Assembly: GCA_964035575.1 (NCBI GenBank)
Contig: OZ037844.1
Span: forward strand, 1,612,001 to 1,676,000
Direction: 5' to 3'
DNA from: Rhynchopus sp. YZ270_cl-10
Taxonomy: Eukaryota
Length of the DNA stretch: 64,000 nt
This document shows, one piece after another, positions 1 to 64,000 of the stretch; position 1 is the stretch's first letter, and every line of letters begins with the position of its first letter. The notes under the pieces are model-generated. The model worked only from the letters and a program-made list of their open reading frames with translations. It was not told where the DNA came from and ran no database searches. The position numbers and the translations under genes were made by a program.

Positions 1-3000
1 TTGAGTGTACGGGGGAGTGGCCGCCTTCTTTGATGAGAGCACTCATTGCGCTCATCCCCAAAGGGGAAGACGACACCCCGCTGAAGCAGCGACCTATCAC
101 GATCACTTCGTGTATCTACAGACTGTGGGCGGCAGCGAGGTTGCGAAGACTGATAAAGTGGCAGGAAAGCTGGATTGGTGAGCAACAGCACGGCTTCAGA
201 GCAGGACACAGCACTGCACACCTGTACTGGCACTTGTCGCTCAAGCTGGAGAAGGCGGTGCTGTCGGGTGACGACACAGACCAGGTATGGGGCTTCACGA
301 TTGACTACGCCAAATGTTTCGATCGTGTGCCTCATGAGATTGTGCTATCGCTGGCGGAGGAGTGGGGCGCGCACTGGCGTATTCTTGGACCACTGAGGGC
401 GGCGTACACTGCCATGGAACGCCGTTTCAAGTTGGGAGACGTAGGTGTGGGAGGCGCTTTCCGTACGACAAATGGTATCCTGCAAGGTTGCCCACTTTCT
501 GTCGTGCTGTTGAACGCGCTGATGGCAGTGTGGGGATCTGCAGTGACGAGAAGGACGGGAGCAATCGCCATGGGGTACGCTGACGACGTGTATGCTGTGG
601 CGAACACGGAAGCGGAGGTGCATGGTGCTGCGAGGGTGACGAAGGAGTTTATCACTGCTGCGGACATGGAGGTCAAGGCAGAGAAGTGCGTAGGGTTTAC
701 CTCGAAGGAGGGAACAAAGACGAAGTTTGGACTTGGCGACGGGTTCTTCCCCGACAAGAAGCAGTTCGGGGCGGTTGGAGCAGACATTTTGGCTGGAAAG
801 GGGAACTTCGGGCCCATCGCGCGTGAGCGTGCGGTTACTGCGCACCGTGTGTTTACGAGGGTTTCGAGTGTGCCATTATCCTTCACTGAGAAGGCACTTA
901 TTGGCGCAAGGGGACCAATGATGGCAGCGTTGCATGGGTGTGAAGTGACAGATTTCTCGAAGCAGACCATCGAGACGTTGAGGCAAGGGGCTGCACTAGC
1001 AGTCTGGGGGCAGGGCAGGAAGCAGCGCACGCTGAACATTGTGTGGCATGTGTTGTCTCCGGTCGGGATTGATGCGCCAGCGGAGATTGTACAGAGGAGG
1101 ATGGCGGCCTTTCTCCGACTGACAGAAGATGACGGCATGCGAAGAGAAGCAGAAGAAGTGTGGAGGCTGGCACATGACCGAAGAGCGGAGCGGGAGGTGA
1201 GGCGGCGTGACAGGGCTTCAGATCTGGCACGTCTCCGGCGTGAGAACCCTGGGGTTGCCAACCCAAGGGTAACTGAAATGCACAAGAAGGGTGTGATAGA
1301 GTTGTTGTGGGACGACCTGGAGCGATACGGATGGCGGTGGAGCAGCTTCGACTTCTGGACCACACACATCGGGTTGAGGGTGCACGTTCGTCTGTGGGAC
1401 AAGGGCAAATGGCTGCATGAGCTGAGAGAGGGCATCCGTGCACACGCGTACCGCCTGACAGTGACGACGAGGCCGTCGATGCAGGGCATTGAGGGAGGTG
1501 TGGATCGCCAGGCGACGAACGCAGTGTGGAAGGACCGCACGACCGACAGATACCTGGCGGGCGCGATACGCGGAGCCTTGTCGGGCTCTCAGTTGGTGGG
1601 GGTGCAGCTGCTGAGGAACAAGGAGGTGGAGACTTCGTTGTGCCGATACTGTGGTGAGGCGATAGAGGACCGGAGACACGCTTGGTGGTGGTGCCCGCAG
1701 TGGGACGAAATTCGTGGAGAGGACATCGGAAAACTCCGGGTTTTGCTCAAAGACGCACCCCCGTGCTTCTTGGACTTTGGCCTGGTGCCGACGATATTCT
1801 TGCAGGAGCTGAGTGTTGCGGAGAGAGAGCAGACGGTGCGTCGTGTGCAACTGATGCTGGTCAGCATCGCGCTGGCAAGGCAGAAGTACGACGTGGAACA
1901 TGGGTTTTCGCAGAAGAAGAAGAAGCAAGCGGTGGTGGGCCAATCCCTTTTTCCTTGGGGCTGGAATCCTCAGGAGGGTGCAGTGCTTGAGAGCTACAAC
2001 CCGCTGGAGAACGTACTGTGGGGGAGCAAGTACATGAAGAAGAGTCCACGCTGGACGGAAGACCACTTCTGGGCGCTGAAGGCATGGCTCGCTGCATTGC
2101 GTTGGCCTGATGGCACAACGCCCCCCATCACGCAGCTCGAGCTCATGCTGGACTTTGAGATCTTCTCGGGGTTGGACGTACCGGGTGAGACGGTGTTGAA
2201 GAGGGCCGAATCTTTTGGTGCCATGATGCGGACGGCGAAAACTATGGCGCATGGAAGGGACGTATGGAAAGGAGTGGAGAAGAGGGAGGTGCACCACTTA
2301 CAGGAACTGGGTGCGGGGATCATGACGGGGTATTCTGTGCGACCTGTGCTGACGCATGCGGCGGGGGTTGAAGGATACCTGAAGGAGTTGCAGGAGAAGG
2401 CGACGTCGCGGAGAGCACTCTCCCGACAAAAGGAAAAGACGAAGGCGAGGTGGGGTGACGACGCGGATGTGGCTCATACTTCCACTCCGGAAGAACGCTC
2501 AGCAAAGAACGAACGCTGGAAGGAAGCGAAGGAAGAGCAGAAGCAGGCAGAGGAGGTGCGTAAGAGAGCTGCGATAGCTGCAGTTGCGGCAGAGCAGATT
2601 CGACGACAGGAGGCACGCAGGCGGCAGACACCGGCTGTGCGTGTGGACGTAAGGAGGAAGGTGGGGGCCATGCGGGTGTGTGACATACACACCAAGATGC
2701 GATGCGGGGACTGCGAGCACAACAACATCTCCATCACGGCGTGTTGTGCGACGCACCATTGTGATGAGCTTATTTTGGGTGACTGTGTGGAGGCGCGTGA
2801 GGCGTGTGAGGTGCATAACTTCTCGATGTGCGGACAGTGTGCGGGTGCGGGGAACGTGTCGATGAAGCAGTGCTGTCAGAAGCACCACAACTGTGTGGCC
2901 CACGGGAGGGGTGCTTGCGGTGCATGTGTGCAGGCGGGACGGAAGAGGAAGAAGGACGGATTGCCGATGCTGGCGTCTCCTCAGGCCTGTTGCGGGAAAG

Positions 3001-3126
3001 GGCACCACGACACGTCCCAGGGGCGTCTCGGGTTTGCCCCGCGATAACGAAGGTGGTCACGTGGCGCCTTTCTCACCTCTCAGTTCATCTGAGAAGGTGG
3101 GGATGGGTCACGTCAACAAGTTTAAG
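1..3126 (+). mobile_element. Non-LTR (LINE-type) retrotransposon, 5' part outside the window, inserted in an LRR gene
   Basis: RT-encoding ORF to 3047, then a 79-nt 3' UTR ending ...GTCAACAAGTTTAAG at 3126, directly followed by LRR coding sequence. The 3' end is defined by identity with the second copy at 10721-11751. Confidence 0.93.
3..3047 (+). CDS. Retrotransposon ORF (partial): reverse transcriptase, CCHC zinc finger, charged helical region, C-terminal Cys/His repeats
   Basis: Non-LTR RT motifs LIPK, QRPIT, QHGFR, IDYAKCFDRV, GILQGCPLS, YADD; CRYC-x8-H-x4-C finger. The frame is open from base 3 (ECTGEWPPSLMR...), so the true start lies upstream. Confidence 0.93.
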   Translation, partial: ECTGEWPPSLMRALIALIPKGEDDTPLKQRPITITSCIYRLWAAARLRRLIKWQESWIGEQQHGFRAGHSTAHLYWHLSLKLEKAVLSGDDTDQVWGFTIDYAKCFDRVPHEIVLSLAEEWGAHWRILGPLRAAYTAMERRFKLGDVGVGGAFRTTNGILQGCPLSVVLLNALMAVWGSAVTRRTGAIAMGYADDVYAVANTEAEVHGAARVTKEFITAADMEVKAEKCVGFTSKEGTKTKFGLGDGFFPDKKQFGAVGADILAGKGNFGPIARERAVTAHRVFTRVSSVPLSFTEKALIGARGPMMAALHGCEVTDFSKQTIETLRQGAALAVWGQGRKQRTLNIVWHVLSPVGIDAPAEIVQRRMAAFLRLTEDDGMRREAEEVWRLAHDRRAEREVRRRDRASDLARLRRENPGVANPRVTEMHKKGVIELLWDDLERYGWRWSSFDFWTTHIGLRVHVRLWDKGKWLHELREGIRAHAYRLTVTTRPSMQGIEGGVDRQATNAVWKDRTTDRYLAGAIRGALSGSQLVGVQLLRNKEVETSLCRYCGEAIEDRRHAWWWCPQWDEIRGEDIGKLRVLLKDAPPCFLDFGLVPTIFLQELSVAEREQTVRRVQLMLVSIALARQKYDVEHGFSQKKKKQAVVGQSLFPWGWNPQEGAVLESYNPLENVLWGSKYMKKSPRWTEDHFWALKAWLAALRWPDGTTPPITQLELMLDFEIFSGLDVPGETVLKRAESFGAMMRTAKTMAHGRDVWKGVEKREVHHLQELGAGIMTGYSVRPVLTHAAGVEGYLKELQEKATSRRALSRQKEKTKARWGDDADVAHTSTPEERSAKNERWKEAKEEQKQAEEVRKRAAIAAVAAEQIRRQEARRRQTPAVRVDVRRKVGAMRVCDIHTKMRCGDCEHNNISITACCATHHCDELILGDCVEAREACEVHNFSMCGQCAGAGNVSMKQCCQKHHNCVAHGRGACGACVQAGRKRKKDGLPMLASPQACCGKGHHDTSQGRLGFAPR

Positions 3127-4856
3127 CTTTAACCACCCTGGATCTGACACCAGTCAACAACGTTACGCAGATTGAGAGTTGCTTTCTTTACGGCTGCAAA
3201 GCTTTAACCACCCTGAATCTGACACCACTCAACAACGTGACATCGATTGGCAGTCACTTTCTTTACGGCTGCACTTTAACCACCGTGGATCTGACGCCAC
3301 TCAACAACGTCACTTCGATTGGCGGTAGCTTTCTTTTCTGCTGCAAAGATTTAACAACCCTGGATCTGACACCACTCAACAACGTTACGCAGATTGAGAG
3401 TTGCTTTCTTTATGGCTGCAAAGGTTTAACCACCCTGGATCTGACACCACTCAACAACGTCACGAAGATTGAGGATGGCTTTCTTTACGACTGCGAAGCT
3501 TTAACGACCCTGGATCTGACACCGCTCAACAACGTGACGTCGATTGGCTGCGACTTTCTTCAGGGCTGCAAAGGTTTAACCACCCTGGATCTGACACCAC
3601 TCAACAACGTCACGAAGATTGAGGATGGCTTTCTTTACGACTGCGAAGCTTTAACGACCCTGGATCTGACACCGCTCAACAACGTGACGTCGATTGGCTG
3701 CGACTTTCTTCAGGGCTGCAAAGGTTTAACCACCCTGGATCTGACACCGCTCAACAAAGTGACGTCGATTCGCAGGAGCTTTCTTTCCGGCTGCGAAGCT
3801 TTAACCACCCTGGATCTGACACCGCTCAACAACTTCACGAAGATTGAGGGTTTGTTTCTTTACCGCTGCCACTCTTTAACCACCCTGGATCTGACACCAC
3901 TCAACAACGTCACGTCGATTGGTGGTAGCTTTCTTTACTGCTGCAACTCTTTAACCACCCTGGATCTGACACCGCTCAACAAGGTCACGTGGATTGGTGG
4001 TGGTGGCTTTCTTGCCGGCTGCAAATCTTTAACAACCCTGGATCTGACACCACTCAACAACGTGACATCGATTGGCAGCAACTTTCTTCACGGCTGCACT
4101 TTAACCACCCTGGATCTGACACCACTCAGCAACGTCACGAAGATTGAGGATTGCTTTCTTTACGGCTGCAAAGCTTTAACCACCCTGGATCTGACACCGC
4201 TCAACAACGTGACGTCGATTGGTAATGCCTTTCTTCACAGCTGCGAAGCTTTATCCACCCTGGATCTGACACCACTCAACAACGTGACGTCGATTGCCGG
4301 TACCTTTCTTTCCCACTGCAAATCTTTAACCACCCTGGATCTGACACCACTCAACAACGTCACGTCGATTGGCAGCGACTTTCTTTCCGGCTGCAAAGGT
4401 TTAACCACCGTGGATCTGACACCACTCAATAAGGTGACGTCGATTGGCAATCAGTTTCTTTCCCGCTGCGAAGTTTTATCCACCCTGGATCTGACACCGC
4501 TCAACAACGTGACGTCGATTGGTGATAGCTTTCTTTGCGGCTGCAAAGATTTAACTACCCTGGATCTGACACCACTCAATAAGGTGACGTCGATTGGCAG
4601 TTACTTTCTCTACGGCTCCGAATCTTTAACCGCCCTGGATCTGACACCATTCAACAGGGTTGAGAAGGTAGGTTCGGAATTTGCTGCTCGCTGCACTTCG
4701 TTGACGAGTATTTACCTTTCCGGCTGCAGCAGTGCTGTAGCCGACAGAGTAAGGAATAGCAATGCACTGAACCAGCGTGTGGTTGAAGAACGTCCGAAAC
4801 GCAGCAGAGACGAATCCCCCGAGCAAGCCCGCAAACGACAGAGACACGCACAATGA
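3127..4856 (+). pseudogene. 3' part of LRR gene 1 (about 21 BspA/LRR_5-like 25-aa repeats, C-terminal basic NLS-like tail), cut off by the retrotransposon
   Basis: Frame open from 3129 to the stop at 4856 with consensus LTTLDLTPLNNVTSIGxxFLxxCxx; ends RPKRSRDESPEQARKRQRHAQ. No ATG start of its own; in-frame stops lie in the element's 3' UTR. Confidence 0.85.
3421..3720 (+). repeat. Exact 150-bp tandem duplication of two LRR units
   Basis: 3421-3570 is identical to 3571-3720. Confidence 0.92.
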
Positions 4857-4989
4857 TGACGTGGTGGTGGGAGGGGATAAAGGGAAGGTCGGGAAGAAGG
4901 TTACGAAGGGAGGTGGGGAAGGGCCGGTAGGTAATGCCTACTCTACGCGCCTCCACAAACTTTTCAAAAAAAAAAAAGATACTAAAACA

Positions 4990-5874
4990 CAGGGAAGTTC
5001 CTAAGTGGGACCGAGAACATGAAATTCTGGATTTTAGTTTTTTTTTCCTTTTTTTTTTTCCTTTTTTCCTTGGGGGGCTTTCTTGTGGTTTCTAGTGGGT
5101 TTCACTGTAGGTGACACACCACCAGTGTGGTGAAATGGTCGAAACTCTCAAAAGCAAGAGTTTTCAGGGGGCAAGAAAAAAAAAATTGACACCAAAATCC
5201 TGCACCATCCAGGGCTGTATCCCCAATTTTTTTTGCCTGCGGCGCCATTTTTCATTTTTTGCTCTGCAAAAAAGGGTTCGTTGGAAGCTAGATTTTTACA
5301 CCGTACCCAAAAATTTTTGCCTGCGGCGCCATTTATATTATTTTTTGCTCCGCAAAAAGAGAAGTGCAACGCCTCACCGTTCATCGGCGGAAGCACTGGT
5401 TCCACGGGTTATCGAACCCCAGAGAGCACTTCATTGGCATGCACGCGGTTACCGCGAGGGAGCGTGTATGCAGGTACAAAATCACTGCCCCATCCAAATA
5501 ATATTCCCAACGTCTTTGGGGGTCCCCTTGCATTTTGCAGCCAAAAATGCAACTAGACCAAAGCTGCAAAAAGTTCCGCGCGAGTGTAGCGCGCCCGGGT
5601 TTGGGACCCCTTTTTGAATTTCGAAGGGCGGTTAAAGTGGGCCCAGAATCACAGTTCTGACACTCATTTAGCATTGTGAGCAACTCACTAGTGGTCGTAA
5701 CCAAAATTTGTATCAATCAAGAACTTGTCCATTTTCTCGAAATGACCCCACTACAGTGAGGGTAGAGCTCGGAAAGCCCGAAAAAGGGCAAAAAACCCCA
5801 CCCAAAAAAAGGAAAAAAACGGGAACATAAATCCAGAATTTTGCTGTTTTTTCCGAGAACAAGGAACAACCCTG
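4990..5874. mobile_element. hAT-like non-autonomous element
   Basis: Termini CAGGGAAGTTCCT / AGGAACAACCCTG; 8-bp TSD CTAAAACA (4982-4989, 5875-5882); absent from the paralogous site at about 12490. Confidence 0.85.
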
Positions 5875-5884
5875 CTAAAACATA

Positions 5885-6407
5885 AACCCCCCTCCCAACT
5901 ATTGTTTACATACAGGTATTGTTTACATATAATTATTCGCAGCTATTATTTACATCCAATTACTATTTACATTCGAATTATTTATTTACACCCCCTTTTT
6001 TTTGCCGGTTTTTGGTGACGGGGTGCGGATTCGTGACCAAAAACACAATTTTTTGGAATTTCCGGAATCTGTCCAGAAAATGGTGGGGTCGATGTTGAAA
6101 ATTGGACAATTTTTTGACCACTTAAATTTTGGAAAATATGAGCCCGGTCACTAGGTGGGGCCCATTTTCGGCCAAAAATTTTCACAAAATCCGAGTTTGT
6201 AAAATTGACCCTACACCCACATCAATTTCAATACTATACCTCACTTCACCTTCGGTTACCCTACAGGGGAGGTGTGGAAAATGTAAACAATACATGAGTG
6301 ACAATTATTTACATGTACTATTTACATTTAAATTATTTACATGTACTATTTACATGCACGAATACTATTTACATAAAAATATGTAAACAATAGCTGTGAG
6401 GGGGGTT
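5885..6407. mobile_element. MITE with TA target duplication
   Basis: 27-bp TIR AACCCCCCTCCCAACTATTGTTTACAT with 2 mismatches, TA on both sides, subterminal TATTTACAT repeats; empty site ACTAAAACA-TA-GGCTTGG in the paralog at about 12495. Confidence 0.85.
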
Positions 6408-7026
6408 TAGGCTTGGAATCCCGCTATGCTATGACAATCCCTGAGCCACATAGGCGTGCCACTGTGGCTAGTCACTGCCCACCTGGTAAATTGCCAGCGC
6501 CCTTGTACCAAAGCAAACGATGATAAGGGCTGTTCTGAACCTGGACAACAGACAGATTTCTGTTGTAAAAGTTGTATTGTTAACCCATCGGAGGGAATGT
6601 GCGTTGCGTTTAGACGAAATCAGTGTCTTTTTTGGGGGGGTTGGGGGCCCGGGTTAGGGGTTTTACCAGCTGGGTTTTGGGGTGTTTCCTCGGCGATGGG
6701 TGGTTGGGTCGGGGAGCCGGGGGGGTTCACTGGGGCTATTGGGGCGAAAAAATGTCACGTTGTTCAGTCACCCAACCGTGCTCTGAAGATTCATTCATTA
6801 AAGAGGGAGAAGTATTTGTGTAAGCAAAGACCAGAAGTGTCACTTCCTTGCTTCCTTCCACGGGAATTCAGAAAAATACAAAATACAGGGATTTGGGGCT
6901 TTTGTTTAAGTAAGAGAAAACCGAATGGAGTGGGAACGCAACGAGCATTTTTCATAATGTTTTATTCTTCCCCCACAAAATATCACGCACAGAGAGAAAC
7001 ACTCGTTTTTTCACACAGCGCATCCG

Positions 7027-8123
7027 CAGTGCTCTCAAGATCCTCCACGTAGGGGAGGATATTTCCTCCAGGGGCTTTTTTTTTTTTTTTTCAGGCTTTT
7101 TTGGTGGAGGATTTCCTCCATTTTTTTTTTTTTTTTGGCGGGCTCGGGTGGAGGATTATCCTCCTAGGGGTTTTATAGTGGGGGGTCACTTTGTCTCCCC
7201 CGAGGGAGCCAATATTTTCCCGAGCCTGTATGCACCGTCCAGGGCTGCACCTTAAAAAATTTTTGCCTGCGGCGCCATTTTCATTTTTTGCTACTCAAAA
7301 AAAGGGTTCGTTGAGTGATTTTGTGGTGTAAAAGGAAGTATTCTTACACCGTACCCTAATTTTTTTTCGCCTGCGGCGCCATTTATATTAATTTTTTTGC
7401 TCCGCAAAAAAATAGAGTTGACAATGTCTTTGGATACCCTTGCATTTTGCATCCAAAAAATACAACTTGACCAAAGCTGCAATTTTTTTGCCGTTTTTTA
7501 AAAATTACCCGCCGTTGCATCAGCCCCTGCTTCTGGAAGACGTATTGGTTTTGTACGGTTCGTGGAGCGTCGGTGCAAGAGAAAGGATTAGATTTCCGTT
7601 TTTTATTATCTCGCAAAATTGACCCGCCTCTCCGCTCTGTGGCTGTCAGGGAGGCGCGCGCGAAGCGCGCGACGACCGCTTGTTGCGGGGGGAAAAATTT
7701 TTTTTTGGGGATTTTTTCAGTGTATTTTTTGGGCCGGTTGGGGGGGGTCAGTGACCCCCCCCAAATTTTCTCCGGAAATTTGGGCCGGTGGGGGGGTCAG
7801 TTTTTTCAGATGGGTTTGAGGTGTTTCCTCGGCGTGGTGTAAAAAGCTATACATTTACACCGTACCCAAAAAATTTTTCGCCTGCGGCGCCATGTATAAT
7901 ATTATTGTTTTTTTTTGCTCCGCAAAAAAAAATATACAGTTCACTATGTGCCCAATGTCTTCCCTGGTCGTGCTAAAAAAAAAAAATTGGGCAAAAAAAC
8001 AAACTGACCCCCCCCAAACTTAAAATCTGGATTCCTGGATAAGACACTGGATTTTTTTGCAAAAATAAAATCCTCCTCATTTCGAAAATTCTGCTTTTTT
8101 CGTGGAGGATCTTGAGAGCCCTG
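7027..8123. mobile_element. hAT-like non-autonomous element with internal repeat fragments
   Basis: 23-bp TIR CAGTGCTCTCAAGATCCTCCACG (1 mismatch), 8-bp TSD CGCATCCG (7019-7026, 8124-8131); empty site in the paralog at about 13140. Confidence 0.88.
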
Positions 8124-9475
8124 CGCATCCGTTGTTTGTTTTTTTTCAACGACACGTTTTTTCACAATTCCCCGGTATCACATATGGTACTGTCTTTCCA
8201 TGGATACACATGAAAAGGAGTTCTGTGCTATTCACAGACCTCGATAGGCGATTGAGCTTATCTAACAACAACCAAAACAAAGAAAGTACAAAGAAGAGAA
8301 TCAAAAATGCAGGAAAAATAGACAAAGAGAAAAACAAAGAGATTTTTGACAATAAAATTCTCCTTTTTTGGTGTTACCGTGCACCTGTCGAGGACATGTC
8401 AAGGACATGTCAAGGACATGTCAAGGGCCTGTCAATATAGGGGGGGTGTGTCTTTTATAATTTGGTTTACAGTGGGTTTTTTTCCCACTGTACGGGCTGT
8501 ACTGTGTACTGTGTACTTCAGATAGTTTTTGGACACACATGTGACCCCACTGTGGAGAGCAATCGGCTCGCGCAATCAAAAGAAAGCAGAGAAAAGGGGA
8601 AAGAAAAAAGCCGAGTCACTTACTTCGCACAAGGATTTGCTCCCTTGTGTTCCAATTATACCCGTTTCGCAACGAACCAAAAAAAAAAGCCCGCCCCCGG
8701 TTTCATGAAGTGCGCAATATGGGGTTTTCAGGAGGAGCACCAAAAATATTATTGTTGTCTTTTATCCACGCATCTCTGTGGATGTCTCACCTTTTGTGTT
8801 CCGGCCGGAATCTGACCTCATGACCCTGTGTCTGCAAAGATGCTGTTCATTTGATTGATGAGAGGAAGCGGAGGGTGGAGAGGGTGGAGAGGTTGGAGGG
8901 CATATCAGATGCAGACCTCGCATTGGGGTGCATACACAGCACAGTCCTTGCGGCAATATTCGTTTCGTCTCCCTCAGGTCTCCCAGATCAGCGGCGCAGG
9001 GATTAGCTCCACGTAGCCTCACCCACGGGGAAGAGGACCCCAGCCAGAACACTGTAAGAACTGCAGCACAACGCCAATCACGATGTTTTCGAGCATTTGT
9101 TCAGGGTTGAAACCACTGCTAAATGGGGTATTTCTTGTCCTCCACACCACCACCACACACAGAGCTCAGAACACAAAACCACAACAAACGAATGGACGTG
9201 CACTTCGAGGATTTCAAAGCGACTCAGCACACAGTCGAGGTGGGTGAAGATGACACGGCGGAGGACTTGCGGCGGAAGGTGGCGCGTCTGCAGTGGGGTT
9301 GCCTGCAGACAGCTTTTGCATGAGTTTCGGAGTCGAAGCGATGGGCGAAGGATACGACATGACTCAGCTAAGTGCTGGTGACACAATCGTGCTGAAGAAG
9401 TCGATGAAGTACGAAGCCCTTGCAGCGCTTCATGCGTTGGGTGAGACAGACCTGACGGCCGAGAGGTTGAAGAAG

Positions 9476-10078
9476 CCCGACGGCGGACCGCCCCCCATAG
9501 CACATTTTTGCGGTGCACGGGCGTCCGGGATTAGTATCTTTTTTTGAGAGAACCCAAGAGCGGCCAGGTCCTCGACAAGTACGTTGTGCTTTTAGACCTA
9601 CAAACTGTCTGGGGTGGTGGGACCTCGGGGCGAAGGGTGCTTCCCGGGACCCCAATATCCTACCACAAGGAGCTCGAGTCGTGCATGGAAAGCAGGGTAC
9701 TCTGAGCCGATTACTTCCACAACTCCCAGATCCCAAGACCTCCACGGGGGGCAGGCCTCCACGGAAACCCGCGACCGCCGACACCTTAGCTCCGTACTGC
9801 CTCTGTCTGTAACCTGCCGGTCCCCCACCTACCTACGCTTTTTGTGGTGTCTTTTTACGACGGTGGACCAAGGGGCTTTGCAGTGCAGTCAACGCCGACG
9901 GAGCGAGACTCGATTGTGACCGGGTGAAAAGGGAACCTTAGCCAGCGCTAACCAGCGGCAGTTTTGACTCAGGGAGGAGTTTCTCACCGCAGACTGGCGA
10001 CACACCCCCCACTTTTTCGGGGTGGCTGCATTCCTCTTCGGAACGGGGTGTTCCATCCTATTTTTAAAAACGTTTATT
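9476..10078 (+). mobile_element. 603-bp non-coding insertion (SINE-like retroposon)
   Basis: Flanked by a perfect 19-bp TSD GGCCGAGAGGTTGAAGAAG (9457-9475, 10079-10097); no TIRs; AT-rich right end. Orientation is inferred. Confidence 0.8.
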
Positions 10079-10720
10079 GGCCGAGAGGTTGAAGAAGGTG
10101 ACGAATCCTGAGGTGGCGTGTTTGTTTCTGCAGGCGGGGGTTGCGACTGTCATTCCTGATGGGTTCTTGACGAAGGCATCCTTAACGCGACTTGATCTGA
10201 GTGCTGTGTCCTTTGTGACACAGATTGGAGACAAGTTTCTTTCGGAATGCACCTCGTTAGCACGTATTGACCTCTCTGGGTTGAGCAATGTGACGCGGAT
10301 TGGCAGTCACTTTCTTTACGGCTGCAGAGCTTTAGCAACCCTGGATCTGACACCACTCAACAACGTGACGTCGATTGGTCGTAACTTTCTTTTCTGCTGC
10401 AAATCTTTAACAACCCTGAATCTGACACCACTCAACAACGTCACGAAGATTGAGAATGGCTTTCTTTACGCCTGCGAAGCTTTAACCACCCTGAATCTGA
10501 CACCGCTCAACAAGGTTACGTCGATTGGTGATGCCTTTCTTCACAGCTGCGAAGCTTTAACCACCCTGGATCTGACACTGCTCAACAACGTGACGTCGAT
10601 TGGCAGTAGCTTCCTTCACGGCTGCGAAGCTTTAACCACCCTGGATCTGACACTGCTCAACAACTTCACGAAAATTGAGGGTTTGTTTCTTTACGGCTGC
10701 AACTCTTTAACCACCCTGGA

Positions 10721-11751
10721 ATTGCGTTGGCCTGATGGCACAACGCCCCCCATCACGCAGCTCGAGCTCATGCTGGACTTTGAGATCTTCTCGGGGTTGG
10801 ACGTACCGGGTGAGACGGTGTTGAAGAGGGCCGAATCTTTTGGTGCCATGATGCGGACGGCGAAAACTATGGCGCATGGAAGGGACGTGTGGAAAGGAGT
10901 GGAGAAGAGGGAGGTGCACCACTTACAGGAACTGGGTGCGGGGATCATGACGGGGTATTCTGTGCGACCTGTGCTGACGCATGCGGCGGGGGTTGAAGGA
11001 TACCTGAAGGAGTTGCAGGAGAAGGCGACGTCGCGGAGAGCACTCTCCCGACAAAAGGAAAAGACGAAGGCGAGGTGGGGTGACGACGCGGATGTGGCTC
11101 ATACTTCCACTCCGGAAGAACGCTCAGCAAAGAACGAACGCTGGAAGGAAGCGAAGGAAGAGCAGAAGCAGGCAGAGGAGGTGCGTAGTAGAGCTGCGAT
11201 AGCTGCAGTTGCGGCAGAGCAGATTCGACGACAGGAGGCACGCAGGCGGCAGACACCGGCTGTGCGTGTGGACGTAAGGAGGAAGGTGGGGGCCATGCGG
11301 GTGTGTGACATACACACCAAGATGCGATGCGGGGACTGCGAGCACAACAACATCTCCATCACGGCGTGTTGTGCGACGCACCATTGTGATGAGCTTATTT
11401 TGGGTGACTGTGTGGAGGCGCGTGAGGCGTGTGAGGTGCATAACTTCTCGATGTGCGGACAGTGTGCGGGTGCGGGGAACGTGTCGATGAAGCAGTGCTG
11501 TCAGAAGCACCACAACTGTGTGGCCCACGGGAGGGGTGCTTGCGGTGCATGTGTGCAGGCGGGACGGAAGAGGAAGAAGGACGGATTGCCGATGCTGGCG
11601 TCTCCTCAGGCCTGTTGCGGGAAAGGGCACCACGACACGTCCCAGGGGCGTCTCGGGTTTGCCCCGCGATAACGAAGGTGGTCACGTGGCGCCTTTCTCA
11701 CCTCTCAGTTCATCTGAGAAGGTGGGGATGGGTCACGTCAACAAGTTTAAG
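10721..11751 (+). mobile_element. 5'-truncated copy of the non-LTR retrotransposon
   Basis: 1031 bp matching 2096-3126 with only a few substitutions seen; 18-bp TSD CTCTTTAACCACCCTGGA (10703-10720, 11752-11769). Confidence 0.96.
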
Positions 11752-12134
11752 CTCTTTAACCACCCTGGATCTGACACCACTCAACAACGTGACGTCGATT
11801 AATGGTGGCTTTCTTTACTGCTGCAAATCTTTAACCACCCTGGATCTGACACCACTCAACAAGGTCACGCGGATTGATGGTTCTGGCTTTCTTGCCGACT
11901 GCAAATCTTTAACAACCCTGGATCTGACACCACTCAACAACGTGACATCGATTGGCAGTAACTTTCTTTACGGCTGCAGAGCTTTAACCACCCTGGATCT
12001 GACACCACTCAGCAACGTCACGAAGATTGAGGATCGCTTTCTTTACGCCTGCGAAGCTTTAACTACCCTGAATCTGACACCGCTCAACAACGTGACGTCG
12101 ATTGGTGATAGCTTTCTTTCCGGCTGCAGAGCTT

Positions 12135-13390
12135 TAACCACCCTGGATCTGACACCGCTCAACAGGGTTGAGAAGGTAGGTTCGGAATTTGCTGCTCGCT
12201 GCACTTCGTTGACGAGTATTTACCTTTCCGGCTGCAGCAGTGCTGTAGCCGACAGAGTAAGGAATAGTATTGCACTGCGCCAGCGTGTGGTTGAAGAACG
12301 TCCGAAACGCAGCAGAGACGAATCCCCCGAGCAAGCCCGCAAACGACAGAGACACGCACAATGATGACGTGGTGGTGGGAGGGGATAAAGGGAAGGTCGG
12401 GAAGAAGGTTACGAAGGGAGGTGGGGAAGGGCCGGTAGGTAATGCCTACTACGCGCCTCCACAAACTTTTCAAAAAAAAAAAGATACTAAAACATAGGCT
12501 TGGAATCCCGCTATGCTATGACAATCCCTGAGCCACATAGGCGTGCCACTGTGGCTAGTCACTGCCCACCTGGTAAATTGCCAGCGCCCTTGTACCAAAG
12601 CAAACAATGATAAGGGCTGTTCTGAACCTGGACAACAGACAGATTTCTGTTGTAAAAGTTGTATTGTTAACCCATCAGAGGGAACGTGCGTTGCGTTTAG
12701 ACGAAATCAGTGTCTTTTTTGGGGGGGTTGGGGGCCCGGGTTAGGGGTTTTACCAGCTGGGTTTTGGGGTGTTTCCTCGGCGATGGTGGTTGGGTCGGGG
12801 AGCCGGGGGGTAGGGAGTGGGACCATTGGGGCGAAAAAATGTTACGTTGTTCAGTCACCCAACCGTGCTCTGAAGATTCATTCATTAAAGAGGGAGAAAT
12901 ATTTGTGTAAGCAAAGACCAGAAGTGACACTTCCTAGCTTCCTCCCACGGGAATTCAGAAAAATACAAAATACAGGGATTTGGGGCTTTTGTTTAAGTAA
13001 GAGAAAACCGAATGGAGTGGGAACGTAGTGAGAGTGCAGCGGAAACGATAGTGGGAACGCAACGAGCTTTTTTCATAATGTTTTATTCTTCCCCCACAAA
13101 ATATCACGCACAGAGAGAAATACTCGTTTTTTCACACAGTGCATCCGTTGTTTGTTTTTTTTTCAACGACACCTTTTTTCAAAAAATTTCCCCGGTATCA
13201 CATATGGTACTGTCTTTCCATGGATACACATGAAAAGGAGCTCCGTGCTATTCACAGACCTCGATAATGGCGATTGAGCTTATCTAACAACAACCAAAAC
13301 AAAAGAAAGTACAAAGAAGAGAATCAAAAATGCAGGAAAAATAGACAAAGAGAAAAACAAAGAGATTTTTGACAATAAAATTCTCCTTTT
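12135..13390 (+). repeat. Segmental duplication of the LRR C-terminus and downstream DNA
   Basis: Matches about 4627-4989, 6408-7026 and 8124-8370 once the three MITEs are removed from the first copy. Confidence 0.9.
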
Positions 13391-13458
13391 TTTTTTACTT
13401 TAATTTCTCCTCCAACCCCTCTTCCCCAGCCTCTCTTCCCCAACCTCTCTTCCCCAGG
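13381..13458 (+). promoter_or_regulatory. Polypyrimidine tract plus AG, putative trans-splice acceptor
   Basis: Long C/T tract ending CTCTCTTCCCCAG about 15 nt before the ATG at 13473; similar pyrimidine-rich tracts precede other genes. Confidence 0.45.
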
Positions 13459-13472
13459 GAACATATTACAAA

Positions 13473-15137
13473 ATGAGAATTTTTGCTGGTGTTATTGCGT
13501 TGACACACACTCTTGCTGTGTGTGTCGCGGACGACAGTTTTACAGTGCTTCACGACGTCACACCGGCCGCAGGGTGGACGGACGTAGGTGTGTTCGACAC
13601 TACTGCCACAAGCGAGTCTACCGAAGGCTCGACCTTTGATGTTCTGGTGGGTCTGCGCAGGAAGAACGTCGCTGAGGTGAAGCGCATTGTGGACACCGCA
13701 TCTAACCCGACCTCCTCTGAGTACCTTGCGTACGCAGGGTACGCCGAGATGGCTGCGCTGGTGGCTCCAGGACAGCACGCCGTGCAGGCAACACTCGCAT
13801 GGCTGCACGCCGCAGGCATAACAGCAACCATAGTGCACCCCCACCAGGACTACATCCACTGCCACGCCGTGACCCCGTCGACGCTCCTCAAGGCAACAGG
13901 GGAGACGTCACCATTTCGTCGTTTCCGCCACACCGATGGACGCGAGGTCGTTCGCATGGCCTCTGTCTCCATCCCTACCAACCTAGTTGACATCATCGAG
14001 ACCTTTACCGGCTTTTCAGGATTTCCGGTTGCAGAGAAAACTACCAAAAAGAAGGTGTCTTTGGGACGCGGGAAGGTGAACCCCACTGTCTTGCGGCAGA
14101 CGTACAGCATTGCGGGGGGAGCTGCATCCGGTGCGATCCAAGCGATGGCGCAGTTTCAGGGGCAGAATGTTCATGACTCTGACCTGGCTAGGTTCTGTAC
14201 TGACTACAACAACGGAACCGACTGCAAAATCTCCAAATACATCGGCGACAACAACGAGACCGGCGTGGCAGGGTCTGAATCGATGCTCGACTCCGAATAC
14301 CTCATGTCAATTGGCGGCGCTGCAGAGACGTGGGTCTACAGTGTGCAGTCCATGGACTTCTGCGGCGACCTCATGACCTTTGCCTCGAACGTTACCTCTG
14401 AGTCCACCTTCCCTCACGTCATCTCCATCAGCTACGGTGTTCAGGTCAAAAACCCATGCGGTACAGACATCGGCAACCGCTTCACTGAAGACATCATGAA
14501 GATGGCGGCCATGGGGATCACCGTCGTGGTGGCCTCTGGAGACCAAGGATCTGGCTGGCAGATCGACGATGCACAGAACGGCGGCACTCTGGTCCCCTGC
14601 TTTCCCTCTACGATTGAATACTGTGTCTCTGTGGGGGCGACCTTCTGGATCTCCGGGACTACCGGGGAGGAGGAGGCGACACGCAGCTTTGGATCTGGTG
14701 GTGGGTTTAGCTACGACTACCCAGCTCCGGACTATCAGAAGGCGACCATCGATGGGTATCTTGCGAGCACCACGATCCCGCCCTGCAAATACAACACAAC
14801 AGGGCGTGGCACCCCCGATGTCGCGATGCTTGGCGAATCGTACACCATCATTGAGCAGAATGTGACGGCAGTGGTGGCCGGGACCTCTGCCAGTACTCCT
14901 GCATTTGCCGGTATCGTAACGCTTCTCAACTCTGTATGCGGGAAGCCCCTAGGTCATATCAACCCACTCCTCTATAAGAACCCGCAAATGTTCACTGACA
15001 TCACTGTCGGGTCTAACGCACCAGAGCTCCTGAAGAAGAATGGTTGGAAGGCTGAAAAAGGATGGGATGCAGTGACCGGGTTGGGCACCCCAGCGTTTAA
15101 TATCATGGCTGAGGTGGTGGCGGCAGCGTGTAAGTAG
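13473..15137 (+). CDS. Peptidase S53 (sedolisin / tripeptidyl-peptidase I-like), secreted or lysosomal
   Basis: Signal peptide, pro-domain, E-x3-D (ESMLD), VISISYG, ASGDQG, SGGGFS, GRGTPDV, catalytic GTSAS, C-terminal GWDAVTGLGTP. Confidence 0.95.
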   Translation: MRIFAGVIALTHTLAVCVADDSFTVLHDVTPAAGWTDVGVFDTTATSESTEGSTFDVLVGLRRKNVAEVKRIVDTASNPTSSEYLAYAGYAEMAALVAPGQHAVQATLAWLHAAGITATIVHPHQDYIHCHAVTPSTLLKATGETSPFRRFRHTDGREVVRMASVSIPTNLVDIIETFTGFSGFPVAEKTTKKKVSLGRGKVNPTVLRQTYSIAGGAASGAIQAMAQFQGQNVHDSDLARFCTDYNNGTDCKISKYIGDNNETGVAGSESMLDSEYLMSIGGAAETWVYSVQSMDFCGDLMTFASNVTSESTFPHVISISYGVQVKNPCGTDIGNRFTEDIMKMAAMGITVVVASGDQGSGWQIDDAQNGGTLVPCFPSTIEYCVSVGATFWISGTTGEEEATRSFGSGGGFSYDYPAPDYQKATIDGYLASTTIPPCKYNTTGRGTPDVAMLGESYTIIEQNVTAVVAGTSASTPAFAGIVTLLNSVCGKPLGHINPLLYKNPQMFTDITVGSNAPELLKKNGWKAEKGWDAVTGLGTPAFNIMAEVVAAACK

Positions 15138-16567
15138 AAGAGCGGGCTACAGCAGAGCTTGCATCCTGCTAATTACAACCAAAAATTTTTCAAAAAAAAA
15201 TAAAGAAAATGAGAGTGTGCAATGGATGTGAGTATCCATGAGAGAGTTTGACTCGGGGGAGGAGGGGAGAAGTGACGACTGTGGTGCACACAAAAAAGGG
15301 GGAAACAATATCCCTCTTTGGTTTGGTTTTTTTGCTCCGATTTGGGTCGATACAATGTAAACGGATCTGTCAAGACAATGAAAGAAAAAGTAGAAAAAAT
15401 GGGAGAGCGAGAGGGGTACGACATGTTTACAAAAATAGTAGTATGAAAGAAACATTGGAAGAGTGGAAGAAAGAAAACTCCAAAACTTTATACCCGAGTT
15501 TTGGGAGTTTCAAAAAACCCAAGGAAAGTTTTTACCCCTCCAATGTTTCTTGGACTGCTGCAGTTTCCATGGTCCCCTTTTTTCTCTCTCCCCCCCGTGT
15601 GTTCGTGTTCCCTGCACGGTGAACAATGTGATAAAGATGAGTGCATTGTTTTGTTTTGTTTTGTGTTGCGATGCCTCTTTGTGTTCTGGTCACGCACCCC
15701 AAGGTACCATCTTTTGCGCGTATCAAATTAAACCTTTGTCTCTCCTTCTCCGAGCAAATGGTGAAGCTTTCATTGCCAATTTTTTTTTCACTTCGATTTA
15801 GTTTTATTATTTTTTTGTTTCTTTGTTGTAGATACGTGTGTGTGTGTGCCACTGCGAGGCACACGTTCACTCTTTCGAGTTTTTCTTTTTTTTTTTGGGT
15901 GCGTCTTTTTCTTTGGGGTGAGGTTCCGTCACTCAGTTCAGCACCTGGCGTGAGGTAGATATTGGTTATCATGTTTTCCCTTTACGCTTCATCGTTGTCG
16001 TGGCACACATGACAGTTTTTTTCTGTTATAATGAGCAGCATTTTGTCGTTGCACAGATACCCAGACACAACAGCAGGGGTGTTACGCCAGCCTATACCAC
16101 ACGATCTATGGCTTACCTAGTTGGGCGCACCCCCCCCAATTCCCTTTTCCCTTTTCATCGTTTCTCCCCCCCTACGGCCTCTTAAGCCCAACGATTCAAA
16201 GTCGGACCCTCAACTTTTCGCTTATTGTCCACCTCCCCTTCATCACATCACAAAACCGACAAATTGATGCACCTGCCCTTCAAGGACAGGCCAGGAGACG
16301 AACCTCCTCTTCTTCGTTTCCCCCCCACGCTCAACAGAAGCTTCCTTCCAATTCACTGCCCCATACACACATAACGTGCTACAATACCGACGCCCTCCCC
16401 AATTTTCATAGTTAAGACCCAACCCGAACACCGATTTTTTATCTCAGATCTACACACACCTCTTTCCACCTTAGGTGGGCCACCCCCCTTTCCCCGTCAC
16501 TGAGAAGGGCTCGAGAGGACGAGAAGGCACCGGGGCATATTCATAAAGACATCTTAAAACCACCCAA

Positions 16568-17683
16568 ATGGAGGTCACCGCACACCACAACCCTTCCGGC
16601 ACGCAGTGTGTAGTCTCTGTGGACAGCGAGGAGACCGTCGCTTCTTTGAAGGCAAAGATATGTCGTGAGCTGCGACGGCCTCTTGAGCGGGAGGTGCTGC
16701 GCATTGCCGGCACAGAGCAGACCCTACGCGACAGCGACACCATTGCAGGCACAGGCCTGGAGTCTCTCGGCCACATCGACCTGGTCCGCCTTGGCCCTGA
16801 TGTGCACGCCCCTTTCACCTTCCCTGGCACCTGCCATGCCATGGCTCTGTCTGCCTGCGGCCGTTTCCTCGCACTCTGCACCGACACCACCACACTCACC
16901 GTTTGGTGCACCCAAGCAGGAGAACGCCTCTGGGATGCAGACAACACTTACGACCCAGCATTCACTCAGGGGCTTGCCTTTTCGAAGTGCCGGGTGTGGC
17001 TCGCATCTACGCACTTCGATGTGGTAAACGTCTGGAACGTTGAATCCGGCGGCCTGCAGTGTCTATTGAGCGGGAGGGTTGGGCTGAACGGTGGGGTGTT
17101 TGCAGTCTGTTTTACACCGGGGGGTTATGTAGTGACCGGCAGTGGCGATGCGACGGTGGAGGTCTGGGACGTCATGACTGGGGAAAGCGTGCAGAAGATG
17201 CTAGGGCATAAGGAATGGGTCACCTCTGTCGCAGCCAGCGGTGCGCAGGTTGTCTCTGGGGCAAGCGACCGCACGGTGCGGCTGTGGAGTCTCCGAGGGG
17301 AGGAGGCCCAAATCCTCGTTGGGCATGAGTCTGCCGTGCTCAGTGTTGCGATAACTACCTGTGGGAAGACAGCGGTGTCGTGCTCACGCAGCTCCCTTCG
17401 GCTTTGGGATATGCGCACAGGAGCACCCTCACGTGTCATTCCAGGTGACGATATGTCCTACATAGTGCTCTCAGATCTCTATATAGCAGTGCGGTTTCGT
17501 AGCAGCGTGCCGGCCTTCTGGGCGATAGCAGGTGGGCGTGAGCGTCCTGCAGTGGTGGACGATGCGGGTGTGCTGCAGGAGGACGTAGAAGCAATCGCCA
17601 TAGGGCCCTGCGGGGACGTGCTGTATCAGTGCTGTGGCGGGGTCGTGACGGTGCGCATTATTGAGGTGGAGGAGGAGGGTTGA
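16568..17683 (+). CDS. Ubiquitin-like domain + WD40 repeat protein
   Basis: N-terminal VSVDSEETVASLKAKIC...LRDSDTIAGTGL (UBL); WD repeats TGSGDATVEVWD, GHKEWVTSV, SGASDRTVRLWS, GHESAVLSV, LRLWD. Confidence 0.88.
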   Translation: MEVTAHHNPSGTQCVVSVDSEETVASLKAKICRELRRPLEREVLRIAGTEQTLRDSDTIAGTGLESLGHIDLVRLGPDVHAPFTFPGTCHAMALSACGRFLALCTDTTTLTVWCTQAGERLWDADNTYDPAFTQGLAFSKCRVWLASTHFDVVNVWNVESGGLQCLLSGRVGLNGGVFAVCFTPGGYVVTGSGDATVEVWDVMTGESVQKMLGHKEWVTSVAASGAQVVSGASDRTVRLWSLRGEEAQILVGHESAVLSVAITTCGKTAVSCSRSSLRLWDMRTGAPSRVIPGDDMSYIVLSDLYIAVRFRSSVPAFWAIAGGRERPAVVDDAGVLQEDVEAIAIGPCGDVLYQCCGGVVTVRIIEVEEEG

Positions 17684-18944
17684 GGGTTGAGGGTGGGGTT
17701 TAAAAGAAAACGTAAAAGAAGGGGGAAAGGGTAGATTTCTCGCACCTTAGAAATTACCTAACCCTCTAACGAACACATGATTTCAATACAAAACAAAAAA
17801 ACAAATATTTTTGCAGATCTGCTTGATGGCCGATTTTTTTCTTTACTTTTTTCGAATCGTACTATAACCTCGAAAGCGTAGGATGCACCTTTACGCGCAT
17901 CCCACACTTTCGTATTCCGTGTTTTTTATTTTTTCTCTCCAGATTTTTCCCCCCCCCCACCGCACCCTTGCCTTCATACGGTGGCAACGTTCGCTCCTTT
18001 TGTACCCCCTCCTGTGGTGCCAACCCTCTCTCCCCTCTGGGCACCTCTCCTTCTCTACAACGTTTCCCCGTGCACACCTGTTCAGTGTGCAATTATCCCC
18101 CTTACACAAAGTGCGATGAATCTCGGAAGAACGAAAAAGACCAGTCGATATCGAGGTTGCACATTCCAAATTCTAAATGGGGGTTGGTTTAATGGGTGAT
18201 TGGGAATGCTGTGAAGAAGAAGAATGTTGCTTTCTTCTGCAGAACCTGACAAATCCTTCAGAGTATGCCTTCCTGCACTCTATGGTGCTGCCCACACTCT
18301 AACCTGTTCACATTTTGTGTATTTACGTGAGGCATGTTCATCTCTCAAGTTTTCTTCTTTTGTTCAAGTTCCCGTGTCTTAGTGGGGAGGGATGCAATAT
18401 CAAGCAAATGGGTGACAACATCATCCCGAACAACTGTCTATGTGACGAAGAGACTACTACCCATCTTCAGCGCCTCCCAGCGTGTCTCTAGTGCGATAAC
18501 GATGTCGGTAAAGGATGTGTGTCGAAGAGGTGCACCCATATGAACAAGTTCTCTTCTTATGTTCAAGTGACTCAGCACGAGAGGCTTCGGCTCATTTTAT
18601 AAACTTTTCTTTGTTTTTATTCGGGGTGTTACACCCACCCTTCACCGTTTTTGGGGGTTTTTTGGTCTCTTGGAATGATGCGATCAACAAACAACAGACG
18701 AACAAAAAAAAATATGAAAGACAACAAAAAAAAAACGCTGCAGGAACAGGGCCCAGCTGATCTTGTATTTTAACTCCTCCACCACCACCACCACCCCCTC
18801 TTTCCCCCTATCAACCCTTTCTCCCCCCTACCACAGGATTTCACCTCCTACCCACACACCCTACGTTGCACCCTCCACCCCTCCAGTTGTGAGTTGCGTG
18901 CTCCGCTCAAACGAACCCATCAACGCACCTGCGAAGCCCAGAGC

Positions 18945-21900
18945 ATGAGCATGAGCACAGTCTCCATGCGTTTCTCTGCACTGTTGTACGGGTTGAGTGC
19001 ACTGTTCATAGGTGACGTGGACGCACAGGACCCACGAATCTACTTCGACCGCTACACACCGCCCACCGGAGGCCCGCTGTCGGGAGTGATAGCTCGGTCA
19101 GACCACTATACCTTTCTGGGTTCGAAGGATGTGCTGACACAGATCCAACAGGACTACACCACCCGCAAGGTGAACTACGTCGCCAGCGGCTCCTTCCCGG
19201 GGGTGGACCACTGGGTGCTGAACGAGGCTGCTGGGGGATCAGACAGGGTCATCGCGTTGATGACGACTGCGTCTGGTGTGCAGTGGGGAAGCATCGGTGC
19301 GCAGTCCCCGGTCGCGGATTTTAGCGGGTCGATTTACACAATCGCTGGGACGGCAAACCTGATGTGTCATACAACAGTGCAAGACGCCGACTCGCCAGAC
19401 ATCTTGTACTTCTGCTGCCAGAAGGCGGTGCTCTATATTGCGAATCTCGCAGACGGCACAGTGTCGGAGCACGCACTCCCATCAAAGTGTGTCGACATCT
19501 CCGAGAACAACAGTGCCGACCAGCTGTACGTTGCGACGAAGAAGGACGGTATCCTGCTCTTCGATCTGCAGCCCGGGTCGATGTCTGTGTCGGAGGTGGT
19601 CGGGCAGCGCATAGCGCTAGACGGCGTGACGCACATGATGTACAGCAACTCGCAGTCGTTGATTATCACGTACGCAGAAGCCACCTCGGGGACAGGCATG
19701 TCCGTGCAGACGTTCAGAGAGTCGAACCACGCAGCCCTGCACGAGAAGGCAGAGTCAACCACCAACCGTGTTGTGGCGCTCAACAGGTTCGGGCGTGCGT
19801 ACCTGTACGAGCAGGACACATACGATGTGTACGTCTGGTTTGGCACGACGTCCTCGTTGACAAACCAAGGCTCGCTTGCCGGTGGTGTGTGGACGCTTGG
19901 TGAGCAAGGCCCCATGGAGGAGATCTGGCTCGACAACTCGATTCTCTTCTTCGTGTCTGCCACCACGCTCACGCTCTACAATGAGGCCACGTTCACGCCG
20001 ACACCGTTGCCGGTGACACCTGCACCACCAACTCCATCGCCACCAACACCAGCTCCGCCAACTCCTTCCCCACCGACACCTTCACCGCCCACCCCGTCAC
20101 CACCAACGCCAGCGCCACCAACTCCATCACCGCCAACACCGTCGCCACCCACTCCGTCGCCACCAACACCAGCACCACCAACTCCTTCCCCACCGACACC
20201 TTCACCGCCCACTCCTTCTCCACCGACGCCATCACCACCTACACCAGCACCGCCAACTCCTTCACCACCCACTCCATCGCCACCAACTCCTTCACCGCCC
20301 ACCCCGTCGCCACCGACACCGGCTCCACCAACTCCTTCTCCACCTACTCCGTCACCACCGACACCTTCACCGCCAACACCAGCGCCACCCACTCCGTCGC
20401 CACCAACACCCGCACCACCGACACCAGCACCACCCACTCCTTCACCACCCACTCCGTCGCCACCGACACCTTCTCCACCGACACCAGCACCACCTACGCC
20501 GGCACCACTAACACCTTCACCGCCCACCCCGTCGCCACCGACACCGGCGCCACTAACTCCTTCACCACCTACGCCAGTACCACCCACTCCATCACCGCCA
20601 ACACCATCTCCACCGACACCATCACCACCTACACCAGCACCGCCAACACCGTCACCACCAACACCTTCCCCTCCCACTCCATCACCACCAACTCCTGCGC
20701 CATTGACATCGGCACCCGCTACACCATCTCCGCCAACATCTTCCCCACCTACGCCAGCGCCACCAACTGTGGCGCCAATGACACCTGCACCACTCACACT
20801 GTCACCGGTAACACTTTCGCCACCGACACTGTCGCCGCAAACAACTTCACCACCAACGCCTTCCCCACCCACTCCGTCGCCGCCAACACCATCACCACCT
20901 ACACCATCACCGCCAACTCCGGCACCTGCAACACCTTCCCCACCCACTTCATCACCACCTACACCATCGCCGCTAACACCTTCTCCACCTACTCCTTCAC
21001 CACCCACACCTGCACCACTAACACCGTCCCCACCCACTCCGTCTCCTCCAACACCTTCGCCGCGGACTCCTGCACCACAGACACCATCACCAGTCACACC
21101 TGCACCTGCGACACCATCACCGCCAACACCAGCACCACAGACACCTTCGCCGCCCACTTCATCACCGCTGACGCCTTCACCACTTACCCCGTCACCTCTA
21201 ACACCTGAGCCCACTGCACTCCCCCGCACTCCCCCGCCCACGACACAGGACGCCACAGGACAGCCTCGCACAGCCACACCTACTTTGCCACCCACCGAAG
21301 CACCACTCACGAACCTCACGGACATCGCACCGGCACCGACAACAGCCGTCACCACGACCACCACGGTTGCCGAGGGCGCAGCTGTGGCAGGCCTGGCGAC
21401 TGCGGTGATGGGTGGCGCGACGGCACCTTACGCTGTGATGCTGTCGGTGACAGGCGCTGACTGTGTTTTGGGCGAGAGCCTTGAGATGCGCGGGTACTCG
21501 ATCTTTCTGCATCCTACACAGTGGCGTCTGTTCGGGTCTGCTGCTGTCGGCGTGGTGCTGGGGAACTTCATGGTCGTCTGCGCAGTCGCAGTGACGATGT
21601 CGCTTGTGGTCCGTGCACTGTCCGTCACGAAAGCCTTTGCACACATGGACACCCTTGGGCTCTGCAGGTTCCCTTCTGCGCCGCTCTTCGTCTTCCAGTT
21701 CCTTCTCCTGGGCACAGCCATGGCGTCGATGTCGCTGCTCTTCTACCCGCCTTCCGCTTCTGCTGCGGTGCTTGGCGCAGTCTCGCTTGCCGTCTGCATT
21801 CTTGTCCCCATTGCTCTCGTCTTTGAAGTGCGTTGCTCTGTACCAAGCAAAGGCTTCTACAAGAAGGATGCTGCCACCGAAGACAGGCAGTACCTGACAG

Positions 21901-22772
21901 CGATGATCGGCCCCGGGGAGTGGGTCAGCCAGAACACCAGGACCCGCTGGTCGCTTCGGTACGCTTCGGTGGTGCGTCCGTACCGACAGGAGTGGGCGTG
22001 CTATGTGTTTGTGGAGATGGCGGCAACGCTCACCATCGCTGCAGTGAGCGGTGCCACAGCGGAGAGCATGGTGGGGTGTGGACATAAGAAGCTGTGCGAT
22101 GGGCTGATCTTTCTTGTTCTCCTCACAGCCACCTGCCTCACACAGCCCTACGCACGGACACGCGACCTGGTTGCCTTCGTCAGTCTCTTCGCTACACAGG
22201 CCATTGCGATGCTCCTTATGGCCTCAGGGTACTACTTCTCCAAGCCACACCACGCTGTTTTCTCCATCGCGGAAACCATTTTGTACGTCTCGAACGCAAT
22301 CCTTCTGGCAAAGGTGATTGCAGACATATGCTCGGAGGGGTATGTGTTCTGTACAAAACGGCGTCATCGGTTGATGATGGAGACGGAGGCGGAACACGCA
22401 GACACAAAGGAACTGCTTACGTCCTGCTCGAGTGATGACGCTGATACAACACAAAGAGAGAAACGAACCTTGGACACCTCGGTGTACGGACCCCCGTCTG
22501 TGGTGCTCACCCCCTTATCGTTGAGCGGGAGCAGAGGTGGAGGTGGAGGTGGTGGTGGCTCTGTCCGGCATGACAGCAACGTCGACACAACCCAGTTTCT
22601 CTCCTCAAGACGTGGCAGGCGTGGTGGTGTTGTGCCTATAGGGGGTCGTGAGAAGTCTTTCTCTGATGCAAGCTCCTCAATGCGTTCGGTGCAAGGTGGT
22701 GGCGGTGGTGGTGGTGGTGGTAGTGGAGCCCCAGGGCAGCTGCCCCCATCTACCTTAAGGGTAGTGTGTTGA
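18945..22772 (+). CDS. Stalked multi-pass surface protein A (signal peptide, head domain, PTPSP stalk, 7-TM; bodonin/DGF-1-like)
   Basis: First ATG 18945 (alternatives 18951, 18966); shared motifs [41 protein letters not shown]; seven hydrophobic segments after HPTQW. Family name is from recall. Confidence 0.85.
20016..21230 (+). repeat. Coding 15-bp repeat, (PTP[S/A]P)n stalk
   Basis: Degenerate pentapeptide repeat in the translation. Confidence 0.9.
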
Positions 22773-23480
22773 TCGTTGTGTGCAATGTGCGGATGGTGTT
22801 TGTGCGTGTTTTTTTCCCCCCCGGTGTGCATGTGTTTTGCAGGCCAGTAAAACATCGCAAATCATCGATTTTTTTTTCTTTTGAACATCTACCGTTGTAG
22901 TCCGCAGGGTAGTTCTGCTTTTATCCGGATTGGCTGGCATCGTACAGTGGGTCAGTCGGGAGGTGCCTGCATCAACAACTACAGCTTTAGTTGGTTCAAT
23001 CTTACTACATTTTATCAGATTTTCTCTTGTTTTCCCTTTTTTTTTTCTTTTCTTTTTTTGGTCACATCTGCTTGCTGATTCACTTCAGCGTTGAACGGGC
23101 CAGTCAAAAACACCCCCATTAAGATTCCCCCATTATGTGTATGCACTTAAGACATGCTCATCTTATTCAACTTTTACCTTTTATTCTTCTCGCCTTTTCG
23201 CCTCACACAAGAGGTGATCTTATTGAGGAGTCCAACGACGAACGTACCTTTTGTTGGTTGATAGTAGATTCGGCACGCCAACTATGTGTGGCGTCCAAAA
23301 AAGGGGTAAAATTACTCCCCCCAAATCCGCCCTTTTTTTTGGACGCCTAAAGTTATTTGGACTGCTGTAATTGTAGCTCATAAAAAAATAGTTGCTAGTG
23401 GAGCACCCCCATTCGGAATGCACTCTAGCACAAACCCAATGTTTTCAGAATTTTTTGAAAAAAAGAAATGTGGAAAAATC

Positions 23481-23558
23481 CCACCTAATTTTTTACCCCG
23501 CGAAAAGGCGCGTAAAGGCGTGTACGGACGGCCCTATACGCGGGGTAAAATTAGGTGG
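23481..23558. mobile_element. 78-bp hairpin mini-MITE
   Basis: CCACCTAATTTTTTACCCCGCG ... CGCGGGGTAAAATTAGGTGG with a 5-bp direct repeat AAATC on both sides. Confidence 0.6.
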
Positions 23559-24093
23559 AAATCAAACAAAACAAGCCTTTGTCCTAACGGACATCCAGGC
23601 TCTTATTGCGCCTTACAAACTTTCCCTCGTCTCGGTGACGAACTGGGCTCTAGCCCCATAGTAAATTTTCTGCCTTTTTGTTATCCACCCTTTTCAAGTT
23701 TTCCTTTTTTTCCTTTTTTATTTCCGGCACAAAAAAGGGCAGCCTTGGGTGACCAGGTGTGCACCATCAATTAGCCACTTTTCTTTGAGAATGTTGTTGA
23801 TATTTTAAGTTTTGGTTTGTGTTATTTTTACTATGCGACCCAAAAAGTATGCCAGAAATACACTGGTGCATATTTCTGCCATGTGAACAACCATAAAGTG
23901 TCCAAATAGTGCCCTGCCTCAAGGTACCCCCTAAATGATACATAACCACGTCATAACGTTGGTTTGGGGGGTAAAAGGTTTACTGGATATTTTAAAGTTT
24001 GTGGCACATTCATCGAGATTTATTTTTTGATCAGTGCCTGTAACGGTGAGGCGTTTTGCACATTCAACTTCTCTTTTTTTTTTGTGATTAAAC

Positions 24094-24671
24094 TGTCACA
24101 ACCTGACCCGCTCCTCGTGTTCACCACCTCAGTCATCACAAAAAAGTTTTTCTTGGTCCTGGGCTGGACCTTAAATTGCATCCGGGGGTCCGTTCCTCCA
24201 GAAACTCTATGAAGGTGTTGACCGCTCGAACCGATGTCTCCTACCTGAGAGATTACAAAACAGGAGGCGAGGAGGGGTATGCGGGGCGTTTTTGTGCCTT
24301 CAGGGTCTTTTTGTTTTTCAGCAACCCTGCCTCTCCTATATCACCAGTGCATAGCCTTTGTCTTTCTGTTGGGGTATGCGGGACTTCCCCTAGTCCTCAG
24401 GGTCTAAACGCCCCTGCCCTCTTTTATGCAAGTTCACCCTGGCAGGGTATATAAATGCTGGGTCAGGCTGGCCCCCCTATGCTATGATGGGTGCTCGCAC
24501 CCGGAGCATAAATGGCCAGCGGTCAGGCCAGAGTCGCTCTACGGAGTCTCTCTGCCACGCCTTTGGGTTACGGTGTGCTGCCTGTAAGGACGTCCATGTA
24601 TATCCCTAAGAGAAAGGGTGAGGCCCAACTGTCGGTACAGCATGGGGCGCCAAGAGAGAGATGTTGTGACC
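24094..24671 (+). mobile_element. Possible solo LTR
   Basis: TGTCACAAC ... GTTGTGAC(C) short inverted ends, internal TATATAAA at about 24447, more GC-rich than the flanks; no TSD found. Confidence 0.3.
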
Positions 24672-24870
24672 CCCCCGCCCACCCCTTTTTGTGTTTTTGG
24701 GTTTCTGCTCTCTTGTGTAGACTATCGTGCATCAAGCGTTGGGTGCAGCGAACTGCAGTACCTGTAAGCTCACAACTCTTCAACGGAAGGTGCCCCCCCG
24801 GCTGACGAGCGGTTGTGTACCGCCCTCGTTCTCTTACGGTACGGGCCAGTCATTAGGTTTCCTTTTTACA

Positions 24871-24970
24871 TCTTCTGTTGTTGGCCGCAGGGTACTTGTG
24901 CTTTCATCCGGATGGCTGGCATCGTACGTGGGTCAGTCGGAGGTGCCTGCATTAATAACTTCACTTTTCT
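24871..24970. repeat. About 100-bp dispersed repeat (SINE-like), representative copy
   Basis: Core CGCAGGGTAC..GCTTTCATCCGGATGGCTGGCATCGTACGTGGGTCAGTCGGAGGTGCCTGCATTAATAACT; other full or partial copies at about 22890, 26130, 26340, 38270, 39870, 45650 and 52160. Confidence 0.8.
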
Positions 24971-25635
24971 TTTTTTTTGTGATGACCGAGCCTTCGAGGC
25001 TTGGGTTCATCTTACAAACTTTTGTTTCGTTTTTGTTTCAAAGGTGTTCGCGGACTGTTCAGCTTAAGGTTTTCTTTAGTTTGACTCCGCAAACGCCTTT
25101 CTTTTGTTGCTCTCCCTTTTTTTTTTTTTTTTTTCTTTGTTTTTTTTTTTGGATCGAAGAAAAATCGCTGCTATGCTGTGATTGTGAATCCTTTTATCGA
25201 ACGAAAACGTTGTTTGAATTTAGTGTCTTTTGTTGTGGTTTTGCTTTTTTTGAGAACTTAGACTGACGCAAAAGCATGCCAACACGTTTTCAATGTTACG
25301 TATCCTCTCCCATTACCACCCACCCCCCATCGAATTAATGCACGATGAAGTAAATGACATGACATGTGCTTTTTTTCATGTTCTTCACATGAAAAACACA
25401 TGTCATTTTACGTGTAAAGTGTCATGTGTTTCCTCATAAAATTGAGTACGTGTCATTTTTATGTGGCACATGTCACTGCTTCTCACATGTCATTTTACAT
25501 GTAAAAGGCACATGTCAGTCATTTACTTCACCGTCATGTGGGACGTCCGCGAACCCAAATAATATTTCATTGATATTTCAGTAGACGCGAAGCAGTGCGA
25601 GAGGCGTAGGTTCAGTTTTTTTTTTTTTTCTTCGT

Positions 25636-26102
25636 TGGTGCTTCCCGGGGGGTATGCATTTCACAAATTTTCACAAATTTTCAATTCAATTCACAACTTT
25701 TCACAACTATTCACAACTTTTCACCACCCTTTTTTCCTTCGTTGGTGAAGCTTTTAAATGCCGGCATTTGCATTTCCGGAATCCGTCCGGCCAGTGGTGG
25801 GGTCAATTTGCCGAAATGGACAAGTTCTCGTCATTTCCGCACAGTGCACAGTACACAGGTACACAGGTACACCACATCACGTTCTATCTTGTGAATCCCA
25901 GCATACCCCTCAATGGGTGGGTCACCACCCAACCCAAAAAAAAACCCAAAAAAAACTCAAATCAATTCACAACTTTTCACAATTTTTCACCATTTTTCAC
26001 CAGCCTTCACAATTTTATAGCGGTTTTCGTGTTGTGAAAACTTGTGAAAACTTGTCACATTTTGTGAAAATTTGTGAAATGCATACCCCCCGGGAAGCAC
26101 CA
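25636..26102. mobile_element. MITE with TGGTG...CACCA ends and 5-bp TSD
   Basis: Perfect 42-bp TIR TGGTGCTTCCCGGGGGGTATGCATTTCACAAATTTTCACAAA; TSD TTCGT (25631-25635, 26103-26107); subterminal TTCACAA repeats. Confidence 0.9.
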
Positions 26103-26554
26103 TTCGTTTTTTTTTTCCCCCCCTTGTGTGCGTTGCATCCGGTGCTGGCATCGTCGATGGGTCAGGTCGGAGTGTGCGTTGCATCGATAACTCTTCCTTT
26201 CTCTCCCCCCTGTTTCAAGTGTTGTTGCTCAACCTGATGAAACTTATTGTGCGTAAAAAACCCCCTTTTTCTTCTTTTTTTCAACGAGTTCTTATGAGTG
26301 TTCTCGCCACGCGGAACATCCATCCCTTCAAGTGTTCTTGTGCTTTCATCCGAATTGGCTGGCATCGTACAGTGGGTCAGTCGGAGGTGCCTGCATTAGT
26401 AACTTCACTTTCTTTTGTATCGTTTTTGAGTGTCTTTTGTGTGCTTTCTCTTTGGAAAGGATATGGCATTAGCTTTTGTTTTCCACCCAAGATGACTTCG
26501 CAGGAAGTCAGAGGTGCATCTGCACCCAAATAATACCCGCAGTAGTGCTCCGAA

Positions 26555-27441
26555 CAGTGGTCGCGCTAATTATGGGAAAAAATGGGGAAAAAATGGATTT
26601 CGGGTACGGAAAAACGTTCCTTGAAAAGGTTAGCTGGGGAGGCCCGGAAACCCCGTTTTGTGGCATTTCCGGGCCAATCCCGGCTTGTGGTGGGGTATAT
26701 ACGGAAAAATGGACAAAATTTTAGTGACTTAAATTTTCGCAAAATATGAACCCATACTCGTAAACAAGGGTCATTTTCAGGAAAATTCGGAAAATTCCGA
26801 GATTTGGAAGCAATTTTTCTCCTGAAAATCAGTGGGTTTTCAGCCCGAAAACATACCGCGATTGGAATTTCCGGAATCCGTCCGCACTGTGGTGGGGTCA
26901 CTTTGCCGAAATGGCCAATTTTTTGGTTTTGGTCAAAATCCATGTGGGTAAAGAGGGCCAATGTAAATCCCACAACCAGATTTTCTCTCCCTGATCCTGA
27001 CGTCTTGCAACATGAAAATGCGCGAAAACACCGGCATTTGCATTTCCGGAATTCGTCCGTTCTGTGGTGGGGTCAATTTGCCGAAATGGACAAGTTCTTG
27101 GTTTTGGTCAAAACCCGTCAGTGTAAGGTAAAGGGGGCAAGTGTTTGCCTGTAGAAACTGGAAGGGAACAGGCAGCGCCGCAGGCGCACGGTAACCAACT
27201 TTTTTTTTCTTTTTTTTCTTTTTTTTCCTTTTCTTTTTTCTCCTCTTTCTTTTGACTTTCCGAGCCGATTGCGTTCCACGGCGGGGTCACATGTATATGC
27301 AAGTCCACTATGTGGTGGTCTTACTCAACAATATTAGAACTTCTGGTTTCTTAATGAAATCCCCGTACTGCAAAAAAAAAACGTTCCTACCAAAACCCCC
27401 AAAAATCCCGGGATGAGGGATGGACTTTAGCGCGAGCCCTG
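26555..27441. mobile_element. hAT-like non-autonomous element
   Basis: Termini CAGTGGTCGCGCTA / TAGCGCGAGCCCTG; 8-bp TSD GCTCCGAA (26547-26554, 27442-27449). Confidence 0.82.
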
Positions 27442-27492
27442 GCTCCGAACCGAGTTTTTTTTTTTTTTTTTTTTTTTTTTGTGAGTTTTTTG

Positions 27493-28204
27493 CATGCTTT
27501 TTTCTAAATCACGATCGCGATCGGGATTTTGGAAAAAAAAAAAAAAAAAAAAAAAACCTGCAGTTGTGCAAATTAGTACATGTGGGTTTGGTATTTTTTC
27601 AGAAGTGGTGCCACCACGTTCCGCAAGGAGCCCGATCTGTCAAAATAAGCACTTTTCAAAAAAAAAAAGTAGCGTACCGTGCGCCTGCAGCGCAGCTAAA
27701 TTACGAGAGGTAGCCTACAGCTCTGTGGCTTCGCCAGAATATTTCATTGTCAAAATATGGGAAGTAAAATTGATGACAATACTTTATTGGGGCGCCGATT
27801 TCCCGCGGTGCGCATTTTCCTGATGAGTAATTACCAACGACAGTGCCATTTTTTCTGGCAACATTTTTATAAATGTTGCGTACCGTGGCTTCGCCAGGAA
27901 CCTTTCGGTGACATGACCGCCGGTTCTTACTTACTATTAATGTACTGAGGTTACTGATCAGAAGGCTGCCACCCACTACGACTTGTGGTTCACCCTCCCC
28001 ACCCGCCCCTCGATTTTGTTCAGAGGGGAGAAAGCGCCTCACTTCGCCGCACTGGCAGGGAGTCGCGCGCGCGAAGCGCGCGCAGCGACCGCTTTTACGG
28101 GGCGAAAGCTCGGGACCCCAAATCACCCCCGTTTGGCCAAAAGGGGGATTGACTAGTGCCCTGCCCCTGCTGGAAAAATTGGAAAAATTGGAAATTTTTT
28201 GGGG

Positions 28205-28235
<31 letters not shown>

Positions 28236-28332
28236 GCGAAAATGCTCAAAAAGCAGGTTTTTTTAGTTTTTTTTTTTTACGATCGGTCACCCCAAATTTT
28301 GGGGAAAAACCACCGATCGGGCGACAAGCATG
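27493..28332. mobile_element. hAT-like non-autonomous element, uninterrupted copy
   Basis: CATGCTT...AAGCATG ends; 8-bp TSD GTTTTTTG (27485-27492, 28333-28340); near-identical interrupted copy at 40500-45647. Confidence 0.88.
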
Positions 28333-29701
28333 GTTTTTTGTGATAGACAAAAAGTTCCTCCACAATATTCCTGGAAAATATGCGGAGGGCATGCTGAGTA
28401 CAGCCGTTGCGAAAGTGTGCAGTAGAGGGAGAGGGGAGTAACCATTTTTTATTTCATCTTTCATGCAATGTGTTACACCCTCTCAAATGCGTTCTGTTCT
28501 TGAATTGAAAGCACGTAACTCTCATTCTCTTTTCGAATACGGTTTTTTTTTTTTTTGTAGAAGTGTTCACTCAACTTCAATCTTTCCTCCCCCCACTCCG
28601 TGTTGAAAATGGTACCCCTCCCCTTTTGACTCTTATTTGCTTTTGTCACATGACGGTGAAGTAAATGTGATTTATTTGTGTGGTTTTCACCGTTGGCTTA
28701 CAACGGTGAAAACCACCAACGGAAACACAAGCCAAGTCATTGATTGTTCACTGTCGTGCAAAGCTATAAAGATCCCCCAGAGGGGTTTCCTTAGTGTGTC
28801 CTCTATGCATACCCCCGAAGGTGAATACGTATTCGCTCTATATTCGGATCCCAAAATTCTTGGCCCTATATTCAAATCCGAATATAGGGCGAACATAGAA
28901 AACAGGCGACTATGATATTTCACCTTCGGAGCACATCTAGGGCGAAGCGCGTTCAACATGTTAACCTCTCCACAAAACCCCTACTTCCGCGATTTTTACC
29001 CCCCTCCCCCCTTTTGTTTAGAATTAACCGTGTCACTTAGAAGTCCACAAAAAGTGTACGTGTTTTGGCCTCGGCCTCAGAGTTGGATGAGTTTTTTTAC
29101 TATCTTGTTTTTTGGCGCAAAGTGATGCACCTTTCTTTGTTCGGGAAAAAAAAATGGTTTTTCGAGGCACTCAAAAGAACTCTGTAATAAAACAGAGAAC
29201 CAGAAGTGACAGGAAATCATACCCGAAAAAAAAAAAAAAATGAAATGAGAATGCATGCCTTGGCAAGGAATACAAAGAGATATTGAAGGAACCGATCCTA
29301 TCTAAAAAAGAAATGCAAAAAGGGAACCATAGTGATACCACACTGCAGTACAACCTACAGATACATCACCACAAAAAAAGCGTAGTTTTTTCCACACAAA
29401 ATCACATTCAAAACCCCCTCTCCCTCTCCCACTCTCTTCTGTGCTAGGAGTCACTGAAGCCACCAAATCGAGCAGTTTTTCCATATTTGTCGGCTCTCGC
29501 TGTAGTGGCTTGCTCGTCCAGATACCTTCTTGTCACTGACTAATAATGCGGTGTTGGTCTTCTCTTCCTCTTGTCTTCTTTTGTTTCCTCTTCCCCGTTT
29601 ACGGGTTTACGTCTTAGATGGAGGGTGCAAATGCACTGATGAACATGAACAAACCTTACAGACACCTCCCCTCCCCTCTCCGCCCCCTCACGTCCTCCCT
29701 G

Positions 29702-32700
29702 ATGCCGCTCTGCCGTGCTCTCGTGGTGTATGTCGTGACGTTGCTTGTCCACACAGCATCGTCTGGAGGGCCGCCAGTGTTCTTCGACAATGTGTATCCT
29801 GGGTACATGCCCACCGACGCTGTGTGCACGCAGGACGCCATCCACATAGGCGCCGAGGACGAGCTGATCGGGTATGCGGTGGAGGCGTGGGGGCTGGAGG
29901 AGTACACCAGCAGGGTGTTCCCTGGGGTGCTGTCGTGGGTGCTGACGGTGGACGACGAAGGCATTGTGTACGCGATCATGACGCTTGCGTCGGGTCTGCA
30001 GTGGGGTACATTCGATGCGCACGCTGGCTACTCCGGGGACGTGCACAGCATTGCAGGCTCGTCGGGCATACCCTGCACGCAGGCAGAGCACCTGCAGGGC
30101 AACCCCCACGTGGCATACTTCTGCTGTGCGCAGAAGGCCGTCCTCATCGTGGACCGTACACGTGGGAAGATCGGCGTGCTGGACCTGCCGGGCAGTTGTG
30201 TGGACATGGCGCATGACAACACGGGGAAGCTGTACGTGGCCACTGCAGAGGAGGTGCGTGTGTTCGACACGACAAACGCGCTTTTGCCTGAAGAGATCAC
30301 CACAGAGAGGCTCGCACTGCCGGACATCATCGATGTGGACTACAACATAGACCGCCAGAGACTGCTTGTCCTGACCTCGGGGAGTGAGCTGCACCTCTTC
30401 GCAGGTGGGGTGCTGCTCGACACGATGCTGCTCACACAGACAACGGAGAACGTCTGCCTCACAGCAAAGAGTAAGGCCGTCATCCGTGCACCCGACGGCA
30501 CGTACCTCGTCGCTGTGCAGCAGGACACCTTCTCGCTCTTGCCAGGTGTGTGGTACCATGGCCCCGACGGCGACTTCCACAAGATGATGGAGGAGGAGCG
30601 CTTTCTGCTCTACTTCTCAGACATAGAGGTGGATGTGTGGGTGATGGGTGGGCCCGGAACACCTGCACCCAGCACAGTACCTCTTGCCGTTACATTTGCA
30701 CCTGCTTCACCTGCACCTCTAACAATTGCACCCGCCACGCCAGCGCCTGGGACGCAGACCGTACCTCAGACAACAGCACCTGTGACACCTGTACCCATTG
30801 CACCTGCACCTGTAACAAAAATACCTGCAACAGTGACAATTGCGCCAGTGTCATTCGGATCAGCCACACCTGCGCCAACACTGTCGCCAGAGACACCTCC
30901 ACCACTTCCACCGCCACCCACAGCACCCACGACACCCACAGCACCCACAACACCCGCACCACTCGCACCTGTGCTTCCAACGCAACGCAGCATGGCACCA
31001 AAGGCACACGCGCTTCCTACAAGCACCGCACCTTCACTCTCCCCTGTCTTCGTTCCCTCTCGACAACCGACTGCGATACTGCCACAAACCACTCCACCGC
31101 TCGGACGGACACTTCCACCACACTTACCTCTCACGGACACGGCCACACCAACGAACGCGACGTGGGTGGCCCAGCCGCAGTACAGCACACGCGTGGAGCG
31201 CAGCATGGACACCGCGAGGGGGGTGCAGCTGTACACGGCGTCAGCGGCAGCGTCGGTGTCGGTGTTCTCGTCGTCGTCGTCTGCAAGCATGGCGATGCGC
31301 ATGGTGGCGGCAAGCTCGCTGTGCAGGATCCACGAGCCTCTCGGAGCACGTGAGTACCCTGTCCTCATGCACCCCACACAGTGGGTCCTCTACGGTTCGC
31401 AGGCCTCTGGCATGGTGGCAGGCAACTGCATCATCACGCTTCTCTTCTGGCTCCTCATGCACACTGTCGCACGCTGTGCGCACCATGCCACATGCATCCC
31501 CAGCCTCGCCACCTTTGGCCTCTGCCGCTTCCCTTCCGCACCGCTCTTCGTCTTCCAACACCTCCTGCAGGGCACCGCCATGGGTGCCGTCTCGCTCGCC
31601 TTCTACCATCCTACCACACTTCTTTCCATTCTTGGCGGTCTCTGCATCGCGTTTTGTCTTGCGGTGCCTGCTGCTGTGGTGGTCGCTTTGCATCGAGGGG
31701 TTCCTAAGCTGGCCTTCTACATGGATGACACGAGGACCGACGGGAAATGGACGAGAGCGTTCATTGGTCGTGGAGAGTGGGTGAGCACGCGGAGTGGGAA
31801 CCACTTTGCACTTCGCTACGGATCGGTGCTGAAGCCCTTCGCAGAGAGGTGGTCGTGCTACAGTGCTGTGGAGATGTGGTCCAATGTGGCCATCGCTGCT
31901 GTGCAGAGTGCCAACCCCGACAGTCTCATCGCCTGCGGGCACCAGAAGACAGCAGCAGCGCTGATCTGCCTCGTCCTCTTCCTCCTCGAGGTGACGCTGC
32001 TCCCCCACGCACGCAGCCGTGACAACTATCTGGTGGCGGCGCTGCTCGCCTGCCAGACGGCGGCCCTGCTCTTCATGGGGGTCGGGTACTACAAAGAGAA
32101 CACCGCACACTGGGGCTTCGACAGCAGCGCGACGTTCCTGCAGCTGACCGCACTCTGCCTGCTCCTCAAGACCACCTGCGATGCCATAAACGAAGTCTAC
32201 GTGTTCTGTGTCGGACGGCGGGAGCGACTGTTCCGGGAGGCCCTCGGGATCACCGAATGTGACCTGGCCGAGGTGCTGCTGTGCGATGCTGTCTCTGCCC
32301 CTGCGTCTGCATCTGCCTCTCCCTCTGCCTCTGCCTCTGTGTCTCCTTCTGTATCACACCACTCCGACGACATGCAGATGCACGGAAGCAGTGGCATGCT
32401 GCTGACAGACGGCTACGACGAGACGTCACCTCTGCCACGAGGGCGTGGCTCCTCTGTTGGGTTCCCGAATTTGACAGTTTCGTCATTACTGGCATCTGGG
32501 TCGGAGTACAGCTCAGGATCTGCCGTGGGGGGTGAGGCGGCGTCATCAAGCGGGTTGGGTGGGTTGGTGGGTGCTGTGCCGAGACGCAGCACCTTCCACA
32601 GCAGCGACCTGAATACACCTGTCACCCTCAGCGCACGGCGCCGCAACATGCTCCGTACAACACCCAGCACACCCTTCCTCAGCCCCAAAGCTGCGTCGCA

Positions 32701-32731
32701 TCAGAGCCTCGCATTGACGATGCGCTTGTGA
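29702..32731 (+). CDS. Stalked multi-pass surface protein B (bodonin/DGF-1-like)
   Basis: Probable start MPLCRALVVY at 29702 (ORF open from ATG 29618); degenerate Pro/Thr stalk; [32 protein letters not shown]. Confidence 0.85.
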   Translation: MPLCRALVVYVVTLLVHTASSGGPPVFFDNVYPGYMPTDAVCTQDAIHIGAEDELIGYAVEAWGLEEYTSRVFPGVLSWVLTVDDEGIVYAIMTLASGLQWGTFDAHAGYSGDVHSIAGSSGIPCTQAEHLQGNPHVAYFCCAQKAVLIVDRTRGKIGVLDLPGSCVDMAHDNTGKLYVATAEEVRVFDTTNALLPEEITTERLALPDIIDVDYNIDRQRLLVLTSGSELHLFAGGVLLDTMLLTQTTENVCLTAKSKAVIRAPDGTYLVAVQQDTFSLLPGVWYHGPDGDFHKMMEEERFLLYFSDIEVDVWVMGGPGTPAPSTVPLAVTFAPASPAPLTIAPATPAPGTQTVPQTTAPVTPVPIAPAPVTKIPATVTIAPVSFGSATPAPTLSPETPPPLPPPPTAPTTPTAPTTPAPLAPVLPTQRSMAPKAHALPTSTAPSLSPVFVPSRQPTAILPQTTPPLGRTLPPHLPLTDTATPTNATWVAQPQYSTRVERSMDTARGVQLYTASAAASVSVFSSSSSASMAMRMVAASSLCRIHEPLGAREYPVLMHPTQWVLYGSQASGMVAGNCIITLLFWLLMHTVARCAHHATCIPSLATFGLCRFPSAPLFVFQHLLQGTAMGAVSLAFYHPTTLLSILGGLCIAFCLAVPAAVVVALHRGVPKLAFYMDDTRTDGKWTRAFIGRGEWVSTRSGNHFALRYGSVLKPFAERWSCYSAVEMWSNVAIAAVQSANPDSLIACGHQKTAAALICLVLFLLEVTLLPHARSRDNYLVAALLACQTAALLFMGVGYYKENTAHWGFDSSATFLQLTALCLLLKTTCDAINEVYVFCVGRRERLFREALGITECDLAEVLLCDAVSAPASASASPSASASVSPSVSHHSDDMQMHGSSGMLLTDGYDETSPLPRGRGSSVGFPNLTVSSLLASGSEYSSGSAVGGEAASSSGLGGLVGAVPRRSTFHSSDLNTPVTLSARRRNMLRTTPSTPFLSPKAASHQSLALTMRL

Positions 32732-33614
32732 GGAGAGGGGGTGGGTGGGTGGGTGGGTGGGTGGTTGGTAGATAGAAAGGTAGGGAGCAAAAGCAAGTTG
32801 TCATTGCCTCAAATGTGTTTACACACATCAGCTTTTGCTTACACAAAGGAAAAAGGTAGCGCTTGGGACTAACTTTCAGATTGTAAACCACGAAATTGAT
32901 GTAGGACTGCATGGTTGGGGTCGGGCTGTTATTTCAAGTCAACTTTCTTTTGTATGCACGCGGAACACATGCCTCTCCGGTGCTTAGAAGCCCGCATACT
33001 CGCATGCCCAGAAAAACGCATGCGGGCCGCTACACCTACACTGCAAACCACCTACACATGTGCCGTTCTGTGCCACGCTCTTCCGGGCTACGCACACTTG
33101 CTTTATTTTGTTCCGTTTATTTTATTCTTGCACGAGGCATATCCAGGGTCAGCTTGCACCCCCCCCTGGACAAATTTTGGGTGCAAAACCCTTTTCTGTA
33201 CATCAAAAAAAAATCCCCCCATTACAAGCTTTCCAAGAGTGACCATCGGTGCGGTACAGCCCCCAAACACAGAGGAAACAAAGAAAGAACATTTACCTAC
33301 CTTTCATTTGCTCAAAAAACTCAAAATCACCGATTTTTTATCAATGAAATGCGTCCAGTCTGACACTAACCGCTCGACCAGCTCCGTCCTTTCACCACAG
33401 CATGCACAACTACTTCCGCCTCTTCCCTCTCCCTCCCCAAACACACCGTTACCATTACCTTCAGAAATTATTATTTCCCCCACACACACCGTTTTTTCTC
33501 TTTTCTTCAAATAGTTTCTTTGAGTCCAAACCTCACACACACCGAGGAACCATCCCATTCTCCACCATTCCCCGCACCTTTCCACGTGGTCGAGGTCCTC
33601 TACTCTATGCCGTA

Positions 33615-36600
33615 ATGCCACTCCGCAACGCTTGCTTGGTTTTGCTGTTTGCCGGGTGTTGTCTTGGCGCGGACCACCCACCTGTCTGGAAGGACGCAAT
33701 ATTCGTGGCTGGGCCCATCTCTGGCGTTGTGGTGCGCAACGGGTGTGTACGCTATGGTATACCAGGGCGCATTGCACAGAGGTGCTACAACGCTGCGACA
33801 GATCTGTGGGAGGACGGCGGCTTCTTGGACATTACAGATGCAGACAACTTCGTCATCGTGGGGGACTGGACCAACACCGTGCGCATCCACCTCGCGTGGA
33901 CCACCCCCACCGCGATGGTGTACGCGAAGTTTGTCGTGAACTCGCCTACATCGCTCTTCCAGGGTATACCCTACACCATTACGGTGTCCACGGTGCAGCC
34001 CTGCCAACGCATCCTTCAGAAGGGCGACTACGCTTTTATATGTTGTGGAGATTTGCTGCATGTTGTGGACGTTAGCGGGTCGACGCCAACGTTCCAAGAG
34101 GTGTCCCTCCCAGCCGCCTGTGTCGACATGGCGCTGGACTACTCCGCACAAAAGCTGTATGTGGCCACTGCGGATAGGGTCTATGCTTACACAACGACGT
34201 CGTCGGTGCCAGGGAAGGACCCGTTGTCTGATCTGTTTGTGTCGGGTGTGGTGGGGTTGGCATATGACTGGGGTGTGAATGGGCTGTTGATGCTGGCGGA
34301 AGATGGAGGTCAGGAGGCTGTGCAGGTGTACAGTGGGTTTTCGCAAGTGGCCAGCATTCACGCACACAGCAGAGAGCGGCTTGTTGCCTTTGAGGATGAT
34401 AGCATCTTCACGTATGAGCAGGACGGTAACATGTTTATGTACACAGCGTCGTCGACAGACATTGTGAGCGAAGGGAAGCTTGCGGATGACGTCTGGGGCA
34501 AGGACGACAAAGGTGCTATGAGCGGTATGGCGGTGTTCGGAGAGTGGTACGTGCTCTACCAAGCCAATGTGCTGTGGTTCTACCGCTGTGAGGGTGGCAC
34601 GCAGGCGCCCACGGCTGAGCCCACAGCGGTGCCGCCAACAGCAGTACCGACGGCAGTGCCAACAGCCGTGCCCACAGCCGTGCCCACAGCCGTGCCCACA
34701 GCCGTGCCCACAGCAGTGCCCACAGCAGTGCCTACAGCGGTACCGACAGCAGTGCCAACAGCAGTGCCTACAGCGGTACCGACAGCAGTACCGACGGCAG
34801 CACCAACAGCAGTACCAACAGCAGTACCAACGGCAGTGCCAACAGCGGTGCCAACGGCAGTACCAACAGCAGTGCCAACAGCGGTGCCAACAGCGGTGCC
34901 AACAGCAGTGCCAACAGCAGTGCCAACAGCGGTGCCCACAGCGGTACCAACAGCAGTACCGACGGCAGCACCAACAGCAGTACCAACAGCAGTGCCTACA
35001 TCGCCACCAGCAACGCAATCACCACCCACACCGGCACCAGCCACGTCATCACCACCAACAGAGTCGCCTCCAACACCTTCGCCAGACACGTCGTCACCAC
35101 CGACGCCATCTCCGCCAACGTCTGCACCACTGACGGCGTCACCCCCGACACTGGTGCCCGCAACACCTGCACCACTGACAGCGTCGCCAACAGCGCCGAC
35201 TGCAGCACCGTTGACACCTTCGCCAGCATCAACCACTGTGCCATCAACGCTTCCGTCAACGTCTTCTTCACCACCTCTGTCGCCCGCAACGCCTGCACCG
35301 GAAACATCTTCACCGACATCGCTTACGTGGAGCCCGGGCATGCCGCCAACGTCACTACCAACATCTGCACCACGTACACCTGCACCACCTACACCATCCC
35401 CTCGAACACCTACCACATCACCCACATCACCCACATCACCCACATCACCCACATCACCCACATCACCCACAACCCCTCTGCCCGTCTTCCTCCCTGCCCC
35501 CACCACGGCCACACCTACTGCAGTACCCTCGCCGTATGCAGCACTGACCGCCACCGACACACAGGTTGCCAAGGCTGGCGACACTGCGGAGGGCGTGGGC
35601 CAGGCTGCAGGGGTAGGGGCACTGGCCGGTGCCGGTGCTGCTGCTGGCCCGGCACTGCGCCTGGCGTTGTCGGGACGGCCTTGTGTGCCAGGGTTTCTGG
35701 CGACGGAACGGCGCTACCCTCGAGCAATGAACCCTACGCAGTGGGAGGTGCTCGACTCATATGCAGCAGGGATGGTGCTGGGCAACAGCCTCATCACGCT
35801 GGCATTCTCGCTCATCATGACAGCCTTGGTCAAGGCGACGTCGTGCTTTAAGCGCTTCGAAAATATAGACACGTTGGGTCTCTGTCGGTTCCCTTCTGCA
35901 CCGCTGTTTGTGTTTCAGTTTTTATTGCAGGGAACTGCGCTGGGAGCGGCGGAGCTGGTGTTGTACCCACCTTCCACCGAAACCTTCGTGCTCGGTTTGG
36001 TGGCGATGATGATATGCATTGCGGTGCCGTGCTGGGTGCTGTGGGAGGTTTCTGTTGGGGTGCCTGAGAGAGCATTTTTCACGAGAGATTCACACACCAT
36101 TTGCCGGCCGTGGTTGAGGGCTTTTGTGGGTGGAGGGGAGTGGGTGGGTGTGTCGGCAGCACAGCGTTGGCCACGACGTTACGCATCGGTGCTGCTCCCA
36201 TATCGACAGAGGTGGGCATGCTTTGCTGTGGTCGAGATGGCCGCCAGCATCGCCATCGCAGGGATACAGGCAACTGCTCCGGATACCCCCACTGCATGTG
36301 GCCACCAGAAGCTCTGCTCTGCGCTCGTCTTCCTCATCCTGCTCCTCGCTGAGGTCTTCACCCGCCCGCAATGCCGCCCGCGAGACTGCTACCTGCTGAC
36401 GTGCCTGCTGTTGGTGCAGACGCTTGCCATGGCGTTCTTCGCAGCAGGGTACTACCTGCACGACCCAGACCACGCCACATTCGACATAGCGGCAACATTG
36501 TTGATGGCAGCAGCCGGGCTCATTATGGTCAAGGTCGTGCTCGATTTGGGAAGCGAGGTGTACGTCTTCGCTACAGGGCGACGGCTGAGGCTGCAGAAGG

Positions 36601-36893
36601 AGGTAGAGGGCGAGAGTGTGCTCCGGGTCGATTGCCCTGTCGGTGCTGTGGACACCCTAAGCACACCCGGCACACTCGCCGTCGAGGAGATGACGCTGCT
36701 GGACGTCGACCCAGGCATGCCCTTAGCAACAGGGGCATCGCTCTACGTGCCCTCGCTATCGAGCTACCCGAGCTACGTCCTCGGAGGCAGTACTGTGGGG
36801 CCACGTAGTGTTGACGGTACAGTTGAACGCACGCTGTCGGGGGGAGGCAGCAGGCTATTGCCCCAAGGGAGAGGTGGGCTCTTTCTGCTGTAG
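33615..36893 (+). CDS. Stalked multi-pass surface protein C (bodonin/DGF-1-like)
   Basis: Probable start MPLRNACLVLL at 33615; (PTAV)n stalk; [37 protein letters not shown]. Confidence 0.85.
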   Translation: MPLRNACLVLLFAGCCLGADHPPVWKDAIFVAGPISGVVVRNGCVRYGIPGRIAQRCYNAATDLWEDGGFLDITDADNFVIVGDWTNTVRIHLAWTTPTAMVYAKFVVNSPTSLFQGIPYTITVSTVQPCQRILQKGDYAFICCGDLLHVVDVSGSTPTFQEVSLPAACVDMALDYSAQKLYVATADRVYAYTTTSSVPGKDPLSDLFVSGVVGLAYDWGVNGLLMLAEDGGQEAVQVYSGFSQVASIHAHSRERLVAFEDDSIFTYEQDGNMFMYTASSTDIVSEGKLADDVWGKDDKGAMSGMAVFGEWYVLYQANVLWFYRCEGGTQAPTAEPTAVPPTAVPTAVPTAVPTAVPTAVPTAVPTAVPTAVPTAVPTAVPTAVPTAVPTAVPTAAPTAVPTAVPTAVPTAVPTAVPTAVPTAVPTAVPTAVPTAVPTAVPTAVPTAVPTAAPTAVPTAVPTSPPATQSPPTPAPATSSPPTESPPTPSPDTSSPPTPSPPTSAPLTASPPTLVPATPAPLTASPTAPTAAPLTPSPASTTVPSTLPSTSSSPPLSPATPAPETSSPTSLTWSPGMPPTSLPTSAPRTPAPPTPSPRTPTTSPTSPTSPTSPTSPTSPTTPLPVFLPAPTTATPTAVPSPYAALTATDTQVAKAGDTAEGVGQAAGVGALAGAGAAAGPALRLALSGRPCVPGFLATERRYPRAMNPTQWEVLDSYAAGMVLGNSLITLAFSLIMTALVKATSCFKRFENIDTLGLCRFPSAPLFVFQFLLQGTALGAAELVLYPPSTETFVLGLVAMMICIAVPCWVLWEVSVGVPERAFFTRDSHTICRPWLRAFVGGGEWVGVSAAQRWPRRYASVLLPYRQRWACFAVVEMAASIAIAGIQATAPDTPTACGHQKLCSALVFLILLLAEVFTRPQCRPRDCYLLTCLLLVQTLAMAFFAAGYYLHDPDHATFDIAATLLMAAAGLIMVKVVLDLGSEVYVFATGRRLRLQKEVEGESVLRVDCPVGAVDTLSTPGTLAVEEMTLLDVDPGMPLATGASLYVPSLSSYPSYVLGGSTVGPRSVDGTVERTLSGGGSRLLPQGRGGLFLL
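34620..35000 (+). repeat. Coding 12-bp repeat, (PTAV)n stalk
   Basis: About 30 tetrapeptide units in the translation. Confidence 0.9.
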
Positions 36894-39800
36894 CATTTTT
36901 TTCCTGTCCAGCGTGTGCGGTGAGGACGTTTGCACTGTTAAAAATGTCTTTCCCTGAAGGGTTTGAAATGCTTAGATAGCAGGGCTGTCTCAGGTCGACT
37001 CTTTGTTTTGTTTATTTTATCGGTGTTTTTTGTGTACGAGAGAGGTCATTTTGTTTTGCAAAGGTGACGAAGCATGAGAGGCTTCGGGTCATCTTAAAAA
37101 CTTTTCTTTTGTTTGCACATATCAACTTCACTTTGTTTTTCGCCAAGGTACACTGTCACGAGAGGGCTTTGTATTTCAAGTCAGCTCTTTGTTTTCGAGG
37201 ATGGCCGCACACCATCCTTCAATATTTTGTTCAGCTTTTCAACCCAAACCCAATAACGATCATATTTTTCTCGGAGCCGAAGACTCATTTGAGATGCGTA
37301 GAGACTAAACAAACGAAAGCATTCGGCTGTATCTTAACAAATTTTCTCTTCCTTGATTTTTTTCTCTTTTACTAACGCTTTTATTTAGTGCACCCTATTA
37401 TACCTTCTATTCAGTAGAATAGTTAGTATATGAAACAATCTTTTACTAACGCTAAAAAAAAAACGGATACAATGCCCCTCTTTTACTTCAAAGCACATTT
37501 TGTCGTGTTTTTTTTTTTGACAAAGAAAAAGAACAAACGCAGGTGACATATTTCTCGCAGCTGTTTTTTTTATTGTATTCTCGAATTGAGTCAGTACAAA
37601 AAAAATATATATATCGCCGATTTACATTTTTCTCCCCGCGTTTTGTCTCTTGGGAACACCGAAAGGACATGGAAGAAATAGAAGAAAACGGGTTACGATT
37701 ATTTTTCCGGTTTTCAAGAACAGAAAGAAAACGAAAATATTTTTGTTTTTTTTTTTTTTTGAGTCCCATCCACCCCTTCTTAAGGCCACTACATAACTTT
37801 TTGTTTCACCCCCCCACCCTCCACCCTCACTTTTAGTTCGGTGACTCAGCACGAGAGGCTTCGACCAAGAGTTACCAAGCGAAAATACGTTCATTTTTGA
37901 CCAATTTTTCTGTCTTTTTGCTTTATCGCTCTCTGCCAGACACAATCCTTAATTGGGGGTTGAGTGTCAGCCGTTTATGGTTTCTTACAAAGCGGTCCTC
38001 TGGTGGTCTATACTCTCCTAGACTTGTGCAGAAACTTTTTGTACTTCTTTTCCTGGTCTCCCTAGGAAAAGGTACGTTTTTTTTTTTTTTGCTTTTGAAA
38101 GTGACCCAAGCGTGCCCATGCGTGCCCCCTCTTTGTGTCGATGAGATGAGGAGACGTTTGCACTTTCAACGTCTCTTTTGTTGCCAGCTGGACAAGCGGT
38201 TCGTGTAAAAACATTGTGTACCGCCCCCGTTCACACTACAGTACGGGGCAAGATAATGTTTCCTTTTGCACCATCTGTTGTAGACAGCAGGGGTACTTTT
38301 GCTTTCGTCCTCGGGCTGGCATCGTACGAGGGTCAGTCGATAAACGATTCTTTTTTTTTTTTTCAAGTACGATTTTTGAACGAAACAACAACAAAAAAGC
38401 GTAGCTTTTAATATGGGGATTCGCCCCCTTCTGTCAGCCCCATAGTCATGAGGCTCTACTACACCTTGGGGGGGCCCATGGAGGGGAGGTGTGCGGGCTG
38501 TGCCCCCAAGAGGAAAAGGGAAACTGCCGCGTAAAAATAACCACGTATGTCAGCGTCACGCCTCCCTCGGTAGGTTGCAGTGAAGGGGGGAAAATACCTT
38601 TTGAACTGGTGCATTGTGTAGTCTTGCTTCTCGCACATAAGGTAACATGCTTGCAGTATTTGGCTGTCTACATGTTGCCGGTTTTTTTTCCCTCAAACAT
38701 TCACACCTCACGTTTATTTTGCATCCGATTGTTACCTGTCAAATGCTAGCTCGGTAGCGACGCCAATAACCTTCCTACCCCCTCCGTTGGAGAGGGTGTC
38801 TTGCACCTTTTTTTTTCCTTTCAAAAAAAACGAAAAAAAATTACTTCCCCATTCTGTAACCTGACGGAGGTGGACAGCAGGCAGCAGGACATCATGGCTG
38901 TTTCCATGAAACGCAGATGAGTCCACATTCTGTGTTTATTGACCATTTTCGGATGATTCAAGAGCAAAATAAGCAAAAACAAAAAACCAACACAAAAACA
39001 AAAAAAAAAAAAACGTTGCCACTGCCTCCATTCAGATGACTAGGTACGAGAGGCTTGCAGTCATTCTTATTCACAATATTTCCATTCCCCCCTCCCCTTC
39101 CCGAGTTTCCTCTGTGCAATGCATCTTATACATCGTCTTTTGTGATAGTACTCTTACTTTTGAAGCTGAACGGACGGGAGTGGACCTTACTACAGTGTAC
39201 GGTGACTTTGCTTACCCTGGTAACAAGAAAAGCAACAAGCTAATTTCACACAGAATGAAGCTTTTTGTTCCTTTTTACTCTATTCAGTAGAATAGAAAGT
39301 ATAATATTATGAAAATAACCCTTTTTGTTACCTTTGTAACTTAGGTAACTTATTACGCAAGAAGAACAATTTTTTTCTTTATTATCCATGGTAACGCAAG
39401 GTCACCGATGTACCTATTATCGCAGTAGCCAGTGTACTGTGACAGTAGCTGGGGGGGAAATACCCCACAATTCGACATTTTTAACTGTGTAGTAATGTGT
39501 AGTAATAGGTCCACACCCATGCAGGAGGGGAAGCCTTAAGGGCTTTAGTCGCCGTTCTTCAGAAGCTTTAAACATAACCCATCCCCACTCACACCCCCTG
39601 ACACTTCCCTCTGAACCCCCTAGCTCTCTTGGGCAGGACAGTGCAGTAGTGTGCTGTTCTGTTGTTATGGTTTTTGGTGACTTGCAACGTGACATCTCCA
39701 ATCTCAGCAAAGCCGGCAAAGAGCCTAGCTGAAGTGGTGGATGTTCCAGGAGTGTGGGTCCCCCATATCCACAATACACCCCGTTTTTTCGAATATCTGT

Positions 39801-40545
39801 AAGCTCACAACTCTTCAGCGGAAGGTGGGCCCTTTACGGTGCGGCCCATTAGGTTTCCTTTTTACACATTCTGTTGTTGTCTGCAGGGTATTTCTGCTTT
39901 CATCTGGTGCTGGCACGTTGGACTGCATGGTTGGGGTCCACCCCGTGCAGCCGGTCATGTACCAAGGTACACGAGTGATGAGCGGGCTGTTGTATTTCTG
40001 GCAAGTTTTTTTCCCGATGGATTGGTCGTTTTTTCGTTTCTTTTTTTTTTTTTGAAGTGTGTTATTCAATGATGTGTAATTACTGCACTGACTATCGCCA
40101 GATTACAGATTGTGCGTGTCTAGCTCTTTCGCGATGTTGTGTGCACGAGAATGCATCACTCATCCTACACATTGTTTTTTGATCGTTTTTCTTTGGACTT
40201 CACGCCCTCCACCCCTCTCACCCCTTTTTGGATGTTCCCCTGTTCATCTTTAACGTTTTTATCTGTCTTTTTTGAAAAATAATTCTGTTATTCGCGAATA
40301 CCGCCCTGCGCGGTTTTGTCCTTTTTCCTCTGGCCATCATCCTTTATTGATTGTTCTTTGATAAAACCGTTGGTAACGCTAAGTATGCCAGACTTAGATA
40401 CGACTTTACCAACTTCTCTTCACACCGTGCACGTAAACACGTTAAGCGTATTCAGGGTGGCTGGAATTTGGCCATTTTTTTTTTTTTTTGGAGTGGCTGC
40501 ATGCTTTTTTCTAAATCACGATCGCGATCGGGATTTTGGGGGAAA

Positions 40546-42513
40546 CAGTGTTTCCCACGGTGAGATTTTGGGGTGAGAAATCTCACAAAAAAAAAAAAAA
40601 AAAAAAAGGGGGCAGCAGTCTTCGGACAGGTGAGTAGCGACACCTCCCTTGCCAGCTGACAGAAGCCAAGTCGCAAATGTTTTTATACGTTTGGTTTTGT
40701 GGTTTTGAGTTCTAAGAAAAGACAAGTAGACCATGGAAAACTGTTTGATAATAGCAACAGTGGCTTAATCTCTTTACATCACGGAGGGTCTTGCACTGAC
40801 GATGTCCCCCTCTGTTACGACCAATGTATGCAGTTAGGACTGAAACATGATGTACTGAAATTTTTTTGCCAACTACTTTATTTTCTTCACGTGACCCCTT
40901 TTAACCCACCCCCTTACTCTAAAACTTTGAAGATGCAACTTTTGTGTATAAAACAGCACTTTGAATGCAAATCAATAAATAAAAGCTACTTTCTAGGGTT
41001 GAGGATGGCCTCCGTCCATACCGATTAAGTACAAAGCCTTAGGGCGACATTGTGTACAGATCCTACCTCGGTAGGTGATTGTCGATACAACAAAAAGTGA
41101 GGTGAGAAATCTCACCTGCAGGCCTTTTGCTAACTTTGGGATTTTCCCCCTGAATGGCATGATGGTCAAAAAAAAATAATTTCCTGGAAAAAAAGTACAT
41201 TCCGAGCTTTCCCACCTGGTGAAAGCGGTCGTCGCGCGCTTCGCGCGCGCCTCCCTGCCAGCCACAGGGTGGAGAGGCGAAGGGTCAGCTTTGCGAGATA
41301 ACAAAAAAACGGAATCTAATCCTTTATTAACGGCGCTTGGTCTTGCGCCTTACGTACACTAACCGTACAAAATCAATACGTCTTCCAGAAGCAGGGGCTG
41401 TTGCAACGGCTGGGTCACTTTGAACTAAAAATGGTCAAACTTTTGCAGCTTGGGTCAAATTTCATTTTTGGCTGTAAAATGTAAGTGAATCCCCTAGACA
41501 TTGTAAAATGGCACCGTAGGCAGGAAGAAAATGGCGTACAGCGCGAGCGAAGCGAGCGGAAATTTTTTTGAGGTATACCTCCGCGAGCGCAGCGAGCAGA
41601 AAAATTTTAAGGTGCCATCATGCCATCATGCCATCATGCCATCATGCCATCATGCCATCATGCCATCATGCCATCATGCCATCATGCCATCATGCCATCA
41701 TGACATCTGGGGGGAAATCCCCAGGTGATGGATAGCGAAAGCCTTGCCCCACCACCCCCCGTGGCATGATGGTGGCATGATGGAAAAAAAAATAAAAAAC
41801 GCCCAAAAACGTGGCATGATGGCATGATGGTTAGCAAAAGGCCTGCTCACCTGCAGGAAAAAAAAAAAAAAAAAATCATGGTTGAACCACGGGAGTACCA
41901 TGGGGAACTGGGTTGCTGACCGCACCATCCAGGCTGTACCTCAATTTTTTTTTGCCTGCGGCGCCATTTTCCCTTTTTTGCTCCGCAAAAAAGGGTTAGG
42001 TGTGTGACTATGTGCTGTAAAAAAGATAGATTTTTACACTGTACCCTAATTTTTTTTCGCCTGCGGCGCCATTTGTTTGATTTTTTTTTGCTCCGCAAAA
42101 ATCCCTATGTTCCCAATGTCCCTGGTCAGCAGTGCTGAGAAATTTTGGGCACAAAAACAAGCTGACCCCCCAATCTTCCAACGACAGTGACATTTATGTC
42201 AACAATTTTTAGAAATGTTGCGTACCGTGGCTTCGCTTGGGTGCCATGCCTGCCATGACTGCCATGACTGCCGTTTATTTTGTAAATGTACTGAGGTTAC
42301 TGATAATTCGTGTACCACGTGTGCCTGGTGCAAATATCAATGAAGTGCCGAACTCCGAGAAATTCTCGCATTCCGCCGGAGGCCCCCAACTTGAGCTAAG
42401 GTGGGGACGCGGGCGCGCGAAGCGCGCCCGGGCTCGCCACACCTATACAAAAACCCGCAAAACCGCAAAATCTCACCTATTTTCAGAGTTAGGTGAGATG
42501 CTGGGAAACACTG
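40546..42513. mobile_element. Nested hAT-like element
   Basis: TIR CAGTGTTTCCCA / TGGGAAACACTG; GGGGAAA repeated on both sides; subterminal GGTGAGA motifs. Confidence 0.78.
41119..41845. mobile_element. Doubly nested hAT-like MITE
   Basis: 16-bp TIR CAGGCCTTTTGCTAAC; 8-bp TSD CTCACCTG (41111-41118, 41846-41853); contains (TGCCATCA)x11 at 41613-41700. Confidence 0.88.
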
Positions 42514-43810
42514 GGGGAAAAAAAAAAAAAAAAAAAAAAAACCTGCAGTTGTGCAAATTAGTACATGTGGGTTTGGTATTTTTTCAGAAGTGGTGCCACC
42601 ACGTTCCGCAAGGAGCCCGATCTGTCAAAATAAGCACTTTTCAAAAAAAAAAAGTAGCGTACCGTGCGCCTGCGGCGCAGCTAAATTACGAGAGGTAGCC
42701 TACAGCTCTGTTGCGTACCGTGGCTTCGCCAGAATATTTCATTGTCAAAATATGGGAAGTAAAATTGATGGCAGTACTTTATTGAGGCGCCGATTTCCCG
42801 CGGTGCGCATTTTCCTGATGAGTACTTACCAACGACAGTGCCATTTTTTCTGGCAACATTTTTATAAATGTTGCGTACCGTGGCTTCGCCAGGAACCTTT
42901 CAGTGACATGACCGCCGGTTCTTACTTACTATTAATGTACTGAGGTTACTGATCAGAAGGCTGACACCACTACGACTTGTGGTTCACCCTCCCCACCCGC
43001 CCCTCGATTTTGTTCAGAGGGGAGAAAGCGCCTCACTTCGCCGCACTGGCAGGGAGTCGCGCGCGCGAAGCGCGCGCAGCGACCGCTTTTACGGGGCGAA
43101 AGCTCGGGACCCCAAATCACCCCCGTTTGGCCAAAAGGGGGATTGACTAGTGCCCTGCCCCTGCTGGAAAAATTGGAAAAATTGGAAATTTTTTGGGGAG
43201 AAAAAAAAAAAAAAAAAAAAAAGAAGAAGGCGCGAAAATCATACTTGGACCGCCCGAAATATATTTCGGGCATTTCGGGCGAATTAGGGGCGGATTTCGG
43301 GCGATTTTGTGCGCCCGAAGTCGCCCGAAAACGCCCGAAATCGCCCGAAATGCAGATTTCGGGCGAATTCGGGCGCTTTTTCCGTAGTGAAAACCGACTA
43401 GGTGGGGTTCTACTCATTTTCGCAAAAAAACTTTTTATATTTGGAAATATTTGATGCCAAATCTGTCAAAATAAGCAAGAATCGAAAACTTTTGTACACC
43501 TGAGTGCACTTTGGAGGCCCGTGAGAATCACCACCAAGTCACGGGTTTTCTGACTATCATTTGCTTATTCCTACCCAAAACACACTATGAACCGGGTTTT
43601 CACTATTTTTTCGTATTTCAGGGTGAATTTTTGTGAATTTTCGGGTCACAGGGTGGTTCTGACCCATTCTCGGGGTGTTTCGGGCCTGTAGTTGCTCAGG
43701 AGATGCCCAAAAACGTGAAAAATCGCCTTTTTACGTTTTCAGTAGTATTTTAGTGTAAATTGTTAGGGAAATCGGTTTTATACGTGGCTGCTAACAGAGC
43801 TGCACTCATA

Positions 43811-45214
43811 CAGTGTGACACAGAATTAATGGCCGATGACGACATTTTGTAAAAATTGTTATATTATTCTAAAAAATAGGCAAAATTTGACTCATTTCAT
43901 TGCATTTTCAACTGGCCGTGTATGAAAAGTGTGTGTGTGGGGAAAATATTAACATGGAAATATCCCTTTTTGGTAAAAAAGGGTGCATGTGTAAAAAAAA
44001 AAAATACAGTGTAGCAGTACAAACGAGTGGGTGCACAAAAATAAATAGAGCATGCATTAGTATTTTGTGTGCATTCCGTTGGAATTGCGAACTGCGTCTA
44101 GGCGTCGTGGCATTGACATGATGTAACGTGCAACGAAGCTATTGTCCATCTTGGACCATTCCTTGTTGATGGCACGTTTAAGTGCTGACACGTCTTTGGG
44201 CTCCCGTTCGTTGACTGCAGTCTGCAGCTTGGCCCACAGGTTCTCAATAGGATTGAGATCAGGGGAGTTGCCTGGCCAGTCAGCTTTAGGGAGGAACGAG
44301 AAAGGTTGGGAGGAGAGGAATGCTTGAGTAACGTTCGCAGTGTGGCAGGGTGCCCCATCCTGCTGAAACGTGTAGCTACTGTCAGGCAGGAGTTCTTTTA
44401 TTTCTTTGAGCGCTTTCTGTAAGACGAGCGTACGGTACTTCTCTGCATTGAGAGCACCGTCATAGAAATAGAGCTTCGTCTTACCTCTGGTGGTGATTCC
44501 TCCCCAGACGTGAACCTTCTGCGTAGCCCTGACCTTATCAACGGTTGGGGGCGGCTCATCACCATCTGCAACCCAGACAACATCGTTCTTCTTGCTCACC
44601 CGAGAAAAAAGCCAAAAGTCTTTTTCATCGGTGAACATCACCTTTGACCAGTCGGTGTTTCGATGCGTTTCAGCAAACTCTATCCGGGCAGTGATGTTCT
44701 TTTCCGAGAGCTTTGGTTTGCTCTTCGTTTGAACGGGCTTCAGCCCCTTCTCCTTCAGGCACCTGCGGACACTCTCCCTCGAAATCTGTAGTCGCGACGC
44801 TACTTTCCTGCAAGACTGAAACCGCTTGCCCCGCATGTGTCTAACCACCCTATTCTTAACGGTGTCGGTGGTGGCCGATCTCTTGCGTCCCCTCCCTGGC
44901 TTGTCCGAAAAATTCCGCTCTCCAGCGCGGTACTCCTTCACCCACCTACCCAAACTCCTCTTCGCAACGTTCAGCAACTCCGCCACCTCATCATGGCTCT
45001 TACCGCCAACAACGACTAGCGACGCTGCCTGTAGGCGCAACCCTTCCCTCGTGGCCTCAGTGTTCACTTTACCCTTAACCATTATATTTTTGCTTTTATT
45101 GTGTTCCTGGGCGTAAATATTTTATGTTTTGGGGGTGTTTTGAATATGTCCTTGTCAAAATTTGCCGTTTTTTTATAAAATGTCTTCATCGGCCATTAAT
45201 TCTGTGTCACACTG
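43811..45214 (-). mobile_element. Complete Tc1/mariner-superfamily transposon (DD37E type), 1404 bp
   Basis: TIR CAGTGTGACACAGAATTAATGGCCGATGA.GACATTTT at both ends; TA duplicated (43809-43810, 45215-45216). Confidence 0.95.
44057..45082 (-). CDS. Tc1-like transposase, DD37E
   Basis: 341 aa; two HTH regions and GRGRK linker; MFTDE, VWGGI, FQQDGAPCH, WPGNSPDLNPIENLW; 37 residues between the second D and the E. Confidence 0.95.
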   Translation of the reverse strand: MVKGKVNTEATREGLRLQAASLVVVGGKSHDEVAELLNVAKRSLGRWVKEYRAGERNFSDKPGRGRKRSATTDTVKNRVVRHMRGKRFQSCRKVASRLQISRESVRRCLKEKGLKPVQTKSKPKLSEKNITARIEFAETHRNTDWSKVMFTDEKDFWLFSRVSKKNDVVWVADGDEPPPTVDKVRATQKVHVWGGITTRGKTKLYFYDGALNAEKYRTLVLQKALKEIKELLPDSSYTFQQDGAPCHTANVTQAFLSSQPFSFLPKADWPGNSPDLNPIENLWAKLQTAVNEREPKDVSALKRAINKEWSKMDNSFVARYIMSMPRRLDAVRNSNGMHTKY

Positions 45215-47805
45215 TATAAGTTGGGTTCTACTAGGAATTTTTGCTCAATTTTTTTTTCTTTGAACAAATTTTGTGCCAATCTTTCAAGTAAAGCGTTAGA
45301 TTTTTACACTGATAACATGCTTCCCAGCACACATAAGATACTGGTTGTGCGCCCGAATCTGCCCGAAATCGCCCGAATTCGCCCGAAATGTGCCCGAATT
45401 CGCCCGAAATGCGCCCGAATTCGCCCGAATTACGTATAAATTCCCTTTAAAACGCCCGAAATATATTTCGGGCACATTTCGGGCGCTCGGGATCCGCGCC
45501 CGAAAAATCCGCCCGAATTCGCCCGAAATATATTTCGGGCGGTCCAAGTATGGAAAATGCTCAAAAAGCAGGTTTTTTTAGTTTTTTTTTTTTACGATCG
45601 GTCACCCCAAATTTTGGGGAAAAACCACCGATCGGGCGACAAGCATGAGTGGCTGGCATCGTACATGGGTCAGTCGGAGGTGCCTGCATTGATAACTTCA
45701 CTTTTTTTTTTTTTGGCCTTTCCAACATTATTTGATATGCGAAGCATGTGTACGCATACGGTATGAGCGCATGGGATGTGCTCAGCTTAACCGTTTGTGT
45801 TGAAGGCGACTAAGGCACACGAGGCTTAGGCTTGCCACATCAACTGTTCTGTTTTGTTTTTTTCAGTGCGTCCGCCGATGAACCGGCGAGGCGTTTTTTG
45901 CACTTCCAATATTTTCTTTGTTTCTTTGACATTCCTTTTTATCCAAAAGAAAGCTGGGAACATTTTTATTCCCTCCTCATATGCTATCAATTTGATTGCA
46001 TGATATGTTGAAATACTTTGTCTTTGGGATATTTCCATTTTTTTTGTGTCCAAAATAGCACCACACAAATCAACAATCCTGTTGTGTCGTTGTACCGTGC
46101 GTGGACCGTGGTTGTGATTTGTTCTTGGTTACCTTAAAAAATCACCGATTTGGTACTAGATTTGGTACAACACTCATTTCATTTATTTTTGTCGTGACAG
46201 GATAAAGCTACTTTTTTCTTCTTCTTTCTTTTCAAAGGTTGAACGCAGCGAGGCTTGTTTGCCAACTGTGTTGTTATCACCATTCTTTTTGGCAGAATTT
46301 CCGGCATGAAAAAAAAAAAAATGAAGAGTGTGTAAACCAAATCACATCTGTCACATCTTAAGGGTGTGTACGTGAGACGTATTCATCCTTCAATCTTTCC
46401 CCTTTGTTCCCCTACTCACGCCACTATAGCTCTCCACAAATACATCTGGTTCGTTTCTTTTGTCGCTTTCCCCACAAGTTTCCCCTAGGCCTGAGGTGTC
46501 GGCTAATTGAGTGCATTCCCTTTGTGCTCTGTAAGACGCTACCCGTAGGCAGTTAGTTGATTGAGAAAAAAAATGTGTCTGTTCGTGTCCCCGGATCCGA
46601 TTATAGTTCTCTTTTTGACCGGCCCTCCTTGAGGGAAACAGGTCAAAAAATCAGAGTCAAAAAAGGGTGTGACCAGTTCGCCAAACAAAAGGGGGTGAAC
46701 GACGGTGAAGTACATGAATGGTTTGTTTCGGTACTTGTGGTTTCACTGTTGCAAGCCAACGGTGAAACTATAAGGCAAGTCATTTACTTCACCGGAGAAG
46801 GGAGAAGGTGAGGGTTAGCAATGGTTTTGTGACACGTGCATTCACAGAAACCGGCACCCTATTGTTCTTACGATATCCTCCTGTAAAAAGGGTTTTTTAA
46901 TTTGGTTTTGAAAACTTGGTTGTATTAGTGTAGACACCCAAGGATGCGCTCCACACTATTGTCTTTTCTTTGCTTTTTTTTTTGCTCACTCCTTGAGCGC
47001 CACAACGTTCTTCGTTTCTTTCCTTTTCCTTTGCCAACAAACCTTTTTGATAAATTGTTGGAATAAGTGTTAAGTGAGGCCAACCTGTGCTAAGCTTTCA
47101 CTTTCTAAACGAAGAAAAAAAATATAGTTCATTTTTATTTAACAAAGTGCTCTCTGGGGTTCGATAACCCGCGGAGAACCAGTGCCTGTACGTCGATGAA
47201 TGGAGAGGCGTGCGCACTTTCGACTTCTCTTCTCTTCTCTTTTTATTTTTTTTTATTTTTTTTGCACGTCATTACTCATACCGCAGTAAAGCAAAACGTC
47301 CCGCCTAACAAAGGGTGGATCCGAAATCCTGTGGGGTTAAGTTACGTCACTGTCTTCGTTTTCTATTTTTTGCATTTTTTTCCCCCCCCGTTTTTTGATT
47401 TTTGTGAACTCTAAAAAAAGAACTGTTAGGAACATAACCTCCGGTGGCAGGGCTTCCTTCAAGGAAAACCTTGCAGTTTTTGCTGGAACTGAATCCTTGT
47501 GGGCAGCCCTTTGGCAAACACCACTTTACGAATCAATAAAAGCAAGAATTTTTCTTTCTTTTTCTTTTTTGAAAGAGTTACGTTTCTCTTACAACACTCC
47601 CTATGAACTAAAGCACCACAGCAGAAGGGTGTCCAAATTTCACCACAACAAAGGCATGCTGGGGGGGCTTTTTTCCTCTCCATCTCTCCTCTCGCTCCCT
47701 CTTCTCACCCATCCCCACAGGATTGCTTCACACCCATCCACACACCGACACACCGGGCGCCCCGCCCCCTTTCCCCTTCTCTTTCACAAAGGCTTGCCCC
47801 TACCT

Positions 47806-50800
47806 ATGGGTATGTGGTGGTTGGTTGTGTTGCTGTGCTGTGTGGAGGTGTGTTGTGTGCAGCACGCACCAGTGTTCTTGCATGAGAACACACCGAGCAA
47901 GGCAGGTACGATCACGTCGCTGGCAGTGCGTGGGAATTGTATGTACCACGGGAAGACGGACAGGGTGTACCAGCTGTGCTATAACTTTGCCACCTCGCAG
48001 TTCGAGGAGGCCGGATGGAAGGACGTTGCGGACAGCCAGTTCATGTTTGTGACTGTTGACCTGTCGGGCGACTACTTGCACCTTGTGTACTCCAGCAACG
48101 GCGGGCAGCGGTACGGGAAGCTCAGCATCGAGAAGCCCGTCGCCACCTTCACCGGCACCACTGAGGGAATCCCGATGAGCAGATGGATCACCTGTGCACG
48201 AATTCTGCAGAACACAAACAACCCCGACATTGTGTACATGTGTTGTTCCACGAAGCTGCACAGTGTGAACCATGCAGTCAGCCCCAGGCAGTTCACGATC
48301 TTTACCATCACCGGCAACTGCGTCGACATGACGTTCGACGCTGCGAACGATCTTCTCTACGTCGCCACCTCTGCGACTGTGTTCGCCTTTTCCACAGTCG
48401 GGGACCCCGCACCGCACGCCCCGAGGGACCTGGCAGTGGCGAGCATGGTCGGCCTCAGCTACGACGCGACACTGCGCTCCCTCAGGATGCTTGCGGGTGA
48501 CGGCGGTGCTTATGCTGTGCAGGTCTTCAACGACGTGGCCGTCACTGCACAGGCCATTGCAGACAGCAGCAGCGTGCAGCGTATTGTTGCCTTCGAGAAC
48601 GACAACGTCTTCACCTACGAGCAGAGCACCAACGACATGCACATGTACACCGCCACCGCTTCCTCCGTGACAAGCGTCGCCCCAGGCTCTATGTGGGCCA
48701 CAGACAACAAAGGCACCATGAAAGGCCTCGTCGTGTCCGGTCCATGGTACGTCCTCTTCTCCTCCTCGAAGATCTACGTCTACGACGTTGAGCGTGTCAC
48801 AGAAGCGCCACCAACACCGGCACCCGTCTTCCCGCCAACCCCAGCGCCGCCAACACCAGCGCCACCCACACCGTCGCCACCAACACCCGCACCACCGACA
48901 CCAGTACCGTCAACTCCTTCCCCGCCAACACCAGCGCCTGCAACGCCTTCACCACCCACTCCATCACCACCCACACCTTCTCCACCTACACCAGCACCAC
49001 CAACTCCTTCACCGCCGACACCATCGCCACCAACACCTGCACCACCGACACCTTCACCACCCACACCGGCGCCTGCAACGCCTTCACCACCCACACCTTC
49101 TCCACCGACACCAGCACCACCAACTCCCTCCCCACCCACACCTTCACCGCCCACCCCGTCTCCACCCACTCCATCACCACCGACACCGGCACCACTGACA
49201 CCTTCACCGCCAACACCAGCGCCACCCACACCGTCGCCACCAACACCCGCACCACTGACACCAGCACCAGTAACGCCTTCACCGCCCACTCCGTCGCCAC
49301 CTACGCCATCACCACCCACTCCGGCTCCTCCAACACCATCACCACCCACACCAACACCAGCCACACCTTCCCCGCAAACTCCAGCGCCTGCAACTCCTTC
49401 ACCGCCCACACCAACACCGCCAACACCAGCACCTGCAACGCCTTCGCCGCCAACTCCCTCCCCACCCACACCTTCACCGCCCACCCCGTCTCCACCCACT
49501 CCGTCACCACCGACACCGGCACCACTGACACCTTCACCGCCAACACCCGCACCACCGACACCAGCACCAGCCACACCTTCCCCGCCAACACCAGCACCTG
49601 CAACGCCTTCCCCACCGACACCGTCACCGCCAACACCTGCGCCACTAACCCCTGTACCTGCAACGCCGGCACCTCTCACAGCTTCCCCTGGATCGACACT
49701 CGCACCACCGACTGCGTCACCCACAACACTTGTGCCGCTGACACTGTCGCCACCTACACTCGCTCCACGCACAGCCTCTCCCCTGACTAAGGTGCCCGCG
49801 ACTGCTGTCCCACCCCCTACGTTGTCACCACCGACACTCTCGCCAGTGACGTTTGTGCCGGTAGTGTTGACGGTGCCGCCCACAGCGGTGCCCACGACGA
49901 GTGCACCCACGCAGACGCCTGCTGGCGCATCACCTGCGCCGCAGACGGTTGGTGCGGGTTCAGTGCCACCAGTGTTGTCGACAGTCTTTCCTTCATCCTC
50001 GGCACCTGTGTCCGATACTGCGTCCACATCACCAACGGCAAGTGGCAGCGCGGTCAGTGGTGGTGCAGGCACCGGTACAGGAAGTAGTGGCAGTGGCAAC
50101 GGCAATGGCGACAGTGGCGGCAGTGGCGGCAATGGCGGCAATGACAATGGCAGTGGCAGTGGGAAGCTCGACTACGTACGTGCACACCACAGTGAGGACG
50201 TCGTGGAGAAAATGAACAAGGCGACTGTGACGGGCGAAACAGTCGCAGGAGTGTCCAGTGCAGCGTCTGTTGTGTTTGGGTCCTCTGCCGGGTCAGCCCT
50301 TCGTCTTACTGTGGTGGGGCAGCTGTGCAAGCTTGGCCAGCCGATGGAGGAAAGGACGTACCCACTGCTGCTGCACCCGACACAGTGGGTGCTGTTTGGG
50401 TCGCAAGCAGCTGGGGTTGTGGTGGGGAACTTCCTCATCACTATCTCGTTCTGGCTTCTGATGTGCATTGTTGTGCAAGTCGTGTCTTGTTTGCCTATGT
50501 TCAAAGCGCTTGATGCTGTGGGTCTGTGCAGGTTCCCTTCGTCACCGCTGTTTGTGTTCCAGTTTCTTTTGCAGGGAACGGCACTTGGTGCGATGGCACT
50601 TGTGTTCTACCCACCGTCAACACCACTCTTCCTGCTGGGCGCTGCGAGTCTTATGTTCTGCTGCGTTGTGCCGTTCTACGTGCTGTACTCTGTGTGCAAC
50701 GGCGTTCCCCGGAAGGCGTACTACCTGCACGACGTGGACGTGGACAGGAAGACGTGGCTGAGTGCACTGATCGGGCCTGGTGAGTGGGTGAGCAGGTTTG

Positions 50801-51612
50801 AGACGAACATGTGGTCGTACCGCTACGCAGCGGTGGTGCGTCCGTACCGACAGGAGTGGGCGTGCTACTCGTTTGTGGAGATGGCGGCAAGTCTGACTGT
50901 GGCAGCTGTGGACAGCACGACTGCACACAGCCTTGTTGCCTGTGGACACCAGAAGACGGGGAGTGCTGTGGTCTTCATTGTGCTTCTCGTTGCGGAGATA
51001 TACGCGTGGCCACATGCACGTGCACGTGACGGGTACATGTTCCCCACTATCCAACTTGTTCAGGCGTCTGCACTGCTGCTTATGGCTGTAGGGTACTACG
51101 TTGAGAACACAGACTACTGGACGTTTGGTACTGCGGCTGAGCTGTTTATGGTGTGCGCTGCGATCTTCGGTGTGAAGGTTGTGCTGGACCTGGGTACGGA
51201 GGTGTACCTCTACTGCAAGGGGCGGCGCACGACGCTGCAGGAATACGCATATGCCGAGAGCGCGAAGACGCTGCTCGAGTGCGACACAGAGAGTGTGCTC
51301 GACCGCGAGAGCCTCTCCGTCTCGAGCCACGGAAGCCTCTTCAAGGACACACGCCACAACAGCACCCTTGCGCCCGCCACCCCTTCGCAGTACTCGGTCC
51401 TTTCCAGCACGGGCTCGGGCTCCTCCTTCGCCACGTACAGCTACTTCCCACCCCTCGACGGCTCCCCGCGTAGCATGGCACGTGGCTCCATCCTCAAGAC
51501 ACACAGCAACCTCTCCAGCGTGCCGTCCTCCTCATGGGGTGGGGGTGGCCCTTCCTGTGTCCTCCCCGAAGGGCGCAGAAGGCAAACCAGTATGGTCAAG
51601 ACCATCTCGTAA
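47806..51612 (+). CDS. Stalked multi-pass surface protein D (bodonin/DGF-1-like)
   Basis: Probable start [10 protein letters not shown] at 47806; PTPSP stalk and a Gly/Asn/Ser patch; [46 protein letters not shown]. Confidence 0.85.
48805..49660 (+). repeat. Coding 15-bp repeat, (PTP[S/A]P)n stalk
   Basis: Degenerate pentapeptide repeat in the translation. Confidence 0.9.
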
Positions 51613-53772
51613 GAAGGGTGGTGGGTCTATTGATGGACAATACAAAAGTCCCCTTGCATTTTGCGTATACGATTTTTTGTTCTTTTTTTTTTGGTGCTTG
51701 GGCAGAGGCCAAGGATCAATATTCTTACCAACTTTTCTCTTTTTTCTCTCTTTTGCTTTTACCTTCTATTCAGTAGAATAGAAAGCATATGAAATACTAA
51801 GTCTTTTTTGCTTTAGTATGTTTTCGTTGTCAGGAGCCTTCAAAGTTTCCAGTTTCTTCAAAAAATTTTGTTCTTTGCAGCGAAACCATACAGGATGGTT
51901 CCGGCCATCTACACTAGTTATTTTTTTTTTTCTTTCTTTTTTTACTGTATTTTTTTGGTTTTATTTATTCTGATCTTTTTTCCCTCTTTTGCTGCAGTCC
52001 TGAAGCTGGGAAAGCCCAACAAGGGACAAGCAGTTTTAGTACTTGAGAAGACCTACGTACCAGAGCTGAAGGTTTTCTAATCTGTATTTTGCTACACACC
52101 ATGTTTTTTTTTTTTTTTTTTTTGGTGTGTAGTTCTTTTGAACAACATGATTGAAACTTCCTTCTGTTGTTGGACGCAGGGTACTTTGCGCTTTCATCCG
52201 GATGGCTGGCCTGGCACATGGTCAGTCGGAGGTGCCTGCATCAATAACTACCGTTTTGGTTTTTTTTTTTTGAAACCCCCCCCGGAATATCACTTTTGTG
52301 GAAGAAAATGGGCTTCACGGGGGGGGTATTGTGAGTGACATTTGTATTTTGCTGAAGGTGTTGTAAAGACAGCTGTAAGAGATTTGGTCCATTTTAAAGG
52401 TGAGTGTGTGAAAACTAAAGGGGTAATTCTTGCGCAGAATGCCCCAAAGGAAGGTGTGTATGTGTACATAGGGCACATTCATCTTTGAAGTTCGTTAGTT
52501 TTTTTTTTCTTTTTCTTTTTTCAAATATTTGTGTGTGTGTGTGCACTACTGTTTGCTTTGTGTCGCTCACAACACAACGCAAATGGAGCTTTTTTTTTTT
52601 GTTTTTGTGCGTACCATTCACAGCACCTCAGAGGTGGTGTGCTGCAAGTTGTCAACTCCTGTCTTTTTTTAGATGCTGTGCAGAGGCACAGCATCTTTCA
52701 AGTTTTCTTTTCTTTTTTTTTTCCTCCTGTTTTTTTCTGCGCCCACAGAGGCGTTTTGATGTATTGTATTTGTGTCAAATTTATTTTTCTATTTTTCTTC
52801 TCTGTTGCTAAGGTGGCTCCTATCGCTAGGCTAGGATCACATCTTGTCAAATATTCTCCTTCCGTTCGTTTTTAATTAATAGGCTGCGGCGTAGCGCGAA
52901 GCAGTCGCGCACAAGTTGTGTTGTGTTTGCTTGAGGGATGAAAAGCAAAATCATTTCCAAAAAAAAAAAAAGAACGGCAGTGTTGTGACCAATGGGTAAA
53001 GGAGAAGGGCTGAGGAAAAGGAGAAAGAAAATGTGTGTCCCTGCGACGCACCACTTTCATGTTTCTTTCGCACTTTTTTTCTTATCCCTGTGCATTCCTG
53101 TAGTGGTGGGCGTGTCCACAAGGTGGAGTTCCAGGAGCGTGTTTCCCCATATCCACAGCACACCCCGTTTGTTTTTTAAAGGTGACTAAGCACGAGAGGC
53201 TTAGGGTCATCTTATAAACTTTTCCTTTTTTTTTTCTTCTCCTTCCTTTCTCTCAATAGCAATTACCGTAATTGTAATTCGATCTTTTTTTAGGATTTTT
53301 CTGGAAGTTTTGACCTTTGCTAAACTTTACGGTCGAACATTTGTACGATTACGGCACTTGCCTTTCTCTTTGAATCTCCTTCCTCCTTTTTGCCACCTTT
53401 TTGAAAAGAAATTCTTGGATGGTTCCTGACCTACCTGCATTTCGTGGCACGTTCGGTGCTTTTTGGGGTAGCATCACAAACACAACAGAGCAGACGATGC
53501 AGTGTTCTATGTGTACCTATAGAAGATATATCACAAACGGTCGTAGTGGTGATACCCCACAGCACTCTTTTTGTTTGGCAACCCATGACACATATTCGAT
53601 TTACCCACTGTTCTTCCTCAAAAGCGTTCCCTTGTATTTACACTGTCGCTGCGCCCGCCGATGAACGGTGAGGCGTTTGCACGTTCAACATCTTTGATGT
53701 GCGTCTTTTTTTTTTCTGCGATACCGATGGTGCAACACTAACAAATTAAAAAACATAAACCCATTTTAAACC

Positions 53773-54111
53773 TAGGCTGATTGACGTCGGGCTGGTTTGC
53801 CCATTTTGTCACTTTTTACCACCGATTTAAACGGATCACCACCGATCGCGATCGATCACCGTCGATCAGCACCGATCACCACCGACCACCACCGCTCACC
53901 CACCGATTGCACCGACCACATCGATTTACGCACCGATCACCACCGATCAGTACCGATCACCGTCGATCACCATCGATCACCACCGACCACCCACCGATCA
54001 CCATCGATCACTACCGATCACTACCGATCACCGTCGATCACCACCGATCACCACCGATCACCACCGATCACCACCGATCACCACCGGCCAAGCCCGGCGT
54101 CAATCAGCCTA
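53773..54111. mobile_element. MITE with TAG...CTA ends and 6-bp TSD, filled with ACCGATCACC repeats
   Basis: TIR TAGGCTGATTGACGTCGGGCT / AGCCCGGCGTCAATCAGCCTA; TSD TAAACC (53767-53772, 54112-54117). Confidence 0.88.
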
Positions 54112-55351
54112 TAAACCTCTCTCCGATTTTTTGCCTTCTGCTTTCTCTCCTGGATTGACAAAATGTTATGAAAAAAATGCACACATTTGAAAATCGTGGA
54201 TGGTGAAGAACACAACATTCATCTTGCGAATACGTTTTCCTTGCATATCCCCCTGTGTACGAGGAACCTCGCTCCCGGCAAAGGAGCGTGAAAACTCTCG
54301 ATAACGCTAGGAAAAGAAGTGTATGCAGCAACGAGGCATCTTTTTGTTGTTGTTGTTGTTGTTGTTTTTTCCTGTCTTTCTTTCCCTCCGTACTACACTG
54401 AAATCGTCGTTTTATATTATCACTAAAGGTGCTACTACTTTTTTTCTCTTTTCTGGTGCTTTCGGAAGTCGGTCAACGACCTGTCAGCGACGTGTCAATA
54501 TCAGGGGGATGTGTGTATAGAGTCCCTGTGTCAGCGACCTGTCAATATCGACCCCCTCCAGGAGCACCATTTTCCCTTTTCACATTTTTTTTTATTTTTG
54601 CAATAAAAATATTGGATGAATCTTTCGTATAGAACATCCTTTTTGTACTTTCTCTTTTGCGAAGTATACAGCTCTTTTCTCATCTGACATCCTCCACTAT
54701 TCAAAACCAATATCTAGACGTGAGCACGTACGTCATCCGGGGCCAGTGAAAATGGTCAAGGACAGCCAATGTGTTACCACTCATTCTCTGCATTCAGAGA
54801 GGCACATCCAGTTTTTTCAAGTTTTATCGTTTTTTTTCTTGCCGTAATCGGAATAATGTTCGGTCAAAAAGGTCGAACTTCCAAAATAAAAAAAAATCCT
54901 GAAAAGGTCGACCTTCACTACGGTCGACAATTTTTTCGATTACGGAAATCATTTTCTATAGTCTACAAGGCTGGTGGGGCAGCTTTGCTAAAGGTGGTGC
55001 CTGACGCCTTGGTTTTTTTTTTTTTCCAAACACGTAGTGTGCTGCGTTCAACGAAAAACACTGTTATATTTTTATTGTTATCAAGATCAGTTGGCGGATG
55101 ATATCGTCTAGTTTTTTTTTTGCATGAGCTCGACTGAGATGCGTTTTAGCACGTTTCAACTACTCTTTTTTTATGTTTCAACTTTGTCAAGAAAAAGTAT
55201 TTAGTTATGGGTAATACCTGAACGAAATATTTTATTTGAAGATTCTGGTGTGGTCGAACCCCAAAAAAAAATGTACACTTTTGTGTACTTCGAGAGAAGC
55301 AACATATAGCTGGTTCACACCAAATCGCCTAAAGTTTTATTATCCCATTTT

Positions 55352-56207
55352 TGGTGTGGCTGAAGGGGGGTGCTATTTTCTGCTATTTTCTGCTACTTTC
55401 TGCTATTTTCTGCTATTTTGGGGGTCTGGATTTTTTATATTTTTTGGCCGTGGTTTGGGCCTTTGCTAAAGGGAAGGGAAATGAGGGACTCCTGACCCCA
55501 GCCAGTCCCCAAAACACCTACCAAAGATGCAGGACAACGTTTTTTTCGAGCAAAAAAGCGTAAAAATTAAGAGCAATTTTAGCAAAAAAATGTATTTTGT
55601 CCCGATATAGACCAGGTGCTGTACTGTGTACTGTGTACTGTGTACTGTGTACTGTGTACTGTGTACTGTGTACTGTGTACTGTGTACTGTGTACTGTGTA
55701 CTGTGTACTGTGTACTGTGTACTGTGTACTGTGTACTGTGTACTGTGTACTGTGTACTGTGTACTGTGTACTGTGTACTGTGTACTGTGTACTGTGTACT
55801 GTGTACTGTGTACTGTGTACTGTGTACTGTGTACTGTGTACTGTGTACTGTGTACTGTGTACTGTGTACTGTGTACTGTGTACTGTGTACTGTGTACTGT
55901 GTACTGTGTACTGTGTACTGTGTACTGTGTACTGTGTACTGTGTACTGTGTACTGTGTACTGTGTACTGTGTACTGTGTACTGTGTACTGTGTACTGTGT
56001 ACTGTGTACTGTGTACCTTATGATCCGTTTGTGGAGTGGGAGGGGGTTTCCGGTTTGCGGGCTGGCCAAGTTTCCTTCCCTCGTCCATCATGAGCCACAC
56101 CACCACCCAGCAACCAAACCCAAAAAAAACCCCCCAAAGTGCTATTTTCTGCTATTTTCTGCGATTTTCTGCTATTTTCTGCTATTTTGGGGTCGTCAGC
56201 CACACCA
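55352..56207. mobile_element. MITE with TGGTG...CACCA ends and 5-bp TSD, carrying a heptamer satellite
   Basis: TIR TGGTGTGGCTGA / TCAGCCACACCA; TSD ATTTT (55347-55351, 56208-56212); subterminal TGCTATTTTC repeats. Confidence 0.75.
55620..56016. repeat. Perfect (TGTACTG)n heptamer array, about 56 units
   Basis: Uninterrupted tandem repeat; a three-unit version lies at about 8498-8517. Confidence 0.95.
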
Positions 56208-57043
56208 ATTTTTTTTTTTTTGTTATCAAAACGTTTTTTTTCTCTCTTTTTAGACCTCCCCCTCTTTTTTTGTTTCACACAAAAAGCTTTTTCTTCGTAA
56301 GACTCATGAAGAAAACAGAAGCAAAAAAAAATAGGATCCAGTTTAGTGGAGCTCATCCTCGGGTGTCTACACTCATACCATTGCTTTACCTTTACATTTT
56401 TACTTCTCTTCTTTTCGGCGTTTGTGTAGTGGCATTTAGCCTCACGAAAAACAAACTCGTATGTTGTGACATACTATGGTACGATGCCTATATGCTTACG
56501 TTTATCCTTTTTACTTTTGCCTACAGCCCTATTGAAAAGGCTCCCATGTAGGCGTTTTCATGAAACAGGGGACAAGGGCCAAACCCACTACCCTTTTTTT
56601 CTATAAGCTTTTGCGCTATGCATTTACAAAACAAAATGCACAGAAAAAATATATATCAAAAAAACAAATACCCCACCCCCCACCCCCCCAACTCGAGACC
56701 CCCGGTGTACATTCCCACCGGTACGGCACCGCTCCGCAAGCACTGCTCAAGGACGGTGACGTGGGTGCCCCTGACACAGTCAGGCGCCGGTTTTTTATTA
56801 CGGAATAACACAGCCCCCAACGATATATACATATAAAAAGCGGTATAAACATATACAAAAGAAAAAAAGATAAAGATAAAGATACTACTTACATTTATTG
56901 GCCAATAAAGTAAAATAGTTAACAAGGGAAAATAAAAGGTGGATTTTTAAACCACATACCAAATAAGAATAACAACAAAAAAACAAGCAAACAAAGAACC
57001 TTTTTAAAAAAAAGAAAAATAAAACAAGTTTGATGAAAATTAG

Positions 57044-60000
57044 CACGGATGCTGCCAGATCTGGCCAGATCTCCAGATCTGGGCCTCCCAGATCTGGCCA
57101 GATCTGGAAATTTTTTTTTTTTTTTTGAAAAAAAAATTTTTCCCAGACGTCCCAGATCTGGCCAGATCTGGCCACATCTGGGAGATCTGGGACGTCTGGG
57201 AAAATTTTTTTTTCCAGGTACCCCCAATGACATAACGAAGTATCGCTTGAAGTACCGTTCAATATACGTTGCTCGTGTGTGCAAGTTACGAAGTAGGACA
57301 CACAAGGTATATCAAACGATAAATCAATCAGATAAACGTTACATCATTGGAAAATTGTTGGCACCGCCGCCCTGTCTTCGTATTTATTACGTCGACAGGC
57401 CAAACAGCGTTGGGCTCAGAAGAAGCAGTGCAAAACACTGGGGATCAACATGAGAACCAACTCCCAACAACACAGGCTACCGAAGTAGCAGGTGGGGTGT
57501 TGCGGGTGTTTGGGGTGAAAGAAAATCGATTTTGGTAAGTTACAGCAGAAAATTCTTAAGTTTGCACAATTGAGAAGGGTGTTACCACTGCCTAATATTA
57601 TTCGTACATGTGAACCGGTAAGGTCGAGAAGGGTGGACACGGCATACAAGTACAAGTAAGACGTACCTTCTACAAAGGCTGAATTCGCAATTCTTAAGGG
57701 ATTGAATTCAGCCCCCACGTGGTGTTTTTGAGAAAATCATTCCATGGTATACAGCTAATGGTTCCCGAAGAATGATTCGCCCCTCCTCGTTCATGCAAAC
57801 TTAAGAAAATTCTGAAGTAACTACAACCTGGCGTGCGGGTACAGATGCATTGCTTTGTTCTTTCCTCAAAGTCATGTGTGATCTCTCGGGTCTGTACTAA
57901 AGTCAGTGTTTAGATAAGCATCCACTTGACTCGTTCTAACAACCGTTGAAATCTAGAACAAAACAATACACTGCCCCTTCTCACACCAAGCCGCCATGCT
58001 TCAAGAGCATGCCCTGGGCAAAAATTACTTTGACAAAAATTGGTTTTCTGGGGGAACACAATATTTTCTTGTGCCTAGTCCTCCGCAAGAGCAGAGGACA
58101 GACTTTCCGGATCCCGAAGTCGAATTTCTTGCACTAGCTATGCTCCCTGGGTTAAATGGCTATAGCAGTGACTGACAAAGAGTTTCATAATAATTAGGGT
58201 GGTCTATGGGGTGGGTTAATGGAAAAGTTGGTATATAAACCCGACTTTTACGATCGCCACCTGGTTTTGAAATAATTGCACCAGCTCTTCCGTCGGCACT
58301 GCTTCGCTGTCACGATGAAGGGTCGTCGGTTCGGGTACCTGTTAAGAGAAATTGAATGTAAAAGTAGAGACTACAACAAAAAAACAAACAAACAAACAAG
58401 AAGCCGCCCCGTACCCCTTAAACGTAAAAGTGACATTTTTGTTGACAAAAAAAAAAAAAGGGGGAATAGTCAGTTATGCCCTACCCTTTTTTTGAAATGG
58501 TCAGAGATACCCGAAAATAAGTTCAGATATTGGTCAGAGATACCCGAAAATAAGTTCAGATATTGGTCAGAGATGCCCCATTTTCAAAAATAGGGCATAA
58601 CTGACCAATATCTGAACTTATTTTCGGGTATTTCGGGTATCTCTGACCATTTCTCAACTTATTTTCGGGCATGTCTGACCATATCGCCAACTTTTTTCGG
58701 GCACCCCAAAAAAGTTGGTTTTCGGGTATACCCAGATGCCCAGATACCCAGATACCCAGATACCCAGATACCCAGATACCCAGATACCCAGATACCCAGA
58801 TACCCAGGTCCAGGAACAGGTACCCAGGAACAGGAAAAAAGTCGTGAAAGAGCAACCACAGCTCCACATGACAAACACAAAAGTGTCCAGTCACGTGGGG
58901 CATTCATGCACTGAGGAGATAATGTTCCAACAATTTACAAGAAAGATTACTTAACCTACTGCTGGAGATTGCCAGGTCGTAGTAACACACAAAGTGTGCC
59001 TCCGTTCGGGAAGACCGGATATACTAGAGACCAGAAAGGCCTCAAGAATATCTTCCGGTAGTCAAGGTAGAACCGAGTGAACGGCCCAAGACCCCCGTGG
59101 AGAAGTTAAATGTTGTAATGCTATCAGGTAGAAACTGCGACCACTGTCTTACCCTCCTCAATGCATGGTGGTTGATGTCTTCCACAACAAATTTCCTGTA
59201 CCCAGGTACCCAGGTTCCCAGACCCACGCAGTACCACGTCGCAGTACTACGCAAAATTTACCACCAGACCCTGTCTTCGTGCACCTGAAGTACAACGCCG
59301 CAGACAGGCCAAACATGCGTTGGACTCAGAGGAATGCCCGCTGTGCAGGTATCATGAGAACCAACTCCCAGCAACAAGGGGCGCCTTTTGGCGGGCGTTG
59401 TTGAGGGTGTTTGGGGTGCAAAGTTTTCCACAATTTTGATGCGCGGGTACAGAAGTGTTATCTTGTTCTTTCATCTCTAGGAATGTAAATGTCAATCGCG
59501 TTTAACTACCACTAGGGCTTGTTCAGTGAACCCACGAGGGGTCGAAGGGGGTTGGTTATCCCATATCTATCAAAGGTTGTGTCGACCAGGCGAAACCACT
59601 ATGTTACGCTGTACGTTGTTAAATCCGAAGAAATAACACTTTAGCAGCCGCAGGAAGTTTGCTAAAAAGAGTGCCTCACGCTACACAAACCACCACCCGC
59701 GATTGACTTAGATGTTATAACAAAGAGAATTCAGAACAAAACAACACCCTGCCCCATACACACTAAATTGTCATGCTTCGAGAGCATGCCTGGGCCAAAA
59801 TTACTTGACAAAAAAGGCAACAAGACCACCCACAAGGAGTGTGAAATGTGCACTGGTTTTCTGGGGGAACGCAATATTTTCTTGTGCCTCGTCCTCCGTA
59901 AGCAGAGGACAGACTTTCCGGAAGGTTTCCAAAGTCGAATTTCTTGCACTAGCTATGCTCCCTGGGTTAATGGCTATAGCAGTGACTGACAAAGTGTTCC

Positions 60001-62876
60001 CACCCCCAGGTCTTCGTCCACAAACAAATCTAGAATAGATTGATTTGGGTGAAGCCTTGTATTTTGAGTTGTTGAATGTCGGAGAGCGGCGCTCATCGCA
60101 ATCACGGATGCAGTTCAGATTTCACGATCCTGTGATGAGTGTAAATGTGGGGTGTGATTAAGTATGGTGTACAAACGCAGTAGTCGGGAAGGGTGAGGTT
60201 AATGAAAAAAGTGGTAATAACTATGTATTTCCGCGAAATAAGGTAGCCTTTTTTCACGCTACAGAGAGTTTCCTGCTGCACTAATGGTTCCCAAGCGAAG
60301 CGAGGGACCATGTATAAGGGTTTGCGGGTTTGCGGGTATTTACCCCCACTAAAAGTAACTGTGTGTGGGGTAGAGGGGTGAAAATCATACCATGCTGCTT
60401 CAATACTGTCTCTGCTGTCGCATTCCCTCATGGTGGGTCACTCACCCACTGGGCAAAAAATCAAAGGGGGTACCCCCAAATAAGTGGGTACCCCAAATAA
60501 GTTCAGAGATACCCGAAAAAAGTTCAGATATACCCGAAAATAAGTTCAGATATAGTCAGTTATGCCCTATTTCTGGTTTTCGGGTATATCTGAACTTATT
60601 TTCGGGTATCTCTGACCATTTCAAAAAAAGGGTAGGGTATAACTGACTATTCCCCAAAAAAAAAATAGCTAAAAAATAGCGGACATGTCGAAAAGGGAGA
60701 AAACCGGGGGGGTTAAAAACATACCTTGCACTCGGCCCACTCTCCAGGTACAAAGAACATCACTGCATGACAAACCCACTACTACAATAGAAAATAACTA
60801 TTTTTTACCGAACAGAAAGGTCGTTTTTTTGATGAGTGTTTTCTGAGTGCACACTCAGTGGGGACAAAATGCAACACTTACCGAAAAAATTCTCCAATCG
60901 GACAAAAACCTTTCTAAACACCCAAAAAAAACACCTCAGTCCACATCCGCTGGGGTCGCGAGATGGAAATATATGGTTTTACAGCTTTTGGGGGGTCTAG
61001 CGTGGGTCCCAGATGCATTTTGCAACGGGTCTGTGTGTGTGCCTCAACCGCTTCACAGTACCCTTTTTTGTAACTGAAAACGACGCATCCTGTACCTAAG
61101 TGCACTGAAGCCTTGCTTGCGTCCTCCTTCGTGGTTTTGGGCGTTCGCATGCGAGAATCATTATCGCATTCTCACATGTAATTCTCGCATCACGGAGAGG
61201 AAGCGTTACGTGACCACAAAAAAAGTGCACAAAATTAGTTTGGTCAAAAACCACCTTGCACTTGTGAAGGAATTGCTAAGGAAATGTGAAATAAGCGTGT
61301 TTTGGTACACAAAAGTGCGTTTTGGGTGGTTCTGAAGGGTCAAAACACCAAAAAAATGCGTTTTTTTGCATTTTTGGTCACCCAAGGACCCACTATTTTG
61401 GTTGATATTTTTTTTTTCCCTTTGCGAAAAAATACCCAAAAATCACGGCTATAAAAACGCTAAGGAAAAATCGATATTCATTTTTTGGGCAGAGAAGTGC
61501 GTTTTAGGCGCCCACAGATGGTCAAAACATCAAAAAATTTGTGTTTTTGGCACCTTTGGACACCCAAGGACCCACCAGTGTAGTCTAGCTTGCCCAAACT
61601 GCTAGTGCATCGGCACTACCTATTTAATTTTGAAAATTTTCTTGCTAGTGCCGGGCACTACCACTGGCACTACCACTTTTTTTTTTCTTTTTTCAGAAAG
61701 TTTACACTTGCCAGACACGCAGAGACATAAGCCTCTGAGAGTGACCAGAACTGGCCTCATGAACAAAGTGACCCCGTCACAGCCAAATCGCGACTCAATT
61801 GATCAAACGCCGAAGGAAAAGGAAACATGCAGCATGGCGAAATAATAAAAGTAGCGTACCGTGCGCCTGCGGCGCAAATTTGCAACCCACCTTCCCATGA
61901 CATCGTATGGCTGTAAAAATGTACAATTTTAAGCGCAGTTTTTTGAATTATTGCGCACCGTGGCTTCGCCAGGAACCTTGATGCTATGACCACCGTTTCT
62001 TTTTGTACATGTACTGAGGTTACTGATAATTCGTGTGTCTGGTGCAAATATCAATGAAGTTGAACTCCGCAGTTGGATACCCGAGGAATTCTCACATTCC
62101 GCCGGGGCCCCGAATTTGAGCTGGGCCGGGCTCGACCGAGTTTTGAACCTAGCGTTTTTATTATTTTTTTTTATTTGCAAAAAAGTGGTAGTGCATGGCA
62201 CTAGCTTTTTTATTTTTTTGGAAATCTCAGGGACTACGCTGGGACCCACTATCAGGGGTGAATTTTTTTTGCCTGAGATTTGCCTTTGCCAAAAATCGAA
62301 AAAAAAAATTATGAAGGAAATTGCTAAGAAAAAGTCGAAATTGTAGGCCCCTGTAGTGCATATGGCGGTACCCCAGATCGTCAAAACACCCGACTCTTGC
62401 GTTTTTTTGCACTTTTTGGTGCACAAAAACCCTACTCAGGGGTCAAAATTTTCCCGGAAAAAAAAATTTTTTTTTCGAGATTTTTCAAAAATCGACTTGT
62501 CTTTGGTAAAAACCACGAAATTTCGGGTTCGCAAAACCACGTTTTAGACCCCCACAGATGCTCAAAAGTGCCAAATTTTGCTTTTAATGGCCTCAAATCG
62601 TCGAAATTAGCCCTATATAGGGGCGAAAAAAAAAATTCGAGAGTCCCTTTCCCTGGGAGACAATACCAGAAATCTGAGAAAAAAAAAAAACTGGCCAGAT
62701 TTCCAGATCTGGCCAGATCTGGGGGGTTTTTTTTTTTTTTTGAAAAAAAAGATTTTCCCAGATTCCCAAATCTGGCCAGATCTGGCCAGATCTGGAAACA
62801 AGATCTCCACATCTGGAAAACGAGCCAGATCTGGGAAATTGGCCCCCAAATCTGGCCAGATCTGGCAGCATCCGTG
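57044..62876. mobile_element. 5.8-kb composite non-autonomous TIR element with 6-bp TSD
   Basis: 27-bp TIR CACGGATGCTGCCAGATCTGGCCAGAT; AATTAG on both sides (57038-57043, 62877-62882); palindromic CCAGATCTGG subterminal repeats at both ends. Confidence 0.8.
58461..60655. mobile_element. Nested long-TIR (MULE/foldback-like) element
   Basis: About 70-bp TIR GGGGAATAGTCAGTTATGCCCTACCC...GATACCCGAAAATAAGTTCAGATAT, flanked by A-runs; internal (CCAGATAC)n at about 58732-58806. Confidence 0.75.
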
Positions 62877-62881
62877 AATTA

Positions 62882-63183
62882 GGGCTTAGTTATTTTTTTT
62901 TTTGGTACGCGTCCGCGCGCGCTCAAATTTTTGGAAATCCAAAAATAAAAAAAAATATGCCGGTGTGGTGTGCATGGAAAAGTATAAAAAAAAAGTTGGA
63001 AAATTTCAACAATTTTTTTTTCGAATATTTTTTTTTCGAAATATTTTTTTTTGGGCACAACATTGATTTTGCAGGCCAAAACAAGTTATTTTTTTTTTGG
63101 TATTTTATTTTTTTTTGCGCGCGCGCGCTCAAAATTTGAGGGGGGTCCCGGACGCGTACCAAAAAAAAAAAATAACTAAGCCC
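62882..63183. mobile_element. PIF/Harbinger-type (Tourist-like) MITE
   Basis: About 34-bp TIR GGGCTTAGTTATTTTTTTTTTTGGTACGCGTCCG; TTA duplicated (62879-62881, 63184-63186). Confidence 0.85.
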
Positions 63184-63186
63184 TTA

Positions 63187-63744
63187 CTGTAAAATCGTTT
63201 AATTTGTCACAATTTAATTAACTGATTTGAAATATCAGTCATAAATAAACTTTGTCACCCTAATAATATGTGTCACATTAAATGATGATTTAATTTATGT
63301 TTATGGTTATTTTGTGTCTACTTTTTAAAGTACAGCCTTGAGTGATACTTTCTGTATTAGCACTGCAACCTATCCTCAGTAGACAGCAGATCCCCGTAGG
63401 GACGGAAGCGGCCGCGGCCGCTCACATACGAAGCCTTCCCGATATCAGCCAGCGGGAAAGCGTTGCTTCCTGTGACGCTGCAAACCCGTAAACCCGCAAA
63501 GAGGGTTTACCCGCAGACCAAGGGGGTTCTGCTCCGCAGAACCCCCTTGGTCTGCAGCGTCTTTTCTCAAAACCAACAACCTGAACACCTTCTCCACTGC
63601 AGTATCAGAACCAGCTCCCCGTCTGTGGTCCCAAAACATAATTAAATCATCATAATAATGTGTCACTTATATAATTTGTCATTTTGTCATCATTTTTGCT
63701 ATTCTGTCACATTATTGTAGGTGACAAATTAAACGATTTTACAG
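63187..63744. mobile_element. MITE with TA TSD (Tc1/mariner-type)
   Basis: Perfect 24-bp TIR CTGTAAAATCGTTTAATTTGTCAC; TA on both sides. Confidence 0.85.
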
Positions 63745-64000
63745 TACCAAAAAAAACCAAAAATGACAACTGCGAAAAAAGCAAACCCCTTCAATCAGTC
63801 TACACTCATACCAAAGTTTCAAAAAGAACAATTTAAAACCGTTTTTTGGTAACATCCCCGCAGTCAGCCCATGGTATATCTATCTCTGCCACACCTTTGA
63901 ACAGAGGTATCAGATTGCATCCCCTCTTTTTTCTGCCCCTTTTTCCATATTTTTCAAAGCTAGTTTTTTTTCCCCCTCTCCCGTTCTTTCCTCCACAGAA

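Follow-up and report, generated by a model that had tools for sequence, protein, structure and literature searches.

Recurrent insertion of an APE-type LINE at one position of an LRR coding repeat, and at other sites, in Rhynchopus

In a 64,000-nt stretch of the Rhynchopus sp. YZ270_cl-10 genome (contig OZ037844.1; hereafter the window), we characterized a young, single-ORF APE-type non-LTR retrotransposon (LINE) that is present in two copies, each within a gene of an LRR family. Our analysis indicates that many independent insertions of this element have probably occurred at a single position of the 75-bp LRR coding unit, and others at unrelated sites, likely by way of a degenerate preferred nick sequence that the LRR unit matches best and most repeatedly. 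We observed its domain layout, target-site duplications (TSDs) of 16–18 bp, 5' truncation, one common register in LRR units and insertions at non-LRR sites. The features of the window are as follows.

1..3126, + strand: retrotransposon copy 1 (3' 3.1 kb); the 5' end lies upstream of the window
3..3047, + strand: open ORF of 1014 aa with the RT, the CCHC knuckle and conserved domains towards the C-terminus; the APE domain falls outside the window, on its upstream side
54..707, + strand: reverse transcriptase domain PF00078 (E 1.3e-22)
1641..1694, + strand: zinc knuckle CX2CX8HX4C (P0001 residue 1121)
1950..2432, + strand: conserved 161-aa domain (confident model, weak fold matches only)
2679..3005, + strand: three repeats of the C-x2-H-x4-C-x2-C...CC-x2-HH type (by motif), common to the Diplonema relatives
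3048..3126, + strand: 3' UTR of 79 nt with a long predicted stem-loop
3127..4856, + strand: LRR gene 1, 3' portion with ~20 75-bp units and a basic C-terminal tail, interrupted by copy 1
3815..3946, + strand: empty paralogous site for the copy-2 insertion (flank matches in gene 1)
9192..12364, + strand: LRR gene 2, ubiquitin-like N-terminus and BspA-type LRRs (paralog P0099), broken frame
9476..10078, + strand: 603-bp insert between the two copies of a 19-nt direct repeat (9457-9475 / 10079-10097)
10703..10720, + strand: left TSD of copy 2, 18 bp, exact repeat
10721..11751, + strand: retrotransposon copy 2, 5'-truncated, 1031 bp (by alignment with copy 1)
11752..11769, + strand: right TSD of copy 2, 18 bp, exact repeat

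As the original prediction had it, the two copies are near-identical (1028 of 1031 positions, gap-free, for copy 2 against 2096-3126 of copy 1), lie on the + strand in sense to their LRR hosts, and join them at positions only 2 nt apart in unit register (3126/3127 and 11751/11752). The predicted 18-bp TSD of the 5'-truncated copy 2 is exact (10703-10720 = 11752-11769) and can be extended on neither side. Because this 18-mer recurs in the 64-kb window only at 3872 and 3947, as a rarer unit variant, it is not an automatic product of the tandem array, and we rejected an array artefact. The 75 nt to the left and right of copy 2 find their best gene 1 matches at 3815 and 3872, respectively (71/75 each); they thus match one unbroken unit, and the paralogous site is empty, as foreseen. 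Furthermore, the element ends in AAG, and AG immediately precedes the copy-1 join position in 20 of the 30 other units, so that a single nick position, with 2 nt of microhomology in copy 1, fits both joins. By themselves, the two window copies are weak evidence for targeting, since two insertions that both lie in arrays would agree in strand, and in phase to within 2 nt, with a chance of ~3%; the support comes from outside the window.

Copy 1 is 98% identical to a full-length protein (P0001, 1588 aa), which allowed us to carry out the proposed check of the endonuclease type. P0001 combines an APE domain (PF03372, residues 28-227, E 3.2e-9) with a non-LTR RT (PF00078, residues 592-809) within one ORF, its best solved relatives being L1 ORF2p and R2; this, together with a TSD and 5' truncation with an intact 3' end, characterizes an APE-type non-LTR retrotransposon. 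An APE rather than a restriction-like endonuclease sets the element apart from R2, CRE, SLACS and CZAR, which the original prediction had listed among known site-specific elements, and from the RLE clades as a whole (R2, CRE/SLACS/CZAR, NeSL, Utopia). For a restriction-like nuclease downstream of the CCHC knuckle, as in Dualen-like elements, there was no Pfam match and no clear match in fold searches, although these lists alone do not exclude one. A Pfam domain search found no RNase H in P0001, and the C2H2 finger pattern CX2CX12HX3-5H does not occur in the element protein. The C-terminal region yielded no relatives by sequence search or in Atlas and no Foldseek match at E 0.001 or better. Its 161-aa domain has a best fold match (VIA) of Z 4.6, rmsd 3.3 and 78 aligned, and many of its weak matches are to chains that we take to be winged-helix domains; a winged-helix fold is accordingly a weak lead drawn from the model. 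The Cys/His repeats, whose motif is present in 19 of 90 proteins, are likely zinc-binding judging by their residues. The 3' UTR stem-loop has a z of -4.85 (0 of 200 shuffles folded equally well), and no poly(A) is present at the 3126 or 11751 junction. Rfam gave no meaningful match for 2900-13500, and JGI metagenome scans returned 0 matches for the DNA pattern and 2 pattern matches for the protein, of which 0 were confirmed.

Beyond the window, we analyzed contigs from four public runs (X1, X2, X4 and X5; 2 studies) and gene calls on other contigs. In the runs, the element's 3' end joins the same LRR motif in at least nine distinct ways: as in copy 1, as in copy 2 (+CT), with +C, +T, +CG or +7 nt, in two forms that have 3 other letters, and in one that has 2 gaps. 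Six of these differ at the first bases past the element end and hence cannot have been produced by recombination further downstream. The ratio of motif depth to element-end depth, summed crudely, is 0.255, 0.246, 0.223 and 0.296 for the four runs, shares that rest on assembled contigs and are not copy numbers; the X1 share falls to ~12% under another admissible denominator (hand accounting), and junction contigs with a short element overlap or joining two repeats may be missed, in either direction. Among the gene calls, P0264 (491,577-bp contig) joins the element 3' end to another LRR unit, and does so in a register form that is neither of the two in the window. Three further genes (P0098, P0113, P0134) break after TTL-E and one (P0119) after ATL-G, all into one common foreign sequence and exactly at the end of copy 2's duplication. 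The two peptide tails seen in these genes fit one DNA sequence at 12 of 12 codons, which 0 of 5000 shuffles reached, and the units upstream of the tails are identical at only 25–30 of 49 aa. These four genes, which we judge from their translations, are probable 5' junctions in the same register; the foreign tail is absent from the 64-kb window and is not proven to be the element's 5' end. P0098 and P0264 both lie on 491,577-bp contigs and both read K-ALTTL at the break, which suggests two halves of one 18-bp duplication. For the 120 LRR matches listed out of 2494 in a first search, tblastn revealed no 3' chimeras; the foreign 5' tails occur in this same set. Given a chance of 0.002–0.05% per insertion (229–3000 units, at least 31 Mb), the data support that the LRR coding unit has been struck repeatedly at one register, far above chance.

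The idea of an element targeted to the LRR unit thus holds as far as recurrence at one register is concerned; exclusivity does not. The public-run contigs contain at least nine distinct non-LRR 3' flanks, and the site is therefore a strong hot spot rather than an R2-like lock. At one non-LRR site in X2, the same 16 letters stand at the 5' loose end (2979) and the 3' loose end (3125), a 16-bp duplication. Eight non-LRR 5'-truncation flanks were found, seven of them within the last 171 nt and one at 960, which leaves a copy of more than 2 kb. Many of the non-LRR 3' flanks belong to copies with 2–5 differences in the last 45–57 nt, which may stem from an older subfamily with another preference. 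By eye and post hoc, an ACCAC-like 5-mer of the unit lies at equal distance from the join in two of six clear non-LRR flanks, and one flank has TGCA upstream, as in the unit; the degenerate motif rests on few flanks and is absent from the other four, and such sharing with the LRR unit is suggestive only. Recurrent independent insertion alongside other sites corresponds to a hot spot, or relative site specificity, of the RHS type and not to a strictly site-specific LINE with nearly all copies at one target, in a count that does not treat the youngest subfamily separately.

Could the active lineage nevertheless be essentially LRR-unit-specific, the non-LRR copies being either short passengers or remnants of a subfamily that was older and less specific? 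Divergence at the 3' end marks most of the non-LRR pieces listed, and seven of the eight non-LRR 5' truncation points are close to that end, whereas LRR-joined pieces are mostly identical to the window's element end; moreover, LRRs harbour those long or full-length copies that could be assigned a location, namely copy 1 and, probably, the copies at the four 5'-junction genes, in a protein search that could find LRR ones only. However, 22–30% of the 3'-end depth was seen reaching the motif, the window-type 3' end itself has depth that LRR junctions leave unaccounted for, and the truncation at 960 does not leave a short piece. On these grounds we consider an LRR-only lineage unlikely.

For the hot spot with a degenerate nick sequence, we propose that the bottom-strand nick would fall on the third base of the codon that follows the cysteine codon of the unit, that reverse transcription would begin at the element's own 3' end, sometimes via 1–2 nt of microhomology, and that the second nick would fall ~18 nt downstream, within the LD codons. 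Specificity may reside in the APE domain, perhaps with a contribution from the winged-helix-like and Cys/His domains near the C-terminus, and the RT could recognize the element by its 3' UTR hairpin. We rejected a pairing of the tail (AAG-UUUAA) deep into the target, since the 6-nt deletion that it predicts is absent among the junction indels. It is highly improbable that RNA-DNA homology picks the site instead, with a read-through LRR flank pairing with nicked LRR units so that one early insertion seeds more. Such a process would suit junctions without poly(A), copies sense to the host gene and tail letters that resemble the unit, and it has parallels in R1Bm, described as requiring downstream target sequence, and SART1Bm, described as using target-like 3' letters (PMC7265360); but the junction forms vary at the first bases past the element end, which points to priming at that end, the copy-2 TSD exactly copies the rarer unit variant at its own site and includes no flank transduced from a donor, and the fixed 5' register needs a sequence-placed second nick. 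Already largely refuted, and with very little probability left, is a history without targeting, in which one or two insertions arose by chance, spread among LRR paralogs through tandem duplication and gene conversion, and were tolerated in a dispensable family: the LRR genes are clustered on few contigs, three of the four 5'-junction genes lie on 2,160,207-bp contigs and gene 2 is a multiply broken pseudogene, yet truncation points and flanking units differ, junction forms are many, the paralogous site is empty, and near-identical copies within diverged genes make the insertions younger than the gene duplications. The independence of the insertions, part of the original prediction, is borne out by the same differences.

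As to the host genes of this recurrent insertion, period-75 arrays comprise 20.5 copies at 3124-4656 and 5.8 and 5.4 copies flanking copy 2. Inactivation of LRR genes, which had been anticipated, is seen in their interrupted frames; gene 2 is broken by a frameshift near 9290, the 603-bp insert and copy 2. With at least about 145 paralogs, the family would cushion the loss of interrupted genes. The 603-bp insert, which has no meaningful Rfam match, is apparently unrelated to the retrotransposon. Its site was also hit in paralog P0268 on a different contig, apparently a second insert with its own fixed site in the LRR family.

A multicopy protein-coding target has counterparts in trypanosomes, and thus already within Euglenozoa: ingi/RIME are described from a hot spot in RHS genes, a protein-coding multigene family (PMC7563717), and TcTREZO mostly from MASP pseudogenes of Trypanosoma cruzi (PMC5814959). 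As portrayed in these sources, ingi/RIME and L1Tc/NARTc resemble our element as single-ORF APE LINEs of a euglenozoan, with a relative site specificity ascribed to the endonuclease and a fixed position in a coding multigene family whose members become pseudogenes (PMC7563717, PMC3820030, PMC5814959). Here, in contrast, the host is likely diplonemid-like, and the site lies within a tandem coding repeat, with many sites per gene. The element also fails the ingi hallmarks tested: its TSDs are 18 and 16 bp instead of the 12 bp given for ingi (PMC3820030), and it lacks the RNase H after the RT, the C-terminal C2H2 fingers and the poly(A) attributed to ingi, having instead a CCHC knuckle and three Cys/His repeats. 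TcTREZO is likewise a site-specific retroelement of a protein-coding multigene family, but it is presented as a composite of genomic sequences (PMC5814959), whereas the element here is autonomous and encodes APE and RT. The R1 and Tx1 clades share the APE endonuclease and a multicopy target as a survival strategy, and Utopia families a graded, weak specificity, although with a restriction-like nuclease (PMC4640811, PMC7265360); the targets named for these groups are rRNA genes, SL exons, tRNA and snRNA genes, transposons, microsatellites and telomeres, and our comparison with them is one of published descriptions. Unclassified LINE-like ORFs of Diplonema papillatum (P0015, P0020, P0031 and others; ~29% identity over the whole query) share the APE-RT-CCHC layout and the Cys/His repeats, and fall into the same broad group in a quick RT tree of 83 of 89 search matches, which lacks reference clades and names no clade. 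For that species, the authors state that rigorous TE identification is still to be done (PMC10161547). In D. papillatum P0030, an ankyrin fusion was rejected as a case of insertion into a repeat protein: its break falls in the middle of the element, past the knuckle, and a spliced gene model seems to account for it.

A more far-reaching reading, which we offer tentatively and consider rather doubtful, is that the active lineage is a dedicated LRR-unit-specific element of an unclassified protist LINE group whose specificity evolved on its own. Its target would be the repeat unit of a protein-coding tandem array, where every nick may trigger recombination and thereby LRR array turnover, and at least two mobile elements, unrelated to each other, would use the ubiquitin-like/LRR family as a fixed landing pad, each at a codon of its own. 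According to the reviews cited above, sequence-specific LINEs mostly target multicopy DNA that is non-coding; the published examples of protein-coding targets that we came across are the RHS and MASP families of trypanosomes. New here are the site in a tandem coding repeat, the failure of the ingi hallmarks tested and, apparently, the second insert with a fixed site of its own. In conclusion, the recurrent use of one LRR position carries the safe-haven idea over to coding arrays, with their repeat unit as the haven, and to another LINE group, which is unclassified. Since its copies are young and nearly identical, its register is defined, and on-target and off-target sites occur naturally, it offers a tractable system for studying how an APE endonuclease acquires specificity, and for asking whether nicking by transposons is a driver of birth and death in the LRR repertoires of protists.

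Two copies of a non-LTR retrotransposon interrupt paralogous LRR genes within the window, which also holds the following features:

1–3126, + strand: copy 1, in LRR gene 1
10721–11751, + strand: copy 2, in LRR gene 2
13404–15137: sedolisin-type S53/S8 peptidase with a pro-kumamolisin domain (domain scan)
18774–22772, 29618–32731, 33348–36893 and 47341–51612: four large membrane proteins, paralogs of one another, each with long Pro/Thr-rich repeats
44057–45121: transposase-like ORF of 354 aa between 65-nt inverted arms (region 43791–45234), presumably Tc1/mariner-like

The window begins already inside the open 1014-aa ORF of copy 1 (3–3047), which carries an RT domain and is followed by a 79-nt 3' UTR and, from the join at 3126/3127, by a 75-bp tandem array coding for BspA-type LRRs (PF13306, domain scan). 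The original prediction had described this arrangement accurately: copy 2 is identical to positions 2096–3126 at 1028 of 1031 bases, lies in an LRR paralog between exact 18-bp duplications, and its site is empty in gene 1, where the paralogous unit is uninterrupted (71 of 75 matches on either side). The suggested inactivation of LRR genes is likewise borne out by the interrupted frames; the suggested reshuffling of arrays would be a further possible effect. Poly(A) is absent at both 3' junctions, the duplicated 18-mer occurs only twice more within the window, and the shared phase of these two events alone would arise by chance in about 3% of cases. Copy 2 continues the reading frame of the upstream LRRs, so that a 534-aa open frame (10068–11672) runs from LRRs into the element's C-terminal domains; its expression is doubtful because of the breaks that gene 2 has further upstream. 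A frameshift at about 9285–9295, within the ubiquitin-like part of gene 2, is either a genuine lesion or an error of the long reads.

The N-terminus missing from the window is provided by the top protein match, P0001 (1588 aa, 98% identical, in a cluster of 33 sequences), in which a domain scan placed an APE domain at 28–227 and RT at 592–809 and detected no RNase H. Downstream of RT lie a CX2CX8HX4C knuckle, a conserved 161-aa domain and three Cys/His repeats, a motif found in 19 of 90 proteins scanned. The 161-aa domain has a confident predicted fold (pLDDT 87); structure searches gave no clear match (best Z 4.6), and many of the top rows are chains that we take to be winged-helix. A long hairpin is predicted in the 3' UTR (z −4.85). 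Of the named relatives among the 89 matches, LINE-like ORFs of Diplonema papillatum come closest (~29% across the full query) and those of dinoflagellates are more distant; a quick tree of 83 of the matches placed the element, with weak support, in a group that includes D. papillatum rows. These relatives suggest a diplonemid-like host. A second subfamily is represented by P0002 (59% identical). Contigs of all four public runs compared show many mismatches to copy 1 at 100–1300 and hardly any further 3', a concentration within the first 1.3 kb that suggests a recombinant between subfamilies.

Gene calls elsewhere lend independent support to LRR-directed insertion. P0264, encoded on a 491,577-bp contig, has at its start the last 22 codons of the element, read in an alternative frame (95%, E 6e-11), and then passes into an LRR unit differing from both window flanks. 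Three proteins (P0098, P0113 and P0134) end in TTL-E followed by one common foreign tail, and P0119 ends in ATL-G followed by a tail that the same DNA would encode in a different frame (12 of 12 codons, a fit that 0 of 5000 shuffles reached). All four break at the phase of the end of copy 2's duplication, and the units upstream of the breaks are only 25–30/49 identical; the common tail is likely the 5' end of the element. P0098 and P0264, on contigs of identical size, both show K-ALTTL at the break, as would two halves of one 18-bp duplication. In some junction forms, ATGs in the element's 3' end (3104–3126; P0264) share the reading frame of the LRRs that follow, and translation could restart there to give a truncated LRR protein.

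The stretch queried was present in 11 of 14 public runs listed, at least half of its words in 6. Contigs of X1, X2, X4 and X5, which represent two studies and possibly include the window's own source, were aligned to 3072–3146 (55 nt of element, then 20 nt of motif from the LRR unit); the 32 pieces displayed of 102 include at least nine different forms of junction that enter the motif.

Junction forms entering the LRR motif, by run
Copy-1 form: X1, X5
+CT (copy-2 form): X2, X5
+C: X1, X4, X5
+T: X2
+CG: X4, X5
+7 nt: X1, X5
Further forms: two with three other letters; one with two gaps

The +CG form loses the LRR pattern after ~19 nt in X5 and may therefore mark a site that resembles the motif without belonging to an intact array. 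Summed depth at 3138–3143 relative to 3072–3077 was 0.255, 0.246, 0.223 and 0.296 in the four runs; these ratios reflect contig depths, not copy numbers, and hand accounting would let the X1 share fall to ~12% at the lowest.

The family motifs occurred in 145 of 190 distinct LRR proteins retrieved (best 120 of 2494 and best 120 of 364 matches), with 229 strict and 575 loose units. These proteins combine a ubiquitin-like N-terminus with a few LRRs and, at the C-terminus, a basic tail, and are spread over contigs of 33 sizes summing to 31 Mb, which we take as one assembly; the family is thus large yet a tiny fraction of the genome. A landing in the LRR register would have a chance of 0.002–0.05% per insertion, and enrichment is at least ~250-fold even with a 12% share and 3000 units.

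Targeting is nevertheless not exclusive. At 3117–3128, 13 of the 17 rows displayed out of 21 had non-LRR 3' flanks, at least eight of them distinct, in a contig display that favours long unique flanks and is thereby biased to non-LRR sites; run X3 contributes a ninth. Eight distinct 5'-truncation flanks, seven within the last 171 nt, included no LRR (among 20 of 65 rows), and an X2 site with 16 identical letters on either side is a true duplication outside LRRs. The unit's ACCAC-like 5-mer stood at the same offset in two of six clear non-LRR flanks and was missing from four (by eye, post hoc). Many copies with non-LRR flanks carry 2–5 changes relative to the window's element end and may therefore be older. 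The proposed targeting of the LRR unit thus holds as repeated hits at one register, but not as exclusivity: an insertion hot spot within a coding repeat, accompanied by off-target copies, is real and well-supported.

Target-primed reverse transcription is an established mechanism; in its ordinary form, with an endonuclease that prefers certain sequences and the LRR unit as a preferred site, it probably explains the hot spot. Most LRR junction forms are compatible with a single nick located 2 nt upstream of the join seen in copy 1, itself accounted for by AG microhomology (AG at the relevant positions in 20 of 30 units), and a second nick would lie ~18 nt downstream. The +T form and P0264 fall at most 1 nt from this register, and one form lies 7 nt upstream. 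A young, strictly LRR-specific lineage would suit an older age of the non-LRR copies; we consider it unlikely. Guidance of site choice by read-through RNA is improbable, and amplification of one chance event is the least credible in view of the diverged flanking units.

Comparison with R2 and CRE/SLACS/CZAR, drawn originally, does not apply, as the APE domain in P0001 sets the element apart from the RLE type. It works similarly to ingi at the RHS hot spot, where ingi/RIME insertions turn members of a protein-coding family into pseudogenes (PMC7563717), yet it lacks the ingi hallmarks tested. Two further sources describe relative site specificity of trypanosome elements with 12-bp duplications and TcTREZO in MASP (PMC5814959, PMC3820030), and the same nick logic for ingi (PMC3820030). 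The sections available of PMC10161547, PMC12278014 and PMC5753468 contained no insertion-site analysis for the element's group, and a literature search, with most subscription journals outside it, found no LINE targeted to an LRR unit.

Other inserts may occupy recurrent positions in the same family. Gene 2 also contains a 603-bp insert (9476–10078), flanked by a 19-nt direct repeat, in the linker that leads from the ubiquitin-like part to the LRRs; it showed no significant similarity to the RT matches and no Rfam match. In P0268, which lies on another contig, fusion to the insert's 3' end occurs at the same linker codon, to within 1 nt. Because the repeat includes AG|GT, splicing might in principle remove the insert as a GT-AG intron. 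In P0235, P0240, P0244 and P0258 (and P0238), the N-terminus is exchanged for a common foreign peptide immediately ahead of the LTKT-x-KYE motif, which could reflect a third fixed site of insertion or else one duplicated event. The LRR family may serve as a landing pad for several elements, with few cases of each.
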